A DNA stretch of 64,000 nucleotides from Phallusia mammillata (GCA_965637545.1 OZ281499.1:26164001-26228000); one strand, 5' to 3'. Counted from the stretch's first letter, positions 1-64,000 are shown. Notes: a model not told the origin generated them from the sequence alone. Numbers and translations are program-made.

Positions 1-749
1 TAGTGAATATGTGCAGTTCGGTTGAGTTTACGGTGAAGTGAAGAACAAAGAAACTCGGCGAAATTGCGCTTGGAACAGAATGTGTCGGACTGTCGGTGCT
101 ACGCGGCAAATTGGTCCAAAATTGTCGAAGGTTGGCAATGCAGTCGAAGCCGTCTTTTGGGCTTTTTTTTTCTTCGACATAAGCTGAGGACACCAGCAAA
201 TGTACAGTTATTGTGTAGGCCTTTTTAATACAATTTTCCGTAACTGTCACAAGAACGCCCATGCGTACTGTGTAGTGCATTCAGCAAAATATTTTGTGTC
301 ACAAGGCTTAATAAGCTCAACATCTCAACCTGTTGTTGTCGGATTTAAGCGGTAGAAAGGCGCCAATTTTACGTTAGTTATTTGGCCGAACATACGCGAC
401 TTTAATAGGAACATGCGCACTGACAACTTTCGTAGATGACTGAAGAGAAAAACTTTTACACGTGGTGCACGGTCGGCGACTCAAACGTTCAATGAAAGCG
501 AATTTGCAACAGAAAAGGAAAAACAAACTGACCGCTTCCAAAGTTACGAAAAATAGACAGCGCCATAAATATCGTAAGTGGGGTCGTAACTGCAATGTTA
601 TGGGTTACACCTTCGATTTATTTGCCATTGCATATTTTGAACTCTTCAGAATTATATAGGAAAATTTTATGTCAGCAAAATAACCGAGCCAATACATTGA
701 TAAGATACTGTTGGGTTTAATTTTATTTAATAATTCATTATACATTAAA

Positions 750-3700
750 ATGGACCAAAAACACGTAGTTGCACTGTTGGCTGTTTTCGATTTGTGTGGT
801 GTGTCGTGTATCAACGCTCAGCCTTCGAACTGCATGGTTGGTACGAATATTTTAGTCGAAACTACCTGCGCTAGCGCTGAACTTTTCTGTGGGAGAACAG
901 AAACAGCGAACGGCGGTAAGTATTAAATTGTTATAAGCCACCAAACCACAAAGGTTTGCTTTGGTAATTGACTTGTTCCACAAGTAGTAACAATTTAAAC
1001 AATGTAATGTTGTACATTTTAGATACGGTAGGAGATTGTACTGCCACACTGGCCGCCTGTGACGCTCTCTGCGCCGAAACAACGTAAGTAGATGCAAACG
1101 AATCAAAAGAAATAAAAAAGGAAAACTGAAACTTTGTTGTCATTAACACCTCGACATCAGTAAAGCTGTGACCACTGTGGTGGGAGTAAAGCATTGTGAA
1201 ATATTACATTAACGCCTTTTCAGTGGCTGTGTATCAGCTTGCTGCAACGATGCAGATAATTGCAACAGTCCAACCGTTGCCGAGATGCGGAATGTGGTGA
1301 CTTGCATGACGGGGTCAGTAACTGGTACGACACTCACTGGTACCACAACTTGCGCAGCAGGACAATTATGCGCCAGGACTGAAACAATTGATGCTACACG
1401 TATGCAAAACAAAATGTTGGGGTGAAGAAGATTTGAAATAAACTCTTTAATCCTAACGTAAGATTGTTACAATTTTAATAAGTTTACAAACTATCTGAAG
1501 TTCACGGTGGGACTACCGGCTCATAGTCGAAGCGTTTCGTTTTTACTTGGACTATTACATCCTATAAAACGGTGATCTTAGAATGAACATATGCAAACTG
1601 TGTACAGCCAGGTTAAAACTATATGCTGGCACGAGATAACAGTTCATATGTAACAATGTTAAGCATAAAAGGTTAAACAAACGCACATTCTTTTTCAGCC
1701 ACAGTAACAACCTTTGGGTCGTGCGCGACACAAGCACAATGCGATTTGCTCTGCAGTGGTGTCACGTAAGTGAACAGTTTAATGAAGCCACAAACATTTC
1801 ATGGGGCAAAACACGAGCTTTAAATAAAAAACATACTGCTTTCCAGAGATACGTGTGTATCGGCATGTTGTAACGATGCGGACAACTGCAATGACCGAAC
1901 AGTTGACGATGTAAACGACATTTTACGGTGTGGAACTGGTTCAACTACCGATGGAAATCTTCCTGCCTACATGACTTGCGACACCGATGAACAATGTGGA
2001 AGAACCGAAACTTCGGTTACCACGAATGGTGAATTCAAAAATATATATATTTCAATTACTTTTTGACATGTACTACCAATGTCCAATCAATTTTTAGGAA
2101 ATACTGTGGTGACAACCGTGGGATCTTGTCAAACATCGGGTGCTTGTGGAGCGGATCTGTGCAACAGCGCTGCGTAAGTTTCAGATTTACCATCATATCC
2201 ACTAGCGGTTTGCATATTTGCAGACATAAGTATTTTAACTGAGGTAAAATAAACGCGGTTTACATAACAATTGCGCAACAAATATTTTTACAAATTAAAG
2301 CAGTTTAGTCGGTTTGCTTTCAAATATCACAAACTTGAACTAAGACCTCTGATCAACAGTATACAAGCGCACAAAAAAAACAGTCAACGAAAAGGAAAGT
2401 AGTTGCGATGAAAAGCATTTCGAATCTTTTTTCTTCTTGCCATGGACATAGTTGCAAGCTCAGCAACAAAAAAATCAGCAATAAAAACAATAAATATCTT
2501 CTATTAGCACACAAAATGACCAAAATACGTTTTTAGAGGATGTGTGGATGCTTGCTGTAACGATGTAACACTTTGACAGTCGCTGAACAGACAGGCAGAG
2601 TTTGCATGGTTGGAACAACCACCACAGTTGGAAGCAACGCTGCAACTGAAAGTATGGTGGCCACACATTGCAGTCCAAACCTTTTACTGTGCAAAAACTG
2701 AAACCACCACAACAGCAAGTAAGATCCGACACATAACTCTACTTAACTTAATGTTGCCTTTCAACAATATAAATTACACAACAATACACATAACTTGTTT
2801 TTTTAGATTCTGTCGATACTGTAGTTGTTGTTGGTTCATGCCAAGCTACAGTCATCTCTTGTGAACTACTTTGTGTTGGTGTTGCGTAAGTAAATAAAAA
2901 AAAAACTTTTAGTCCAGTGAGGATGCAAAAATACCTGAAAAAATTGCATAAATCCAGAACTTTGCCATAAAGTTGTACTTGTCAGTCATTTTAAAACATG
3001 CAAACTGTAAACTCAAAACATGTTATATTGTGTTACAGGGGTTGCATGGCAGCATGTTGCAATGATGCCGACAACTGTAACAGCGAAATAGTCACTGATA
3101 TCAAGAACGTAGTGAGATGTGGAGATGGGACATTATCAACCGAGGGAGTATTTCCAACCCCAGCTATGGCATGCCAAGCTACGGAACAATGTGGTAGAAC
3201 AGAAACAACCACAAACGGTAATTCAAAGTTAGGCTTTAGTGCGCGGTTTAAAACTTACGGTCGTAATAGTTACTAATGTTTGTCATTTTTTTGCAGAAAT
3301 TGTGTTTCTGCTTGCTGTAACAATGCTGACACATGCAACACTCTAACCGTAGCCATGCAGAACAGTCCAATTTGTAAGGTTGGAACAACTACCACAGTTG
3401 GAAGCAACGCTGCAACTGGAAGTTTGGTGGCCACACATTGTAGTCCCAATATGTTCTGTGGAAGAACTGAAACCACAAAAACAGCAGGTGAAAAACATCC
3501 TCCGGTTTAATGTTGAAACTATTCGTCTAAACTTTAAAACCATAATTTTGCAGACAACGTGGACACAGTGGTTGTTGTAGGATCATGCCAAGCTTCAGCA
3601 GACTCATGCGACTTGCTCTGTGCAGATGACTCGTAAGTTTATAAGTTCACACGCTACAAAAACCAATATAACCAACATTACACAACTGCGTCCGCGCATG

Positions 3701-5294
3701 TTGTAACAATGCTGACGGTTGCAACAGTGTTTCGGTTGCTATGATGACAAGCACGCTGACTTGTTACGATCAAACAGTTACAGGAACAGCGACAGCTTTA
3801 ACCACAACAGCGGACTGCACCACCGATCAAGTTTGTGCTAGAACAGAAACCGGAACTGGAAGTAAGTAAATGTGGTGAGGGTAGTTACGTCGTTCTGTAT
3901 AACTTAGGTTTGAATTACATTGAAACTTATTGTAAATGGACATGGTAAAGGTAACTAGTTTTTATTCGGCAGTGAGAATCGCGCACTTTAAGCAATTATT
4001 TGCTGTTGAAAAAGTCAAATAAACAACAGAACTGACAAACGGCTTCTCCTGTGTACAATAATACGCGATTTTACTGCCGAACAAAAACTAACACCAGAGC
4101 AAAGATTATTTTACCGCAATAATGTTCGAACAGATATAGCAACAGTTGTTACATCTTGTCAAGCTGCAACTGCATGTGCAACATTGTGTGGCTCAACTCA
4201 GTAAGTACTCAACTATGTCACAATTTCTATTACTGCCTGAAACAAGTAACAATCTCTTAAAGCGCCGTGCACAATTACGTCCTAGAAGCTTAAATCATAG
4301 TTTTAGTTTTTGAACCAATGGACTTTGGGTTTTCGGGAACTCCTAATTGGGAAGCAGTGACCCAAATTAATAGTTGTCAGCAAACCAGTTTATTGTATTT
4401 CATCAGCCTGTGAGATCAAAACACAGGTTACAATAGACAAGGGTCAATTTTATTTGTGATTTTTTTATTTGTCTATTTTTTCACAGAAATTGTGTGAGTA
4501 GTTGCTGCAGCAGTTCGGATCTCTGCAACATTTTAACAGTGAGCCAACAAACAGCCCGAAACTGTTACGTTGGAAGTTCAACTTCAGACACACCAGTTAT
4601 GGATATGACTTACACTCGGTGCGCTGCATCTGAACAATGCGGAAGAACTCAAACCTCTGCAACATCCGGAAGTAAGTCTTGTACGACGTTACCTAATGCT
4701 TGGCTTCCATTTGTACTTTCGTGCGTAACAACCCTAACTAAACTACTGATAATGGACATTATACTCCATGAGCATATTTATATTTTGCAGAGATATTTTC
4801 TAATTTTGATTTGCTAATGTTCAGGTACAACAACAGTGACTACAGTTGGATCTTGTACAGCAGCAACTGCATGCGACACTCTTTGTGGAACGTAAGTTAG
4901 TAAAACATACTCATAAAATACTGTAACTGTCTCAAATTTCACACAAACCTTTGCCCTTAACTTGTATACAAATGGATTCATACTAACTTCGTCCCGTCAA
5001 AGGTGATAATAACATCATTTCTTTTAGCAAGCATATTAACATGCTTTCAGAAAAGAAGCAAAACGAACAAACGGCTAAACATGATTATCTTATTTTCATA
5101 GAGCGGCAAACTGTGTATCAACTTGCTGTGACACGGACGGTTGCAACTCTGCCGCTATTGCCACAACAACAACCACTTCTATAACCACCACCACTGCAGC
5201 AGAAACTACAACAACTGGTGGTGCTGAACATGCAGCACAAATTAATATGTTGGTGATGATGGGTCTTGTGGTTCTCGGTTGGTTCATGGCTTAA
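750..5294 (+). CDS. Multi-exon gene for a secreted, probably GPI-anchored protein with 7-8 tandem Ly6/uPAR-like (three-finger) 10-Cys repeats, copy 1; some internal exons are damaged
   Basis: Exons reconstructed from GT-AG sites: 750-915, 1023-1083, 1224-1399, 1699-1765, 1847-2028, 2098-2173, 2537-2718, 2807-2885, 3039-3217, 3297-3487, 3554-3632, ~3683-3861, 4134-4200, 4487-4671, 4825-4891, 5102-5294. Signal-like N-terminus MDQKHVVALLAVFDLCGVSCINA. Repeat C..C-x4-6-C-x-RTET..G-x-C..C-x3-C..C-x3-CC-x4-5-CN. Thr-rich stalk and hydrophobic end (GGAEHAAQINMLVMMGLVVLGWFMA*). Confidence 0.75.
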
Positions 5295-8285
5295 TCGATG
5301 TGTTTCCAATGCATCAGCATTACTGTGTTTGTGTGATTTAGAGAATATATATCCAAGTTTAAACTATTTTCTTACGTTGCACATGGATTTCAACCTACTG
5401 TGAAGTGTGTTAATGTAAGTTGTGTCTCAGTGTTATAAAACTATTGAACTGATTCTGTACATTCCAAAAGCGTTTGCAATTTCGCCAAATATAACTTTTG
5501 TAGTAAAATGCCTGTGATTTATGATTCAGATGAAGTCAAATCGAGTGCACAATAGTTCTACACTCGACGCTAATGACTCAAAATAAAAACGCGAAAAAAA
5601 GACGCGTAAACACAAAGGTAGCGCAGCATGAAAAACGTTTTTCGATGTCTTAGATTACCCAGTTTTTTTGCTATCTGTAATCACTCAGCACCGATCTATG
5701 TCTTACCTTACAATGACAGTCACCAAACATTATAAAATTCACAACATTAACTGGGATTAATTTGAACCGATTCTGTACATTCCAATACCTATTCCAGAAA
5801 TAAAAAAATAGTTTGTTGTGTGAAAAACTGTGTTACATCCTCATGCATAGTCCCGTCCGAAATTTAAAGAATGGTTTAACACCAATTTTTGCTCAATGCC
5901 TTTGGTATAATAGGGCAGTTAACAGGCAAAAAACATGCAAAATTTAAACAACATAAAGTCACCCGTAATTTAGGCAACCAGACATGACAACCCGCAGTAA
6001 ACACCACAAAAACACACTTCCATTCAACACGAAATAATGGGGCACGGGCTGAAGTGTTGATGTTTTTTGTTTGACTCGAGTGCGAAAAGGGAGTTTTGGT
6101 GTAACTCTATCCTATTGAATTGACTGCGACACCACGGTGATGTGCATAGAAGAGGAACGCCGAGTTGTTTTTACACTGTTGGGAGCTGTTTTAATAATAA
6201 AGCGTATGTTCACTCTGTTACTCTGCAATAAAGGTAAACTTTAGCACTAGAACAAATAAAAACTGGGCTGCTATGTAGACATTACTGATATCGACCTGAT
6301 AAAAACATTAACGTTGAAAAACAGAATTAAAAAAAAAAACAGGTTCAAGCAGCGTGAACTTATTCAACAGTGGCAAGCACATTGTTTCCCCCCAACCACA
6401 AAAATTGATACATAAATTTTACAAACTTCGGTTGGTAATGGACATTACAAATTAGAATTTAAGGGGTCTTGTAGACGTTCATCACCTAATCCATGCACGA
6501 TAGGGTTTCGTTGTGAAAATTGTTCCATAACCACCAGCAAAACAAACGTTATATAGACACTTTACAAGTGATGCATTTCAAAGTTTTTTAAACAAACCGC
6601 TGTATATTAAAAACAAGCTATAAAGGTCTTCGCTGACATATTGTATATTTTGGCCCGAAACCAAACAACACGAGGATTTTGGTTGCCGATCAACACTGAT
6701 GCCTTACGTCAAACGTAACGAACGGCAGCCCGGTTAATACCGTAAGGTGGCGATCTTAAGCGATTTAAAAGAACGAAAGTGTTGCCTATTCAGTTTCAAA
6801 CGGCAAAAATGATTTGCTCTTTGTTGGATTTGCAGAACGCATATACCATGAGGACCAGATGTTTGTGTAGAACATAAAAAATACCTCATCTATCAAGGTT
6901 TGTAGTTTTCTATGCATTTTAAGTATTAATTTAAACGACAACTTGTTTAGCCACGTGAGGGCAGTCTACACCCAATAACGAACAAAAAAGAGGGAGGAGC
7001 TTGATCGATTCCTAGCACGAGAAAATGACCGTGTTATATACAGAAAAACAATATACACTAAATTTAGTTTGACGTAAACATGTATAATCAAATGGACCGT
7101 GAATGGATTTGCCAGATATTCGGCTACAAACCAGGGGCGGCATTACGAACACATCTCGCTAAGTTTAGCGAGCTCGGTATTGACGCACGACCTCGTTAAC
7201 TCGAGATTTGGTATTACGAACCCCCGTCTCGCTAACCGGGCCTCGCTAAACTCCTCGCTAAGTAGCGAGGAGCTCAGACCACTCGCTAACGCCGAATTAT
7301 TCCGGACATAGCCGCACAGCTGTGTCAGCAAATAATAATGGCTGCCTATTTTGCGGTAAAACGCTCAAATAAACGAAAAAAGGTCAGACAAAATCCTCTA
7401 GAAATGTCGGACGTAGAATTAATTTCAGAATACCGAATGCCGAAAGCTGTAATAATGGATTTGTGCAACCATTTGCACGAAGATTTAAAACCGAAAAGTG
7501 CCAGTAAAAGATGTCTTACAGTGGAAGAACAAGTTTTGATATCACTAAAACTTTTGGCATCGGGAAGCTTTCAAAATTCAGCCAAGGACAATATTAATGT
7601 TTCACAACCAACTGTTAGTGTGGTACTAAGTCGATTTATGGACAGTTTGATTTCAAAACGACATCAATTTATCCACATGCCAAACAGGGTGTCTTCAACA
7701 ATGATAAAGCAACACTTTTACTCAATTGCACGGTTTCCTGGTGTCATAGGTGCCATTGATGGAACACATATTCCCATAATTGCACCAAGTGAAGAAGAAC
7801 ATCTCTTTGTTAACAGAAAGGGTTATCATTCCATCAATGTGCAGGCAAGTTGTATACTTTTCCCTTGTTATATATTGGTTTCATTTTTAAATTATTTTTG
7901 CAGGCTATATGTGACGCCAATATGGTGTTTTTGGATGTGGTATGCAAGTGGCCTGGCTCATGTCATGATGCATTCATTCTTCGACAATCAAATGTATACC
8001 AGGATTTTGAGGATGGAAAATATCATGACGACATTTTGCTAGGTGACAGTGGTTATCCATTAAAACCTTGGTTAATGACACCTCTTAGCCACCCAAGTAC
8101 CCCTTCACAACAGAAGTATAATAAGGCTCACAAACAAACACGATCAACAGTAGAGAAGTAAGTTACATTTGTCCTGCATCTCTTAATGTGAACATAAATG
8201 ATAATAAAGCTTTGTTGTTTAGGTCATTTGGTGTTTTGAAACAAAGATGGAGAGTTATTGATCACACAGGAGGAAGGTTATGTTA

Positions 8286-8980
8286 ATGGTAAACTGAACT
8301 CAGTATTATCTGAGTTAAAAATAATTAAAGAGAGCCAACACTTTCTGTCCAAAAAATATGATTTATTGCAAAAAAAACTCAACTTAACTGAAGAAGAAAT
8401 GAAATCTTTAACAAAAGAGAATACAGAGCTAAAGAAGAGCTTAAAAGAAATGCAAAAAGTTGCCGACAACAACAAACAAGCAATAAATTCACTGGAGCAG
8501 TATGGTCGAAGGGACTGTCTTGAATTCAACGGCATTCCTCTTACAGAGTCTGAAAATACAGATGAAATAGTTATGGCAATTGCAAAGCAAGTTGGTGTAC
8601 CCGTAAGTAAACCCGACATAAGCATTTCGCACAGGCTGCCAAACTCAAGATCATCTAACCAAAAGGTCTCACCTACAATAATTGCCAAATTTACTAACCG
8701 AAGACTACGGGATAATATTTTCAAGAATCGGATTAAGCTCCACAATCAAGCATCAGCTGCAACAAATAAATCAAAGATTTACATCAATGAGAGCCTAACC
8801 AAAGAAAATCGTAAACTATTTTATGCATGTCTTCAATTTAAAAAACAATCGGACTACAAGTTTTTATGGACTAGAAATGGAACAATTCTACTCAGGAAAA
8901 ATGAAACAAGCCCTACCATCAGCATCCACAGTGAAAAGGATCTTATCACACACAACATCATCATCCCTGAAAGTACATAA
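8286..8980 (+). CDS. LINE ORF1 lacking its N-terminus (coiled coil plus RRM-like nucleic-acid chaperone)
   Basis: Heptad-rich segment followed by LEQYGRRDCLEFNGIP, ISISHRL, IIAKF, IYINESLT and FLWTRNG, typical of L1-like ORF1 proteins of CR1/L2-group elements. Confidence 0.8.
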
Positions 8981-9268
8981 AGAATCAATATCAGTATGTT
9001 TATTTATTTTTATGCTTTACATAATGTGTTCTTTAATTACTAACTTATTTCCTTTGCCTACCTATACTGTGGATATAATATACACCTATGTTTACACTAG
9101 CCCATATTCTTTAATCAGCCAAAGGTTTGTTCAAACAAACTCAACAAAAAGCTTACCTCCTTCCATAACTTGTCTGCCTTCCCATGCCTTGGGATTTAGC
9201 TACTCCCCACATAAATGGCACTTATTTCCAGTGTTTATCATTAGAACAAAACATTCCAACTACTTCCA

Positions 9269-12165
9269 ATGGTGAGTCATTTGGACAATGATACATTTTC
9301 CTCAGTAGCCCACAGTCAGCAATACAGTCCAGCAGAATTCAAACACCTGTTAATAGGATCAAACCAGTTATCCCTAGTACATCTTAACACAAGAAGCCTG
9401 CACAAGAACTTGGGAAAAGTAATTGAGCTAATTCATACCATTAACTGCAAACCGGACATTATAGCCATTTCGGAAACAAAGCTCACAGTAAACAAACATA
9501 ACCTAATTAACATGCCTGGCTACAACTTCCTTGCAACTGACTCTTCCACTCATGCTGGTGGTGTTGGCCTTTACATCAATCATTTAGTCCCATTTAATCC
9601 ACGTTCTGACCTTCAATTGCACCATCCAAATACAGAAGATTTATGGGTAGAAATCCAGGCTAATAAATCCAAACATGTCATAATAGGCGTCATTTACTCT
9701 CATCCATCCCACAATATTCTGCAATTTCAAAATTCAATGACTACAGCCATTGATAAAATGAACACAAACAAAGAAACATATTACATTTGTGGAGATTTTA
9801 ATATTAACCTACTTAACAACACCCCTCTTACACATAACTACATTCAAAGCTTACAAGCATCTGGAAATCATTCCCTAATTGACACTCCGACCAGATTTAT
9901 GCCCAATCAACAACCATCCCTTCTTGATCATATATACACGAACAGCAACCCTGCACTCTCCCTAGCAGGCACTATAACGTTTGACATCAGCGATCACTTA
10001 CCAACATTTATGCTTCTAAAAGGACACAAATCACACACCCAGACCCAAGTCTGGATACGTAAATTTAATTTAATAGATAAAAGTCAGTTTTTAGCAGATT
10101 TAGATTTAAAATTGTCTAATCATATCAGCTCCTACCTCGATAATCCCAACAAGTTATTCTCCGAATTTAATGACATCTTCATATCAGTCCTGTATAAACA
10201 TGCTCCTCTTGTTAAACTCTCTAGATCTCATCAAAAATTCTACAAAAAGCCTTGGATTACAAACAGCATTATAAAGTCCATAAAAACTAAAAACAAACTA
10301 TACCGCAAAGCTATTAAAAAACGGACCATTGCGGCATATAATAAATACAAAAAATACAATAACACATTAACTCATATAAAAAAGAACGCCAAAATCAACT
10401 ACTATGCAAGTATTTTACAAAGTAACTCTGGCAACCCAAAAAAGATGTGGAAGGTAATTGGGGATATACTAAACAAAAGGAAATCATCCCCACCCATCTC
10501 TTCCATGAAAACATCAAATTCCGATCCCACCACAACTTCTCATCCCCTAACAGTTGCCAACAACTTCAACAAGTACTTTTCCACAATTGGTCTGAAGCTT
10601 GCTCAATCCATTCCAGCATCAAATCATTCACCTCTAAAATATATCACCAGCACCTTCAATCATTCCATGTACCTACACCCTATTGATAACTATGAGATGG
10701 AAAGCACAATAAACAATCTTAAAAATAACTCCTCTAAAGACACCTTCGACATTCCCTTAAATTTAATCAAAGTTAGTTGTCCAATAATATCTGCATACCT
10801 TACTGAAATCTACAACCTTTGTGTAAGTACAGGTGTATTTCCAGATGACATGAAAATTGCTAAAGTGATTCCAATTTTCAAAAGTGGGGACCATCAACTT
10901 TTCTGCAATTACAGACCAATATCAATCCTTCCACATTTCTCGAAGATATTTGAAAAACTTTTGAAAAAAAATCTAAATTCTTACCTAAATAAATTCAATA
11001 TCATCACAGATAATCAAGCTGGGTTTAGAACAAGTTTCTCAACAACACTTTCGCTTCTAGAATTATACGACTACCTTTTAATGCAAAATAGTGTAAAGAA
11101 GACAACATGTGCAATATTTCTGGATCTCAAAAAAGCATTTGACACCGTTGACCACCAAATTCTTCTTGGTAAGCTTGAAAAACATGGAATTAGAGGCATT
11201 CCATTGAAACTTCTCACTTCGTTTTTGACCGGTCGTAAACAATTTGTAATGTTAAATTCAACACAGTCTCAATATCAGGACATTGTTTGTGGCGTCCCGC
11301 AGGGCTCAGTTCTTTCTCCAATTCTATTTCTCATTTATATAAATGACTTACCTTCCATTACCAACTTCAAAACAAACTTATTTGCGGATGACACAGCTCT
11401 CTTCATGTCCAACAAAAACGTCCAAATATTAGAGGTTGAAGTAAACCAGCAACTAAACAAAATAAGCCAATGGATGTCTTCAAACAAGCTTACCATTAAT
11501 ACTTTAAAAACTAATTTTATAATTTTCCCTCAAAAATCAATCTCACAAAAATGCTTTAGCGTAAGTTGTGGTCAACAGAAACTAAACCAAGTGTCCCATA
11601 CTAAATACCTCGGAATGATCATAGATGACAAACTCTCTTGGAAACAACATGTTGCATACCTTGCAACAAAGCTAGCCTCCGGGTCAGGTATGCTATTTAC
11701 GCTTAAAAAATATTTGCCATCAGCTTCGTTAAAGCCTGTTTATTCAGTTCTTGTCGCAAGTCATTTGACTTATGGCATTCTGAGCTGGGGCACGGCTACA
11801 TCCCAAACGTATCATACAGAGAAAACCTAAATCATGTATATTCGAAAAGTCAAATTCTTAAAATTCCTGACATGTACAATTTTGAACTAGGAAAATTTAT
11901 GTTCAAAGTTCACAATAAGCTACTGCCTCCTGTCTACACCTCTGCCTATACTTACATTAGTTCCATTCATAATCATATAACACGTCAGTCTGCCACTAAC
12001 CACTTTTTCATCAAACGAATGTCCTCAACAAAATCCCAGGCAGCATCTATTTACCAAGGCCCAAAATTATGGAATTCCATTCCTCATTACATAAAAAACA
12101 ACCCTCTTCGCTTGTTTAGCAAATTATACAAAAAAAGCCTTTTGGATATGTATCTGACCTGGTAA
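9269..12165 (+). pseudogene. LINE ORF2 (AP endonuclease plus reverse transcriptase) with a frameshift near the C-terminus
   Basis: Endonuclease motifs HLNTRSL, IAISET, GDFN and SDH; RT motifs DLKKAFDTV, GVPQGS and FADDT. The ORF stops at 11830 and the C-terminus resumes in another frame (SYRENLNHVYSKSQILKIPDMYNFELGKFMFK). Confidence 0.9.
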
Positions 12166-13050
12166 GTTTTTACATGTGTGCCATACTTCTTATCCGCATT
12201 ATTTTTCACGTTACTTTCCAATGCTGTGTGCCTTTCGCTTGTATTCCTCCCGCCAGTTCCCTAGCAACCACGTGTAATGTATGATAACATTTACAAGACC
12301 AATACAGTACATCATTTGCATTACTGTAAACTGTGCACACTGCTCTAGTTTTAATTATCAAAAGACTCCTGCTGTGTGACTATCTTTTTTCCTTTTTGCC
12401 TATTTATCATTATTTCTGTACACGGGTGGCTGACTCGATGACCTATATGGTCCCTTCGCCATCCACCAGTTGCTTGCCTATTATATTTTATTTGCATGCA
12501 ATAACCGCGTACGCAACTGAAAATAAAATGATGATGATGATGATATTCACCTCTACAAGTTTGTAAAATTACAATGTGTTGTTTCATTCTGCACAATATT
12601 TGTCGCCTTTACAATGTGCCACTGCCTCAACCACTGCCAGCAAATGCTGACATAGATTCGCTTTTAGACACAACCACAACAAATGAAATTCATGACTTGC
12701 AAGGTAGTACTGTGAAAGATTCGATTATTTCCACATTCCAATAAAGATGTTTGTGAAATGTTTTTTGTGGTTGTTTATTGCAAAAAGTGGCAACACAGCA
12801 ACACAGAAATGAACTTGAAAAATAGGTAACAGAACACTGAACGAATATGAAAGTCATAAGGTAGGTAAGAATAACAGTGAAGAATAGGAAACTACTGAAG
12901 TAGGGCAATTAAAAACAGTGAACAAGATTGAATAAAACCTTGACAGGCTTGCACAGATTGAAGCCTTTAACCAGCAGTGAAAGTAGTAAATAACAGAAAA
13001 TTGAAAAACACATGCAGAAAAAAGCATACTGTTAAAAATGCATATTAAAT

Positions 13051-13941
13051 CTAACCATCAACTGTAAAGGGTTGACTGCAGGTTAATTCAACTTTACTGG
13101 TTTCAGACAACTGCAACTTTTGTCGCTTCAAATCATTTGCTATTATCATTTGTTCCAACTGTTGCTGTTGAATTATAGCTATGTTTGATATTTGGACATA
13201 AATTTCTTTTTGTATGTCAACTATGTCCTTTTCTGGATCACGACGGCGGCGCTTTGCTTTGGGTTGTAATGATGCTTCAGAGTGTGACGATGCAGGGCTC
13301 ACTGGTTCTTCAATTATTTCAAAAAGACTGTCATCTATAGTCGAACATGTGAATGCCACCGGTTCTTCCACATCTTGAGGTGCTTGGCTTGTAGTGGCAA
13401 CCTGGGAAACACTTCCTACAAAAAAATTAAGCATTACAAGTGTATGAACCATTTCTAACGTAACAAAGGGTACTTAACTGTCACTGCTTTCAAGTGATGA
13501 TGCACCTTTTATTCCATACACTGCCTGTTGTCCAATTTGATAATGAACATCTGAAGGTGGTGTAGCTTTGTTCACACCACCACCAGTTTCAGTTGATTCT
13601 TTTTTCCATTCCGACACTGATTTTTTTGCAACACTTTTTAGATCCCACCACTTATGTTCCACTTGCTCAATTGTGCGATTAACACCACTGATATTGACTG
13701 AATTAACCTATAAAATATCATAATCTATGTACAGCAGTAATAAAAAAATATTGTGCACAAATCTTACCATAGTTGTCACTATTTTCCAAGCTTGTTGTTT
13801 TGAAGCAACTGTAATTTCTGGTGAAAATGAACCCAGAATGCATTTTGCATGTTTTTCCACTGCATTAACTAATGCTTCTACTTCAGCAGCTGTCCATCTT
13901 GGAGATCGCTTTTTCACAATTTTACTGGTCTTTGTATCCAT
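13051..13941 (-). CDS. Harbinger Myb/SANT-like DNA-binding protein, copy 1 (3 exons)
   Basis: ATG at 13941. Spliced sequence RSPRWTAAEVEALV..KQQAWKIVTTM|VNSVN..RTIEQVEHKWWDLK..TGGG, with phase-compatible GT-AG introns near 13708-13767 and 13418-13478. Confidence 0.88.
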
Positions 13942-14033
13942 AATCAATTTACTTTTTTTAAAAACTAAAGCTTACACAATGACTAAACACAAGAATAAAA
14001 TAATTCGGCGTAAAACTTCCAAAACAATGCCGC

Positions 14034-15261
14034 TGAAGCACCAGCCTCCTTAGAGCCTGTTGGGCGGCAGTTATGGTGTCTCAAGGGAATGGATAGATTG
14101 ATGACACAAGATTCTTCTCCGTTAGGACGCAACCACAATGGCCTTGCAGGTGCGGCGTGCGTTAGCGTGATCCACTCAAGTTGCTCACGATTAACCCGTT
14201 GATAGAGTCTCACTGCTTTACTTATTTCGTCTGGGTTGTTGCCGAAACTAGCCTGTTCAAGATCTGTGCTTGCAATTAAGCCTTGGAAGATTTCACACCT
14301 TATCTCCTGCAAACGTCGTCGTAGACCTTCAGCCAGATATTGATCTCGGTCACTTGTGAATTCGACTAAAGAGATCTCTTCCTCCAAAGAACAAGGCTTG
14401 AACTTCAAATCAAACTCTCTATGGTTAGAATTCCAGACAAAGGTTGGAACTGCGTTCTGAACCACAGTTAAACGATTTATCTCACGCTTAGCGACAGCAG
14501 AAAGTTGCAGTGTGTGATCGCGGACACGATTTAATTGTTCTTCGTCCTCCTCACGATTTCTGGATTGTCTGTACTGTCTAGTATAGTTAAAGAGTCTTGA
14601 GAACCTGATGTTTCTATGTCGGAATGAGCCTCTCAAATTCGCACGATTCATCACTATCTCAAATATCAGGCACACACAGAGTTGATTAACACTCTGTATT
14701 CTTGATTATTTGTCTTAAGCGATATCGTTGATTAGCTCTTGGCCAGCTAACCACAGCAGTGAGATAAAACCAAATTTAGCATCCACAAATAGAACCCACA
14801 AATAGAAGGCACAAATAGAACGGCGAAAACATCAAAGTCTACACTTATATAACAATGTGAAACCTTGGCCGGTGTACGAATTCTTTTTCTCATATTCCTT
14901 ATATTATTTATTTTAAGGTAGCCATGTAATTTATAATGCCATAGCGCCTTTTGGTGAACACCATATGCTTTTTCACAGGGTGGAAACGACGCGCTCTAAT
15001 ACGAAACACAACTGCTGAAACATTGCAAATATCGACGGAAACATGTGTCACAATGGAACAAACACTATGTTTACTGTTAGATCTTTCTGGAACCCGAAAA
15101 ATGGCTGAAAATAACTTATGACTACCATAGAAACGGAAATATAAACATTAGTCTATGCAGAAATGAGGGTAAACTTTTCCATTTCGTGGTGTGAAACGTT
15201 ATTGCGAAATAACATGCAATCGTTTTCATAAACATTGCACAATAGTGTTGTAACCGCTACA
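14034..15261 (-). repeat. 3' LTR of Gypsy-1 (1228 bp)
   Basis: Matches 23069-24296 and 32103-33330; starts TGTAGCGG and ends CTTCA on the minus strand. Confidence 0.93.
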
Positions 15262-15266
15262 AAAAG

Positions 15267-15280
15267 CTCCCCCCAAAAAA
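15267..15280 (-). other. Polypurine tract (GGGGGGAG) preceded by a U-tract; second copy near 24302
   Basis: The minus strand reads TTTTTTGGGGGGAGCTTTT immediately before the LTR start TGTAGC. Confidence 0.7.
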
Positions 15281-15639
15281 GGGTGCACAATGTGTTTGAA
15301 TGAAAAACACATTTTATCAATATTAATGGTCGTTAGCGACACGCGACGAGAGAGATTGGTCAATAGATGGCGGTAGGTGCTGTTACGTGGGGATTTATAC
15401 GTTGGGAAAAATATGCACAATTAAAGACGAAAAATGAACATAACAATTATATATCTTGTCAATAAGGGTATGACTCTTCGGCTCTTAGAATAAATATCGT
15501 AAGGAAAATAATAAACGTCGTCAAAACAAGGGTGGAAACAGAGAATATAATGTATAAGTATAGACTGGCGAAACATAATTTGATAAAATTGCACACAAGA
15601 ATGTTTTATCGATTATAATGCGGTTTGATAGCTATGATA

Positions 15640-15646
<7 letters not shown>

Positions 15647-15691
<45 letters not shown>

Positions 15692-15695
15692 TTTT
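15647..15695. repeat. (AT)14-T21 compound microsatellite; (AT)13-T22 in the second unit near 24682-24729
   Basis: Counted directly; accounts for the 1-bp difference in unit period. Confidence 0.9.
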
Positions 15696-16195
15696 ATAAG
15701 TATATGCGATTCTTGTATAAATATATTGCTTTTACACTATTGTTAAAAAGGAATGGGCGGAAAAATACAATGCAAATTCATACAACAAGTAATGTGTGTT
15801 ATTGAAATCTCCACCGGTTTCGAATTTTGAGTTTTTAGCCTTATATACAAGCATTGATTATATATTTTTGTAGTGGAGACACAATAAGGGTTTCTGCACT
15901 TGAATGAGAAAGGCGAAAACAAGGAAATACTTATATATGCAAAAAGAAATTGTCATGCAGAAACAAGGTTAGTAATATTCACGGATTAGATATATATATT
16001 GGTTTCCCTAAGCAAAATTTTGGTTGACTATTCTAGCAGAATGACAAACGTGAAACGTTAAAGTTAATGTGTTGTGGTATGATCAGTCAAACGGCTAGAG
16101 TAATATTACGTTCAGGCTTAGCTGAATGTGTGAAATGTTTAATAGTATAGTGTAACATATGCTGTTCGCTCAGCAACTAGTCTGGGAACAGTATT

Positions 16196-17645
16196 TCAGG
16201 CTTCTGGTTCTGTGTTAATCGCTTCCTGAGACTGACTATTTGTGTCGTCATCATTGTTTTGTTGTTGATGACGTAAATTCCAGTGGCGTTGTAATTCTGC
16301 AACTGCCTGGTTGATTTTTGGTCTTGCTATTGGTTGAATACGTTGAAAAAGATGCTTTAATGTTAACAAGGACAAGGCTATTCCCCAGAACAAAGCTTGG
16401 ATAACGAGGAAGGAGAGGAATGCATTTGCAGCAGGACTGGTCACAGAAGATAAAAGGGTGATGAAAGCTGACTTGAGAAGATTTTGCGGTAGAACCTTGT
16501 CATCAATTCCCCCTTCTGTGGAAAGGTTAGTTTGTGAGTCGAAGAAAACATTCATTCGTTCGTTGTTTAGTTGAGTGCTTGAGAGGACGGCTAGAACGTC
16601 CGATAATGCGCGATTTTCGCTAGGTATATATTTGAGAAGCTGGGCCGCTTCAACGAAATCATAAGATTGAAAAGATTCATTTATCATCTTGATAATAGGA
16701 GAAAGTAGTTGGATATTGGTTTCGACTCTTGCAAGAGTATAATTGACGAATAAGTAATAAGTATTATGAACTTTGAAAGTGAACATTCGGTTGGCCCGAA
16801 ATGTTTCCTTGTAAACTAGGTCTGGGAAAACATTACTCTGGTCATAAAGTTGGTAGGTCTTTTCATCGTTGTTCACGTGGCCATCATGAACTTTTACGAA
16901 AAAAGGCCTTGTAGCAAAGTAATTGCTATTCTTTATTCGCAGACTTCGCAACAAACGCATTTTTGATGTGGTACAAGCGGTCTCTAAGAGTATGTCGCCG
17001 TGCGTTATCGCTGCTATGGGCTTTCCCTTCAGGTAGGATAATATCTGGCTTGGGGAAATATGCGCGCTGGCCCCAGCCAGTAATGCCGTTATTTGTGTAG
17101 ATTGGCATTGAAAGTATAAGATGTCTGACAGCTGTCTTCTAAATGTTTAGGCTGAGTTGTAAATGTAGGACTCAAAAATATCGTTTGTAGACTTGTAAAT
17201 AGTTGGAGCATGTTGCTCGAAATGTCTTTTTGTAGACTTGAAAATAGTTGGAGCTTGTTGCTCGAAATATCTTTTTGTAGACTTGAAAATAGTTGGAGCT
17301 TGTTGCTCGAAATATCTTTTTGTAGACTTGAAAATAGTTGGAGCTTGTTGCTCGAAATATCTTTTTGTAGACTTGAAAATAGTTGGAGCTTGTTGCTCGA
17401 AATATCTTTTTGTAGACTTGAAAATAGTTGGAGCTCGTTGCTCGAAATATCTTTTTGTAGACTTGAAAATAGTTGGAGTTTATTGCTCGAAATATCTTTT
17501 TGTAGACTTGTTGATGGGAACATACATTCATATTGTAGAGTAGGGACGGGTTTACGCAATGCACAACTGAAAATAAGATGTATATACATATGTACAATTT
17601 GTTAACTCGTAGTAGACTAATCAGATTCAACAAGGTAGTCGTCAT
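16196..17645 (-). pseudogene. env: env-like glycoprotein of the gB / class III fusion type, internally deleted and frameshifted, copy 1
   Basis: ATG at 17645 gives a signal-like MTTTLLNLISLLRVNKLYICIYILFSVVHC, then YNMNVCSHQQ. After the 45-bp array a second frame (17146-16196, 316 aa) reads ..[53 protein letters not shown].., with NYT/NES/NLS sequons, one transmembrane helix (~16358-16423) and a C-terminal tail. Confidence 0.75.
17175..17510. repeat. 45-bp tandem array, 7 full units plus a partial one; second copy at 26209-26544
   Basis: GTAGACTTG recurs at 17187, 17232, 17277, 17322, 17367, 17412, 17457 and 17502. Confidence 0.97.
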
Positions 17646-20600
17646 ATCTGCTTGGGCGCTGTGTATTCCTTCTTGGGCGAGCTGGGGCTGCTTGGGCTTC
17701 ATTGGGTAAGACTTCAATGCTTGTGTCTGTCTGACTTTCCTCTGATTGCTCAGGTGGCTGGTCTGCGGTTTGGAAGTCTCGTTCTGGATGAGTGATTTCG
17801 CTTTGTGGTTCTGCCAAGTCGAGTTCTGGATGACTGATTTCATCGTGAGATTGTGCCAAATCGAGATTCGGTTGGCTGATTTCCGTTGCTGGAGTTTGAT
17901 TGTTATAGACTGGAGAGATGTTGTCATCTGTAAGCGGTTGCGGGAGATCAAAGGAACAGGAGGGCGTTTCTTGTTGTGGACTGGAGTGGGAGATCGTCTC
18001 ATTTTCGGTGAGTGATTGGTCTATCTTTTCTTCTGTCTCTAAAGAAGTTGAATTATTGTCATCTAACTGCTGTTGCTCATTAGTCGCATTAGTGCAGCTT
18101 GTTAGTGGCTGAGCTAGAGAATCTGGCGATTCTAAAAAATCTGGAACAAAATCAAGTAAACGCTCTGCAGGTTTCAAACGATTTAAAGAAACAACGTAAG
18201 GTTTGCCGTGACGCATTATTGTATAGTATTTAGCTCTGCGTTGCAAGACTTCAAAAGGGCCGGTATAAGCACCGTCTAAAGGAGCTTTTCTAGCATCTGT
18301 TCGCATAAACACATGGCTGCAACTGTATAGTCGCGGGTCCATGAAGGTCTCTTGGTTGTGAAGGAGCCGTGTTGGTGTATACTTGAATTGGTTGAAATAT
18401 CTTCTTTGTGCTCGCAGAAATTCACCCGAAGGAGAGGCACTAGATGGATCCGGTGGATTTATACAAGTTCCAGGTAATCTCATTTGTTGTCCCCACATGA
18501 TTTCGGAGCTGGATGCCCCCAAGTCGTCATTGTGTGTTGCGTTTAATGCCAGGACGGCTAAAGGTAGGGCGTAGTACCAATCACCTTTTTCTGCTAGGCT
18601 GCGTAAAGCACGTTTTATGTTTCTGTTCTTTCGTTCGACTGCGCCGTTCGCGTTGGCGCAATAAGCTGACGTAGTGAAATGTTGAATATTCAAGAAGTTC
18701 ATGGCCTGTTGCCATTCCTCATTAGTAAACGAGGAGCCTCTGTCTGATGATAGATAGGAAGGCGTCCCATAAACACTCACGTAATTGTATAGAAACGCAT
18801 TTATTATGGTAGAAGTTTTAGCATCTTTTAATGGTACCGCCACAATATGTCTTGTGAACCGGTCAACCATGACCAAAATGTGACAATGGCCGTTAGAATC
18901 ATTCAACTTTCCAATTAGATCAATGTTAATGTGCTGGCCTTTCTGACTTACGGGAGGATAACGTTGAAAGGGCGTCTTCACATGACGAATTACTTTAGTA
19001 CGCTGGCAAACCTGGCATGAACGTGACCACGTGACTACATCGCGTTTTAATCCCGGCCAGACAAACCGTTTAGCCACTAATTTGACTGTTGGTTTTACTC
19101 CAGGATGGCTCAAGTTGTGGATCAAGTCATAGGCGAGCTTCCTGTAACCTGGCGGAAGAAGAGGGCGAGGTGATCCCGGAATGCTCTCATCACAAATAAG
19201 TTTGAGGTTGCTGTTTGGTAAGTTGTGTAATTTTAAGTTTAAAGAATGTTCAGCAGAATTGCAAAAGGCTTGCAAGTCACTGTCATTGGCCTGAGCCTTA
19301 GCTATCGTCTCATAGTCTAGCTTGTTTGCATGGTGGTAAATGGCATTAATGCTTGACCTTGATAAACAATCAGCTACTGTATTTTTAGCGCCTGGCAAAT
19401 ATTCAATGTCAGAAGTGAACTCTGAAATGAAGGCAAGAGCACGAGCTTGTCGTCTGTTAGCGATGTCCCTTCCTGTTACTATAGCAGAACATAAGGGGCG
19501 ATGGTCGGTGTAAATCTTGAAATTACATCCTTCTAAGTAATGCCTGAAATTTTTGAGTGCGATTACAATCGCCGTGAGCTCTCGGTCGAATGTACTGTAT
19601 TTTCTTTCAGTTTTTGAGAACGTTTTCGAAAAGAAAGCCAAAGGTTGTACCTTTCCTTCAAAAGATTGATGCAACACTGCACCCATGGCCACATCCGAAG
19701 CATCTGTGGTGAGTGAAAGTTGTGCTTTTGCGTTAGGAAAAGCTAATTCAGTTTGTTGGATAAGAAGTTCTTTTGCTCGTTCAAATGCTTTTTGTGCCTC
19801 TGGTGGCCAATTGACTCTGCTATTGTTCCGTCTGTTGCCTTTTAATAGGTCATATATGGGAGCTAGCACGCCTGATATGTTAGGTAAATGTGCCGCATAA
19901 AAGTTTATCATTCCACAAAAGCGACGGACTTGTTTAACTGTAGTTGGTCTTGGAAAATCCGTGATAGCTTGTACCTTTGATGGGATAGGTCTGATCCCAG
20001 TTGGCGCTATGAGGTGGCCCAGGAAAGTTATCTGCGCACGGCCAAATTGGCATTTTGCAGGGTTTATGTACAAGCCAAAATCACTGAGGCGCTGGAAAAC
20101 CTGTTTAAGATGCTCTAAGTGTTCTTCCTCATTCTTTGAGTAAATTAATAAATCGTCAACGTATCCAGTCACATTAGTTAAGCCTTCCAGAGCCATATCA
20201 AGCAATTGGGACATGAAACTCGCGCTATTCACTAAACCCATCGGTAACCTCTGGTACACAAAACAACCAACGGGGGTCCGAATTGCTGTTCTGGGTTGAT
20301 GTTCCTCCGCGATTTTTATCTGATAAAAAGCTTCCTTCAAATCGACTTTACTGAATATTTTGCATCCATGTAGAGCAATAAATGATTGACTTAGGCGCGG
20401 CATTGGATAGTTTGTCTTTTCCGTGCAGCTGTTCAAGACACGGGCATCTGAGACAATTCGCAAATCTTCTGTGCCTTTTTTAGCCACTAAGTGGATGGCC
20501 ATGCCAAATTGAGATTGCGCTCTTCTGAGAATGCCTCGTCTACACATGTCTTCAAGTTGCTTCTTCATGCGATCAAAATATTCCGGGCGGACTCGCCTAG

Positions 20601-22362
20601 CCTTTTGTACTGCTGGCATCCGGTGAAGCGGAATTCTGGCCACTATCGGATGCTTGGGCTCACGGTGATAATTTGGGACAGCAGTTATCTCGGGAAATTT
20701 CGCTAACAGGTCAGTATATTTTTTGTTGTGCAGGACTGGGGCTTGAAGCAGCAATTGGTTGTCTTTTGGGCTTATGCTAACCTGCTTTCCAGTAGTGTTG
20801 CATTTCAAAAACCCGCCTTGTGGATTCAAACTTAGATTTTGTGCCTGTAAAAAGTCAAAACCTAAAATAGGATAGGAGATTTCAACTTGATCAAATTCTA
20901 CTTCAACAGGACCAAAACCAATATCGACCGTCTGTAATGACTTTCCAAAACACTGTATAGGCTGACCAGATACTGTAGTATATTTGCTCATCTCCTTTTG
21001 TGGTTTCAGACCTGCTTTGGCTGGGATAAAGCTTCCTGCGCTGCCGCTGTCAATCAAAAACTCCGTATTAGAAAGCACATCTTTGACACGAGGTAAGTTC
21101 TTGTCTATTGTTTGAATAGCATTCAGAGTTTGTCTTGGTATTGCAATCTGTAACCCTTCATGATATTTTGGGCATGGAGGACCATAACATTTGAAAGCTT
21201 TGTCCTTGTAGCGTTCATGTATGTAGCAAAGGTTTGGTGGATTAGGATTTTGACGTCCAGGGCGGTATTCCTGGTTCGCTTGAGTGAATTGAGGGTTTCT
21301 TTCATGCTGTGGACGAGTGTCTGTTGGAATGTATTCTGGCCTTTGCTGCTGTTTAGGGGGTCCCCAGAAACGCGGTTGATTGAATTGTTGGTTTCGCTGG
21401 AATTGCTGCTGGTTGTAATAGTTTTGACGGCTATAATTTCCTTGAAAACGCGGTGGAAATTGATTGTTTTGTTGAAAATTTGGTCGTCTATTGTCATTTT
21501 GAAATCGCTGGTTTGAGTAGCGTTGCTGACGGAAAGGTTGCTGTCCCCTGGACATATGTGTTAAGACTTCATCTAATTTTGCTGAAAGTTGTGTTACTTC
21601 AGAGTTTTTTCCATCTTGTGTTGGCTTATTATCGCTGAAATCGCCGGCAACATAACGGTCATAGTATTTTGCCATGTCCATAAGAGTGTCAAATTTCGTA
21701 GCTCTTATTAGCGGTCTGACATGAGTGGGAAGTAGATTTAAGAATGTGTTTTCCACTAGTTCTTTTATGGTTGGGTCATCTGACACTTTTCTGGGACAAA
21801 CAGATAATAATTTTTGTAGCAACTCAAAGGCTGATTCATTGTTGGGGTCGAAAGTTATATCATTCATTAACTGGATCCAAGAGGATTTTCCACCACTTTG
21901 CAGCTGTGAAATCATTAAGTCTTTAATTGAATCATAAGGTTTCTCAGAGTCTGAGGCTTGAACAATAGCAGAACGAAACTTGTCTGTCTGTTTGTCATTG
22001 AAACTGGTTATCAACAGCGAAAAGCGTGCGTTATCATCTATGACCTTGTTTGTGTCAAAGAAGTTATCTAAAACCTTGAAGTAAGTTTTAATATCTTTTT
22101 TATGAGACCATAATGGTGGGATTTTCAACACAGACATACGCATTGTGTCTAATTCTTGGTGTAGAATGTTAGTAGACATATTAGTAACTGGAACAACAAA
22201 TTTTGCAGAACCGCATAATGCTGGTCCGCTTAAATTCTGAGATGCGCGGTCAGACTGTGTTGGTGCTATGTCGTCATTAGTTAAGTCATTTCCTGACAGC
22301 TGTTGTTGTTGACTTGCTTCAAAGATACTGGCAGATTCATCAGAGTTACTGGCAGTTGCCAT
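17617..22362 (-). CDS. gag-pol: Gypsy-1 gag-pol polyprotein in a single open frame, apparently intact
   Basis: First ATG at 22362 (the track starts at GTG 22389). Gag PPLW and CHCC knuckle CYIHERYKDKAFKCYGPPC; protease FLIDSG; RT YVDD; RNase H TDAS..ELTA; integrase HHCC, D-D-E and GPF. Confidence 0.96.
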   Translation of the reverse strand: MATASNSDESASIFEASQQQQLSGNDLTNDDIAPTQSDRASQNLSGPALCGSAKFVVPVTNMSTNILHQELDTMRMSVLKIPPLWSHKKDIKTYFKVLDNFFDTNKVIDDNARFSLLITSFNDKQTDKFRSAIVQASDSEKPYDSIKDLMISQLQSGGKSSWIQLMNDITFDPNNESAFELLQKLLSVCPRKVSDDPTIKELVENTFLNLLPTHVRPLIRATKFDTLMDMAKYYDRYVAGDFSDNKPTQDGKNSEVTQLSAKLDEVLTHMSRGQQPFRQQRYSNQRFQNDNRRPNFQQNNQFPPRFQGNYSRQNYYNQQQFQRNQQFNQPRFWGPPKQQQRPEYIPTDTRPQHERNPQFTQANQEYRPGRQNPNPPNLCYIHERYKDKAFKCYGPPCPKYHEGLQIAIPRQTLNAIQTIDKNLPRVKDVLSNTEFLIDSGSAGSFIPAKAGLKPQKEMSKYTTVSGQPIQCFGKSLQTVDIGFGPVEVEFDQVEISYPILGFDFLQAQNLSLNPQGGFLKCNTTGKQVSISPKDNQLLLQAPVLHNKKYTDLLAKFPEITAVPNYHREPKHPIVARIPLHRMPAVQKARRVRPEYFDRMKKQLEDMCRRGILRRAQSQFGMAIHLVAKKGTEDLRIVSDARVLNSCTEKTNYPMPRLSQSFIALHGCKIFSKVDLKEAFYQIKIAEEHQPRTAIRTPVGCFVYQRLPMGLVNSASFMSQLLDMALEGLTNVTGYVDDLLIYSKNEEEHLEHLKQVFQRLSDFGLYINPAKCQFGRAQITFLGHLIAPTGIRPIPSKVQAITDFPRPTTVKQVRRFCGMINFYAAHLPNISGVLAPIYDLLKGNRRNNSRVNWPPEAQKAFERAKELLIQQTELAFPNAKAQLSLTTDASDVAMGAVLHQSFEGKVQPLAFFSKTFSKTERKYSTFDRELTAIVIALKNFRHYLEGCNFKIYTDHRPLCSAIVTGRDIANRRQARALAFISEFTSDIEYLPGAKNTVADCLSRSSINAIYHHANKLDYETIAKAQANDSDLQAFCNSAEHSLNLKLHNLPNSNLKLICDESIPGSPRPLLPPGYRKLAYDLIHNLSHPGVKPTVKLVAKRFVWPGLKRDVVTWSRSCQVCQRTKVIRHVKTPFQRYPPVSQKGQHINIDLIGKLNDSNGHCHILVMVDRFTRHIVAVPLKDAKTSTIINAFLYNYVSVYGTPSYLSSDRGSSFTNEEWQQAMNFLNIQHFTTSAYCANANGAVERKNRNIKRALRSLAEKGDWYYALPLAVLALNATHNDDLGASSSEIMWGQQMRLPGTCINPPDPSSASPSGEFLRAQRRYFNQFKYTPTRLLHNQETFMDPRLYSCSHVFMRTDARKAPLDGAYTGPFEVLQRRAKYYTIMRHGKPYVVSLNRLKPAERLLDFVPDFLESPDSLAQPLTSCTNATNEQQQLDDNNSTSLETEEKIDQSLTENETISHSSPQQETPSCSFDLPQPLTDDNISPVYNNQTPATEISQPNLDLAQSHDEISHPELDLAEPQSEITHPERDFQTADQPPEQSEESQTDTSIEVLPNEAQAAPARPRRNTQRPSRYDDYLVESD

Positions 22363-22528
22363 ATTAGATTTGCTTCTAGTATTGTACACGTGGGCTGACT
22401 TTTTATGTGCAGGCGTAGATTTTCCCTTTGATTTGGCCTTTGAACCCTGACCTAGCGTGACTGAGCGAACTATTTTTGACAGTGTGAATGTTGTGTTTTT
22501 AACTTAGTGTGGGAAAACGTTTGAGTCC

Positions 22529-22876
22529 CTATAGAAACGGTTGAAACCAGACCAAACCAATATATATATATAAGAGCAACAAATGTTAGTATTGCAGAAC
22601 AGAAAAACGTTTCCGGCTTAGACAAAGCCGCTCTTGTGAAACGTGAAATTAAATGTAATCAGAAAAACACACAGGCTGTATTGCATGCGCTATTTGATTG
22701 TTAACTTGACACAAGTTCCTTTACTTTAAGATTTATAATTAAATTAGAATGAATGTATATACACAAAATGATTATTGCTTGAACAAAGCTTCAATCAAAA
22801 TCAATTTTATCACACAACGTTTAAAATGTCTGAAAATCGTTAGGATTCAAGTGCAGAAAATGCTGCGCACACTTAC
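22529..22876 (-). other. Candidate 348-nt intron in the Gypsy-1 leader; second copy at 31563-31910
   Basis: Donor GTAAGT at 22876 directly after the ORF0 stop codon, TACTAAC at 22591-22585, then a pyrimidine-rich tract and TAG acceptor at 22529. Confidence 0.55.
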
Positions 22877-23686
22877 TTAAGCAAGGGTTATGAAATCCGA
22901 TGACGCGAATGCGTAGATGTGAATGGATTGTACCAGGTATTCCAGATGCTGTGGCACTTCGTCGTCTGATTCCCACGATGACTCAACAGCCTCGTAGATG
23001 ACCAAAACGTCGGCTTGCTCGGGAAACGAGCTTGGCAAGTTCGAACCTCTGGGATAGGGGTACCAGTTTGAAGCACCAGCCTCCTTAGAGCCTGTTGGGC
23101 GGCAGTTATGGTGTCTCAAGGGAATGGATAGATTGATGACACAAGATTCTTCTCCGTTAGGACGCAACCACAATGGCCTTGCAGGTGCGGCGTGCGTTAG
23201 CGTGATCCACTCAAGTTGCTCACGATTAACCCGTTGATAGAGTCTCACTGCTTTACTTATTTCGTCTGGGTTGTTGCCGAAACTAGCCTGTTCAAGATCT
23301 GTGCTTGCAATTAAGCCTTGGAAGATTTCACACCTTATCTCCTGCAAACGTCGTCGTAGACCTTCAGCCAGATATTGATCTCGGTCACTTGTGAATTCGA
23401 CTAAAGAGATCTCTTCCTCCAAAGAACAAGGCTTGAACTTCAAATCAAACTCTCTATGGTTAGAATTCCAGACAAAGGTTGGAACTGCGTTCTGAACCAC
23501 AGTTAAACGATTTATCTCACGCTTAGCGACAGCAGAAAGTTGCAGTGTGTGATCGCGGACACGATTTAATTGTTCTTCGTCCTCCTCACGATTTCTGGAT
23601 TGTCTGTACTGTCTAGTATAGTTAAAGAGTCTTGAGAACCTGATGTTTCTATGTCGGAATGAGCCTCTCAAATTCGCACGATTCAT
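22877..23686 (-). CDS. ORF0: 269-aa protein of unknown function starting inside the LTR and crossing the PBS
   Basis: ATG at 23686 (GTG at 23710), open to TAA at 22877, with an Arg-rich N-terminus. Identical copy at 31911-32720. The 3' LTR version (13983-14651) runs into flanking DNA. Confidence 0.65.
   Translation of the reverse strand: MNRANLRGSFRHRNIRFSRLFNYTRQYRQSRNREEDEEQLNRVRDHTLQLSAVAKREINRLTVVQNAVPTFVWNSNHREFDLKFKPCSLEEEISLVEFTSDRDQYLAEGLRRRLQEIRCEIFQGLIASTDLEQASFGNNPDEISKAVRLYQRVNREQLEWITLTHAAPARPLWLRPNGEESCVINLSIPLRHHNCRPTGSKEAGASNWYPYPRGSNLPSSFPEQADVLVIYEAVESSWESDDEVPQHLEYLVQSIHIYAFASSDFITLA
23057..23065 (-). other. Candidate primer-binding site TGGTACCCC; second copy at 32091-32099
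   Basis: Begins with TGG 3 nt after the LTR end. The 9 nt resemble the 3' end of a tRNA-Arg(CCU) as I recall it; the tRNA identity is uncertain. Confidence 0.55.
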
Positions 23687-24296
23687 CACTATCTCAAATA
23701 TCAGGCACACACAGAGTTGATTAACACTCTGTATTCTTGATTATTTGTCTTAAGCGATATCGTTGATTAGCTCTTGGCCAGCTAACCACAGCAGTGAGAT
23801 AAAACCAAATTTAGCATCCACAAATAGAACCCACAAATAGAAGGCACAAATAGAACGGCGAAAACATCAAAGTCTACACTTATATAACAATGTGAAACCT
23901 TGGCCGGTGTACGAATTCTTTTTCTCATATTCCTTATATTATTTATTTTAAGGTAGCCATGTAATTTATAATGCCATAGCGCCTTTTGGTGAACACCATA
24001 TGCTTTTTCACAGGGTGGAAACGACGCGCTCTAATACGAAACACAACTGCTGAAACATTGCAAATATCGACGGAAACATGTGTCACAATGGAACAAACAC
24101 TATGTTTACTGTTAGATCTTTCTGGAACCCGAAAAATGGCTGAAAATAACTTATGACTACCATAGAAACGGAAATATAAACATTAGTCTATGCAGAAATG
24201 AGGGTAAACTTTTCCATTTCGTGGTGTGAAACGTTATTGCGAAATAACATGCAATCGTTTTCATAAACATTGCACAATAGTGTTGTAACCGCTACA
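23069..24296 (-). repeat. Shared central LTR of Gypsy-1
   Basis: A PBS lies on one side and a PPT on the other; same length and termini as the outer LTRs. Confidence 0.93.
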
Positions 24297-24674
24297 AAAA
24301 GCTCCCCCCAAAAAAGGGTGCACAATGTGTTTGAATGAAAAACACATTTTATCAATATTAATGGTCGTTAGCGACACGCGACGAGAGAGATTGGTCAATA
24401 GATGGCGGTAGGTGCTGTTACGTGGGGATTTATACGTTGGGAAAAATATGCACAATTAAAGACGAAAAATGAACATAACAATTATATATCTTGTCAATAA
24501 GGGTATGACTCTTCGGCTCTTAGAATAAATATCGTAAGGAAAATAATAAACGTCGTCAAAACAAGGGTGGAAACAGAGAATATAATGTATAAGTATAGAC
24601 TGGCGAAACATAATTTGATAAAATTGCACACAAGAATGTTTTATCGATTATAATGCGGTTTGATAGCTATGATA

Positions 24675-24724
<50 letters not shown>

Positions 24725-25229
24725 TTTTTATAAGTATATGCGATTCTTGTATAAATATATTGCTTTTACACTATTGTTAAAAAGGAATGGGCGGAAAAAT
24801 ACAATGCAAATTCATACAACAAGTAATGTGTGTTATTGAAATCTCCACCGGTTTCGAATTTTGAGTTTTTAGCCTTATATACAAGCATTGATTATATATT
24901 TTTGTAGTGGAGACACAATAAGGGTTTCTGCACTTGAATGAGAAAGGCGAAAACAAGGAAATACTTATATATGCAAAAAGAAATTGTCATGCAGAAACAA
25001 GGTTAGTAATATTCACGGATTAGATATATATATTGGTTTCCCTAAGCAAAATTTTGGTTGACTATTCTAGCAGAATGACAAACGTGAAACGTTAAAGTTA
25101 ATGTGTTGTGGTATGATCAGTCAAACGGCTAGAGTAATATTACGTTCAGGCTTAGCTGAATGTGTGAAATGTTTAATAGTATAGTGTAACATATGCTGTT
25201 CGCTCAGCAACTAGTCTGGGAACAGTATT

Positions 25230-26679
25230 TCAGGCTTCTGGTTCTGTGTTAATCGCTTCCTGAGACTGACTATTTGTGTCGTCATCATTGTTTTGTTGTT
25301 GATGACGTAAATTCCAGTGGCGTTGTAATTCTGCAACTGCCTGGTTGATTTTTGGTCTTGCTATTGGTTGAATACGTTGAAAAAGATGCTTTAATGTTAA
25401 CAAGGACAAGGCTATTCCCCAGAACAAAGCTTGGATAACGAGGAAGGAGAGGAATGCATTTGCAGCAGGACTGGTCACAGAAGATAAAAGGGTGATGAAA
25501 GCTGACTTGAGAAGATTTTGCGGTAGAACCTTGTCATCAATTCCCCCTTCTGTGGAAAGGTTAGTTTGTGAGTCGAAGAAAACATTCATTCGTTCGTTGT
25601 TTAGTTGAGTGCTTGAGAGGACGGCTAGAACGTCCGATAATGCGCGATTTTCGCTAGGTATATATTTGAGAAGCTGGGCCGCTTCAACGAAATCATAAGA
25701 TTGAAAAGATTCATTTATCATCTTGATAATAGGAGAAAGTAGTTGGATATTGGTTTCGACTCTTGCAAGAGTATAATTGACGAATAAGTAATAAGTATTA
25801 TGAACTTTGAAAGTGAACATTCGGTTGGCCCGAAATGTTTCCTTGTAAACTAGGTCTGGGAAAACATTACTCTGGTCATAAAGTTGGTAGGTCTTTTCAT
25901 CGTTGTTCACGTGGCCATCATGAACTTTTACGAAAAAAGGCCTTGTAGCAAAGTAATTGCTATTCTTTATTCGCAGACTTCGCAACAAACGCATTTTTGA
26001 TGTGGTACAAGCGGTCTCTAAGAGTATGTCGCCGTGCGTTATCGCTGCTATGGGCTTTCCCTTCAGGTAGGATAATATCTGGCTTGGGGAAATATGCGCG
26101 CTGGCCCCAGCCAGTAATGCCGTTATTTGTGTAGATTGGCATTGAAAGTATAAGATGTCTGACAGCTGTCTTCTAAATGTTTAGGCTGAGTTGTAAATGT
26201 AGGACTCAAAAATATCGTTTGTAGACTTGTAAATAGTTGGAGCATGTTGCTCGAAATGTCTTTTTGTAGACTTGAAAATAGTTGGAGCTTGTTGCTCGAA
26301 ATATCTTTTTGTAGACTTGAAAATAGTTGGAGCTTGTTGCTCGAAATATCTTTTTGTAGACTTGAAAATAGTTGGAGCTTGTTGCTCGAAATATCTTTTT
26401 GTAGACTTGAAAATAGTTGGAGCTTGTTGCTCGAAATATCTTTTTGTAGACTTGAAAATAGTTGGAGCTCGTTGCTCGAAATATCTTTTTGTAGACTTGA
26501 AAATAGTTGGAGTTTATTGCTCGAAATATCTTTTTGTAGACTTGTTGATGGGAACATACATTCATATTGTAGAGTAGGGACGGGTTTACGCAATGCACAA
26601 CTGAAAATAAGATGTATATACATATGTACAATTTGTTAACTCGTAGTAGACTAATCAGATTCAACAAGGTAGTCGTCAT
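25230..26679 (-). pseudogene. env: env-like gene, copy 2, with the same lesions
   Basis: Offset +9034 from copy 1, with identical translations in the ORF track. Confidence 0.75.
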
Positions 26680-29600
26680 ATCTGCTTGGGCGCTGTGTAT
26701 TCCTTCTTGGGCGAGCTGGGGCTGCTTGGGCTTCATTGGGTAAGACTTCAATGCTTGTGTCTGTCTGACTTTCCTCTGATTGCTCAGGTGGCTGGTCTGC
26801 GGTTTGGAAGTCTCGTTCTGGATGAGTGATTTCGCTTTGTGGTTCTGCCAAGTCGAGTTCTGGATGACTGATTTCATCGTGAGATTGTGCCAAATCGAGA
26901 TTCGGTTGGCTGATTTCCGTTGCTGGAGTTTGATTGTTATAGACTGGAGAGATGTTGTCATCTGTAAGCGGTTGCGGGAGATCAAAGGAACAGGAGGGCG
27001 TTTCTTGTTGTGGACTGGAGTGGGAGATCGTCTCATTTTCGGTGAGTGATTGGTCTATCTTTTCTTCTGTCTCTAAAGAAGTTGAATTATTGTCATCTAA
27101 CTGCTGTTGCTCATTAGTCGCATTAGTGCAGCTTGTTAGTGGCTGAGCTAGAGAATCTGGCGATTCTAAAAAATCTGGAACAAAATCAAGTAAACGCTCT
27201 GCAGGTTTCAAACGATTTAAAGAAACAACGTAAGGTTTGCCGTGACGCATTATTGTATAGTATTTAGCTCTGCGTTGCAAGACTTCAAAAGGGCCGGTAT
27301 AAGCACCGTCTAAAGGAGCTTTTCTAGCATCTGTTCGCATAAACACATGGCTGCAACTGTATAGTCGCGGGTCCATGAAGGTCTCTTGGTTGTGAAGGAG
27401 CCGTGTTGGTGTATACTTGAATTGGTTGAAATATCTTCTTTGTGCTCGCAGAAATTCACCCGAAGGAGAGGCACTAGATGGATCCGGTGGATTTATACAA
27501 GTTCCAGGTAATCTCATTTGTTGTCCCCACATGATTTCGGAGCTGGATGCCCCCAAGTCGTCATTGTGTGTTGCGTTTAATGCCAGGACGGCTAAAGGTA
27601 GGGCGTAGTACCAATCACCTTTTTCTGCTAGGCTGCGTAAAGCACGTTTTATGTTTCTGTTCTTTCGTTCGACTGCGCCGTTCGCGTTGGCGCAATAAGC
27701 TGACGTAGTGAAATGTTGAATATTCAAGAAGTTCATGGCCTGTTGCCATTCCTCATTAGTAAACGAGGAGCCTCTGTCTGATGATAGATAGGAAGGCGTC
27801 CCATAAACACTCACGTAATTGTATAGAAACGCATTTATTATGGTAGAAGTTTTAGCATCTTTTAATGGTACCGCCACAATATGTCTTGTGAACCGGTCAA
27901 CCATGACCAAAATGTGACAATGGCCGTTAGAATCATTCAACTTTCCAATTAGATCAATGTTAATGTGCTGGCCTTTCTGACTTACGGGAGGATAACGTTG
28001 AAAGGGCGTCTTCACATGACGAATTACTTTAGTACGCTGGCAAACCTGGCATGAACGTGACCACGTGACTACATCGCGTTTTAATCCCGGCCAGACAAAC
28101 CGTTTAGCCACTAATTTGACTGTTGGTTTTACTCCAGGATGGCTCAAGTTGTGGATCAAGTCATAGGCGAGCTTCCTGTAACCTGGCGGAAGAAGAGGGC
28201 GAGGTGATCCCGGAATGCTCTCATCACAAATAAGTTTGAGGTTGCTGTTTGGTAAGTTGTGTAATTTTAAGTTTAAAGAATGTTCAGCAGAATTGCAAAA
28301 GGCTTGCAAGTCACTGTCATTGGCCTGAGCCTTAGCTATCGTCTCATAGTCTAGCTTGTTTGCATGGTGGTAAATGGCATTAATGCTTGACCTTGATAAA
28401 CAATCAGCTACTGTATTTTTAGCGCCTGGCAAATATTCAATGTCAGAAGTGAACTCTGAAATGAAGGCAAGAGCACGAGCTTGTCGTCTGTTAGCGATGT
28501 CCCTTCCTGTTACTATAGCAGAACATAAGGGGCGATGGTCGGTGTAAATCTTGAAATTACATCCTTCTAAGTAATGCCTGAAATTTTTGAGTGCGATTAC
28601 AATCGCCGTGAGCTCTCGGTCGAATGTACTGTATTTTCTTTCAGTTTTTGAGAACGTTTTCGAAAAGAAAGCCAAAGGTTGTACCTTTCCTTCAAAAGAT
28701 TGATGCAACACTGCACCCATGGCCACATCCGAAGCATCTGTGGTGAGTGAAAGTTGTGCTTTTGCGTTAGGAAAAGCTAATTCAGTTTGTTGGATAAGAA
28801 GTTCTTTTGCTCGTTCAAATGCTTTTTGTGCCTCTGGTGGCCAATTGACTCTGCTATTGTTCCGTCTGTTGCCTTTTAATAGGTCATATATGGGAGCTAG
28901 CACGCCTGATATGTTAGGTAAATGTGCCGCATAAAAGTTTATCATTCCACAAAAGCGACGGACTTGTTTAACTGTAGTTGGTCTTGGAAAATCCGTGATA
29001 GCTTGTACCTTTGATGGGATAGGTCTGATCCCAGTTGGCGCTATGAGGTGGCCCAGGAAAGTTATCTGCGCACGGCCAAATTGGCATTTTGCAGGGTTTA
29101 TGTACAAGCCAAAATCACTGAGGCGCTGGAAAACCTGTTTAAGATGCTCTAAGTGTTCTTCCTCATTCTTTGAGTAAATTAATAAATCGTCAACGTATCC
29201 AGTCACATTAGTTAAGCCTTCCAGAGCCATATCAAGCAATTGGGACATGAAACTCGCGCTATTCACTAAACCCATCGGTAACCTCTGGTACACAAAACAA
29301 CCAACGGGGGTCCGAATTGCTGTTCTGGGTTGATGTTCCTCCGCGATTTTTATCTGATAAAAAGCTTCCTTCAAATCGACTTTACTGAATATTTTGCATC
29401 CATGTAGAGCAATAAATGATTGACTTAGGCGCGGCATTGGATAGTTTGTCTTTTCCGTGCAGCTGTTCAAGACACGGGCATCTGAGACAATTCGCAAATC
29501 TTCTGTGCCTTTTTTAGCCACTAAGTGGATGGCCATGCCAAATTGAGATTGCGCTCTTCTGAGAATGCCTCGTCTACACATGTCTTCAAGTTGCTTCTTC

Positions 29601-31396
29601 ATGCGATCAAAATATTCCGGGCGGACTCGCCTAGCCTTTTGTACTGCTGGCATCCGGTGAAGCGGAATTCTGGCCACTATCGGATGCTTGGGCTCACGGT
29701 GATAATTTGGGACAGCAGTTATCTCGGGAAATTTCGCTAACAGGTCAGTATATTTTTTGTTGTGCAGGACTGGGGCTTGAAGCAGCAATTGGTTGTCTTT
29801 TGGGCTTATGCTAACCTGCTTTCCAGTAGTGTTGCATTTCAAAAACCCGCCTTGTGGATTCAAACTTAGATTTTGTGCCTGTTAAAAGTCAAAACCTAAA
29901 ATAGGATAGGAGATTTCAACTTGATCAAATTCTACTTCAACAGGACCAAAACCAATATCGACCGTCTGTAATGACTTTCCAAAACACTGTATAGGCTGAC
30001 CAGATACTGTAGTATATTTGCTCATCTCCTTTTGTGGTTTCAGACCTGCTTTGGCTGGGATAAAGCTTCCTGCGCTGCCGCTGTCAATCAAAAACTCCGT
30101 ATTAGAAAGCACATCTTTGACACGAGGTAAGTTCTTGTCTATTGTTTGAATAGCATTCAGAGTTTGTCTTGGTATTGCAATCTGTAACCCTTCATGATAT
30201 TTTGGGCATGGAGGACCATAACATTTGAAAGCTTTGTCCTTGTAGCGTTCATGTATGTAGCAAAGGTTTGGTGGATTAGGATTTTGACGTCCAGGGCGGT
30301 ATTCCTGGTTCGCTTGAGTGAATTGAGGGTTTCTTTCATGCTGTGGACGAGTGTCTGTTGGAATGTATTCTGGCCTTTGCTGCTGTTTAGGGGGTCCCCA
30401 GAAACGCGGTTGATTGAATTGTTGGTTTCGCTGGAATTGCTGCTGGTTGTAATAGTTTTGACGGCTATAATTTCCTTGAAAACGCGGTGGAAATTGATTG
30501 TTTTGTTGAAAATTTGGTCGTCTATTGTCATTTTGAAATCGCTGGTTTGAGTAGCGTTGCTGACGGAAAGGTTGCTGTCCCCTGGACATATGTGTTAAGA
30601 CTTCATCTAATTTTGCTGAAAGTTGTGTTACTTCAGAGTTTTTTCCATCTTGTGTTGGCTTATTATCGCTGAAATCGCCGGCAACATAACGGTCATAGTA
30701 TTTTGCCATGTCCATAAGAGTGTCAAATTTCGTAGCTCTTATTAGCGGTCTGACATGAGTGGGAAGTAGATTTAAGAATGTGTTTTCCACTAGTTCTTTT
30801 ATGGTTGGGTCATCTGACACTTTTCTGGGACAAACAGATAATAATTTTTGTAGCAACTCAAAGGCTGATTCATTGTTGGGGTCGAAAGTTATATCATTCA
30901 TTAACTGGATCCAAGAGGATTTTCCACCACTTTGCAGCTGTGAAATCATTAAGTCTTTAATTGAATCATAAGGTTTCTCAGAGTCTGAGGCTTGAACAAT
31001 AGCAGAACGAAACTTGTCTGTCTGTTTGTCATTGAAACTGGTTATCAACAGCGAAAAGCGTGCGTTATCATCTATGACCTTGTTTGTGTCAAAGAAGTTA
31101 TCTAAAACCTTGAAGTAAGTTTTAATATCTTTTTTATGAGACCATAATGGTGGGATTTTCAACACAGACATACGCATTGTGTCTAATTCTTGGTGTAGAA
31201 TGTTAGTAGACATATTAGTAACTGGAACAACAAATTTTGCAGAACCGCATAATGCTGGTCCGCTTAAATTCTGAGATGCGCGGTCAGACTGTGTTGGTGC
31301 TATGTCGTCATTAGTTAAGTCATTTCCTGACAGCTGTTGTTGTTGACTTGCTTCAAAGATACTGGCAGATTCATCAGAGTTACTGGCAGTTGCCAT
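26651..31396 (-). pseudogene. gag-pol: Gypsy-1 gag-pol, copy 2, with a nonsense codon in the protease
   Basis: Position 29883 is T where 20849 is A, turning TTA (Leu) into TAA after GFDF. Confidence 0.9.
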
Positions 31397-31910
31397 ATTA
31401 GATTTGCTTCTAGTATTGTACACGTGGGCTGACTTTTTATGTGCAGGCGTAGATTTTCCCTTTGATTTGGCCTTTGAACCCTGACCTAGCGTGACTGAGC
31501 GAACTATTTTTGACAGTGTGAATGTTGTGTTTTTAACTTAGTGTGGGAAAACGTTTGAGTCCCTATAGAAACGGTTGAAACCAGACCAAACCAATATATA
31601 TATATAAGAGCAACAAATGTTAGTATTGCAGAACAGAAAAACGTTTCCGGCTTAGACAAAGCCGCTCTTGTGAAACGTGAAATTAAATGTAATCAGAAAA
31701 ACACACAGGCTGTATTGCATGCGCTATTTGATTGTTAACTTGACACAAGTTCCTTTACTTTAAGATTTATAATTAAATTAGAATGAATGTATATACACAA
31801 AATGATTATTGCTTGAACAAAGCTTCAATCAAAATCAATTTTATCACACAACGTTTAAAATGTCTGAAAATCGTTAGGATTCAAGTGCAGAAAATGCTGC
31901 GCACACTTAC

Positions 31911-32720
31911 TTAAGCAAGGGTTATGAAATCCGATGACGCGAATGCGTAGATGTGAATGGATTGTACCAGGTATTCCAGATGCTGTGGCACTTCGTCGTC
32001 TGATTCCCACGATGACTCAACAGCCTCGTAGATGACCAAAACGTCGGCTTGCTCGGGAAACGAGCTTGGCAAGTTCGAACCTCTGGGATAGGGGTACCAG
32101 TTTGAAGCACCAGCCTCCTTAGAGCCTGTTGGGCGGCAGTTATGGTGTCTCAAGGGAATGGATAGATTGATGACACAAGATTCTTCTCCGTTAGGACGCA
32201 ACCACAATGGCCTTGCAGGTGCGGCGTGCGTTAGCGTGATCCACTCAAGTTGCTCACGATTAACCCGTTGATAGAGTCTCACTGCTTTACTTATTTCGTC
32301 TGGGTTGTTGCCGAAACTAGCCTGTTCAAGATCTGTGCTTGCAATTAAGCCTTGGAAGATTTCACACCTTATCTCCTGCAAACGTCGTCGTAGACCTTCA
32401 GCCAGATATTGATCTCGGTCACTTGTGAATTCGACTAAAGAGATCTCTTCCTCCAAAGAACAAGGCTTGAACTTCAAATCAAACTCTCTATGGTTAGAAT
32501 TCCAGACAAAGGTTGGAACTGCGTTCTGAACCACAGTTAAACGATTTATCTCACGCTTAGCGACAGCAGAAAGTTGCAGTGTGTGATCGCGGACACGATT
32601 TAATTGTTCTTCGTCCTCCTCACGATTTCTGGATTGTCTGTACTGTCTAGTATAGTTAAAGAGTCTTGAGAACCTGATGTTTCTATGTCGGAATGAGCCT
32701 CTCAAATTCGCACGATTCAT
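31911..32720 (-). CDS. ORF0 from the 5' LTR
   Basis: Identical translation to 22877-23686. Confidence 0.65.
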   Translation of the reverse strand: MNRANLRGSFRHRNIRFSRLFNYTRQYRQSRNREEDEEQLNRVRDHTLQLSAVAKREINRLTVVQNAVPTFVWNSNHREFDLKFKPCSLEEEISLVEFTSDRDQYLAEGLRRRLQEIRCEIFQGLIASTDLEQASFGNNPDEISKAVRLYQRVNREQLEWITLTHAAPARPLWLRPNGEESCVINLSIPLRHHNCRPTGSKEAGASNWYPYPRGSNLPSSFPEQADVLVIYEAVESSWESDDEVPQHLEYLVQSIHIYAFASSDFITLA

Positions 32721-33330
32721 CACTATCTCAAATATCAGGCACACACAGAGTTGATTAACACTCTGTATTCTTGATTATTTGTCTTAAGCGATATCGTTGA
32801 TTAGCTCTTGGCCAGCTAACCACAGCAGTGAGATAAAACCAAATTTAGCATCCACAAATAGAACCCACAAATAGAAGGCACAAATAGAACGGCGAAAACA
32901 TCAAAGTCTACACTTATATAACAATGTGAAACCTTGGCCGGTGTACGAATTCTTTTTCTCATATTCCTTATATTATTTATTTTAAGGTAGCCATGTAATT
33001 TATAATGCCATAGCGCCTTTTGGTGAACACCATATGCTTTTTCACAGGGTGGAAACGACGCGCTCTAATACGAAACACAACTGCTGAAACATTGCAAATA
33101 TCGACGGAAACATGTGTCACAATGGAACAAACACTATGTTTACTGTTAGATCTTTCTGGAACCCGAAAAATGGCTGAAAATAACTTATGACTACCATAGA
33201 AACGGAAATATAAACATTAGTCTATGCAGAAATGAGGGTAAACTTTTCCATTTCGTGGTGTGAAACGTTATTGCGAAATAACATGCAATCGTTTTCATAA
33301 ACATTGCACAATAGTGTTGTAACCGCTACA
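32103..33330 (-). repeat. 5' LTR of Gypsy-1
   Basis: Followed by the PBS on the minus strand; its outer end abuts the TSD CCGC. Confidence 0.93.
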
Positions 33331-33636
33331 CCGCCAATGCATAGATACTACATACCCAAGATATAAAGCAAATTTCTATGTTTCTCTGTGAACCAATTAG
33401 ATATTGAGTTGTCACTATGCGCCGCTAGTGGTAGCGGTACACTTGTCGAGATTTTGCAGACAGCTTAGTGTAGCTTTAGTTAAATAAAGTTTGTTTCAGT
33501 CAAATTTTATGCTTATTGTATCGTGTAATGTAGTATAATACAGTGACAACAACTATAGCGCGGTAATAACCAACTAAAACTGTTTCAAATTCTTCATTGC
33601 AGTGAATAAAAAGTCTATATTCCTAAAACAGATTTC

Positions 33637-34028
33637 GGGTGACCTAAAACGCTGAATGGGCGGGATGGGCGGGACGTCGCGGAAACCGCTCAATATCGGG
33701 TAAATTGCTGACGGTTAGTGCTATTAGGGTTAGGTTGAGGTTTTATAATAGTATATGAATCAAAAAATGTCCCTGCCTAAAACTTATTCAACTATTTCCT
33801 GACATTAGGCAAAAATGCTATGGCGGGACGTCGCGGGAGATGGCGGGACGTTTCGGGCGCGGAATGTAGTGTTCGGCGGAATTTTTTTTAATGATTTTCT
33901 ATTATAAAACCTTATCCCAACCTTAATAGCTCCAACCGTCAGCAATTTAACCCGATATTTAGCGGTTTTCACGACGTCCCGCGACGTCCCGCCCTCCATT
34001 CCGCCCATTCAGCGTTTTAGTGTCACCC
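33637..34028. mobile_element. MITE with GG termini and an 8-bp TSD (Merlin-like; superfamily uncertain), copy 1
   Basis: TIR GGGTGAC(A)CTAAAACGCTGAATGGGCGG, extended imperfect inverted arms, TSD CAGATTTC (33629-33636 and 34029-34036). Confidence 0.8.
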
Positions 34029-35629
34029 CAGATTTCCATTTGCGAGAGGATTAGAGATTTTTTTCACGACGTTTTGCGTAAATTATCAGTTTTTAACTTA
34101 TTAAATTGTGTGCATTCAGTTGTGAAATAACTGACAAATATATTTTCATTTGCAGCATTCTTTATTTTGTCAAGAATTGCTTTTTTTCTGATAAGAAGAT
34201 GTAAATTTTTGTGTTTAGCATAATCTTGTGCTGATTAAAATTGTTGTTGTTTTTGCAATTAAAATGCATCAACTAAAAAGTCCCAATGTTAAATTATTGT
34301 ATAAATTACCTATCTGTTTAAATTACTATTTTTAGAAAAACATCTGTTTAAAAATTTCTGTGTTTCTTGTAAAAGTTTGACAAGGCTGCAACAAGCTGAC
34401 CATAAACCACCATGATTTCTCTCCTGATATTTTGCAGGAAGCTTGCCACTGCTCAGTGTCTTAATGAATTGCCTTCAACGTGTACTGATGGAAAAATATG
34501 GTTATATAAATTGGATTTAAAACAAATCTTTCAGTTGAATATTGGTTTGGTGATAAAGTTTTCTCAAAATTCTTCCACCAATGTAAGAAATTATGTCAAT
34601 TTGTTGTTTGCCGACAGATTTAGAGATTTTGTCATATTGTTAAACTTGTAGGTTGCACATTGTTTAACGGTAACCTATGTTGCCTATTGTTAAACCTATG
34701 CTGTACTTTAATAAAGTAATGTTACACATAATGTGCCATACACAGATTTACTTAAGAAAAACATGGGTTGCACATAGATTGGGTTTTTATGGGACAAGAT
34801 TATTTAATGTATATATTGCTAATTAGACTATATGTTTTTCAATTGACTATGTAAACAATTTTGACAATTTTTGACCTTTTCTAAAAATTTTGACAAATTG
34901 TTTTCAAAGAAATCAAAAAATAATCACCCTAATGATAATCTGCAAAAAAGTTATTAACAATCTATAAGAAGTGTGTCATTTGTCAACCCTGGACCTTTCC
35001 AACAAAATAAAGAGCTAAATTTCCATGACTTGATGAACCATTTGATGAAGTCTTCCCCTTGATATTGTGGATTTAAGAGGTAAGATATTTACACAGAACA
35101 AAGTGTATTGCAGGTGCCCCGAAGTTCAATGCTGTCATTAAATTTGTTGTTTCAGATTGCTGAATGTTTGAATTAAAGCCACAAAGTTGGATCCTAGCAA
35201 GCCAATGGAAATGTACTTTCCAAGCATTTCGTGGAGCCTGCAAATAGCAAGAAGATGCTTTTACAAAACAATCTAAATAATCAAGGTATTTTTTAAAGGC
35301 GTGTCATTGCCATTAATAATTGCTAACAACATGACATCTGTAAGATAAACTTGAGCGTATTTTTACACATATATATGTAAGGTTAAAAAACTACAGCCAT
35401 CATCACCACTACTTGGATACTGCCATCATCACCACTACTTGGAGGTGTTATAAGTACAATGTAAAGATCATCAATATATTGAAAACTGTCAGTAACCAGA
35501 CATTATTATTATTAGTTTCTTGGGGTCAGGTACTGGATATACATGTAACCAATGTGCTTATTTTTAAAAATTATAGTAAGTGTGTACCACTTTTTGCAGT
35601 GTGGATGTGACAGATGCTGGAGATGGTAT

Positions 35630-36310
35630 TGTACTGACCCAATGGGTAGACAATAAGAACACACTGCCGTATATCTGACTCTAATAAACAAACAAACTAT
35701 CACTGTCGAAACGAACAACAAGACGCAAAACTAGCTTAACGTTCCCACATTATATTTTAATAAGGCATACCACGAGAGCGCCTCTTGCGCTAAACACGCA
35801 ACACAAAAGTCACCGCGCACGAATCAACTGTGAGACATCAATTCTAATGCGTACTCTAGTCACTTAAGGTAGCTTAAGGTAACTTAAGGTAACTTTAGAA
35901 CTGATTTTAAGTCTAAAATGTGTCGATCTTTATAGCGTTCAGGTCAAATCTCGTTATCACCGGCATAGTCGTAAAACGTACGCCCGAGAAGATTAACTGT
36001 GTTCTAAACCGTAATTATTCTTTAAATTGCTTATAGAAGTGTCAAGTTTAACATGGCTGGAAGCAGATTAAGACGTTGCTTCACGTTAACACGTAAGGGG
36101 ATGATAAAACGATAGCCTTAAGCAGTAATTGACCGGAGCAGTAAAGAAAAACAGGTTTAACAGGTGGTCAAGCTTTTGTGTAGAAAAAGGCGAGTTATGA
36201 ACGGGGATGACCGTGGTGATATGACACGACAATTACACGAATTAAAATGTTTTGAATTAAAAAGTCCAAAGTCCGATGTATTTTGAATTAAAAGTCCAAG
36301 GTCCGATACA
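35630..36310. mobile_element. Probable solo LTR (681 bp) of a third LTR family
   Basis: TGTA...TACA ends and 4-bp TSD GTAT (35626-35629 and 36311-36314); absent at 59239-59242 in unit 2. Confidence 0.8.
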
Positions 36311-37888
36311 GTATCATACAAGTTGCACTGGGATCCCAGAAAGTTTTGCTGCTTCTGTATGCTGGCCAAATCCTGTTTGATTTAAAGAGCTTTTTTATTG
36401 TTTACTTCCATTTCTCATTCTGTGTAATAAACAAAATAGCATATTACTGTTTTTGTCACACATAGGTTAACATGCAGAAGCGAGAAGCAAAAATGACTAA
36501 AAACCTAATTTTACTTTTAGCAAATATGTTTAGCAATAATAAGGATAATTTTGTGTGTTTAAAGGGAATGCCAAAAAAACTATGCATACTTTGTAAGCTG
36601 TAATTTTCACAAAAATTGCACTGTCGGTGTGTTCCCGTTTTTTGTCAATTTCCACCTTGTTTTAAAACTGATCCTTACTCTGAGTTGCTGTGTCTTCAAA
36701 CTCTGAAATGAATTTACTTAGTATTTCAATACAAAGATTACTTTCCTTAGATCTTATGGTAAAAAACTAAATATAAAACAAAAATTACCAGCAGGTCCAG
36801 TAATATGATAATATCCAGTTTTGTTGTGTCTTGCATGTATTGCTGATCTGTCATAAAATGTAAAACGTTTTTTCCTTGCTGTTCAAACACTAACCAAAAC
36901 TTGACTAAGTATTACAGGAAACAGCAGCAAAAGTATTTTTTTCCAAGTGTGGAGCTGTAATTCTTGGCTAAGATTAAAATCAGTTCATTCTGGGTGATTA
37001 CTTTCTCTAAGTATTACTTATATAAGATATAAAACACGTCTTTGATGCTTCATAAAGGTTAGTTTCAAACAAATTAAGATTCACAAAAGCGGCAGATGAA
37101 GTGGTTGACATATAATAGCCGAATTAAAACAGTTGCGACCGATCTAAATCAATCTGCTCAGTAGCCAGGAGGAACAGACAACGCTAAACTGTACCGCTAC
37201 CACTAGCGGCGCTACGTGCCAACTCAATATCAATGCGCTTGCCATCTTGTGTATGTAGTATCTATGGCCAATGTCCACGTGAAGCTCAACTGCTAACAAA
37301 AACGGCCTTCCACAAGATGTCGCAAAGCGCGACTTCCTGATTTTGCTGAGTCAGACGTCTTTTTTCTCACGATTTTGACGCATTCTCTCGTTTTTGCGTC
37401 AGGCTTTAGCGAGGCGTTTGCGAGGACACTTCGTAATACCAAATACGTTAGCGAGTTTCTCGCTCGCTAAGTCCTCGCTAAAAAATATTTCAGCGAGCTC
37501 GTTAAGTCAGCGAGCGAGGAAGTGTTGATAATGCCGCCCCAGATCTCAATGTTTTTTTTAGAGCTAATAAGCAATTTCAACAACACAGAAGACATGCGTG
37601 TCAGATTTATGTATTGAGTACAAAAAGGCAAAATTTACAATCCACTGTGTATCAATATAGATGGTAACGTCATAAACAGATTAAACTAATCGCCAAACGG
37701 TTTGGTTTAATCTTTGCATTAAGTTAGAAATCTATCGAAACTGTAGGCACGCTTGTTTTACATCCGTTTATTGCGAGACACTGAATAGAATGAAGCGTGC
37801 ACACAATCCAACATCGCAAGTACTGTCGCGAGTCGCGTGTCGCGTGTAATTTAAAGATACGCTACAATACCCCCCACCAGTGTTCAAG

Positions 37889-40800
37889 TCATACACGATA
37901 ACGCAAAGGTAAATTAATAACACGACCAGAGCGCGTCACTGTTGGATGGGGAGATACGATAGGAGGAGAAACAGGTACAACACGATTGGTAAATTCTTGC
38001 GACGTAAAACTTTGTTCAATATGGGCGGGTTTTAAACGGTCAATTGACACAGTGTCTTGTCGCCCATTAATTTCAAGACAAAAGTATTTAGCGTGCTTTT
38101 GAATAACTCTAAATGGACCGTCATAGGGACATTGTAAGGGTGTACGGTGCGCATCGTTTCGAACAAAAACAAAACTGCAATTGCGTAATAAGCTGGGCAC
38201 TCTGTTATGAGAATGTCGATGCCAGGTTGTCGGGGTCGGTCGCAAATCCCTCATTGTTTCTCGTAGTTTTGAGAGAAACGACGTTGGATCTTGTGGTTCA
38301 GTTGACGACGTGAAAAACTCCCCGGGCAACTGTAGTGTACCACCATACACCAATTCGGCGGTTGAACATCCAATATCTTCCTTAACAGCAGATCTCATTC
38401 CGAGCAGTACGAGTGGAAGATGGTCCATCCAATCGGTGGTTGTTAAGCGTGCTTTTAAAGCGGCTTTTAGCTGACGATGCATTCGTTCCACAATGCCGTT
38501 ACATTGGGCATGGTAGGAGGTTGCTCGTTGTCGATGGGCACCCAATAACATACTAAGGTTGGCCCAAAGTGTTGACTCGAACTGACGACCTCTATCTGAA
38601 GTAATGGTCTGAGGCGTTCCGAAACGTGAGACCCAAGAGAGTAGAGCTCTTGCGCAAGACTGCGCTGTTGCGTCAGTCATGGGGAAAGCTTCTGGCCATC
38701 TAGTGAATCGGTCGATGCACGTGAATAAGTAAGTGCATCCCCGAGAAACGGGAAGAGGTCCGACAATGTCCACATGTATATCAGCAAACCTTCTGGTTGG
38801 CAGTGAAAAAGAGCTGTAAGCAGCAGCTGTATGTTGTTGGATTTTAGCTTTTTGACATTGTAGACAGGTTCGTGCCCAGTTACCAACATCTTTGTTCAAA
38901 CCATGCCACACAAAACGGTCTGAGACCAGTTTACGGCTTGCACGTATGCCTGGATGTGACAAATTATGAATCGCCTGGTAGGTTTGGCGACGATACGCAT
39001 AGGGTACAACAGGACGGGGGTACCCTTTAGAAATATCACAAAGAATCGTTAACTCTGTTCCAAACAAAGGTACATCACACAAATTAAGTGACGTGACCGA
39101 GGTGCGATATGCAATAATTTCTTCATTATTTTGTTGTGCAAGTGCCATTTGAGCGAAATCAATTGCAGATGATGTTGTAGCATTAATGCTGGCTCTCGAC
39201 AATGCGTCAGCAGCAAAATTACTTTTACCCTTTATGTGCTGTATATCAGTAGTAAACTCTGAAATAAAGCACAAATGGCGAACTTGTCGAGGTGACAATG
39301 CAGTAGAGTTTCGTTGGAACACATGAATTAAGGGCTTGTGGTCAGTAAAAATAGCAAACACCCTGCCTTCAACAAAATAACGAAAGTGGCGAATAGATAA
39401 ATAAATAGCAAGAAGCTCGCGATCAAATGTACTGTACCGTGTTTCTGCGGGTTTAAGTTTTCTTGAAAAGAAACCTATTGGTTTCCATTCCCCGTTGTGG
39501 CGTTGTTCCAGTGAAGCGCCAACCGCAGTGCCTGAAGCATCTGTTGTGATTCGTGTAGGCGCGTCAGCCTTAGGAACAAGCATCACTGATTTTGCCAGGG
39601 CTTGTTTTGATGCCTTGAATGCAGTTGTGCAATCCTCTGTCCATTCAAAAGTTTTCTCTGTGCCTGTAAGTGCCTGGTGCAGGGAATGCAAAATTTTTGC
39701 GGCACCAGGGACAAAACGATGGTAGAAATTTACTAGTCCCAAATATTCTCTTAGACTTTTCTTGGACGTTGGTTGGGGAAATTTTTGGATGGCTTCCACC
39801 CTGTTTAAGAGTGGAGAATGCCTTGGGTGGTGATTTGATGTCCCAAAAAGGCTATTGTTGTGCATCCGAATTCACATTTGTCAGGAATCACAACAATCCC
39901 ATAGGTTTGAAGCCGTTTGAAAAGCAAACGCAAATGTCTACGGTGAGCAGACGCCGAAGGGCTGAAAACCAAAATGTCATCGAGATAGACAAAAATAAAA
40001 TCTAAACCTCTGCACACCTCATCCATAAATCGCTGAAACGTCTGAGCAGCATTGCAGAGGCCAAAGGGCATTCGTGTGTGTTCGAATAATCCAAAAGGGG
40101 TGATAATTGCGGTTTTGGAAATATCCTCTTTAGCAACCGGAATGTGGTGATATGCTCTGACAAGGTCAATCTTGCTAAAAATTGTCGCACCATGTAGATT
40201 AGCTGAAGAATCTTGTATTAAAGGAATTGGGTAGCGATCAGGAATAGTGATTTTGTTAAGCTTGCGGTAATCGCCACATGGCCTCCATTGGCCAGACTTT
40301 TTGAGCACCATGTGCAGTGGAGAGGCCCATGTACTTGGTGAACGGCGAACAATCCCTAAATCCAACAAGTTTTGAAACTCTGCTTTAGCACATTTTAGCT
40401 TGTCTGGAGATAGCCGACGAGCTTTGGCATAAGCGGGAGGACCATTGGTAACAATGTAGTGCTTGACGTTGTGTTTCAAGGAAGCATCATTGTATACCGC
40501 ACTTTGCAAAGCTGGGAATTCCATAAAAATAGCTTCAAATTCATTTCTGTTGTTGGTTGCGGCAAACAAGGCAAGCGCGGCAGTGTTAGAAATGCCAGTT
40601 TTGACGCTGTCAAATGTTTTGGCATTTATTAATCTATTTCGACTGAGATCAATAAGTAAACCAAAATGTCGAAAGAAATCGGCGCCAAGAATCGGCTGCG
40701 TGACCTCGGCGATGCTAAAATTCCATGAAAAGATTTCACCCAAACCTAAATTAAGGTTAATTTTTCTGGTGCCAAATGTTGCAATGGTACTTCCGTTTGC

Positions 40801-40959
40801 TGCAACAAGCTTTAGGTTTCGTTGGCAAGTATTGCGATCTATCCGGTTTGCAGGAATAACACTTACTGCGGCACCAGAATCAACCAAAAATGTCCGACCA
40901 GTTGCTTGGTCAGTTACATGCAGAAGGCGGCGAAAATGACCAGCGGCACCAGCCGCCAT
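37889..40959 (-). pseudogene. pol: Gypsy-2 pol (PR-RT-RH-IN), frameshifted in copy A
   Basis: FLVDSG, YLDD, TDAS, HHCC, D-D-E and GPF. A 1-nt loss near 39818 relative to copy B splits the ORF. Confidence 0.92.
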
Positions 40960-40983
40960 TAGTGGCTGGTCTCCACGTTTCCC
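40940..40983 (-). promoter_or_regulatory. Candidate -1 ribosomal frameshift signal between gag and pol; second copy near 63873-63916
   Basis: In-phase G_GGA_AAC (40983-40977), a 6-nt spacer, then the stem ACCAGCC/GGCTGGT; pol lies in the -1 frame. Confidence 0.7.
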
Positions 40984-41648
40984 TTGCGGCTACAAGGCGA
41001 AACACACTTTCTTGCATTATCCCCCCAGCGTCTGTGGTACCAACACAACGTGGGAAACGTGCTTCTTTGCTATTTTCGCCTGTTTGAAAATGCTGTGTTG
41101 CGTTTCAGCAGTGCAACATCTTGTTGTAGTTGGTCTACTTCTGCTAAAAGAGGCTGTGGGTCAACTAGATCAACCATACTGTCGGCTTTTTCGGCAAGCT
41201 CAGTTATATCCAAATCTAGTGCAGCAAGAACAATTCGTAGGTTTGCTGGAAGCCTTTGTAGAAATACCTCACGAAGAATCTGTTTAGCTTCCACGTCACC
41301 CAGTAGTTGTTCCATGTCCCGTAGCATTTGTGAAGGTTTGCAGTCCCCTAGATCATCAGGCCGAAGAAATTTTTGCAGCCTTTGGTGCTGTGACATACCT
41401 ACTCTTCGCAACAAAGCATTCTTTAGTTGTTCGTAGGGTTCCTCACTAGATGGATGCTTAATAATGTCTCTGACCACTGAGGCAATCTCAGGAGTGACAG
41501 CAGAAACAATATGATTAAACTTTGTCAGTGACTGGGTTACTCCTCTGACGGTGAATTGTGCTTCCACCTGCAAAAACCATAGCTCTGGATCTTGCGGCCA
41601 AAAGGGTGGAATTTTGACTGCAACTGGTGTCACATTGCTTTCTGTCAT
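40959..41648 (-). CDS. gag: Gypsy-2 gag with an in-frame TAG at 41072-41070 upstream of the CHCC knuckle
   Basis: [19 protein letters not shown] at the N-terminus; after the TAG the same frame continues [27 protein letters not shown] to TAA at 40961-40959. Confidence 0.85.
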
Positions 41649-41695
41649 GACTGTGAGTTGATTTATAGCTAGCCTACAAATCCAGCATCAATAGC

Positions 41696-41712
41696 TCACG
41701 TCGGGGTCACCA
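41696..41712 (-). other. Primer-binding site complementary to tRNA-Trp
   Basis: TGGTGACCCCGACGTGA begins 2 nt after the LTR end. Confidence 0.9.
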
Positions 41713-42137
41713 TTTGTAGGCACGCTTGTTTTACATCCGTTTATTGCGAGACACTGAATAGAATGAAGCGTGCACACAATCCAACATCGCAAGTACTGTC
41801 GCGAGTCGCGTGTCGCGTGTAATTTAAAGATACGCTACAAAACTATGGAGTACCAATACTAGCAGCATAATATAATGAATCATAGGAGACACTTGGCGCG
41901 ATTGAGGAAACAAACTGACTAAAATGTATTTTTTTTCTCTTGATCATCTGCCACAAGCAAGAAAAAAACAAGTTTCAGGGGTTCTTTAACCTTTAGCTTT
42001 TATATGGCTTGTCTGTTGAAAGTTTATAAGCCCACACGATTCAAAGTTGGCTAGAAACAACAGTGTCAGATTCCGTGAAGCGAGGTTTTTGGCTTCACAG
42101 GGACAACTACAAAAGCAAGCAATGTCTTTGTATATGT

Positions 42138-42566
42138 CAGTGGTTCCCAAACTTTTTCATTAATTTGTCAAAACGGTCACTTTGCCATTATTTCGAGGGC
42201 TCGCGGTCCTTAAGCTGGAATGTGCATTTCAGGAAAACGAAAGTTGATTGCAGGATTTTCGCTAGTTATGCAAAATTGCGCATAATAATGATCTAAACTC
42301 TATAAAAGACAGCTTGTGACATTACAGACAAGACAAAAAGCAGTACGATTGTGCGTGAACAATTGCATTTTTGATAGTTGTCTTTCAATAAAAGCTATTG
42401 TTTAGCAATGGAGACGTCGACTTCTCAATTCTCTTGATTTAAACTTATTCAGTGGCACAAACTGACGCTAAATAAGATTATAGAATTACTTTACCCGCTT
42501 CGCGGTCCCCCCAAAATTGCCTCACGGACCCCTAAAGGACCGCGGACCCCAGTTTGGGAACCGCTG
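42138..42566. mobile_element. hAT (Charlie-like) MITE, 429 bp
   Basis: TIR CAG(T/C)GGTTCCCAAACT and perfect 8-bp TSD GTATATGT. Confidence 0.9.
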
Positions 42567-43244
42567 GTATATGTGTATACCCCTTGTGCCTCCAGTGCTT
42601 TAAACCGTGATGTGTTTTCAGAATGCTTTTAGCGAATTGTTCTAGTGCAATAAGTACGCCGCATCCTGGTTTATGGAATCTTACATTTAAGTTACAACAG
42701 GGATTTTAGACGTGACTAAAAGTCTGGAAGTTTGTGGTTGGATCATTGCTATCAACTACAACACTGCACAGTAAATTTCACGACTTTGTCAAATGTGTCA
42801 TCCAATGATTCCAAACATTGCAGACTTGGTTCAGTTTGCACGATTGCGACTTGTTCAGTTCAGATATTTTAGTTTAGGGGCCACTGATATGTGACACGGA
42901 AGTTTCAACGCGTGTGTGAGGTAACCTAATACAAGTCATTGAATTAAAGCTGACACGGGAGCTGTGGTTATTTCAGTCACAGTTTAAACTTAGGCTTAAC
43001 AAAAGTACATCAAAGCTTTGTACTGAGCTGTATTGCAAATGTTTGAGTAAAAACAACGACTACAAGCGTAAGGAAAAGCTAGTCACAATCAAAATATTAG
43101 CGTTAAAATGCAAATGCCAAAAATTAACAAGTTAAAACTTTCGACTACGACCCAGCAGACAGAGGCAACTATTTGACAGCATCTGACGGTCAATCAAATT
43201 TCTTTTTCAGGAAAACAAACAAAACGAAATCAAAATTCGTCGAT

Positions 43245-44085
43245 ATGGAACTTAAGTTGTTTGCAGTAATAGTATTTTATGCTTGCATTCGGCAAGTACA
43301 TGGCTTAGATTGCATGATCGGATCACAACAAACTGTGGGTACAGACCCTGCAATTGGTACAATTATCCTTGCAACATGTCCGAGCGATCACCTATGTGCC
43401 CGGACTGAAACTACCACGACTGGTAAGTATGAATTCACACCATTTTGCAAAGTAATTAAGCACATGTTGTTTTGCTGGGTACGTATTGTCGATGTTGTGT
43501 CGATGACAACGATAAATATTTTTTTTTATTTGTATGGCATGACAATTATTATTTCAACATATGCTATTATCAGTGTTATTAAACTTCAAAATAAGCGATC
43601 GAGTGTTTTTATCTTTTTTTATCAATAAAACGCCATTTTTCCATAACCCTGTCTTGTGCCGTATTTTTGTGCTTTAGTTGATGCAGTTGCCACTGAAGAC
43701 GTTTTGGTATTTTGCTCAACTCAAAGTGCTTGCGACGTTCTATGCCACGGTGCAGCGTAAGTCAGTTTATAAATATCCATTATCGAAATTTCACACGTAA
43801 ATAAAAACCTTTCACGCCACATCATGTCGGATGTTGCACTTCGTTACCTGATAAAGTTTCAGTTTAAATCCCAATATGTAATTTTGGAGTTGTTGTAGTA
43901 AATACATGTTTACAGGAATTGTGTTGGGGCTTGCTGCAATGAAAACAACTGCAACAACGAACCAGTGGCAACCATCAAGAACATTGTGAAATGTTTTACT
44001 GGAACCGACACTGATGCCCCCTTGACGATCATTGAAGCATGTGGAGAGGGAGAGTATTGTGGAAGAATGGAAGTAACAGACGCGG
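43245..44085 (+). pseudogene. Truncated paralog of the Ly6/uPAR-repeat gene (first three exons only)
   Basis: Exons 43245-43422, 43678-43756 and 43916-44085 have the same phases and Cys pattern (signal MELKLFAVIVFYACIRQVHG; CARTET; CCNENNCN). No further exons were found. Confidence 0.72.
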
Positions 44086-44536
44086 GTAAGGTTGACCTCC
44101 AAATAATAATTAGTCCGTTTTTACGCATTTAGCAGTAAAACATCTTCCGCACTCTGCAGTGATATAGATTATGCCAAGCAGGAAACAAAAAGCAAGTAAC
44201 GCTATCAGAACTTTCCAAGAAAGGTTGACATGTGACTTTAAGTCCCCTGTAAGATTAGTAATTTATGACAGCGAGATGGAAAAATCGCTTCGCATTGCTC
44301 CATCGTCCATCTCACCGAATATTGCCAAACTAGTTAAGAGAACAACTTCACATTGAAATGTCGACGTATGGGAAAAACCTTGTTGACTTTACTATATCTT
44401 GGTATGTTTATTGTTCTTATAACTGTAAACGAGGATAATAGACATTTCTAAGATTAGAATTTCGGTGTGAGGATTTTAATTAGAAATTATAAGACAGCTA
44501 TTTCTAAGATTTTTTAAATTAGCAGTAACTTTCAAG

Positions 44537-44599
44537 TGGCCCGCGCAATCATTCGTAAACCGCATGTGGCCCTTTGGCCAAAAAGGTTGGACACCCCTG
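44537..44599. mobile_element. Terminal fragment of a hAT-like MITE
   Basis: Ends AGGTTGGACACCCCTG, preceded by GTGGCCC motifs; no partner end or TSD found. Confidence 0.45.
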
Positions 44600-44869
44600 T
44601 TCTATAATCTTATTTGTCTGGTGATGCGAGTGTTAAAATGTGTAGTAAGTCAAATCTACCAAGCAATGCTCCTTTGCTACGTTACAAGGAAAAAAGAAAG
44701 CAATTGTTCGCGAACAATTATTTTTAGTCTTTTTTGTGATGTAACAAACTGCCTTGGTTGAAATCCTATGAGACTAGGTAACGTTAATCCTACACGTCGT
44801 GGCAGGAATATCTGACCCGCGGCCGTAGTTTGGTGCAAAAAAATTGCGAGTTGTCGGCTTTCAGTAAAT

Positions 44870-45328
44870 CAGTGCTCTTCAACCTTTTTAGTGGCACGGA
44901 ACCCCCAAGGTGTTTTGTCAAACTTTGCGGAACCCCCAATAAAATAACTTTAATGAGCGTAAGAAGTAGGCTATGTCAAAGAAAAAGATTTCATTTTTCT
45001 TAACACACCCAAAGCACATAATAAAAGTTGAAATCAGTTGAATGACTATTTGAAACACGTTGCCGTGTTACTTGGATCGGTCGTTTTTATATTATATCGC
45101 AATTTGGAGTGGATCATGGCTGTGTTTATTACGTCACAATTGATCAATGGTGTAACCAAGGTTAACAATATTGAACAGGCGAGCATTGCTGTTCGTAACA
45201 GTGATATTATGAATCATTCGTGTTTGACTTGCAACACCTAACCGCTGCGAACCCTTAAAGTTCATGGAACCCCTGTAAGGGTTGTACGGAACCCTAAGGT
45301 TCCGCGGAACCCCGGTTGAAGAGCACTG
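44870..45328. mobile_element. hAT-like MITE, 459 bp
   Basis: TIR CAGTGCTCTTCAACC at both ends and GGAACCC subterminal repeats; the TSD is degenerate (5/8). Confidence 0.75.
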
Positions 45329-45688
45329 AGGAAAATAGGAGGTGACACTACGTTGGTTATTTGTGTGAACAGCCTCGGTATAATCAAAGATTCAGTATTT
45401 GCAAAAACAAAATTGGTGTTGTTGACGGTGACTCAAACGTTTCAAGTCAATGGAAGAAAAATTACAACTGAAAAGTGCCAAAAAGTTTGAGCGTTTACAA
45501 ATTCAAAAAAACGCGACTCTGCAAAAAATAGGTTGATTCCGAGTAAAGTTTCGGCAACACTTACAAGAACGTCCATACGGACCAGGACGTGATTTTAGTA
45601 AAATATATTTGTGGTCAAAGGCCAAAATAGTTGCTGATTGTCAGCTTTGGTAAAACAGCGGTTTAACAATTTAACGGTAGTTTATGTG

Positions 45689-45830
45689 AACTATTTTCTT
45701 ACGTTACACATGGATTTCAACCTACTGCGAAGTGTGTTAATGTAAGCTGTGTCTCAGTGTTATGATATATTTGAACTGATTCTGTACATTCCAAAACCGC
45801 TTGATTTTGAAAACGCTAAATATAACTTTA
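45689..45830 (+). repeat. Diverged copy of the Ly6/uPAR-repeat gene 3' UTR
   Basis: Aligns with about 5362-5497 (AACTATTTTCTTACGTT..GGATTTCAACCTACTG..GATTCTGTACATTCCAAAA). Confidence 0.8.
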
Positions 45831-47496
45831 ATGAAATTGTCGAGTGTCATGGAAAACAGAATCTAGTATTATGGAAGTAATACGTAAACAAAATTCTACT
45901 CCAAAACAAACTGATTAATGTTCTGGCGGTCGAAAGAAAAATTAGGTATGTAGTACTGCGTCATTTGATTGCATTGAAAAGTTCGCACGTAATCCATGAA
46001 TGTCTTTCACTTTTTAGTAAGTTGCCTTTAACTACATGCATTGAGCAGTCAAGGAAAGAGACGAAATTTGATCAACAATTGCCAAGTGTCAAAAAAGACC
46101 TTCAAACAATTTTAAATCGATAAACACTTAAAACAGCTGGTGGTCAAAAATTGCTTTCCAGGTTTTATTTAGTTACAAACCAGGTAACGTCAACCACTGT
46201 GTATTTCCTCGTTTCTTACTTAAAAGCAGTCAGGGGACAAAAAAGAAAAAAATGGGGGCTGTCTGAGCGCGCGTTCGGGAGCCACGTGTTGTGGATTATG
46301 TTCTAATGCCGCCTCAACGCTCACAGCAGAAGCAAACCGACTGCCACTGAACTAACAACAACAGTCAAGTACTCATAATTACTAATTTAAAGTTGCTGTT
46401 GGATAACTTAGTTATACAGAAAAACTCAGTAGTTTAGTGGTACTCAGAAAAATACACATGTTAAATCGTAAATGCTTGTCACCGGTAAACTTAGCAAGCA
46501 ATAAATGATTGGTTAGAAAAGTCACGTGTATCGTTTATGGCCAAAAGAATCAGCAACATGAGACCTCAAATACCGTGGAAGCAAACAGAAGCGCAAATCA
46601 GCCACGAAAAAAACGCGGATCATCACCGCACACGACGAGTCAACACGTGGAAGCGACCTTTGGAAAATTTCTAATAGCGCTGTGCGAGAGAAAAAAAAAG
46701 TTTTGGGGGGAATCAGACTCCCTTGAAAGAGTCGGCACGCTACAATGTAGTGAATATGTGCAGTTCGGTTGAGTTTACGGTGAAGTGAAGAACAAAGAAA
46801 CTCGGCGAAATTGCGCTTGGAACAGAATGTGTCGGACTGTCGGTGCTACGCGGCAAATTGGTCCAAAATTGTCGAAGGTTGGCAATGCAGTCGAAGCCGT
46901 CTTTTGGGCGTTTTTTTTCTTCGACATAAGCTGAGGACACCAGCAAATGTACAGTTATTGTGTAGGCCTTTTTAATACAATTTTCCGTAACTGTCACAAA
47001 AACGCCCATGCGTACTGTGTAGTGCATTCAGCAAAATATTTTGTGTCACAAGGCTTAATAAGCTCAACATCTCAACCTGTTGTTGTCGGATTTAAGCGGT
47101 AGAAAGGCGCCAATTTTACGTTAGTTATTTGGCCGAACATACGCGACTTTAATAGGAACATGCGCACTGACAACTTTCGTAGATGACCGAAGACAAAAAC
47201 TTTTACACGTGGTGCACGGTCGGCGACTCAAACGTTCAATGAAAGCGAATTTGCAACAGAAAAGGAAAAACAAACTGACCGCTTCCAAAGTTACGAAAAA
47301 TAGACAGTGCCATAAATATCGTAAGTGGGGTCGTAACTGCAATGTTATGGGTTACACCTTAGATTTATTTGCCATTGCATATTTTGAACTCTTCAGAATT
47401 ATATAGGAAAATTTTATGTCAGCAAAATAACCGAGCCAATACATTGATAAGATACTGTTGGGTTTAATTTTATTTAATAATTCATTATACATTAAA

Positions 47497-50400
47497 ATGG
47501 ACCAAAAACACGTAGTTGCACTGTTGGCTGTTTTCGATTTGTGTGGTGTGTCGTGTATCAACGCTCAGCCTTCGAACTGCATGGTTGGTACGAATATTTT
47601 AGTCGAAACTACCTGCGCTAGCGCTGAACTTTTCTGTGGGAGAACAGAAACAGCGAACGGCGGTAAGTATTAAATTGTTATAAGCCACCAAACCACAAAG
47701 GTTTGCTTTGGTAATTGACTTGTTCCACAAGTAGTAACAATTTAAACAATGTAATGTTGTACATTTTAGATACGGTAGGAGATTGTACTGCCACACTGGC
47801 CGCCTGTGACGCTCTCTGCGCCGAAACAACGTAAGTAGATGCAAACGAATCAAAAGAAATAAAAAAGGAAAACTGAAACTTTGTTGTCATTAACACCTCG
47901 ACATCAGTAAAGCTGTGACCACTGTGGTGGGAGTAAAGCATTGTGAAATATTACATTAACGCCTTTTCAGTGGCTGTGTATCAGCTTGCTGCAACGATGC
48001 AGATAATTGCAACAGTCCAACCGTTGCCGAGATGCGGAATGTGGTGACTTGCATGACGGGGTCAGTAACTGGTACGACACTCACTGGTACCACAACTTGC
48101 GCAGCAGGACAATTATGCGCCAGGACTGAAACAATTGATGCTACACGTAAGCAAAACAAAATGTTGGGGTGAAGAAGATTTGAAATAAACTCTTTAATCC
48201 TAACGTAAGATTGTAAGAATTTTAATAAGTTTACAAACTATCTGAAGTTCACGGTGGGACTACCGGCTCATAGTCGAAGCGTTTCGTTTTTACTTGGACT
48301 ATTACATCCTATAAAACGGTGATCTTAGAATGAACATATGCAAACTGTGTACAGCCAGGTTAAAACTATATGCTGGCACGAGATAACAGTTCATATGTAA
48401 CAATGTTAAGCATAAAAGGTTAAACAAACGCACATTCTTTTTCAGCCACAGTAACAACCTTTGGGTCGTGCGCGACACAAGCACAATGCTATTTGCTCTG
48501 CAGTGGTGTCACGTAAGTGAACAGTTTAATGAAGCCACAAACATTTCATGGGGCAAAACACGAGCTTTAAATAAAAAACATACTGCTTTCCAGAGATACG
48601 TGTGTATCGGCATGTTGTAACGATGCGGACAACTGCAATGACCGAACAGTTGACGATGTAAACGACATTTTACGGTGTGGAACTGGTTCAACTACCGATG
48701 GAAATCTTTCTGCCTACATGACCTGCGACACCGATGAACAATATGGAAGAACCGAAACTTCGGTTACAACGAATGGTGAATTCAAAAAAATATATATTTC
48801 AATTACTTTTTGACATGTACTACCAATGTCCAATCAATTTTTAGGAAATACTGTGGTGACAACCGTGGGATCTTGTCAAACATCGGGTGCTTGTGGAGGG
48901 GATCTGTGCAACAGCGCTGCGTAAGTTTCAGATTTACCATCATATCCACTAGCGGTTTGCATATTTGCAGACATAAGTATTTTAACTGAGGTAAAATAAA
49001 CGCGGTTTACATAACAATTGCGCAACAATTCTTTTTACACTGCAATCAAAGCAGTTTAGTCGGTTTGCTTTCAAATATCACAAACTTGAACTAAGACCTC
49101 TGATCAACAGCAAAAGCGCACAAAAAAAACAGTCAACGAAAAGGAAAGTAGTTGCGATGAAAAGCATTTCGAATCTTTTTTCTTCTTGCCATGGACATAG
49201 TTGCAAGCTCAGCAACAAAAAAATCAGCAATAAAAACAATAAATATCTTCTATTAGCACACAAAATGACCAAAATACGTTTTTAGAGGATGTGTGGATGC
49301 TTGCTGTAACGATGTAACACTTTGACAGTCGCTGAACAGACAGGCAGAGTTTGCATGGTTGGAACAACCAGAGTTGCAAGTCGGGCCGGGCTTTTCGGGC
49401 CGGGTTCGGGTTCGGGCTTAGGTATTTGTGAGAAAACGGGCTTAAAACGGGCCTGACTTTACGTTCCGTGTCCGCCATCGTTTTTTAAATAAAATCACTC
49501 AGCTAAGTAACAATTCTCTGGCTTTGACCCAATGCCCACCCTCCTCTAAAACGTATTGTTTACCCCATTGTCTACTATTGTTCATTGTGTTTGTTGTCTT
49601 TCTCTTTTTTCTATCTCATCCTTTGTTGCAAGGCTTTCGTGGATAGGCCTGTCAATCAAAATTTCGGGCCTAAACGGGCTTTGCAAAAACGTTTCGGGTT
49701 CGGGCCGGGCTTCGGGCTTATACTTTCGGGTTCGGGCCGGGTTCGGGCTCAGATTTCCGTCCCGCTTGCAACTCTGGGAACAACCACCACAATTGGAAGC
49801 AACGCTGCAACTGAAAGTATGGTGGCCACACATTGCAGTCCAAACCTTTTACTGTGCAAAAACTGAAACCACCACAACAGCAAGTAAGATCCGACACATA
49901 ACTCTACTTAACTTAATGTTGCCTTTCAACAATATAGATTACACAACAATACACATAACTTGTTTTTTTAGATTCTGTCGATACTGTAGTTGTTGTTGGT
50001 TCATGCCAAGCTACAGTCATCTCTTGTGAACTACTTTGTGTTGGTGTTGCGTAAGTAAATAATAAAAAAAACTTTTAGTCCAGTGAGGATGCAAAAATAC
50101 CTGAAAAAATTGCATAAATCCAGAACTTTGCCATAAAGTTGTACTTGTCAGTCATTTTAAAACATGCAAACTGTAAACTCAAAACATGTTATATTGTGTT
50201 ACAGGGGTTGCATGGCAGCATGTTGCAATGATGCCGACAACTGTAACAGCGAAATAGTCACTGATATCAAGAACGTAGTGAGATGTGGAGATGGGACATT
50301 ATCAACCGAGGGAGTATTTCCAACCCCAGCTATGGCATGCCAAGCTACGGAACAATGTGGTAGAACAGAAACAACCACAAACGGTAATTCAAAGTTAGGC

Positions 50401-52455
50401 TTTAGTGCGCGGTTTAAAACTTACGGTCGTAATAGTTACTAATGTTTGTCATTTTTTTGCAGAAATTGTGTTTCTGCTTGCTGTAACAATGCTGACACAT
50501 GCAACACTCTAACCGTAGCCATGCAGAACAGTCCAATTTGTAAGGTTGGAACAACTACCACAGTTGGAAGCAACGCTGCAACTGGAAGTTTGGTGGCCAC
50601 ACATTGTAGTCCCAATATGTTCTGTGGAAGAACTGAAACCACAAAAACAGCAGGTGAAAACCATCGGTATGATGTTGAAACTATTCGTCTAAACTTTAAA
50701 ACCACCATTTTGCAGACAACGTGGACACAGTGGTTGTTGTTGGATCATGCCAAGCTTCAGCAGACTCATGCGACTTGCTCTGTGCAGATGACTCGTAAGT
50801 TTATAAGTTCACACGCTACAAAAACCAATATAACCAACATTACACAACTGCGTCCGCGCATGTTGTAACAATGCTGACGGTTGCAACAGTGTTTCGGTTG
50901 CTATGATGACAAGCACGCTGACTTGTTACGATCAAGCAGTTACAGGAACAGCGACAGCTTTAACCACAACAGCGGACTGCACCACCGATCAAGTTTGTGC
51001 TAGAACAGAAACCGGAACTGGAAGTAAGTCCTGTTGGTGTGGATAGTTACGTCGTTCTGTATGACTTAGGTTTGAATTACATGGAAACTTATTGTAAATG
51101 GACATGGTAAAGGTAACTAGTTTTTATTCGGCAGTGAGAATCGTGCACTTTAAGCAATTATTTGCTGTTGAAAAAGTCAAATAAACAACAGAACTGACAA
51201 ACGGCTTCCCCTGTGTACAATAATACGCGATTTTACTGCCGAACAAAAACTAACACCAGAGCAAAGATTATTTTACCGCAATAATGTTCGAACAGATACA
51301 GCAGAAGTTGTTACATCTTGTCAAGCTGCAACTGCATGTGCAACATTGTGTGGCTCAACTCAGTAAGTATTCAACTATGTCACAATTTCTATTACTGCCT
51401 GAAACAAGTAATAATCTCTTAAAGCGCCGTGCACAATACGTCCTAGAAGCTTAAATCATAGTTTTAGTTTTTGAACCAATGGACTTTGGGTTTTCGGGAA
51501 CTCCTAATTGGGAAGCAGTGACCCAAATTAATAGTTGTCAGCAAACCAGTTTATTCTATTTCATCAGCCTGTGAGATCAAAACACAGGTTACAATAGACA
51601 AGGGTCAATTTTATTTGTGATTTTTTTATTTGTCTATTTTTTCACAGAAATTGTGTGAGTGCTTGCTGCAGCAGCTCGGATCTCTGCAACATTTTAACAG
51701 TGAGCCAACAAACAGCCCGAAACTGTTACGTTGGAAGTTCAACTTCAGACACACCAGTTATGGATATGACTTACACTCGGTGCGCTGCATCTGAACAATG
51801 CGGAAGAACTCAAACCTCTGCAACATCCGGAAGTAAGTCTTGTACGACGTTACCTAATGCTTGGGTCTTATTTGGACTTTCGTGCGTAACAACCCTAACT
51901 AAACTACTGATAATGGACATTATACTCCATGAGCATATTTATATTTTGCAGAGATATTTTCTAATTTTGATTTGCTAATGTCCAGGTACAACAACAGTGA
52001 CTACAGTTGGATCTTGTACAGCAGCAACTGCATGCGACACACTTTGTGGAACGTAAGTTGGTAAAACATACTCATAAAATACTGTAACTGTCTCAAATTT
52101 CACACAAACCTTTGCCCTTAACTTGTATACAAATGGATTCATACTAACTTCGTCCCGTCAAATGTAATAATAACATCATTTCTTTTAACATGCATATTAA
52201 CATGTTTTCAGAAAAGAAGAAAAAAGAACAAACAGCAAAACATGACTATCTTATTTTCATAGAGCGGCAAACTGTGTATCAACTTGCTGTGACACGGACG
52301 GTTGCAACTCTGCCGCTATTGCCACAACAACAACCACTTCTATAACCACCACCACTGCAGCAGAAACTACAACAACTGGTGGTGCTGAACATGCAGCACA
52401 AATTAATATGTTGGTGATGATGGGTCTTGTGGTTCTCGGTTGGTTCATGGCTTAA
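47497..52455 (+). CDS. Ly6/uPAR-repeat gene, copy 2
   Basis: Same exon set and shared lesions as copy 1, plus Cys>Tyr at 48742-48744 and a hAT MITE in exon 7. Confidence 0.7.
49369..49776. mobile_element. hAT MITE, 408 bp, specific to unit 2
   Basis: TIR CAGAGTTGCAAG, 8-bp TSD GGAACAAC and many TCGGGC subterminal repeats; empty site near 2612-2619. Confidence 0.93.
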
Positions 52456-54499
52456 TCGATGTGTTTCCAATGCATCAGCATTACTGTGTTTGTGTGATTT
52501 AGAGAATATATATCCAAGTTTAAACTATTTTCTTACGTTGCACATGGATTTCAACCTACTGTGAAGTGTGTTAATGTAAGCTGTGTCTCAGTGTTATAAA
52601 ACTATTAAACTGATTCTGTACATTCCAAAAGCGTTTGCAATTTCGCCAAATATAACTTTTGTAGTAAAATGCCTGTGATTTATGATTCAGATGAAGTCAA
52701 ATCGTGTGCACAATAGTTCTACACTCGACGCTAATGACTCAAAATAAAAACGCGGAAAAGACGCGTAAACACAAAAGTAGCGCAGCATGAAAAACGTTTT
52801 TCGATGTCTTAGATTACCCAGTTTTTTTGCTATCTGTAATCACTCAGCACCGATCTATGTCTTACCTTACAATGACAGTCACCAAACATTATAAAATTCA
52901 CAACATTAACTGGGATTAATTTGAACCGATTCTGTACATTCCAATACCTATTCCAGAAATAAAAAAATAGTTTGTTGTGTGAAAAAATGTGTTACATCCT
53001 CATGCATAGACCCGTCCGAAATTTAAAGAATGGTTTAACACCAATTTTTGCTCAATGCCTTTGGTATAATAGGGCAGTTAACAGGCAAAAAACATGCAAA
53101 ATTTAAACAACATAAAGTCACCCGTAATTTAGGCAACCAGACATGACAACCCGCAGTAAACACCACAAAAACACGCTTCCATTCAACACGAAATAATGGG
53201 GCACGGGCTAAAAGTGTTGATGTTTTTTGTTTAACTCGAGTGCGAAAAGGGAGTTTTGGTGTAACTCTATCCTATTGAATTGATTGCGACACCACGGTGA
53301 TGTGCATAGAAGAGCAACGCCGAGTTGTTTTTACACTGTTGGGAGCTGTTTTAATAATAAAGCGTATGTTCACTCTGTTACTCTGCAATAAAGGTAAACT
53401 TTAGCACTAGAACAAATAAAAACTGGGCTGCTATGTAGACATTACTGATATCGACCTGATAAAAACATTAACGTTGAAAAACAGAATTAAAAAAAAAAAA
53501 ACAGGTTCAAGCAGCGTGAACTTATTCAACAGTGGCAAGCACATTGTTTCCCCCCAACCACAAAAATTGATACATAAATTTTACAAACTTCGGTTGGTAA
53601 TGGACATTACAAATTAGAATTTAAGGGGTCTTGTAGACGTTCATCACCTAATCCATGCACGATAGGGTTTCGTTGTGAAAATTGTTCCATAACCACCAGC
53701 AAAACAAACGTTATATAGACACTTTACAAGTGATGCATTTCAAAGTTTTTTAAACAAACCGCTGTATATTAAAAACAAGCTATAAAGGTCTTCGCTGACA
53801 TATTGTATATTTTGGCCCGAAACCAAACAACATGAGGATTTTGGTTGCCGATCAACACTGATGCCTTACGTCAAACGTAACGAACGGCAGCCCGGTTAAT
53901 ACCGTAAGGTGGCGATCTTAAGCGATTTAAAAGAACGAAAGTGTTGCCTATTCAGTTTCAAACGGCAAAAATGATTTGCTCTTTGTTGGATTTGCAGAAC
54001 GCATATACCATGAGGACCAGATGTTTGTGTAGAACATAAAAAATACCTCATCTATCAAGGTTTGTAGTTTTCTATGCATTTTAAGTATTAATTTAAACGA
54101 CAACTTGTTTAGCCACGTGAGGGCAGTCTACACCCAATAACGAACAAAAAAGAGGGAGGGGCTTGATCGATTCCTAGCACGAGAAAATGACCGTGTTATA
54201 TACAGAAAAACAATATACACTAAATTTAGTTTGACGTAAACATGTATAATCAAATGGACCGTGAATGGATTTGCCAGATATTCGGCTACAAACCAGGGGC
54301 GGCATTACGAACACATCTCGCTAAGTTTAGCGAGCTCGGTATAGACGCACGACCTCGTTAACTCGAGATTTGGTATTACGAACCCCCGTCTCGCTAACCG
54401 GGCCTCGCTAAACTCCTCGCTAAGTAGCGAGGAGCTCAGACCACTCGCTAACGCCGAATTATTCCGGACATAGCCGCACAGCTGCGTCAGCAAATAATA

Positions 54500-55646
54500 A
54501 TGGCTGCCTATTTTGCGGTAAAACGCTCAAATAAACGAAAAAAGGTCAGACAAAATCCTCTAGAAATGTCGGACGTAGAATTAATTTCAGAATACCGAAT
54601 GCCGAAAGCTGTAATAATGGATTTGTGCAACCATTTGCACGAAGATTTAAAACCGAAAAGTGCCAGTAAAAGATGTCTTACAGTGGAAGAACAAGTTTTG
54701 ATATCACTAAAACTTTTGGCATCGGGAAGCTTTCAAAATTCAGCCAAGGACAATATTAATGTGTCACAACCAACTGTTAGTGTGGTACTAAGTCGATTTA
54801 TGGACAGTTTGATTTCAAAACGACATCAATTTATCCACATGCCAAACAGGGTGTCTTCAACAATGATAAAGCAACACTTTTACTCAATTGCACGGTTTCC
54901 TGGTGTCATAGGTGCCATTGATGGAACACATATTCCCATAATTGCACCAAGTGAAGAAGAACATCTCTTTGTTAACAGAAAGGGTTATCATTCTATCAAT
55001 GTGCAGGCAAGTTGTATACTTTTCCCTTGTTATATATTGGTTTCATTTTTAAATTATTTTTGCAGGCTATATGTGACGCCAATATGGTGTTTTTGGATGT
55101 GGTATGCAAGTGGCCTGGCTCATGTCATGATGCATTCATTCTTCGACAATCAAATGTATACCAGGATTTTGAGGATGGAAAATATCATGACGACATTTTG
55201 CTAGGTGACAGTGGTTATCCATTAAAACCTTGGTTAATGACACCTCTTAGCCACCCAAGTACCCCTTCATAACAGAAGTATAATAAGGCTCACAAACAAA
55301 CACGATCAACAGTAGAGAAGTAAGTTACATTTGTCCTGCATCTCTTAATGTGAACATAAATGATAATAAAGCTTTGTTGTTTAGGTCATTTGGTGTTTTG
55401 AAACAAAGATGGAGAGTTATTGATCACACAGGAGGAAGGTTATGTTATTCACCTCTACAAGTTTGTAAAATTACAATGTGTTGTTTCATTCTGCACAATA
55501 TTTGTCGCCTTTACAATGTGCCACTGCCTCAACCACTGCCAGCAAATGCTGACATAGATTCGCTTTTAGACACCACCACAACAAATGAAATTCATGACTT
55601 GCAAGGTAGTACTGTGAAAGATTCGATTATTTCCACATTCCAATAA
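54500..55646 (+). pseudogene. Harbinger transposase, copy 2, with a nonsense codon
   Basis: Exons 54500-55006, 55066-55319 and 55385-55646; CAA>TAA at 55270-55272, before the catalytic Glu. Confidence 0.9.
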
Positions 55647-55952
55647 AGATGTTTGTGAAATGTTTTTTGTGGTTGTTTATTGCAAAAAGTGGCAACACAG
55701 CAACACAGAAATGAACTTGAAAAATAGGTAACAGAACACTGAACGAATATGAAAGTCATAAGGTAGGTAAGAATAACAGTGAAGAATAGGAAACTACTGA
55801 AGTAGGGCAATTAAAAACAGTGAACAAGAATGAATAAAACCTTGACAGGCTTGCACAGATTGAGGCCTTTAACCAGCAGTGAAAGTAGTAAATAACAGAA
55901 AATTGAAAAACACATGCAGAAAAAAGCATACTGTTAAAAATGCATATTAAAT

Positions 55953-56844
55953 CTAACCATCAACTGTAAAGGGTTGACTGCAGGTTAATTCAACTTTACT
56001 GGTTTCAGACAACTGCAACTTTTGTCGCTTCAAATCATTTGCTATTATCATTTGTTCCAACTGTTGCTGTTGAATTATAGCTATGTTTGATATTTGGACA
56101 TAAATTTCTTTTTGTATGTCAACTATGTCCTTTTCTGGATCACGACGGCGGCGCTTTGCTTTGGGTTGTAATGATGCTTCAGAGTGTGACGATGCAGGGC
56201 TCACTGGTTCTTCAATTATTTCAAAAAGACTGTCATCTATAGTCGAACATGTGAATGCCACCGGTTCTTCCACATCTTGAGGTGCTTGGCTTGTAGTGGC
56301 AACCTGGGAAACACTTCCTACAAAAAAAATTAAGCATTACAAGTGTATGAACCATTTCTAACGTAACAAAGGGTACTTAACTGTCACTGCTTTCAAGTGA
56401 TGATGCACCTTTTATTCCATACACTGCCTGTTGTCCAATTTGATAATGAACATCTGAAGGTGGTGTAGCTTTGTTCACACCACCACCAGTTTTAGTTGAT
56501 TCTTTTTTCCATTCCGACACTGATTTTTTTGCAACACTTTTTAGATCCCACCACTTATGTTCCACTTGCTCAATTGTGCGATTAACACCACTGATATTGA
56601 CTGAATTAACCTATAAAATATCATAATCTATGTACAGCAGTAATAAAAAAATATTGTGCACAAATCTTACCATAGTTGTCACTATTTTCCAAGCTTGTTG
56701 TTTTGAAGCAACTGTAATTTCTGGTGAAAATGAACCCAGAATGCATTTTGCATGTTTTTCCACTGCATTAACTAATGCTTCTACTTCAGCAGCTGTCCAT
56801 CTTGGAGATCGCTTTTTCACAATTTTACTGGTCTTTGTATCCAT
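55953..56844 (-). CDS. Harbinger Myb/SANT-like protein, copy 2
   Basis: Same three-exon structure as copy 1, open when spliced. Confidence 0.86.
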
Positions 56845-56940
56845 AATCAATTTACTTTTTTAAAAACTAAAGCTTACACAATGACTAAACACAAGAATAA
56901 AATAATTCGGCGTAAAACTTCCAAAACAATGCCGCCAATG

Positions 56941-59900
56941 CATAGATACTACATACCCAAGATATAAAGCAAATTTCTATGTTTCTCTGTGAACCAATTA
57001 GATATTGAGTTGTCACTATGCGCCGCTAGTGGTAGCGGTACACTTGTCGAGATTTTGCAGACAGCTTAGTGTAGCTTTAGTTAAATAAAGTTTGTTTCAG
57101 TCAAATTTTATGCTTATTGTATCGTGTAATGTAGTATAATACAGTGACAACAACTATAGCGCGGTAATAACCAACTAAAACTGTTTCAAATTCTTCATTG
57201 CAGTGAATAAAAAGTCTATATTCCTAAAACAGATTTCGGGTGACACTAAAACGCTGAATGGGCGGGATGGGCGGGACGTCGCGGAAACCGCTCAATATCG
57301 GGTAAATTGCTGACGGTTAGTGCTATTAGGGTTAGGTTGAGGTTTTATAATAGTATATGAATCAAAAAATGTCCCTGCCTAAAACTTATTCAACTATTTC
57401 CTGACATTAGGCAAAAATGCTATGGCGGGACGTCGCGGGAGATGGCGGGACGTTTCGGGCGCGGAATGTAGTGTTCGGCGGAATTTTTTTTAATGATTTT
57501 CTATTATAAAACCTTATCCCAACCTTAATAGCTCCAACCGTCAGCAATTTAACCCGATATTTAGCGGTTTTCACGACGTCCCGCCATCTCCCGCGACGTC
57601 CCGCCCTCCATTCCGCCCATTCAGCGTTTCAGTGTCACCCCAGATTTCCATTTGCGAGAGGATTAGAGATTTTTTTTCACGACGTTTTGCGTAAATTATC
57701 AGTTTTTAACTTATTAAATTGTGTGCATTCAGTTGTGAAATAACTGACAAATATATTTTCATTTGCAGCATTCTTTATTTTGTCAAGAATTGCTTTTTTT
57801 CTGATAAGAAGATGTAAATTTTTGTGTTTAGCATAATCTTGTGCTGATTAAAATTGTTGTTGTTTTTGCAATTAAAATGCATCAACTAAAAAGTCCCAAT
57901 GTTAAATTATTGTATAAATTACCTATCTGTTTAAATTACTATTTTTAGAAAAACATCTGTTTAAAAATTGCTGTGTTTCTTGTAAAAGTTTGACAAGGCT
58001 GCAACAAGCTGACCATAAACCACCATGATTTCTCTCCTGATATTTTGCAGGAAGCTTGCCACTGCTCAGTGTCTTAATGAATTGCCTTCAACGTGTACTG
58101 ATGGAAAAATATGGTTATATAAATTGGATTTAAAACAAATCTTTCAGTTGAATATTGGTTTGGTGATAAAGTTTTCTCAAAATTCTTCCACCAATGTAAG
58201 AAATTATGTCAATTTGTTGTTTGCCGACAGATTTAGAGATTTTGTCATATTGTTAAACTTGTAGGTTGCACATTGTTTAATGGTAACCTATGTTGCCTAT
58301 TGTTAAACCTATGCTGTACTTTAATAAAGTAATGTTACACATAATGTGCCATACACAGATTTACTTAAGAAAAACATGGGTTGCACATAGATTGGGTTTT
58401 TATGGGACAAGATTATTTAATGTATATATTGCTAATTAGACTATATGTTTTTCAATTGACTATGTAAACAATTTTGACAATTTTTGACCTTTACTAAAAA
58501 TTTTGACAATTTTTTTTTAAAGAAATCAAAAAATAATCACCCTAATGATAATCTGCAAAAAAGTTATTAACAATCTATAAGAAGTGTGTCATTTGTCAAC
58601 CCTGGACCTTTCCAACAAAATAAAGAGCTAAATTTCCATGACTTGATGAACCATTTGATGAAGTCTTCCCCTTGATATTGTGGATTTAAGAGGTAAGATA
58701 TTTACACAGAACAAAGTGTATTGCAGGTGCCCCGAAGTTCAATGCTGTCATTAAATTTGTTGTTTCAGATTGCTGAATGTTTGAATTAAAGCCACAAAGT
58801 TGGATCCTAGCAAGCCAATGGAAATGTACTTTCCAAGCATTTCGTGGAGCCTGCAAATAGCAAGAAGATGCTTTTACAAAACAATCTAAATAATCAAGGT
58901 ATTTTTTAAAGGCGTGTCATTGCCATTAATAATTGCTAACAACATGACATCTGTAAGATAAACTTGAGCGTTTTTTTACACATATATATGTAAGGTTAAA
59001 AAACTACAGCCATCATCACCACTACTTGGATACTGCCATCATCACCACTACTTGGAGGTGTTATAAGTACAATGTAAAGATCATCAATATATTGAAAACT
59101 GTCAGTAACCAGACATTATTATTATTAGTTTCTTGGGGTCAGGTACTGGATATACATGTAACCAATGTGCTTATTTTTAAAAATTATAGTAAGTGTGTAC
59201 CACTTTTTGCAGTGTGGATGTGACAGATGCTGGAGATGGTATCATACAAGTTGCACTGGGATCCCAGAAAGTTTTGCTGCTTCTGTATGCTGGCCAAATC
59301 CTGTTTGATTTAAAGAGCTTTTTTATTGTTTACTTCCATTTCTCATTCTGTGTAATAAACAAAATAGCATATTACTGTTTTTGTCACACATAAGTTAACA
59401 TGCAGAAGCGAGAAGCAAAAATGACTAAAAACCTAATTTTACTTTTAGCAAATATGTTTAGCAATAATAAGGATAATTTTGTGTGTTTAAAGGGAATGCC
59501 AAAAAAACTATGCATACTTTGTAAGCTGTAATTTTCACAAAAATTGCACTGTCGGTGTGTTCCCGTTTTTTGTCAATTTCCACCTTGTTTTAAAACTGAT
59601 CCTTACTCTGAGTTGCTGTGTCTTCAAACTCTGAAATGAATTTACTTAGTATTTCAATACAAAGATTACTTTCCTTAGATCTTATGGTAAAAAAATAAAT
59701 ATAAAACAAAAATTACCAGCAGGTCCAGTAATATGATAATATCCAGTTTTGTTGTGTCTTGCATGTATTGCTGATCTGTCATAAAATGTAAAACGTTTTT
59801 TCCTTGCTGTTCAAACACTAACCAAAACTTGACTAAGTATTACAGGAAACAGCAGCAAAAGTATTTTTTTCCAAGTGTGGAGCTGTAATTCTTGGCTAAG

Positions 59901-60194
59901 ATTAAAATCAGTTCATTCTGGGTGATTACTTTCTCTAAGTATTACTTATATAAGATATAAAACACGTCTTTGATGCTTCATAAAGGTTAGTTTCAAACAA
60001 ATTAAGATTCACAAAAGCGGCAGATGAAGTGGTTGACATGTAATAGCCGAATTAAAACAGTTGCGACCGATCTAAATCAATCTGCTCAGTAGCCAGGAGG
60101 AACAGACAACGCTAAACTGTACCGCTACCACTAGCGGCGCTACGTGCCAACTCAATATCAATGCGCTTGCCATCTTGTGTATGTAGTATCTATG
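56941..60194. mobile_element. P-like non-autonomous element, copy 2
   Basis: Same TIRs; TSD GCCAATG at 56934-56940 and 60195-60201. Confidence 0.7.
57238..57640. mobile_element. GG-terminal MITE with an 8-bp TSD, copy 2
   Basis: TSD CAGATTTC at 57230-57237 and 57641-57648. Confidence 0.8.
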
Positions 60195-60669
60195 GCCAAT
60201 GTCCACGTGAAGCTCAACTGCTAACAAAAACGGCCTTCCACAAGATGTCGCAAAGCGCGACTTCCTGATTTTGCTGAGTCAGACGTCTTTTTTCTCACGA
60301 TTTTGACGCATTCTCTCGTTTTTGCGTCAGGCTTTAGCGAGGCGTTTGCGAGGACACTTCGTAATACCAAATACGTTAGCGAGTTTCTCGCTCGCTAAGT
60401 CCTCGCTAAAAAATATTTCAGCGAGCTCGTTAAGTCAGCGAGCGAGGAAGTGTTGATAATGCCGCCCCAGATCTCAATGTTTTTTTTAGAGCTAATAAGC
60501 AATTTCAACAACACAGAAGACATGCGTGTCAGATTTATGTATTGAGTACAAAAAGGCAAAATTTACAATCCACTGTGTATCAATATAGATGGTAACGTCA
60601 TAAACAGATTAAACTAATCGCCAAACGGTTTGGTTTAATCTTTGCATTAAGTTAGAAATCTATCGAAAC

Positions 60670-63600
60670 TGTAGGCACGCTTGTTTTACATCCGTTTATT
60701 GCGAGACACTGAATAGAATGAAGCGTGCACACAATCCAACATCGCAAGTACTGTCGCGAGTCGCGTGTCGCGTGTAATTTAAAGATACGCTACAATACCC
60801 CCCACCAGTGTTCAAGTCATACACGATAACGCAAAGGTAAATTAATAACACGACCAGAGCGCGTCACTGTTGGATGGGGAGATACGATAGGAGGAGAAAC
60901 AGGTACAACACGATTGGTAAATTCTTGCGACGTAAAACTTTGTTCAATATGGGCGGGTTTTAAACGGTCAATTGACACAGTGTCTTGTCGCCCATTAATT
61001 TCAAGACAAAAGTATTTAGCGTGCTTTTGAATAACTCTAAATGGACCGTCATAGGGACATTGTAAGGGTGTACGGTGCGCATCGTTTCGAACAAAAACAA
61101 AACTGCAATTGCGTAATAAGCTGGGCACTCTGTTATGAGAATGTCGATGCCAGGTTGTCGGGGTCGGTCGCAAATCCCTCATTGTTTCTCGTAGTTTTGA
61201 GAGAAACGACGTTGGATCTTGTGGTTCACTTGACGACGTGAAAAACTCCCCGGGCAACTGTAGTGTACCACCATACACCAATTCGGCGGTTGAACATCCA
61301 ATATCTTCCTTAACAGCAGATCTCATTCCGAGCAGTACGAGTGGAAGATGGTCCATCCAATCGGTGGTTGTTAAGCGTGCTTTTAAAGCGGCTTTTAGCT
61401 GACAATGCATTCGTTCCACAATGCCGTTACATTGGGCATGGTAGGAGGTTGCTCGTTGTCGATGGGCACCCAATAACATACTAAGGTTGGCCCAAAGTGT
61501 TGACTCGAACTGACGACCTCTATCTGAAGTAATGGTCTGAGGCGTTCCGAAACGTGAGACCCAAGAGAGTAGAGCTCTTGCGCAAGACTGCGCTGTTGCG
61601 TCAGTCATGGGGAAAGCTTCTGGCCATCTAGTGAATCGGTCGATGCACGTGAATAAGTAAGTGCATCCCCGAGAAACGGGAAGAGGTCCGACAATGTCCA
61701 CATGTATATCAGCAAACCTTCTGGTTGGCAGTGAAAAAGAGCTGTAAGCAGCAGCTGTATGTTGTTGGATTTTAGCTTTTTGACATTGTAGACAGGTTCG
61801 TGCCCAGTTACCAACATCTTTGTTCAAACCATGCCACACAAAACGGTCTGAGACCAGTTTACGGCTTGCACGTATGCCTGGATGTGACAAATTATGAATC
61901 GCCTGGTAGGTTTGGCGACGATACGCATAGGGTACAACAGGACGGGGGTACCCTTTAGAAATATCACAAAGAATCGTTAACTCTGTTCCAAACAAAGGTA
62001 CATCACACAAATTAAGTGACGTGACCGAGGTGCGATATGCAATAATTTCTTCATTATTTTGTTGTGCAAGTGCCATTTGAGCGAAATCAATTGCAGATGA
62101 TGTTGTAGCATTAATGCTGGCTCTCGACAATGCGTCAGCAGCAAAATTACTTTTACCCTTTATGTGCTGTATATCAGTAGTAAACTCTGAAATAAAGCAC
62201 AAATGGCGAACTTGTCGAGGTGACAATGCAGTAGAGTTTCGTTGGAACACATGAATTAAGGGCTTGTGGTCAGTAAAAATAGCAAACACCCTGCCTTCAA
62301 CAAAATAACGAAAGTGGCGAATAGATAAATAAATAGCAAGAAGCTCGCGATCAAATGTACTGTACTGTGTTTCTGCGGGTTTAAGTTTTCTTGAAAAGAA
62401 ACCTATTGGTTTCCATTCCCCGTTGTGGCGTTGTTCCAGTGAAGCGCCAACCGCAGTGCCTGAAGCATCTGTTGTGATTCGTGTAGGCGCGTCAGCCTTA
62501 GGGTGAACAAGCATCACTGATTTTGCCAGGGCTTGTTTTGATGCCTTGAATGCAGTTGTGCAATCCTCTGTCCATTCAAAAGTTTTCTCTGTGCCTGTAA
62601 GTGCCTGGTGCAGGGAATGCAAAATTTTTGCGGCACCAGGGACAAAACGATGGTAGAAATTTACTAGTCCCAAATATTCTCTTAGACTTTTCTTGGACGT
62701 TGGTTGAGGAAATTTTTGGATGGCTTCCACCCTGTTTAAGAGTGGAGAAATGCCTTGGGTGGTGATTTGATGTCCCAAAAAGGCTATTGTTGTGCATCCG
62801 AATTCACATTTGTCAGGAATCACAACAATCCCATAGGTTTGAAGCCGTTTGAAAAGCAAACGCAAATGTCTACGGTGAGCAGACGCCGAAGGGCTGAAAA
62901 CCAAAATGTCATCGAGATAGACAAAAACAAAATCTAAACCTCTGCACACCTCATCCATAAATCGCTGAAACGTCTGAGCAGCATTGCAGAGGCCAAAGGG
63001 CATTCATGTGTATTCGAATAATCCAAAAGAGGGTGATAATTGCGGTTTTGTAAATATCCTCTTTAGCAACCGGAATGTGGTGATATGCTCTGACAAGGTC
63101 AATCTTGCTAAAAATTGTCGCACCATGTAGATTAGCTGAAGAATCTTGTATTAAAGGAATTGGGTAGCGATCAGGAATAGTGCTTTTGTTAAGCTTGCGG
63201 TAATCGCCACATGGCCTCCATTGGCCAGACTTTTTGAGCACCATGTGCAGTGGAGAGGCCCATGTACTTGGTGAACGGCGAACAATCCCTAAATCCAACA
63301 AGTTTTGAAACTCTGCTTTAGCACATTTTAGCTTGTCTGGAGATAGCCGACGAGCTTTGGCATAAGCGGGAGGACCATTGGTAACAATGTAGTGCTTGAC
63401 GTTGTGTTTCAAGGAAGCATCATTGTATACCGCACTTTGCAAAGCTGGGAATTCCATAAAAATAGCTTCAAATTAATTTCTGTTGTTGGTTGCGGCAAAC
63501 AAGCCAAGCGCGGCAGTGTTAGAAATGCCAGTTTTGACGCTGACAAATGTTTTGGCATTTATTAATCTATTTCGACTGAGATCAATAAGTAAACCAAAAT

Positions 63601-64000
63601 GTCGAAAGAAATCGGCGCCAAGAATCGGCTGCGTGACCTCGGCGATGCTAAAATTCCATGAAAAGATTTCACCCAAACCTAAATTAAGGTTAATTTTTCT
63701 GGTGCCAAATGTTGCAATGGTACTTCCGTTTGCTGCAACAAGCTTTAGGTTTCGTTGGCAAGTATTGCGATCTATCCGGTTTGCAGGAATAACACTTACT
63801 GCGGCACCAGAATCAACCAAAAATGTCCGACCAGTTGCTTGGTCATTTACATGCAGAAGGCGGCGAAAATGACCAGCGGCACCAGCCGCCATTAGTGGCT
63901 GGTCTCCACGTTTCCCTTGCGGCTACAAGGCGAAACACACTTTCTTGCATTATCCCCCCAGCGTCTGTGGTACCAACACAACGTGGGAAACGTGCTTCTT
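60670..64000 (-). mobile_element. Gypsy-2, copy B, cut by the window end
   Basis: 3' LTR at 60670-60794; pol at 60817-63892 with a TAA at 63473-63475 and a frameshift near 63030. Confidence 0.93.

What the first reader, a model, noticed from the sequence alone, without database searches (positions are those of the whole stretch)
22877..23686. A 269-aa ORF starts inside the LTR and reads across the LTR end and PBS
Seen: about 206 codons lie in the LTR and the rest cross TGGTACCCC into the leader, so only a 5' LTR yields the complete protein, while the 3' LTR copy gets a flank-derived C-terminus. The N-terminus is Arg-rich (RANLRGSFRHRNIRFSRLFNYTRQYRQSRNR) and is followed by helical and acidic segments. 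A TATATAA lies near 23880-23886, upstream on the coding strand. Established: LTR-overlapping accessory genes occur in complex retroviruses (MMTV sag, HIV nef) but are not standard in Gypsy elements. Inference: this may be an accessory RNA-binding, transactivating or anti-silencing protein, making the element a four-gene complex retroelement (ORF0, gag-pol, env).
Basis: partly seen in the sequence, partly recalled or inferred. Interest (0 to 1): 0.75.

Follow-up and report, generated by a model that had tools for sequence, protein, structure and literature searches.

The report
Leader gene in a sea-squirt retrotransposon
A young Ty3/gypsy retrotransposon, probably from an ascidian (sea squirt), carries a real 269-codon extra reading frame that starts in its long terminal repeat, and the 1.3 kb before gag almost lacks ATG, so ribosomes could plausibly serve both genes from one RNA.

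Summary
On the minus strand, a 269-codon ORF runs 23686 to 22877. Its first 206 codons lie in a 1228-nt LTR, and it crosses the LTR end and the primer binding site. An ORF this long did not arise in 5000 composition-matched simulations.

The only relative is a Phallusia mammillata protein (CAB3267959.1). It has the same length, is 89% identical, has no gaps, and shares start and stop. Differences from it are ten times rarer in residues 61-170 than in residues 1-60.

The new result is an ATG desert. After the ORF0 start there is no ATG in any frame for 807 nt (11.7 expected). There is one ATG in the next 514 nt before gag (7.7 expected). The U3-like part of the LTR has normal ATG density. The ORF0 AUG has a moderate context and the gag AUG an optimal one.

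This is the layout of leaky-scanning polycistronic RNAs such as rice tungro bacilliform virus. I read ORF0 as a lineage-specific leader gene on the genomic RNA.

Its function is unknown. The 254-aa "env" is unsupported. The closest precedents are sORF1/sORF2 of the Drosophila MDG1 group. This is a new variant of a known kind.

The parts
14034..33330 (-). Tandem array of one Ty3/gypsy element: LTR-internal-LTR-internal-LTR, with a 9034/9035-nt period
   Evidence: Self-BLAST shows the units are 99.98% identical, with 1 mismatch and 1 single-base length difference. An uninterrupted paralogous site lies at 56932-56935.
23069..24296 (-). Middle LTR (1228 nt, TG...CA). It is the 5' LTR of the downstream unit and the 3' LTR of the upstream unit.
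32103..33330 (-). First LTR of the array (5' LTR of the upstream unit)
14034..15261 (-). Last LTR of the array (3' LTR of the downstream unit)
14030..14033 (.). Target-site duplication CCGC (second copy at 33331-33334; a single copy at the empty site 56932-56935)
22877..23686 (-). ORF0: 269 codons plus stop, with 206 codons in the LTR and 63 in the PBS and leader
31911..32720 (-). Second complete copy of ORF0, identical to the first
13983..14651 (-). Truncated ORF0 in the last LTR: 206 LTR codons followed by 16 flank-derived codons
23880..23886 (-). TATATAA, the candidate core promoter. The inferred transcription start is near 23856.
   Evidence: ATG density falls just downstream of this motif.
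22363..23683 (-). ATG desert: 1 ATG in 1321 nt in any frame, against 19.4 expected
23782..23817 (-). 11-codon upstream ORF with a weak AUG context
22618..22686 (-). 22-codon ORF between ORF0 and gag, with a weak AUG context; the only ATG in the desert
23048..23065 (-). Primer binding site (starts TGGTACCCC), 3 nt after the LTR and inside ORF0
   Evidence: The relative L003 has TGGTGCCCC at the same place.
24297..24315 (-). Polypurine tract (G6AG core) directly upstream of the middle LTR
22871..22876 (-). GTAAGT directly after the ORF0 stop codon; a possible splice donor, not tested
17617..22362 (-). gag-pol of the downstream unit, uninterrupted (DUF7041 gag, RT, RNase H, integrase). Its AUG is in an optimal context.
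26651..31396 (-). gag-pol of the upstream unit, interrupted once
16196..16960 (-). It has a C-terminal membrane helix and no family match. The second copy is at 25230-25994.

Best explanation
ORF0 is a genuine, lineage-specific leader gene of a very young Ty3/gypsy retrotransposon of an ascidian, and the full-length element RNA works as a bicistronic message. The steps below are all inferences, except where marked as shown. Transcription starts about 30 nt after the TATATAA, near 23856. Scanning ribosomes mostly pass a weak-context 11-codon uORF. A fraction initiates at the ORF0 AUG, which has a moderate context (G at -3, A at +4), and makes a 269-aa protein. That protein has a basic N-terminal arm, a strongly conserved central part (residues 61-170) and an acidic tail. 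The remaining ribosomes scan on through about 1.3 kb that has been cleared of ATG in all frames, and they initiate at the gag-pol AUG, which has an optimal context (A at -3, G at +4). Because ORF0 spans U5 and the primer binding site, only a copy headed by a 5' LTR and its leader encodes the whole protein. Shown here: the ORF and its position; the ATG desert; the AUG contexts; and one equally long relative from Phallusia. Inferred: the transcription start, actual translation, and leaky scanning. The protein's activity is unknown. My best guess, at low confidence, is a nucleic-acid-binding or nuclear regulatory helper of the element, by analogy with the nuclear sORF1 of the Drosophila 412 element.
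For: - ORF length is beyond chance: 0 of 5000 simulations reached 269 aa, and the maximum was 215 aa.
- The sole relative, P0001 (CAB3267959.1, Phallusia mammillata), is 269 aa and 89% identical, with no gaps, the same start and stop, and no internal Met.
- Differences from P0001 are very uneven: 16 of 60 in residues 1-60 against 3 of 110 in residues 61-170 (Fisher 5e-6).
- ATG counts: 0 in the 807 nt after the ORF0 start (11.65 expected, 0 of 3000 simulations as low); 1 in the 514 nt up to the gag ATG (7.7 expected, P 0.003); 13 in the 441-nt U3-like part (8.8 expected).
- ATG is the most depleted of all 64 trinucleotides (z -4.3), while its reverse complement CAT is normal at 26 against 24.4, so the effect is strand-specific.
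- The ten Asn/His/Asp/Tyr codons that precede a G-starting codon all end in C, against 15 of 36 elsewhere. ATG is therefore avoided by codon choice while those dipeptides stay present.
- AUG contexts run weak, moderate, weak, strong. This matches the rule and the RTBV precedent described in PMC5902531.
- ORF0's frame scores best of the six frames against the codon usage of the element's own genes.
- Precedents exist: translated accessory ORFs upstream of gag in gypsy elements, and a PBS inside a coding frame in Ty1.
Against: - No transcript, start-site or ribosome data for this locus could be reached.
- The nucleotide sequence behind P0001 was not retrievable, so no synonymous/nonsynonymous test was possible.
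- P0001 comes from a pipeline that keeps the longest peptide per transcript (if that is its source), which biases towards intact frames.
- Three-base periodicity of ORF0 is weak (chi-square p 0.044) compared with gag (8.5e-7) and ORF3 (8e-5).
- The AlphaFold single-sequence model is unconfident at pLDDT 36.7.
- No relative exists beyond Phallusia among 1.84 billion representative proteins, and the one retrievable related element (L003) has no such ORF.
- An ATG-poor leader alone would be expected for any scanned 5' UTR.
- The codon-choice result follows logically from the absence of ATG.
- The only canonical poly(A) signals in the LTR (AATAAA at 23947, ATTAAA at 23570) leave the R/U5 boundaries open.
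Confidence: 0.55

Rival explanations
1. ORF0 is a long upstream ORF whose peptide has no function of its own. It is on the genomic RNA and may be translated, but what matters is only that it diverts part of the ribosomes. That would set the level of gag-pol synthesis, or clear or occupy the U5-PBS region. Alternatively it is a recent by-product of a leader that selection has cleared of ATG.
For: - The coding periodicity is weak.
- ORF0 is an orphan with no relatives outside Phallusia.
- There is no confident fold.
- The related element L003 does without it.
- The ATG desert is explained by scanning to gag alone.
Against: - A regulatory uORF does not need 269 open codons, yet a frame this long never arose in 5000 simulations.
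- Length, start and stop are kept in a copy that differs at 29 residues.
- Residues 61-170 are ten times better conserved than residues 1-60.
- ORF0's AUG is the only purine(-3) AUG left in a leader otherwise purged of ATG.
Confidence: 0.25
2. The open frame is incidental to nucleic-acid functions of R, U5, the PBS and the packaging leader. Transcription starts downstream of the ATG, or the AUG is not used. The conservation seen against P0001 reflects constraint on cis-acting RNA or DNA signals.
For: - The best-conserved stretch lies inside the LTR, where cis signals are expected.
- Periodicity is weak in the LTR-encoded part, p 0.15.
- A second TATA-like motif (TATAAA at 23970) and the positions of the poly(A) signals leave the transcript ends uncertain.
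Against: - P0001 is annotated as a complete coding sequence from the same Met to the same stop. The RNA behind it therefore spans the ATG, the LTR end, the PBS and the leader.
- The fall in ATG density begins upstream of the ORF0 ATG, right after the TATATAA.
- The PBS region shows no unusual RNA folding, z -0.19, and there is no Rfam match.
- The frame-specific absence of stops is unexplained, because TAA is enriched overall in the region.
Confidence: 0.12
3. ORF0 is a captured piece of a host gene, or a domesticated host gene, as the database name 'zinc finger protein 26' would suggest.
For: P0001 carries that name in nr and UniRef. LTR retrotransposons are known to pick up extra ORFs (titles and abstracts listed).
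Against: - There is no zinc-finger motif and no Pfam domain in ORF0 or P0001.
- No cellular homologue turned up in 1.84 billion representative proteins. The only other hit is a spurious repeat match to a HYR-domain protein.
- P0001 also covers the PBS-encoded and leader-encoded residues, so it comes from an element copy.
- If P0001 comes from the transcriptome set of PMC7237864, its name was transferred from a best BLAST hit.
Confidence: 0.05

Closest known systems
sORF1 and sORF2 of the Drosophila MDG1 group of gypsy retrotransposons (412, Mdg1, Stalker, Blood, Tabor); bioRxiv 10.1101/2025.03.14.642691
   Same: These are accessory ORFs in sense orientation upstream of gag on the full-length LTR-to-LTR transcript of a Ty3/gypsy element. 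They are translated (peptides detected), and sORF1 is nuclear.
   Different: They are about 110 and 70 aa, lie after the LTR, and occur in insects. sORF2 is a membrane fusogen-like protein. ORF0 is 269 aa, starts inside the LTR, has no membrane segment and has no detectable relatives; the sORF sequences were not on hand for direct comparison. No ATG desert is reported for the MDG1 ORFs.
Leaky-scanning polycistronic pregenomic RNA of rice tungro bacilliform virus and badnaviruses (PMC5902531)
   Same: Upstream long ORFs are devoid of internal AUG in any frame over about 900 nt. Upstream start codons are in weak or moderate context, and the main ORF is reached by continued scanning. The window shows the same three sequence features over 1.3 kb.
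   Different: Those are plant pararetroviruses (Caulimoviridae) without LTRs, with ribosome shunting before ORF I. No homology is involved. In the window the mechanism is inferred from sequence only.
Ty1 GAG of Saccharomyces cerevisiae (PMC4974528)
   Same: The primer binding site lies inside a coding frame. From general knowledge, that frame begins in the 5' LTR.
   Different: In Ty1 that frame is gag itself, in a Ty1/copia element. Here it is an extra ORF that ends 515 nt before a separate gag-pol.
   Same: They are extra coding capacity that overlaps an LTR.
   Different: From general knowledge, those overlap U3 of the 3' LTR, downstream of env. ORF0 lies in the transcribed part of the 5' LTR, upstream of gag. 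No named hit to either came back from Pfam or PDB searches.
Additional ORFs of plant and rotifer LTR retrotransposons (PMC7264820, PMC5408684)
   Same: These are lineage-specific extra ORFs, some upstream of gag-pol, mostly of unknown function.
   Different: The hosts differ and no sequence relation is known. An ORF that starts inside the LTR and reads across the PBS is not described in the passages I read.

Membership tests
Ty3/gypsy (Metaviridae) LTR retrotransposon | Identical LTRs ending TG...CA, with a short target-site duplication | tested here: met
   The LTRs are 1228 nt and 100% identical, TG...CA, with a 4-bp duplication (CCGC) and an empty paralogous site.
Ty3/gypsy (Metaviridae) LTR retrotransposon | pol domain order RT, RNase H, integrase, with gag upstream | tested here: met
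   Pfam places DUF7041 at 99-169, RVT_1 at 636-792, RNase H at 861-991, and integrase at 1079-1243. The best pol relatives are gypsy polyproteins at 38-42% identity.
Ty3/gypsy (Metaviridae) LTR retrotransposon | A primer binding site after the 5' LTR and a polypurine tract before the 3' LTR | tested here: met
   TGG... starts 3 nt after the LTR, and a G-rich tract abuts the LTR start. The primer tRNA was not identified; there is no tRNA gene in the window.
Leaky-scanning polycistronic retroelement RNA (RTBV type) | Upstream ORF and spacer free of AUG in all frames | tested here: met
   There are 0 ATG in 807 nt and 1 in 514 nt, against 11.7 and 7.7 expected. ATG is the most depleted trinucleotide.
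Leaky-scanning polycistronic retroelement RNA (RTBV type) | Upstream start codon in a suboptimal context and downstream start in a good context | tested here: met
   ORF0 has G at -3 and A at +4. gag has A at -3 and G at +4. The two short uORFs have pyrimidine at -3 and C at +4.
Leaky-scanning polycistronic retroelement RNA (RTBV type) | Both ORFs shown to be translated from one RNA | not testable with these tools
   No expression data for this locus could be reached.
MDG1-group sORF1/sORF2 | Sense ORF between the transcription start and gag on the genomic RNA | tested here: inconclusive
   The position upstream of gag is met. The transcription start is inferred only.
MDG1-group sORF1/sORF2 | Small size (about 70-110 aa); for sORF2, a transmembrane segment with a polybasic region | tested here: not met
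   ORF0 is 269 aa and its maximum Kyte-Doolittle 19-residue score is 1.14, so there is no membrane segment.
Retroviral sag/nef-type LTR-overlapping genes | ORF overlaps U3 of the 3' LTR, downstream of env | tested here: not met
   ORF0 lies downstream of the TATA box in the 5' LTR and upstream of gag.
Retroviral sag/nef-type LTR-overlapping genes | Sequence or fold similarity to those proteins | tested here: not met
   There is no Pfam or PDB-sequence hit. The model is too poor for a fold search.
C2H2 zinc-finger protein (the name attached to P0001) | Zinc-finger motifs or domains | tested here: not met
   Neither protein has a Pfam domain. ORF0 has no C2H2 or CCHC pattern and only 4 Cys.
Envelope-carrying gypsy element (errantivirus type), for ORF3 | An env of the glycoprotein F or glycoprotein B type | tested here: inconclusive
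   ORF3 is 254 aa with no family match. Only its C-terminal helix is modelled with confidence. No homology search of ORF3 against the large protein sets was run.

The most novel reading that the evidence does not exclude
A chordate-lineage (tunicate) Ty3/gypsy element has evolved, probably de novo within its own R-U5-leader, a regulatory protein with an arginine-rich arm that acts on the element's RNA or on host silencing. The element has also adopted a pararetrovirus-like leaky-scanning design to express it together with gag-pol. That would be a 'complex' metavirus whose extra gene is written across the LTR end and the primer binding site.
Probability: 0.15. Interest if true: 0.8.

Novelty: new variant of a known kind. 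Interest (0 to 1): 0.55.

Why it matters
Extra genes in LTR retrotransposons are where new biology has recently been found, for example the cell-to-cell transfer proteins of the Drosophila MDG1 group. This case has three points of interest.

- **Overlapping constraints:** the coding frame overlaps U5 and the primer binding site, so protein, reverse-transcription and translation constraints sit on the same bases.
- **A testable prediction:** the 1.3-kb strand-specific ATG desert is a clean sequence signature of leaky scanning in an animal retrotransposon. Existing ascidian embryo RNA and proteome data could test it.
- **Possible gene birth:** the protein is an orphan with weak coding periodicity, so it may be an example of gene birth inside a mobile element.

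It also corrects a misleading database name ('zinc finger protein 26').

Tried and rejected
**Searches for relatives and structure**
- Word-index protein search with ORF0 gave one hit only, P0001.
- The full HMMER search of 1.84 billion representatives gave P0001 plus a spurious repeated match to a HYR-domain protein.
- Pfam, NCBIfam and PDB-sequence searches found nothing.
- The AlphaFold single-sequence model had pLDDT 36.7. I therefore ran no fold search, because matches would be meaningless.
- Exact look-ups of the contigs that encode P0001, the window's ORF0 and ORF3 found nothing on record. I got no nucleotide sequence of another copy and could run no dN/dS test.
- Scans of viral contigs gave two 21%-identity chance matches. 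Metagenome contigs gave none.
- The gag part of the polyprotein has no relatives in the word search. The pol part finds only 38-42% identical gypsy elements.
- One related element with the same gag domain was retrieved (L003). It has 492-nt LTRs, gag starts 25 nt after the LTR, and it has no ORF0. A second look-up (P0040) listed only gene calls, without DNA.

**Other checks that led nowhere**
- ORF0 shows no similarity to the element's own gag-pol or ORF3.
- There is no Rfam family in the element and no unusual RNA folding at the PBS.
- There is no tRNA gene in the window to identify the primer.
- The idea that ORF0 is fused to gag by splicing is not supported: the GTAAGT lies after the stop codon, and P0001 ends at the same stop.

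- While thinking about the primer binding site I began to recall a host tRNA sequence from memory.
- While reading the ORF list I reasoned about what kind of interruption the upstream gag-pol carries. I give its count only, not its place.

Full report
**1. What is there**

The finding lies in a Ty3/gypsy LTR retrotransposon on the minus strand.

- Self-comparison of the window shows three 100% identical 1228-nt LTRs, at 14034-15261, 23069-24296 and 32103-33330. They are separated by two internal regions that are 99.98% identical. The locus is therefore a tandem LTR-internal-LTR-internal-LTR array (14034-33330).
- The LTRs begin TG and end CA. The array is flanked by a 4-bp duplication (CCGC).
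- The same window holds a roughly 99% identical paralogous segment in which the site is empty (56932-56935), so the ends of the insertion are exact.
- A G-rich polypurine tract abuts the LTR start. A TGG-initiated primer binding site starts 3 nt after the LTR end.
- The downstream unit has an uninterrupted 1581-codon (from its first ATG) gag-pol frame (22362-17617). Its domains run DUF7041 (gag), reverse transcriptase, RNase H, integrase.
- In the upstream unit the same gene is interrupted once.
- A 254-aa ORF3 follows pol in both units.

**2.

- ORF0 runs from the ATG at 23686 to the stop at 22879-22877, which is 269 codons. Of these, 206 codons are LTR sequence and 63 lie in the PBS and leader.
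- The copy in the last LTR reads from the 206th codon into the flank for 16 more codons.
- The TATATAA is at 23886-23880.
- In 5000 composition-preserving simulations of the 1935-nt LTR plus leader, the longest ATG-ORF averaged 76 aa and never passed 215 aa.

**3. Relatives**

- The word-index search returned one protein, P0001. It is CAB3267959.1 / A0A6F9DXU7, named 'zinc finger protein 26', from the ascidian Phallusia mammillata.
- P0001 is 269 aa, 89% identical and 94% similar. It has no gap, the same first Met and the same last residue, and it includes the residues encoded by the PBS and leader. It therefore derives from an element copy with a 5' LTR and leader, not from a host gene or a solo LTR.
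- The name is not supported. Neither protein has a Pfam domain, and there is no zinc-finger pattern.
- A P. mammillata embryonic transcriptome paper describes peptide-space assembly that keeps the longest peptide per transcript, names peptides from the best Ciona robusta BLAST hit, and deposits the transcripts in ENA (PMC7237864). That P0001 comes from this set is my inference. If so, it is evidence that RNA spanning the whole ORF exists in embryos. It also means the set is biased towards intact frames.
- The exhaustive HMMER search of 1.84 billion representatives added only a spurious repeat match.
- Scans of viral and metagenome contigs added nothing.
- The window most likely comes from Phallusia or a close relative. 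This rests on the one ORF0 match only.

**4. Signs of constraint**

- The 29 differences from P0001 are far from evenly spread: 16 of 60 in residues 1-60, 3 of 110 in residues 61-170, 4 of 36 in residues 171-206, and 6 of 63 in residues 207-269 (Fisher 5e-6 for the first two classes).
- ORF0's frame is the best of the six frames against the codon usage of the window's retroelement genes (gag-pol and the LINE ORF).
- Its three-base periodicity is weak, p 0.044. The first 807 nt of gag give 8.5e-7 and ORF3 gives 8e-5.
- I could not obtain the nucleotide sequence of any diverged copy.

**5. The ATG desert**

- In the U3-like part of the LTR (24296-23856) there are 13 ATG triplets in 441 nt.
- From there to the gag ATG at 22362 there are only three: 23817, 23686 (ORF0) and 22686.
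- After the ORF0 start codon there is no ATG in any frame for 807 nt. The expectation is 11.65, and none of 3000 simulations was as low.
- In the 514 nt between the ORF0 stop and the gag ATG there is one, against 7.7 expected (P 0.003).
- Over the 1321 nt, ATG is the most depleted of all 64 trinucleotides (1 against 19.3, z -4.3). Its reverse complement CAT is at expectation (26 against 24.4), so the effect belongs to the sense strand.
- ORF0 has no internal Met, and neither does P0001.
- All ten Asn/His/Asp/Tyr codons that precede a G-starting codon end in C, against 15 of 36 elsewhere. No codon before Cys or Trp ends in A. This follows from the absence of ATG, but it shows that avoidance is achieved by codon choice with those dipeptides still present.
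- The AUG contexts are graded:

| AUG position | Frame it opens | Base at -3 | Base at +4 | Context |
|---|---|---|---|---|
| 23817 | 11 codons | T | C | weak |
| 23686 | ORF0, 269 codons | G | A | moderate |
| 22686 | 22 codons | C | C | weak |
| 22362 | gag-pol | A | G | optimal |

**6. Interpretation**

- These are the sequence features that define leaky-scanning polycistronic RNAs. In rice tungro bacilliform virus, scanning over 900 nt is made possible by the absence of internal AUGs in ORFs I and II and by weak or moderate start contexts (PMC5902531).
- I therefore read the full-length RNA of this element as bicistronic. ORF0 is translated by the fraction of ribosomes that stop at its moderate AUG. 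gag-pol is translated by the rest.
- The fall in ATG density right after the TATATAA supports a start site near 23856, upstream of ORF0. This is inference.
- The retention of one purine(-3) AUG that opens a 269-codon frame, in a leader otherwise purged of ATG, is the main argument that ORF0 is wanted and not tolerated by accident.
- The R/U5 limits remain open. The only canonical poly(A) signals in the LTR are AATAAA at 23947, just after a second TATA-like motif at 23970, and ATTAAA at 23570, inside ORF0.

**7. The protein**

- Residues 1-45 are strongly basic (pI 11.5). The middle is predicted helical with a short hairpin. The last third is acidic (pI 4.7).
- There is no membrane segment, no family match, no PDB relative, and no confident model.
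- A nucleic-acid-binding or nuclear role is a reasonable guess and no more.

**8. Comparison with what is known**

- Accessory ORFs upstream of gag exist in gypsy elements. sORF1 and sORF2 of the Drosophila MDG1 group sit on the unspliced full-length RNA and are translated.
- A PBS inside a coding frame is known from Ty1 GAG.
- Extra ORFs in plant and rotifer elements are reviewed in papers found.
No named hit to them came back.
- The one related element I could retrieve (L003) has 39% pol identity and the same DUF7041 gag. It has 492-nt LTRs, a PBS beginning TGGTGCCCC, gag starting 25 nt after the LTR, and no leader ORF. ORF0 therefore sits in sequence that this relative lacks and looks lineage-specific.
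- A second, unrelated gypsy element in the window (37% pol identity) has no ORF0 homologue.

**9. The 'env'**

- ORF3 (254 aa) has a confident C-terminal membrane helix and nothing else, and it matches no family.
- The envelope genes described for gypsy elements in metazoans, tunicates included, are of the glycoprotein F or B type; ORF3 matches no family.
- 'env' is not supported. It is not excluded as some other membrane protein.

**10. Verdict**

- The ORF is real, it is kept in a second lineage, and it is embedded in a translation design that fits its use. Its function is unknown.
- I rate it a new variant of a known kind, with confidence 0.55 for the leader-gene and leaky-scanning reading.
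- All tests proposed here are descriptive. The functional experiment on the element itself lies outside what this report may propose.

Noticed in passing
window 14034-33330: The element is a tandem array in which two internal regions share the middle LTR. All LTRs are identical and the two units differ at 2 positions. This is a very recent event, such as unequal recombination or a tandem integration product.
   Followed up: partly
window 1-41067 versus 46748-64000: The window holds two copies, about 99% identical, of one long segment. Copy A carries the gypsy array and a further insertion (about 8286-12539) that copy B lacks. That insertion has a LINE-type ORF (endonuclease plus RT, 9269-11830), preceded by an ORF with a baculovirus FP-like domain (8258-8980).
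   Followed up: partly
window 17176-17510 (and 26210-26544): A 45-nt tandem repeat, 7.5 copies at 96% match, begins just 3' of the pol stop and runs towards ORF3. A looser 42-nt repeat lies at 17774-17883, inside the acidic, proline-rich tail of pol.
   Followed up: no
window 22871-22876 and about 17050-16960: GTAAGT follows the ORF0 stop codon directly. The 148 nt before the ORF3 ATG are free of ATG and contain pyrimidine-rich AG sites. A spliced RNA carrying ORF0 followed by ORF3 is conceivable, with ORF3 also reached by leaky scanning. This was not tested.
   Followed up: no
window 23057-23065; L003 5979-5987: The window's PBS begins TGGTACCCC. The related element L003 has TGGTGCCCC, and the Cys in P0001 at the matching codon implies a G at that base as well. 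The window copies may therefore carry one mismatch to the primer tRNA, which was not identified.
   Followed up: partly
window 36311-41650 and 59239-64000: There is a second, unrelated Ty3/gypsy element on the minus strand (37% pol identity to the focal one), with its pol split into several ORFs. It is present in both paralogous segments.
   Followed up: partly
window 7338-8042 and 54500-55204: A 234-aa ORF has a weak DDE_Tnp_4 (Harbinger-type transposase) match below the Pfam cut-off. It is present in both paralogous segments.
   Followed up: no
P0001 (CAB3267959.1): The public name 'zinc finger protein 26' for this Phallusia protein has no support in its sequence. It is the leader ORF of an LTR retrotransposon.
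   Followed up: yes
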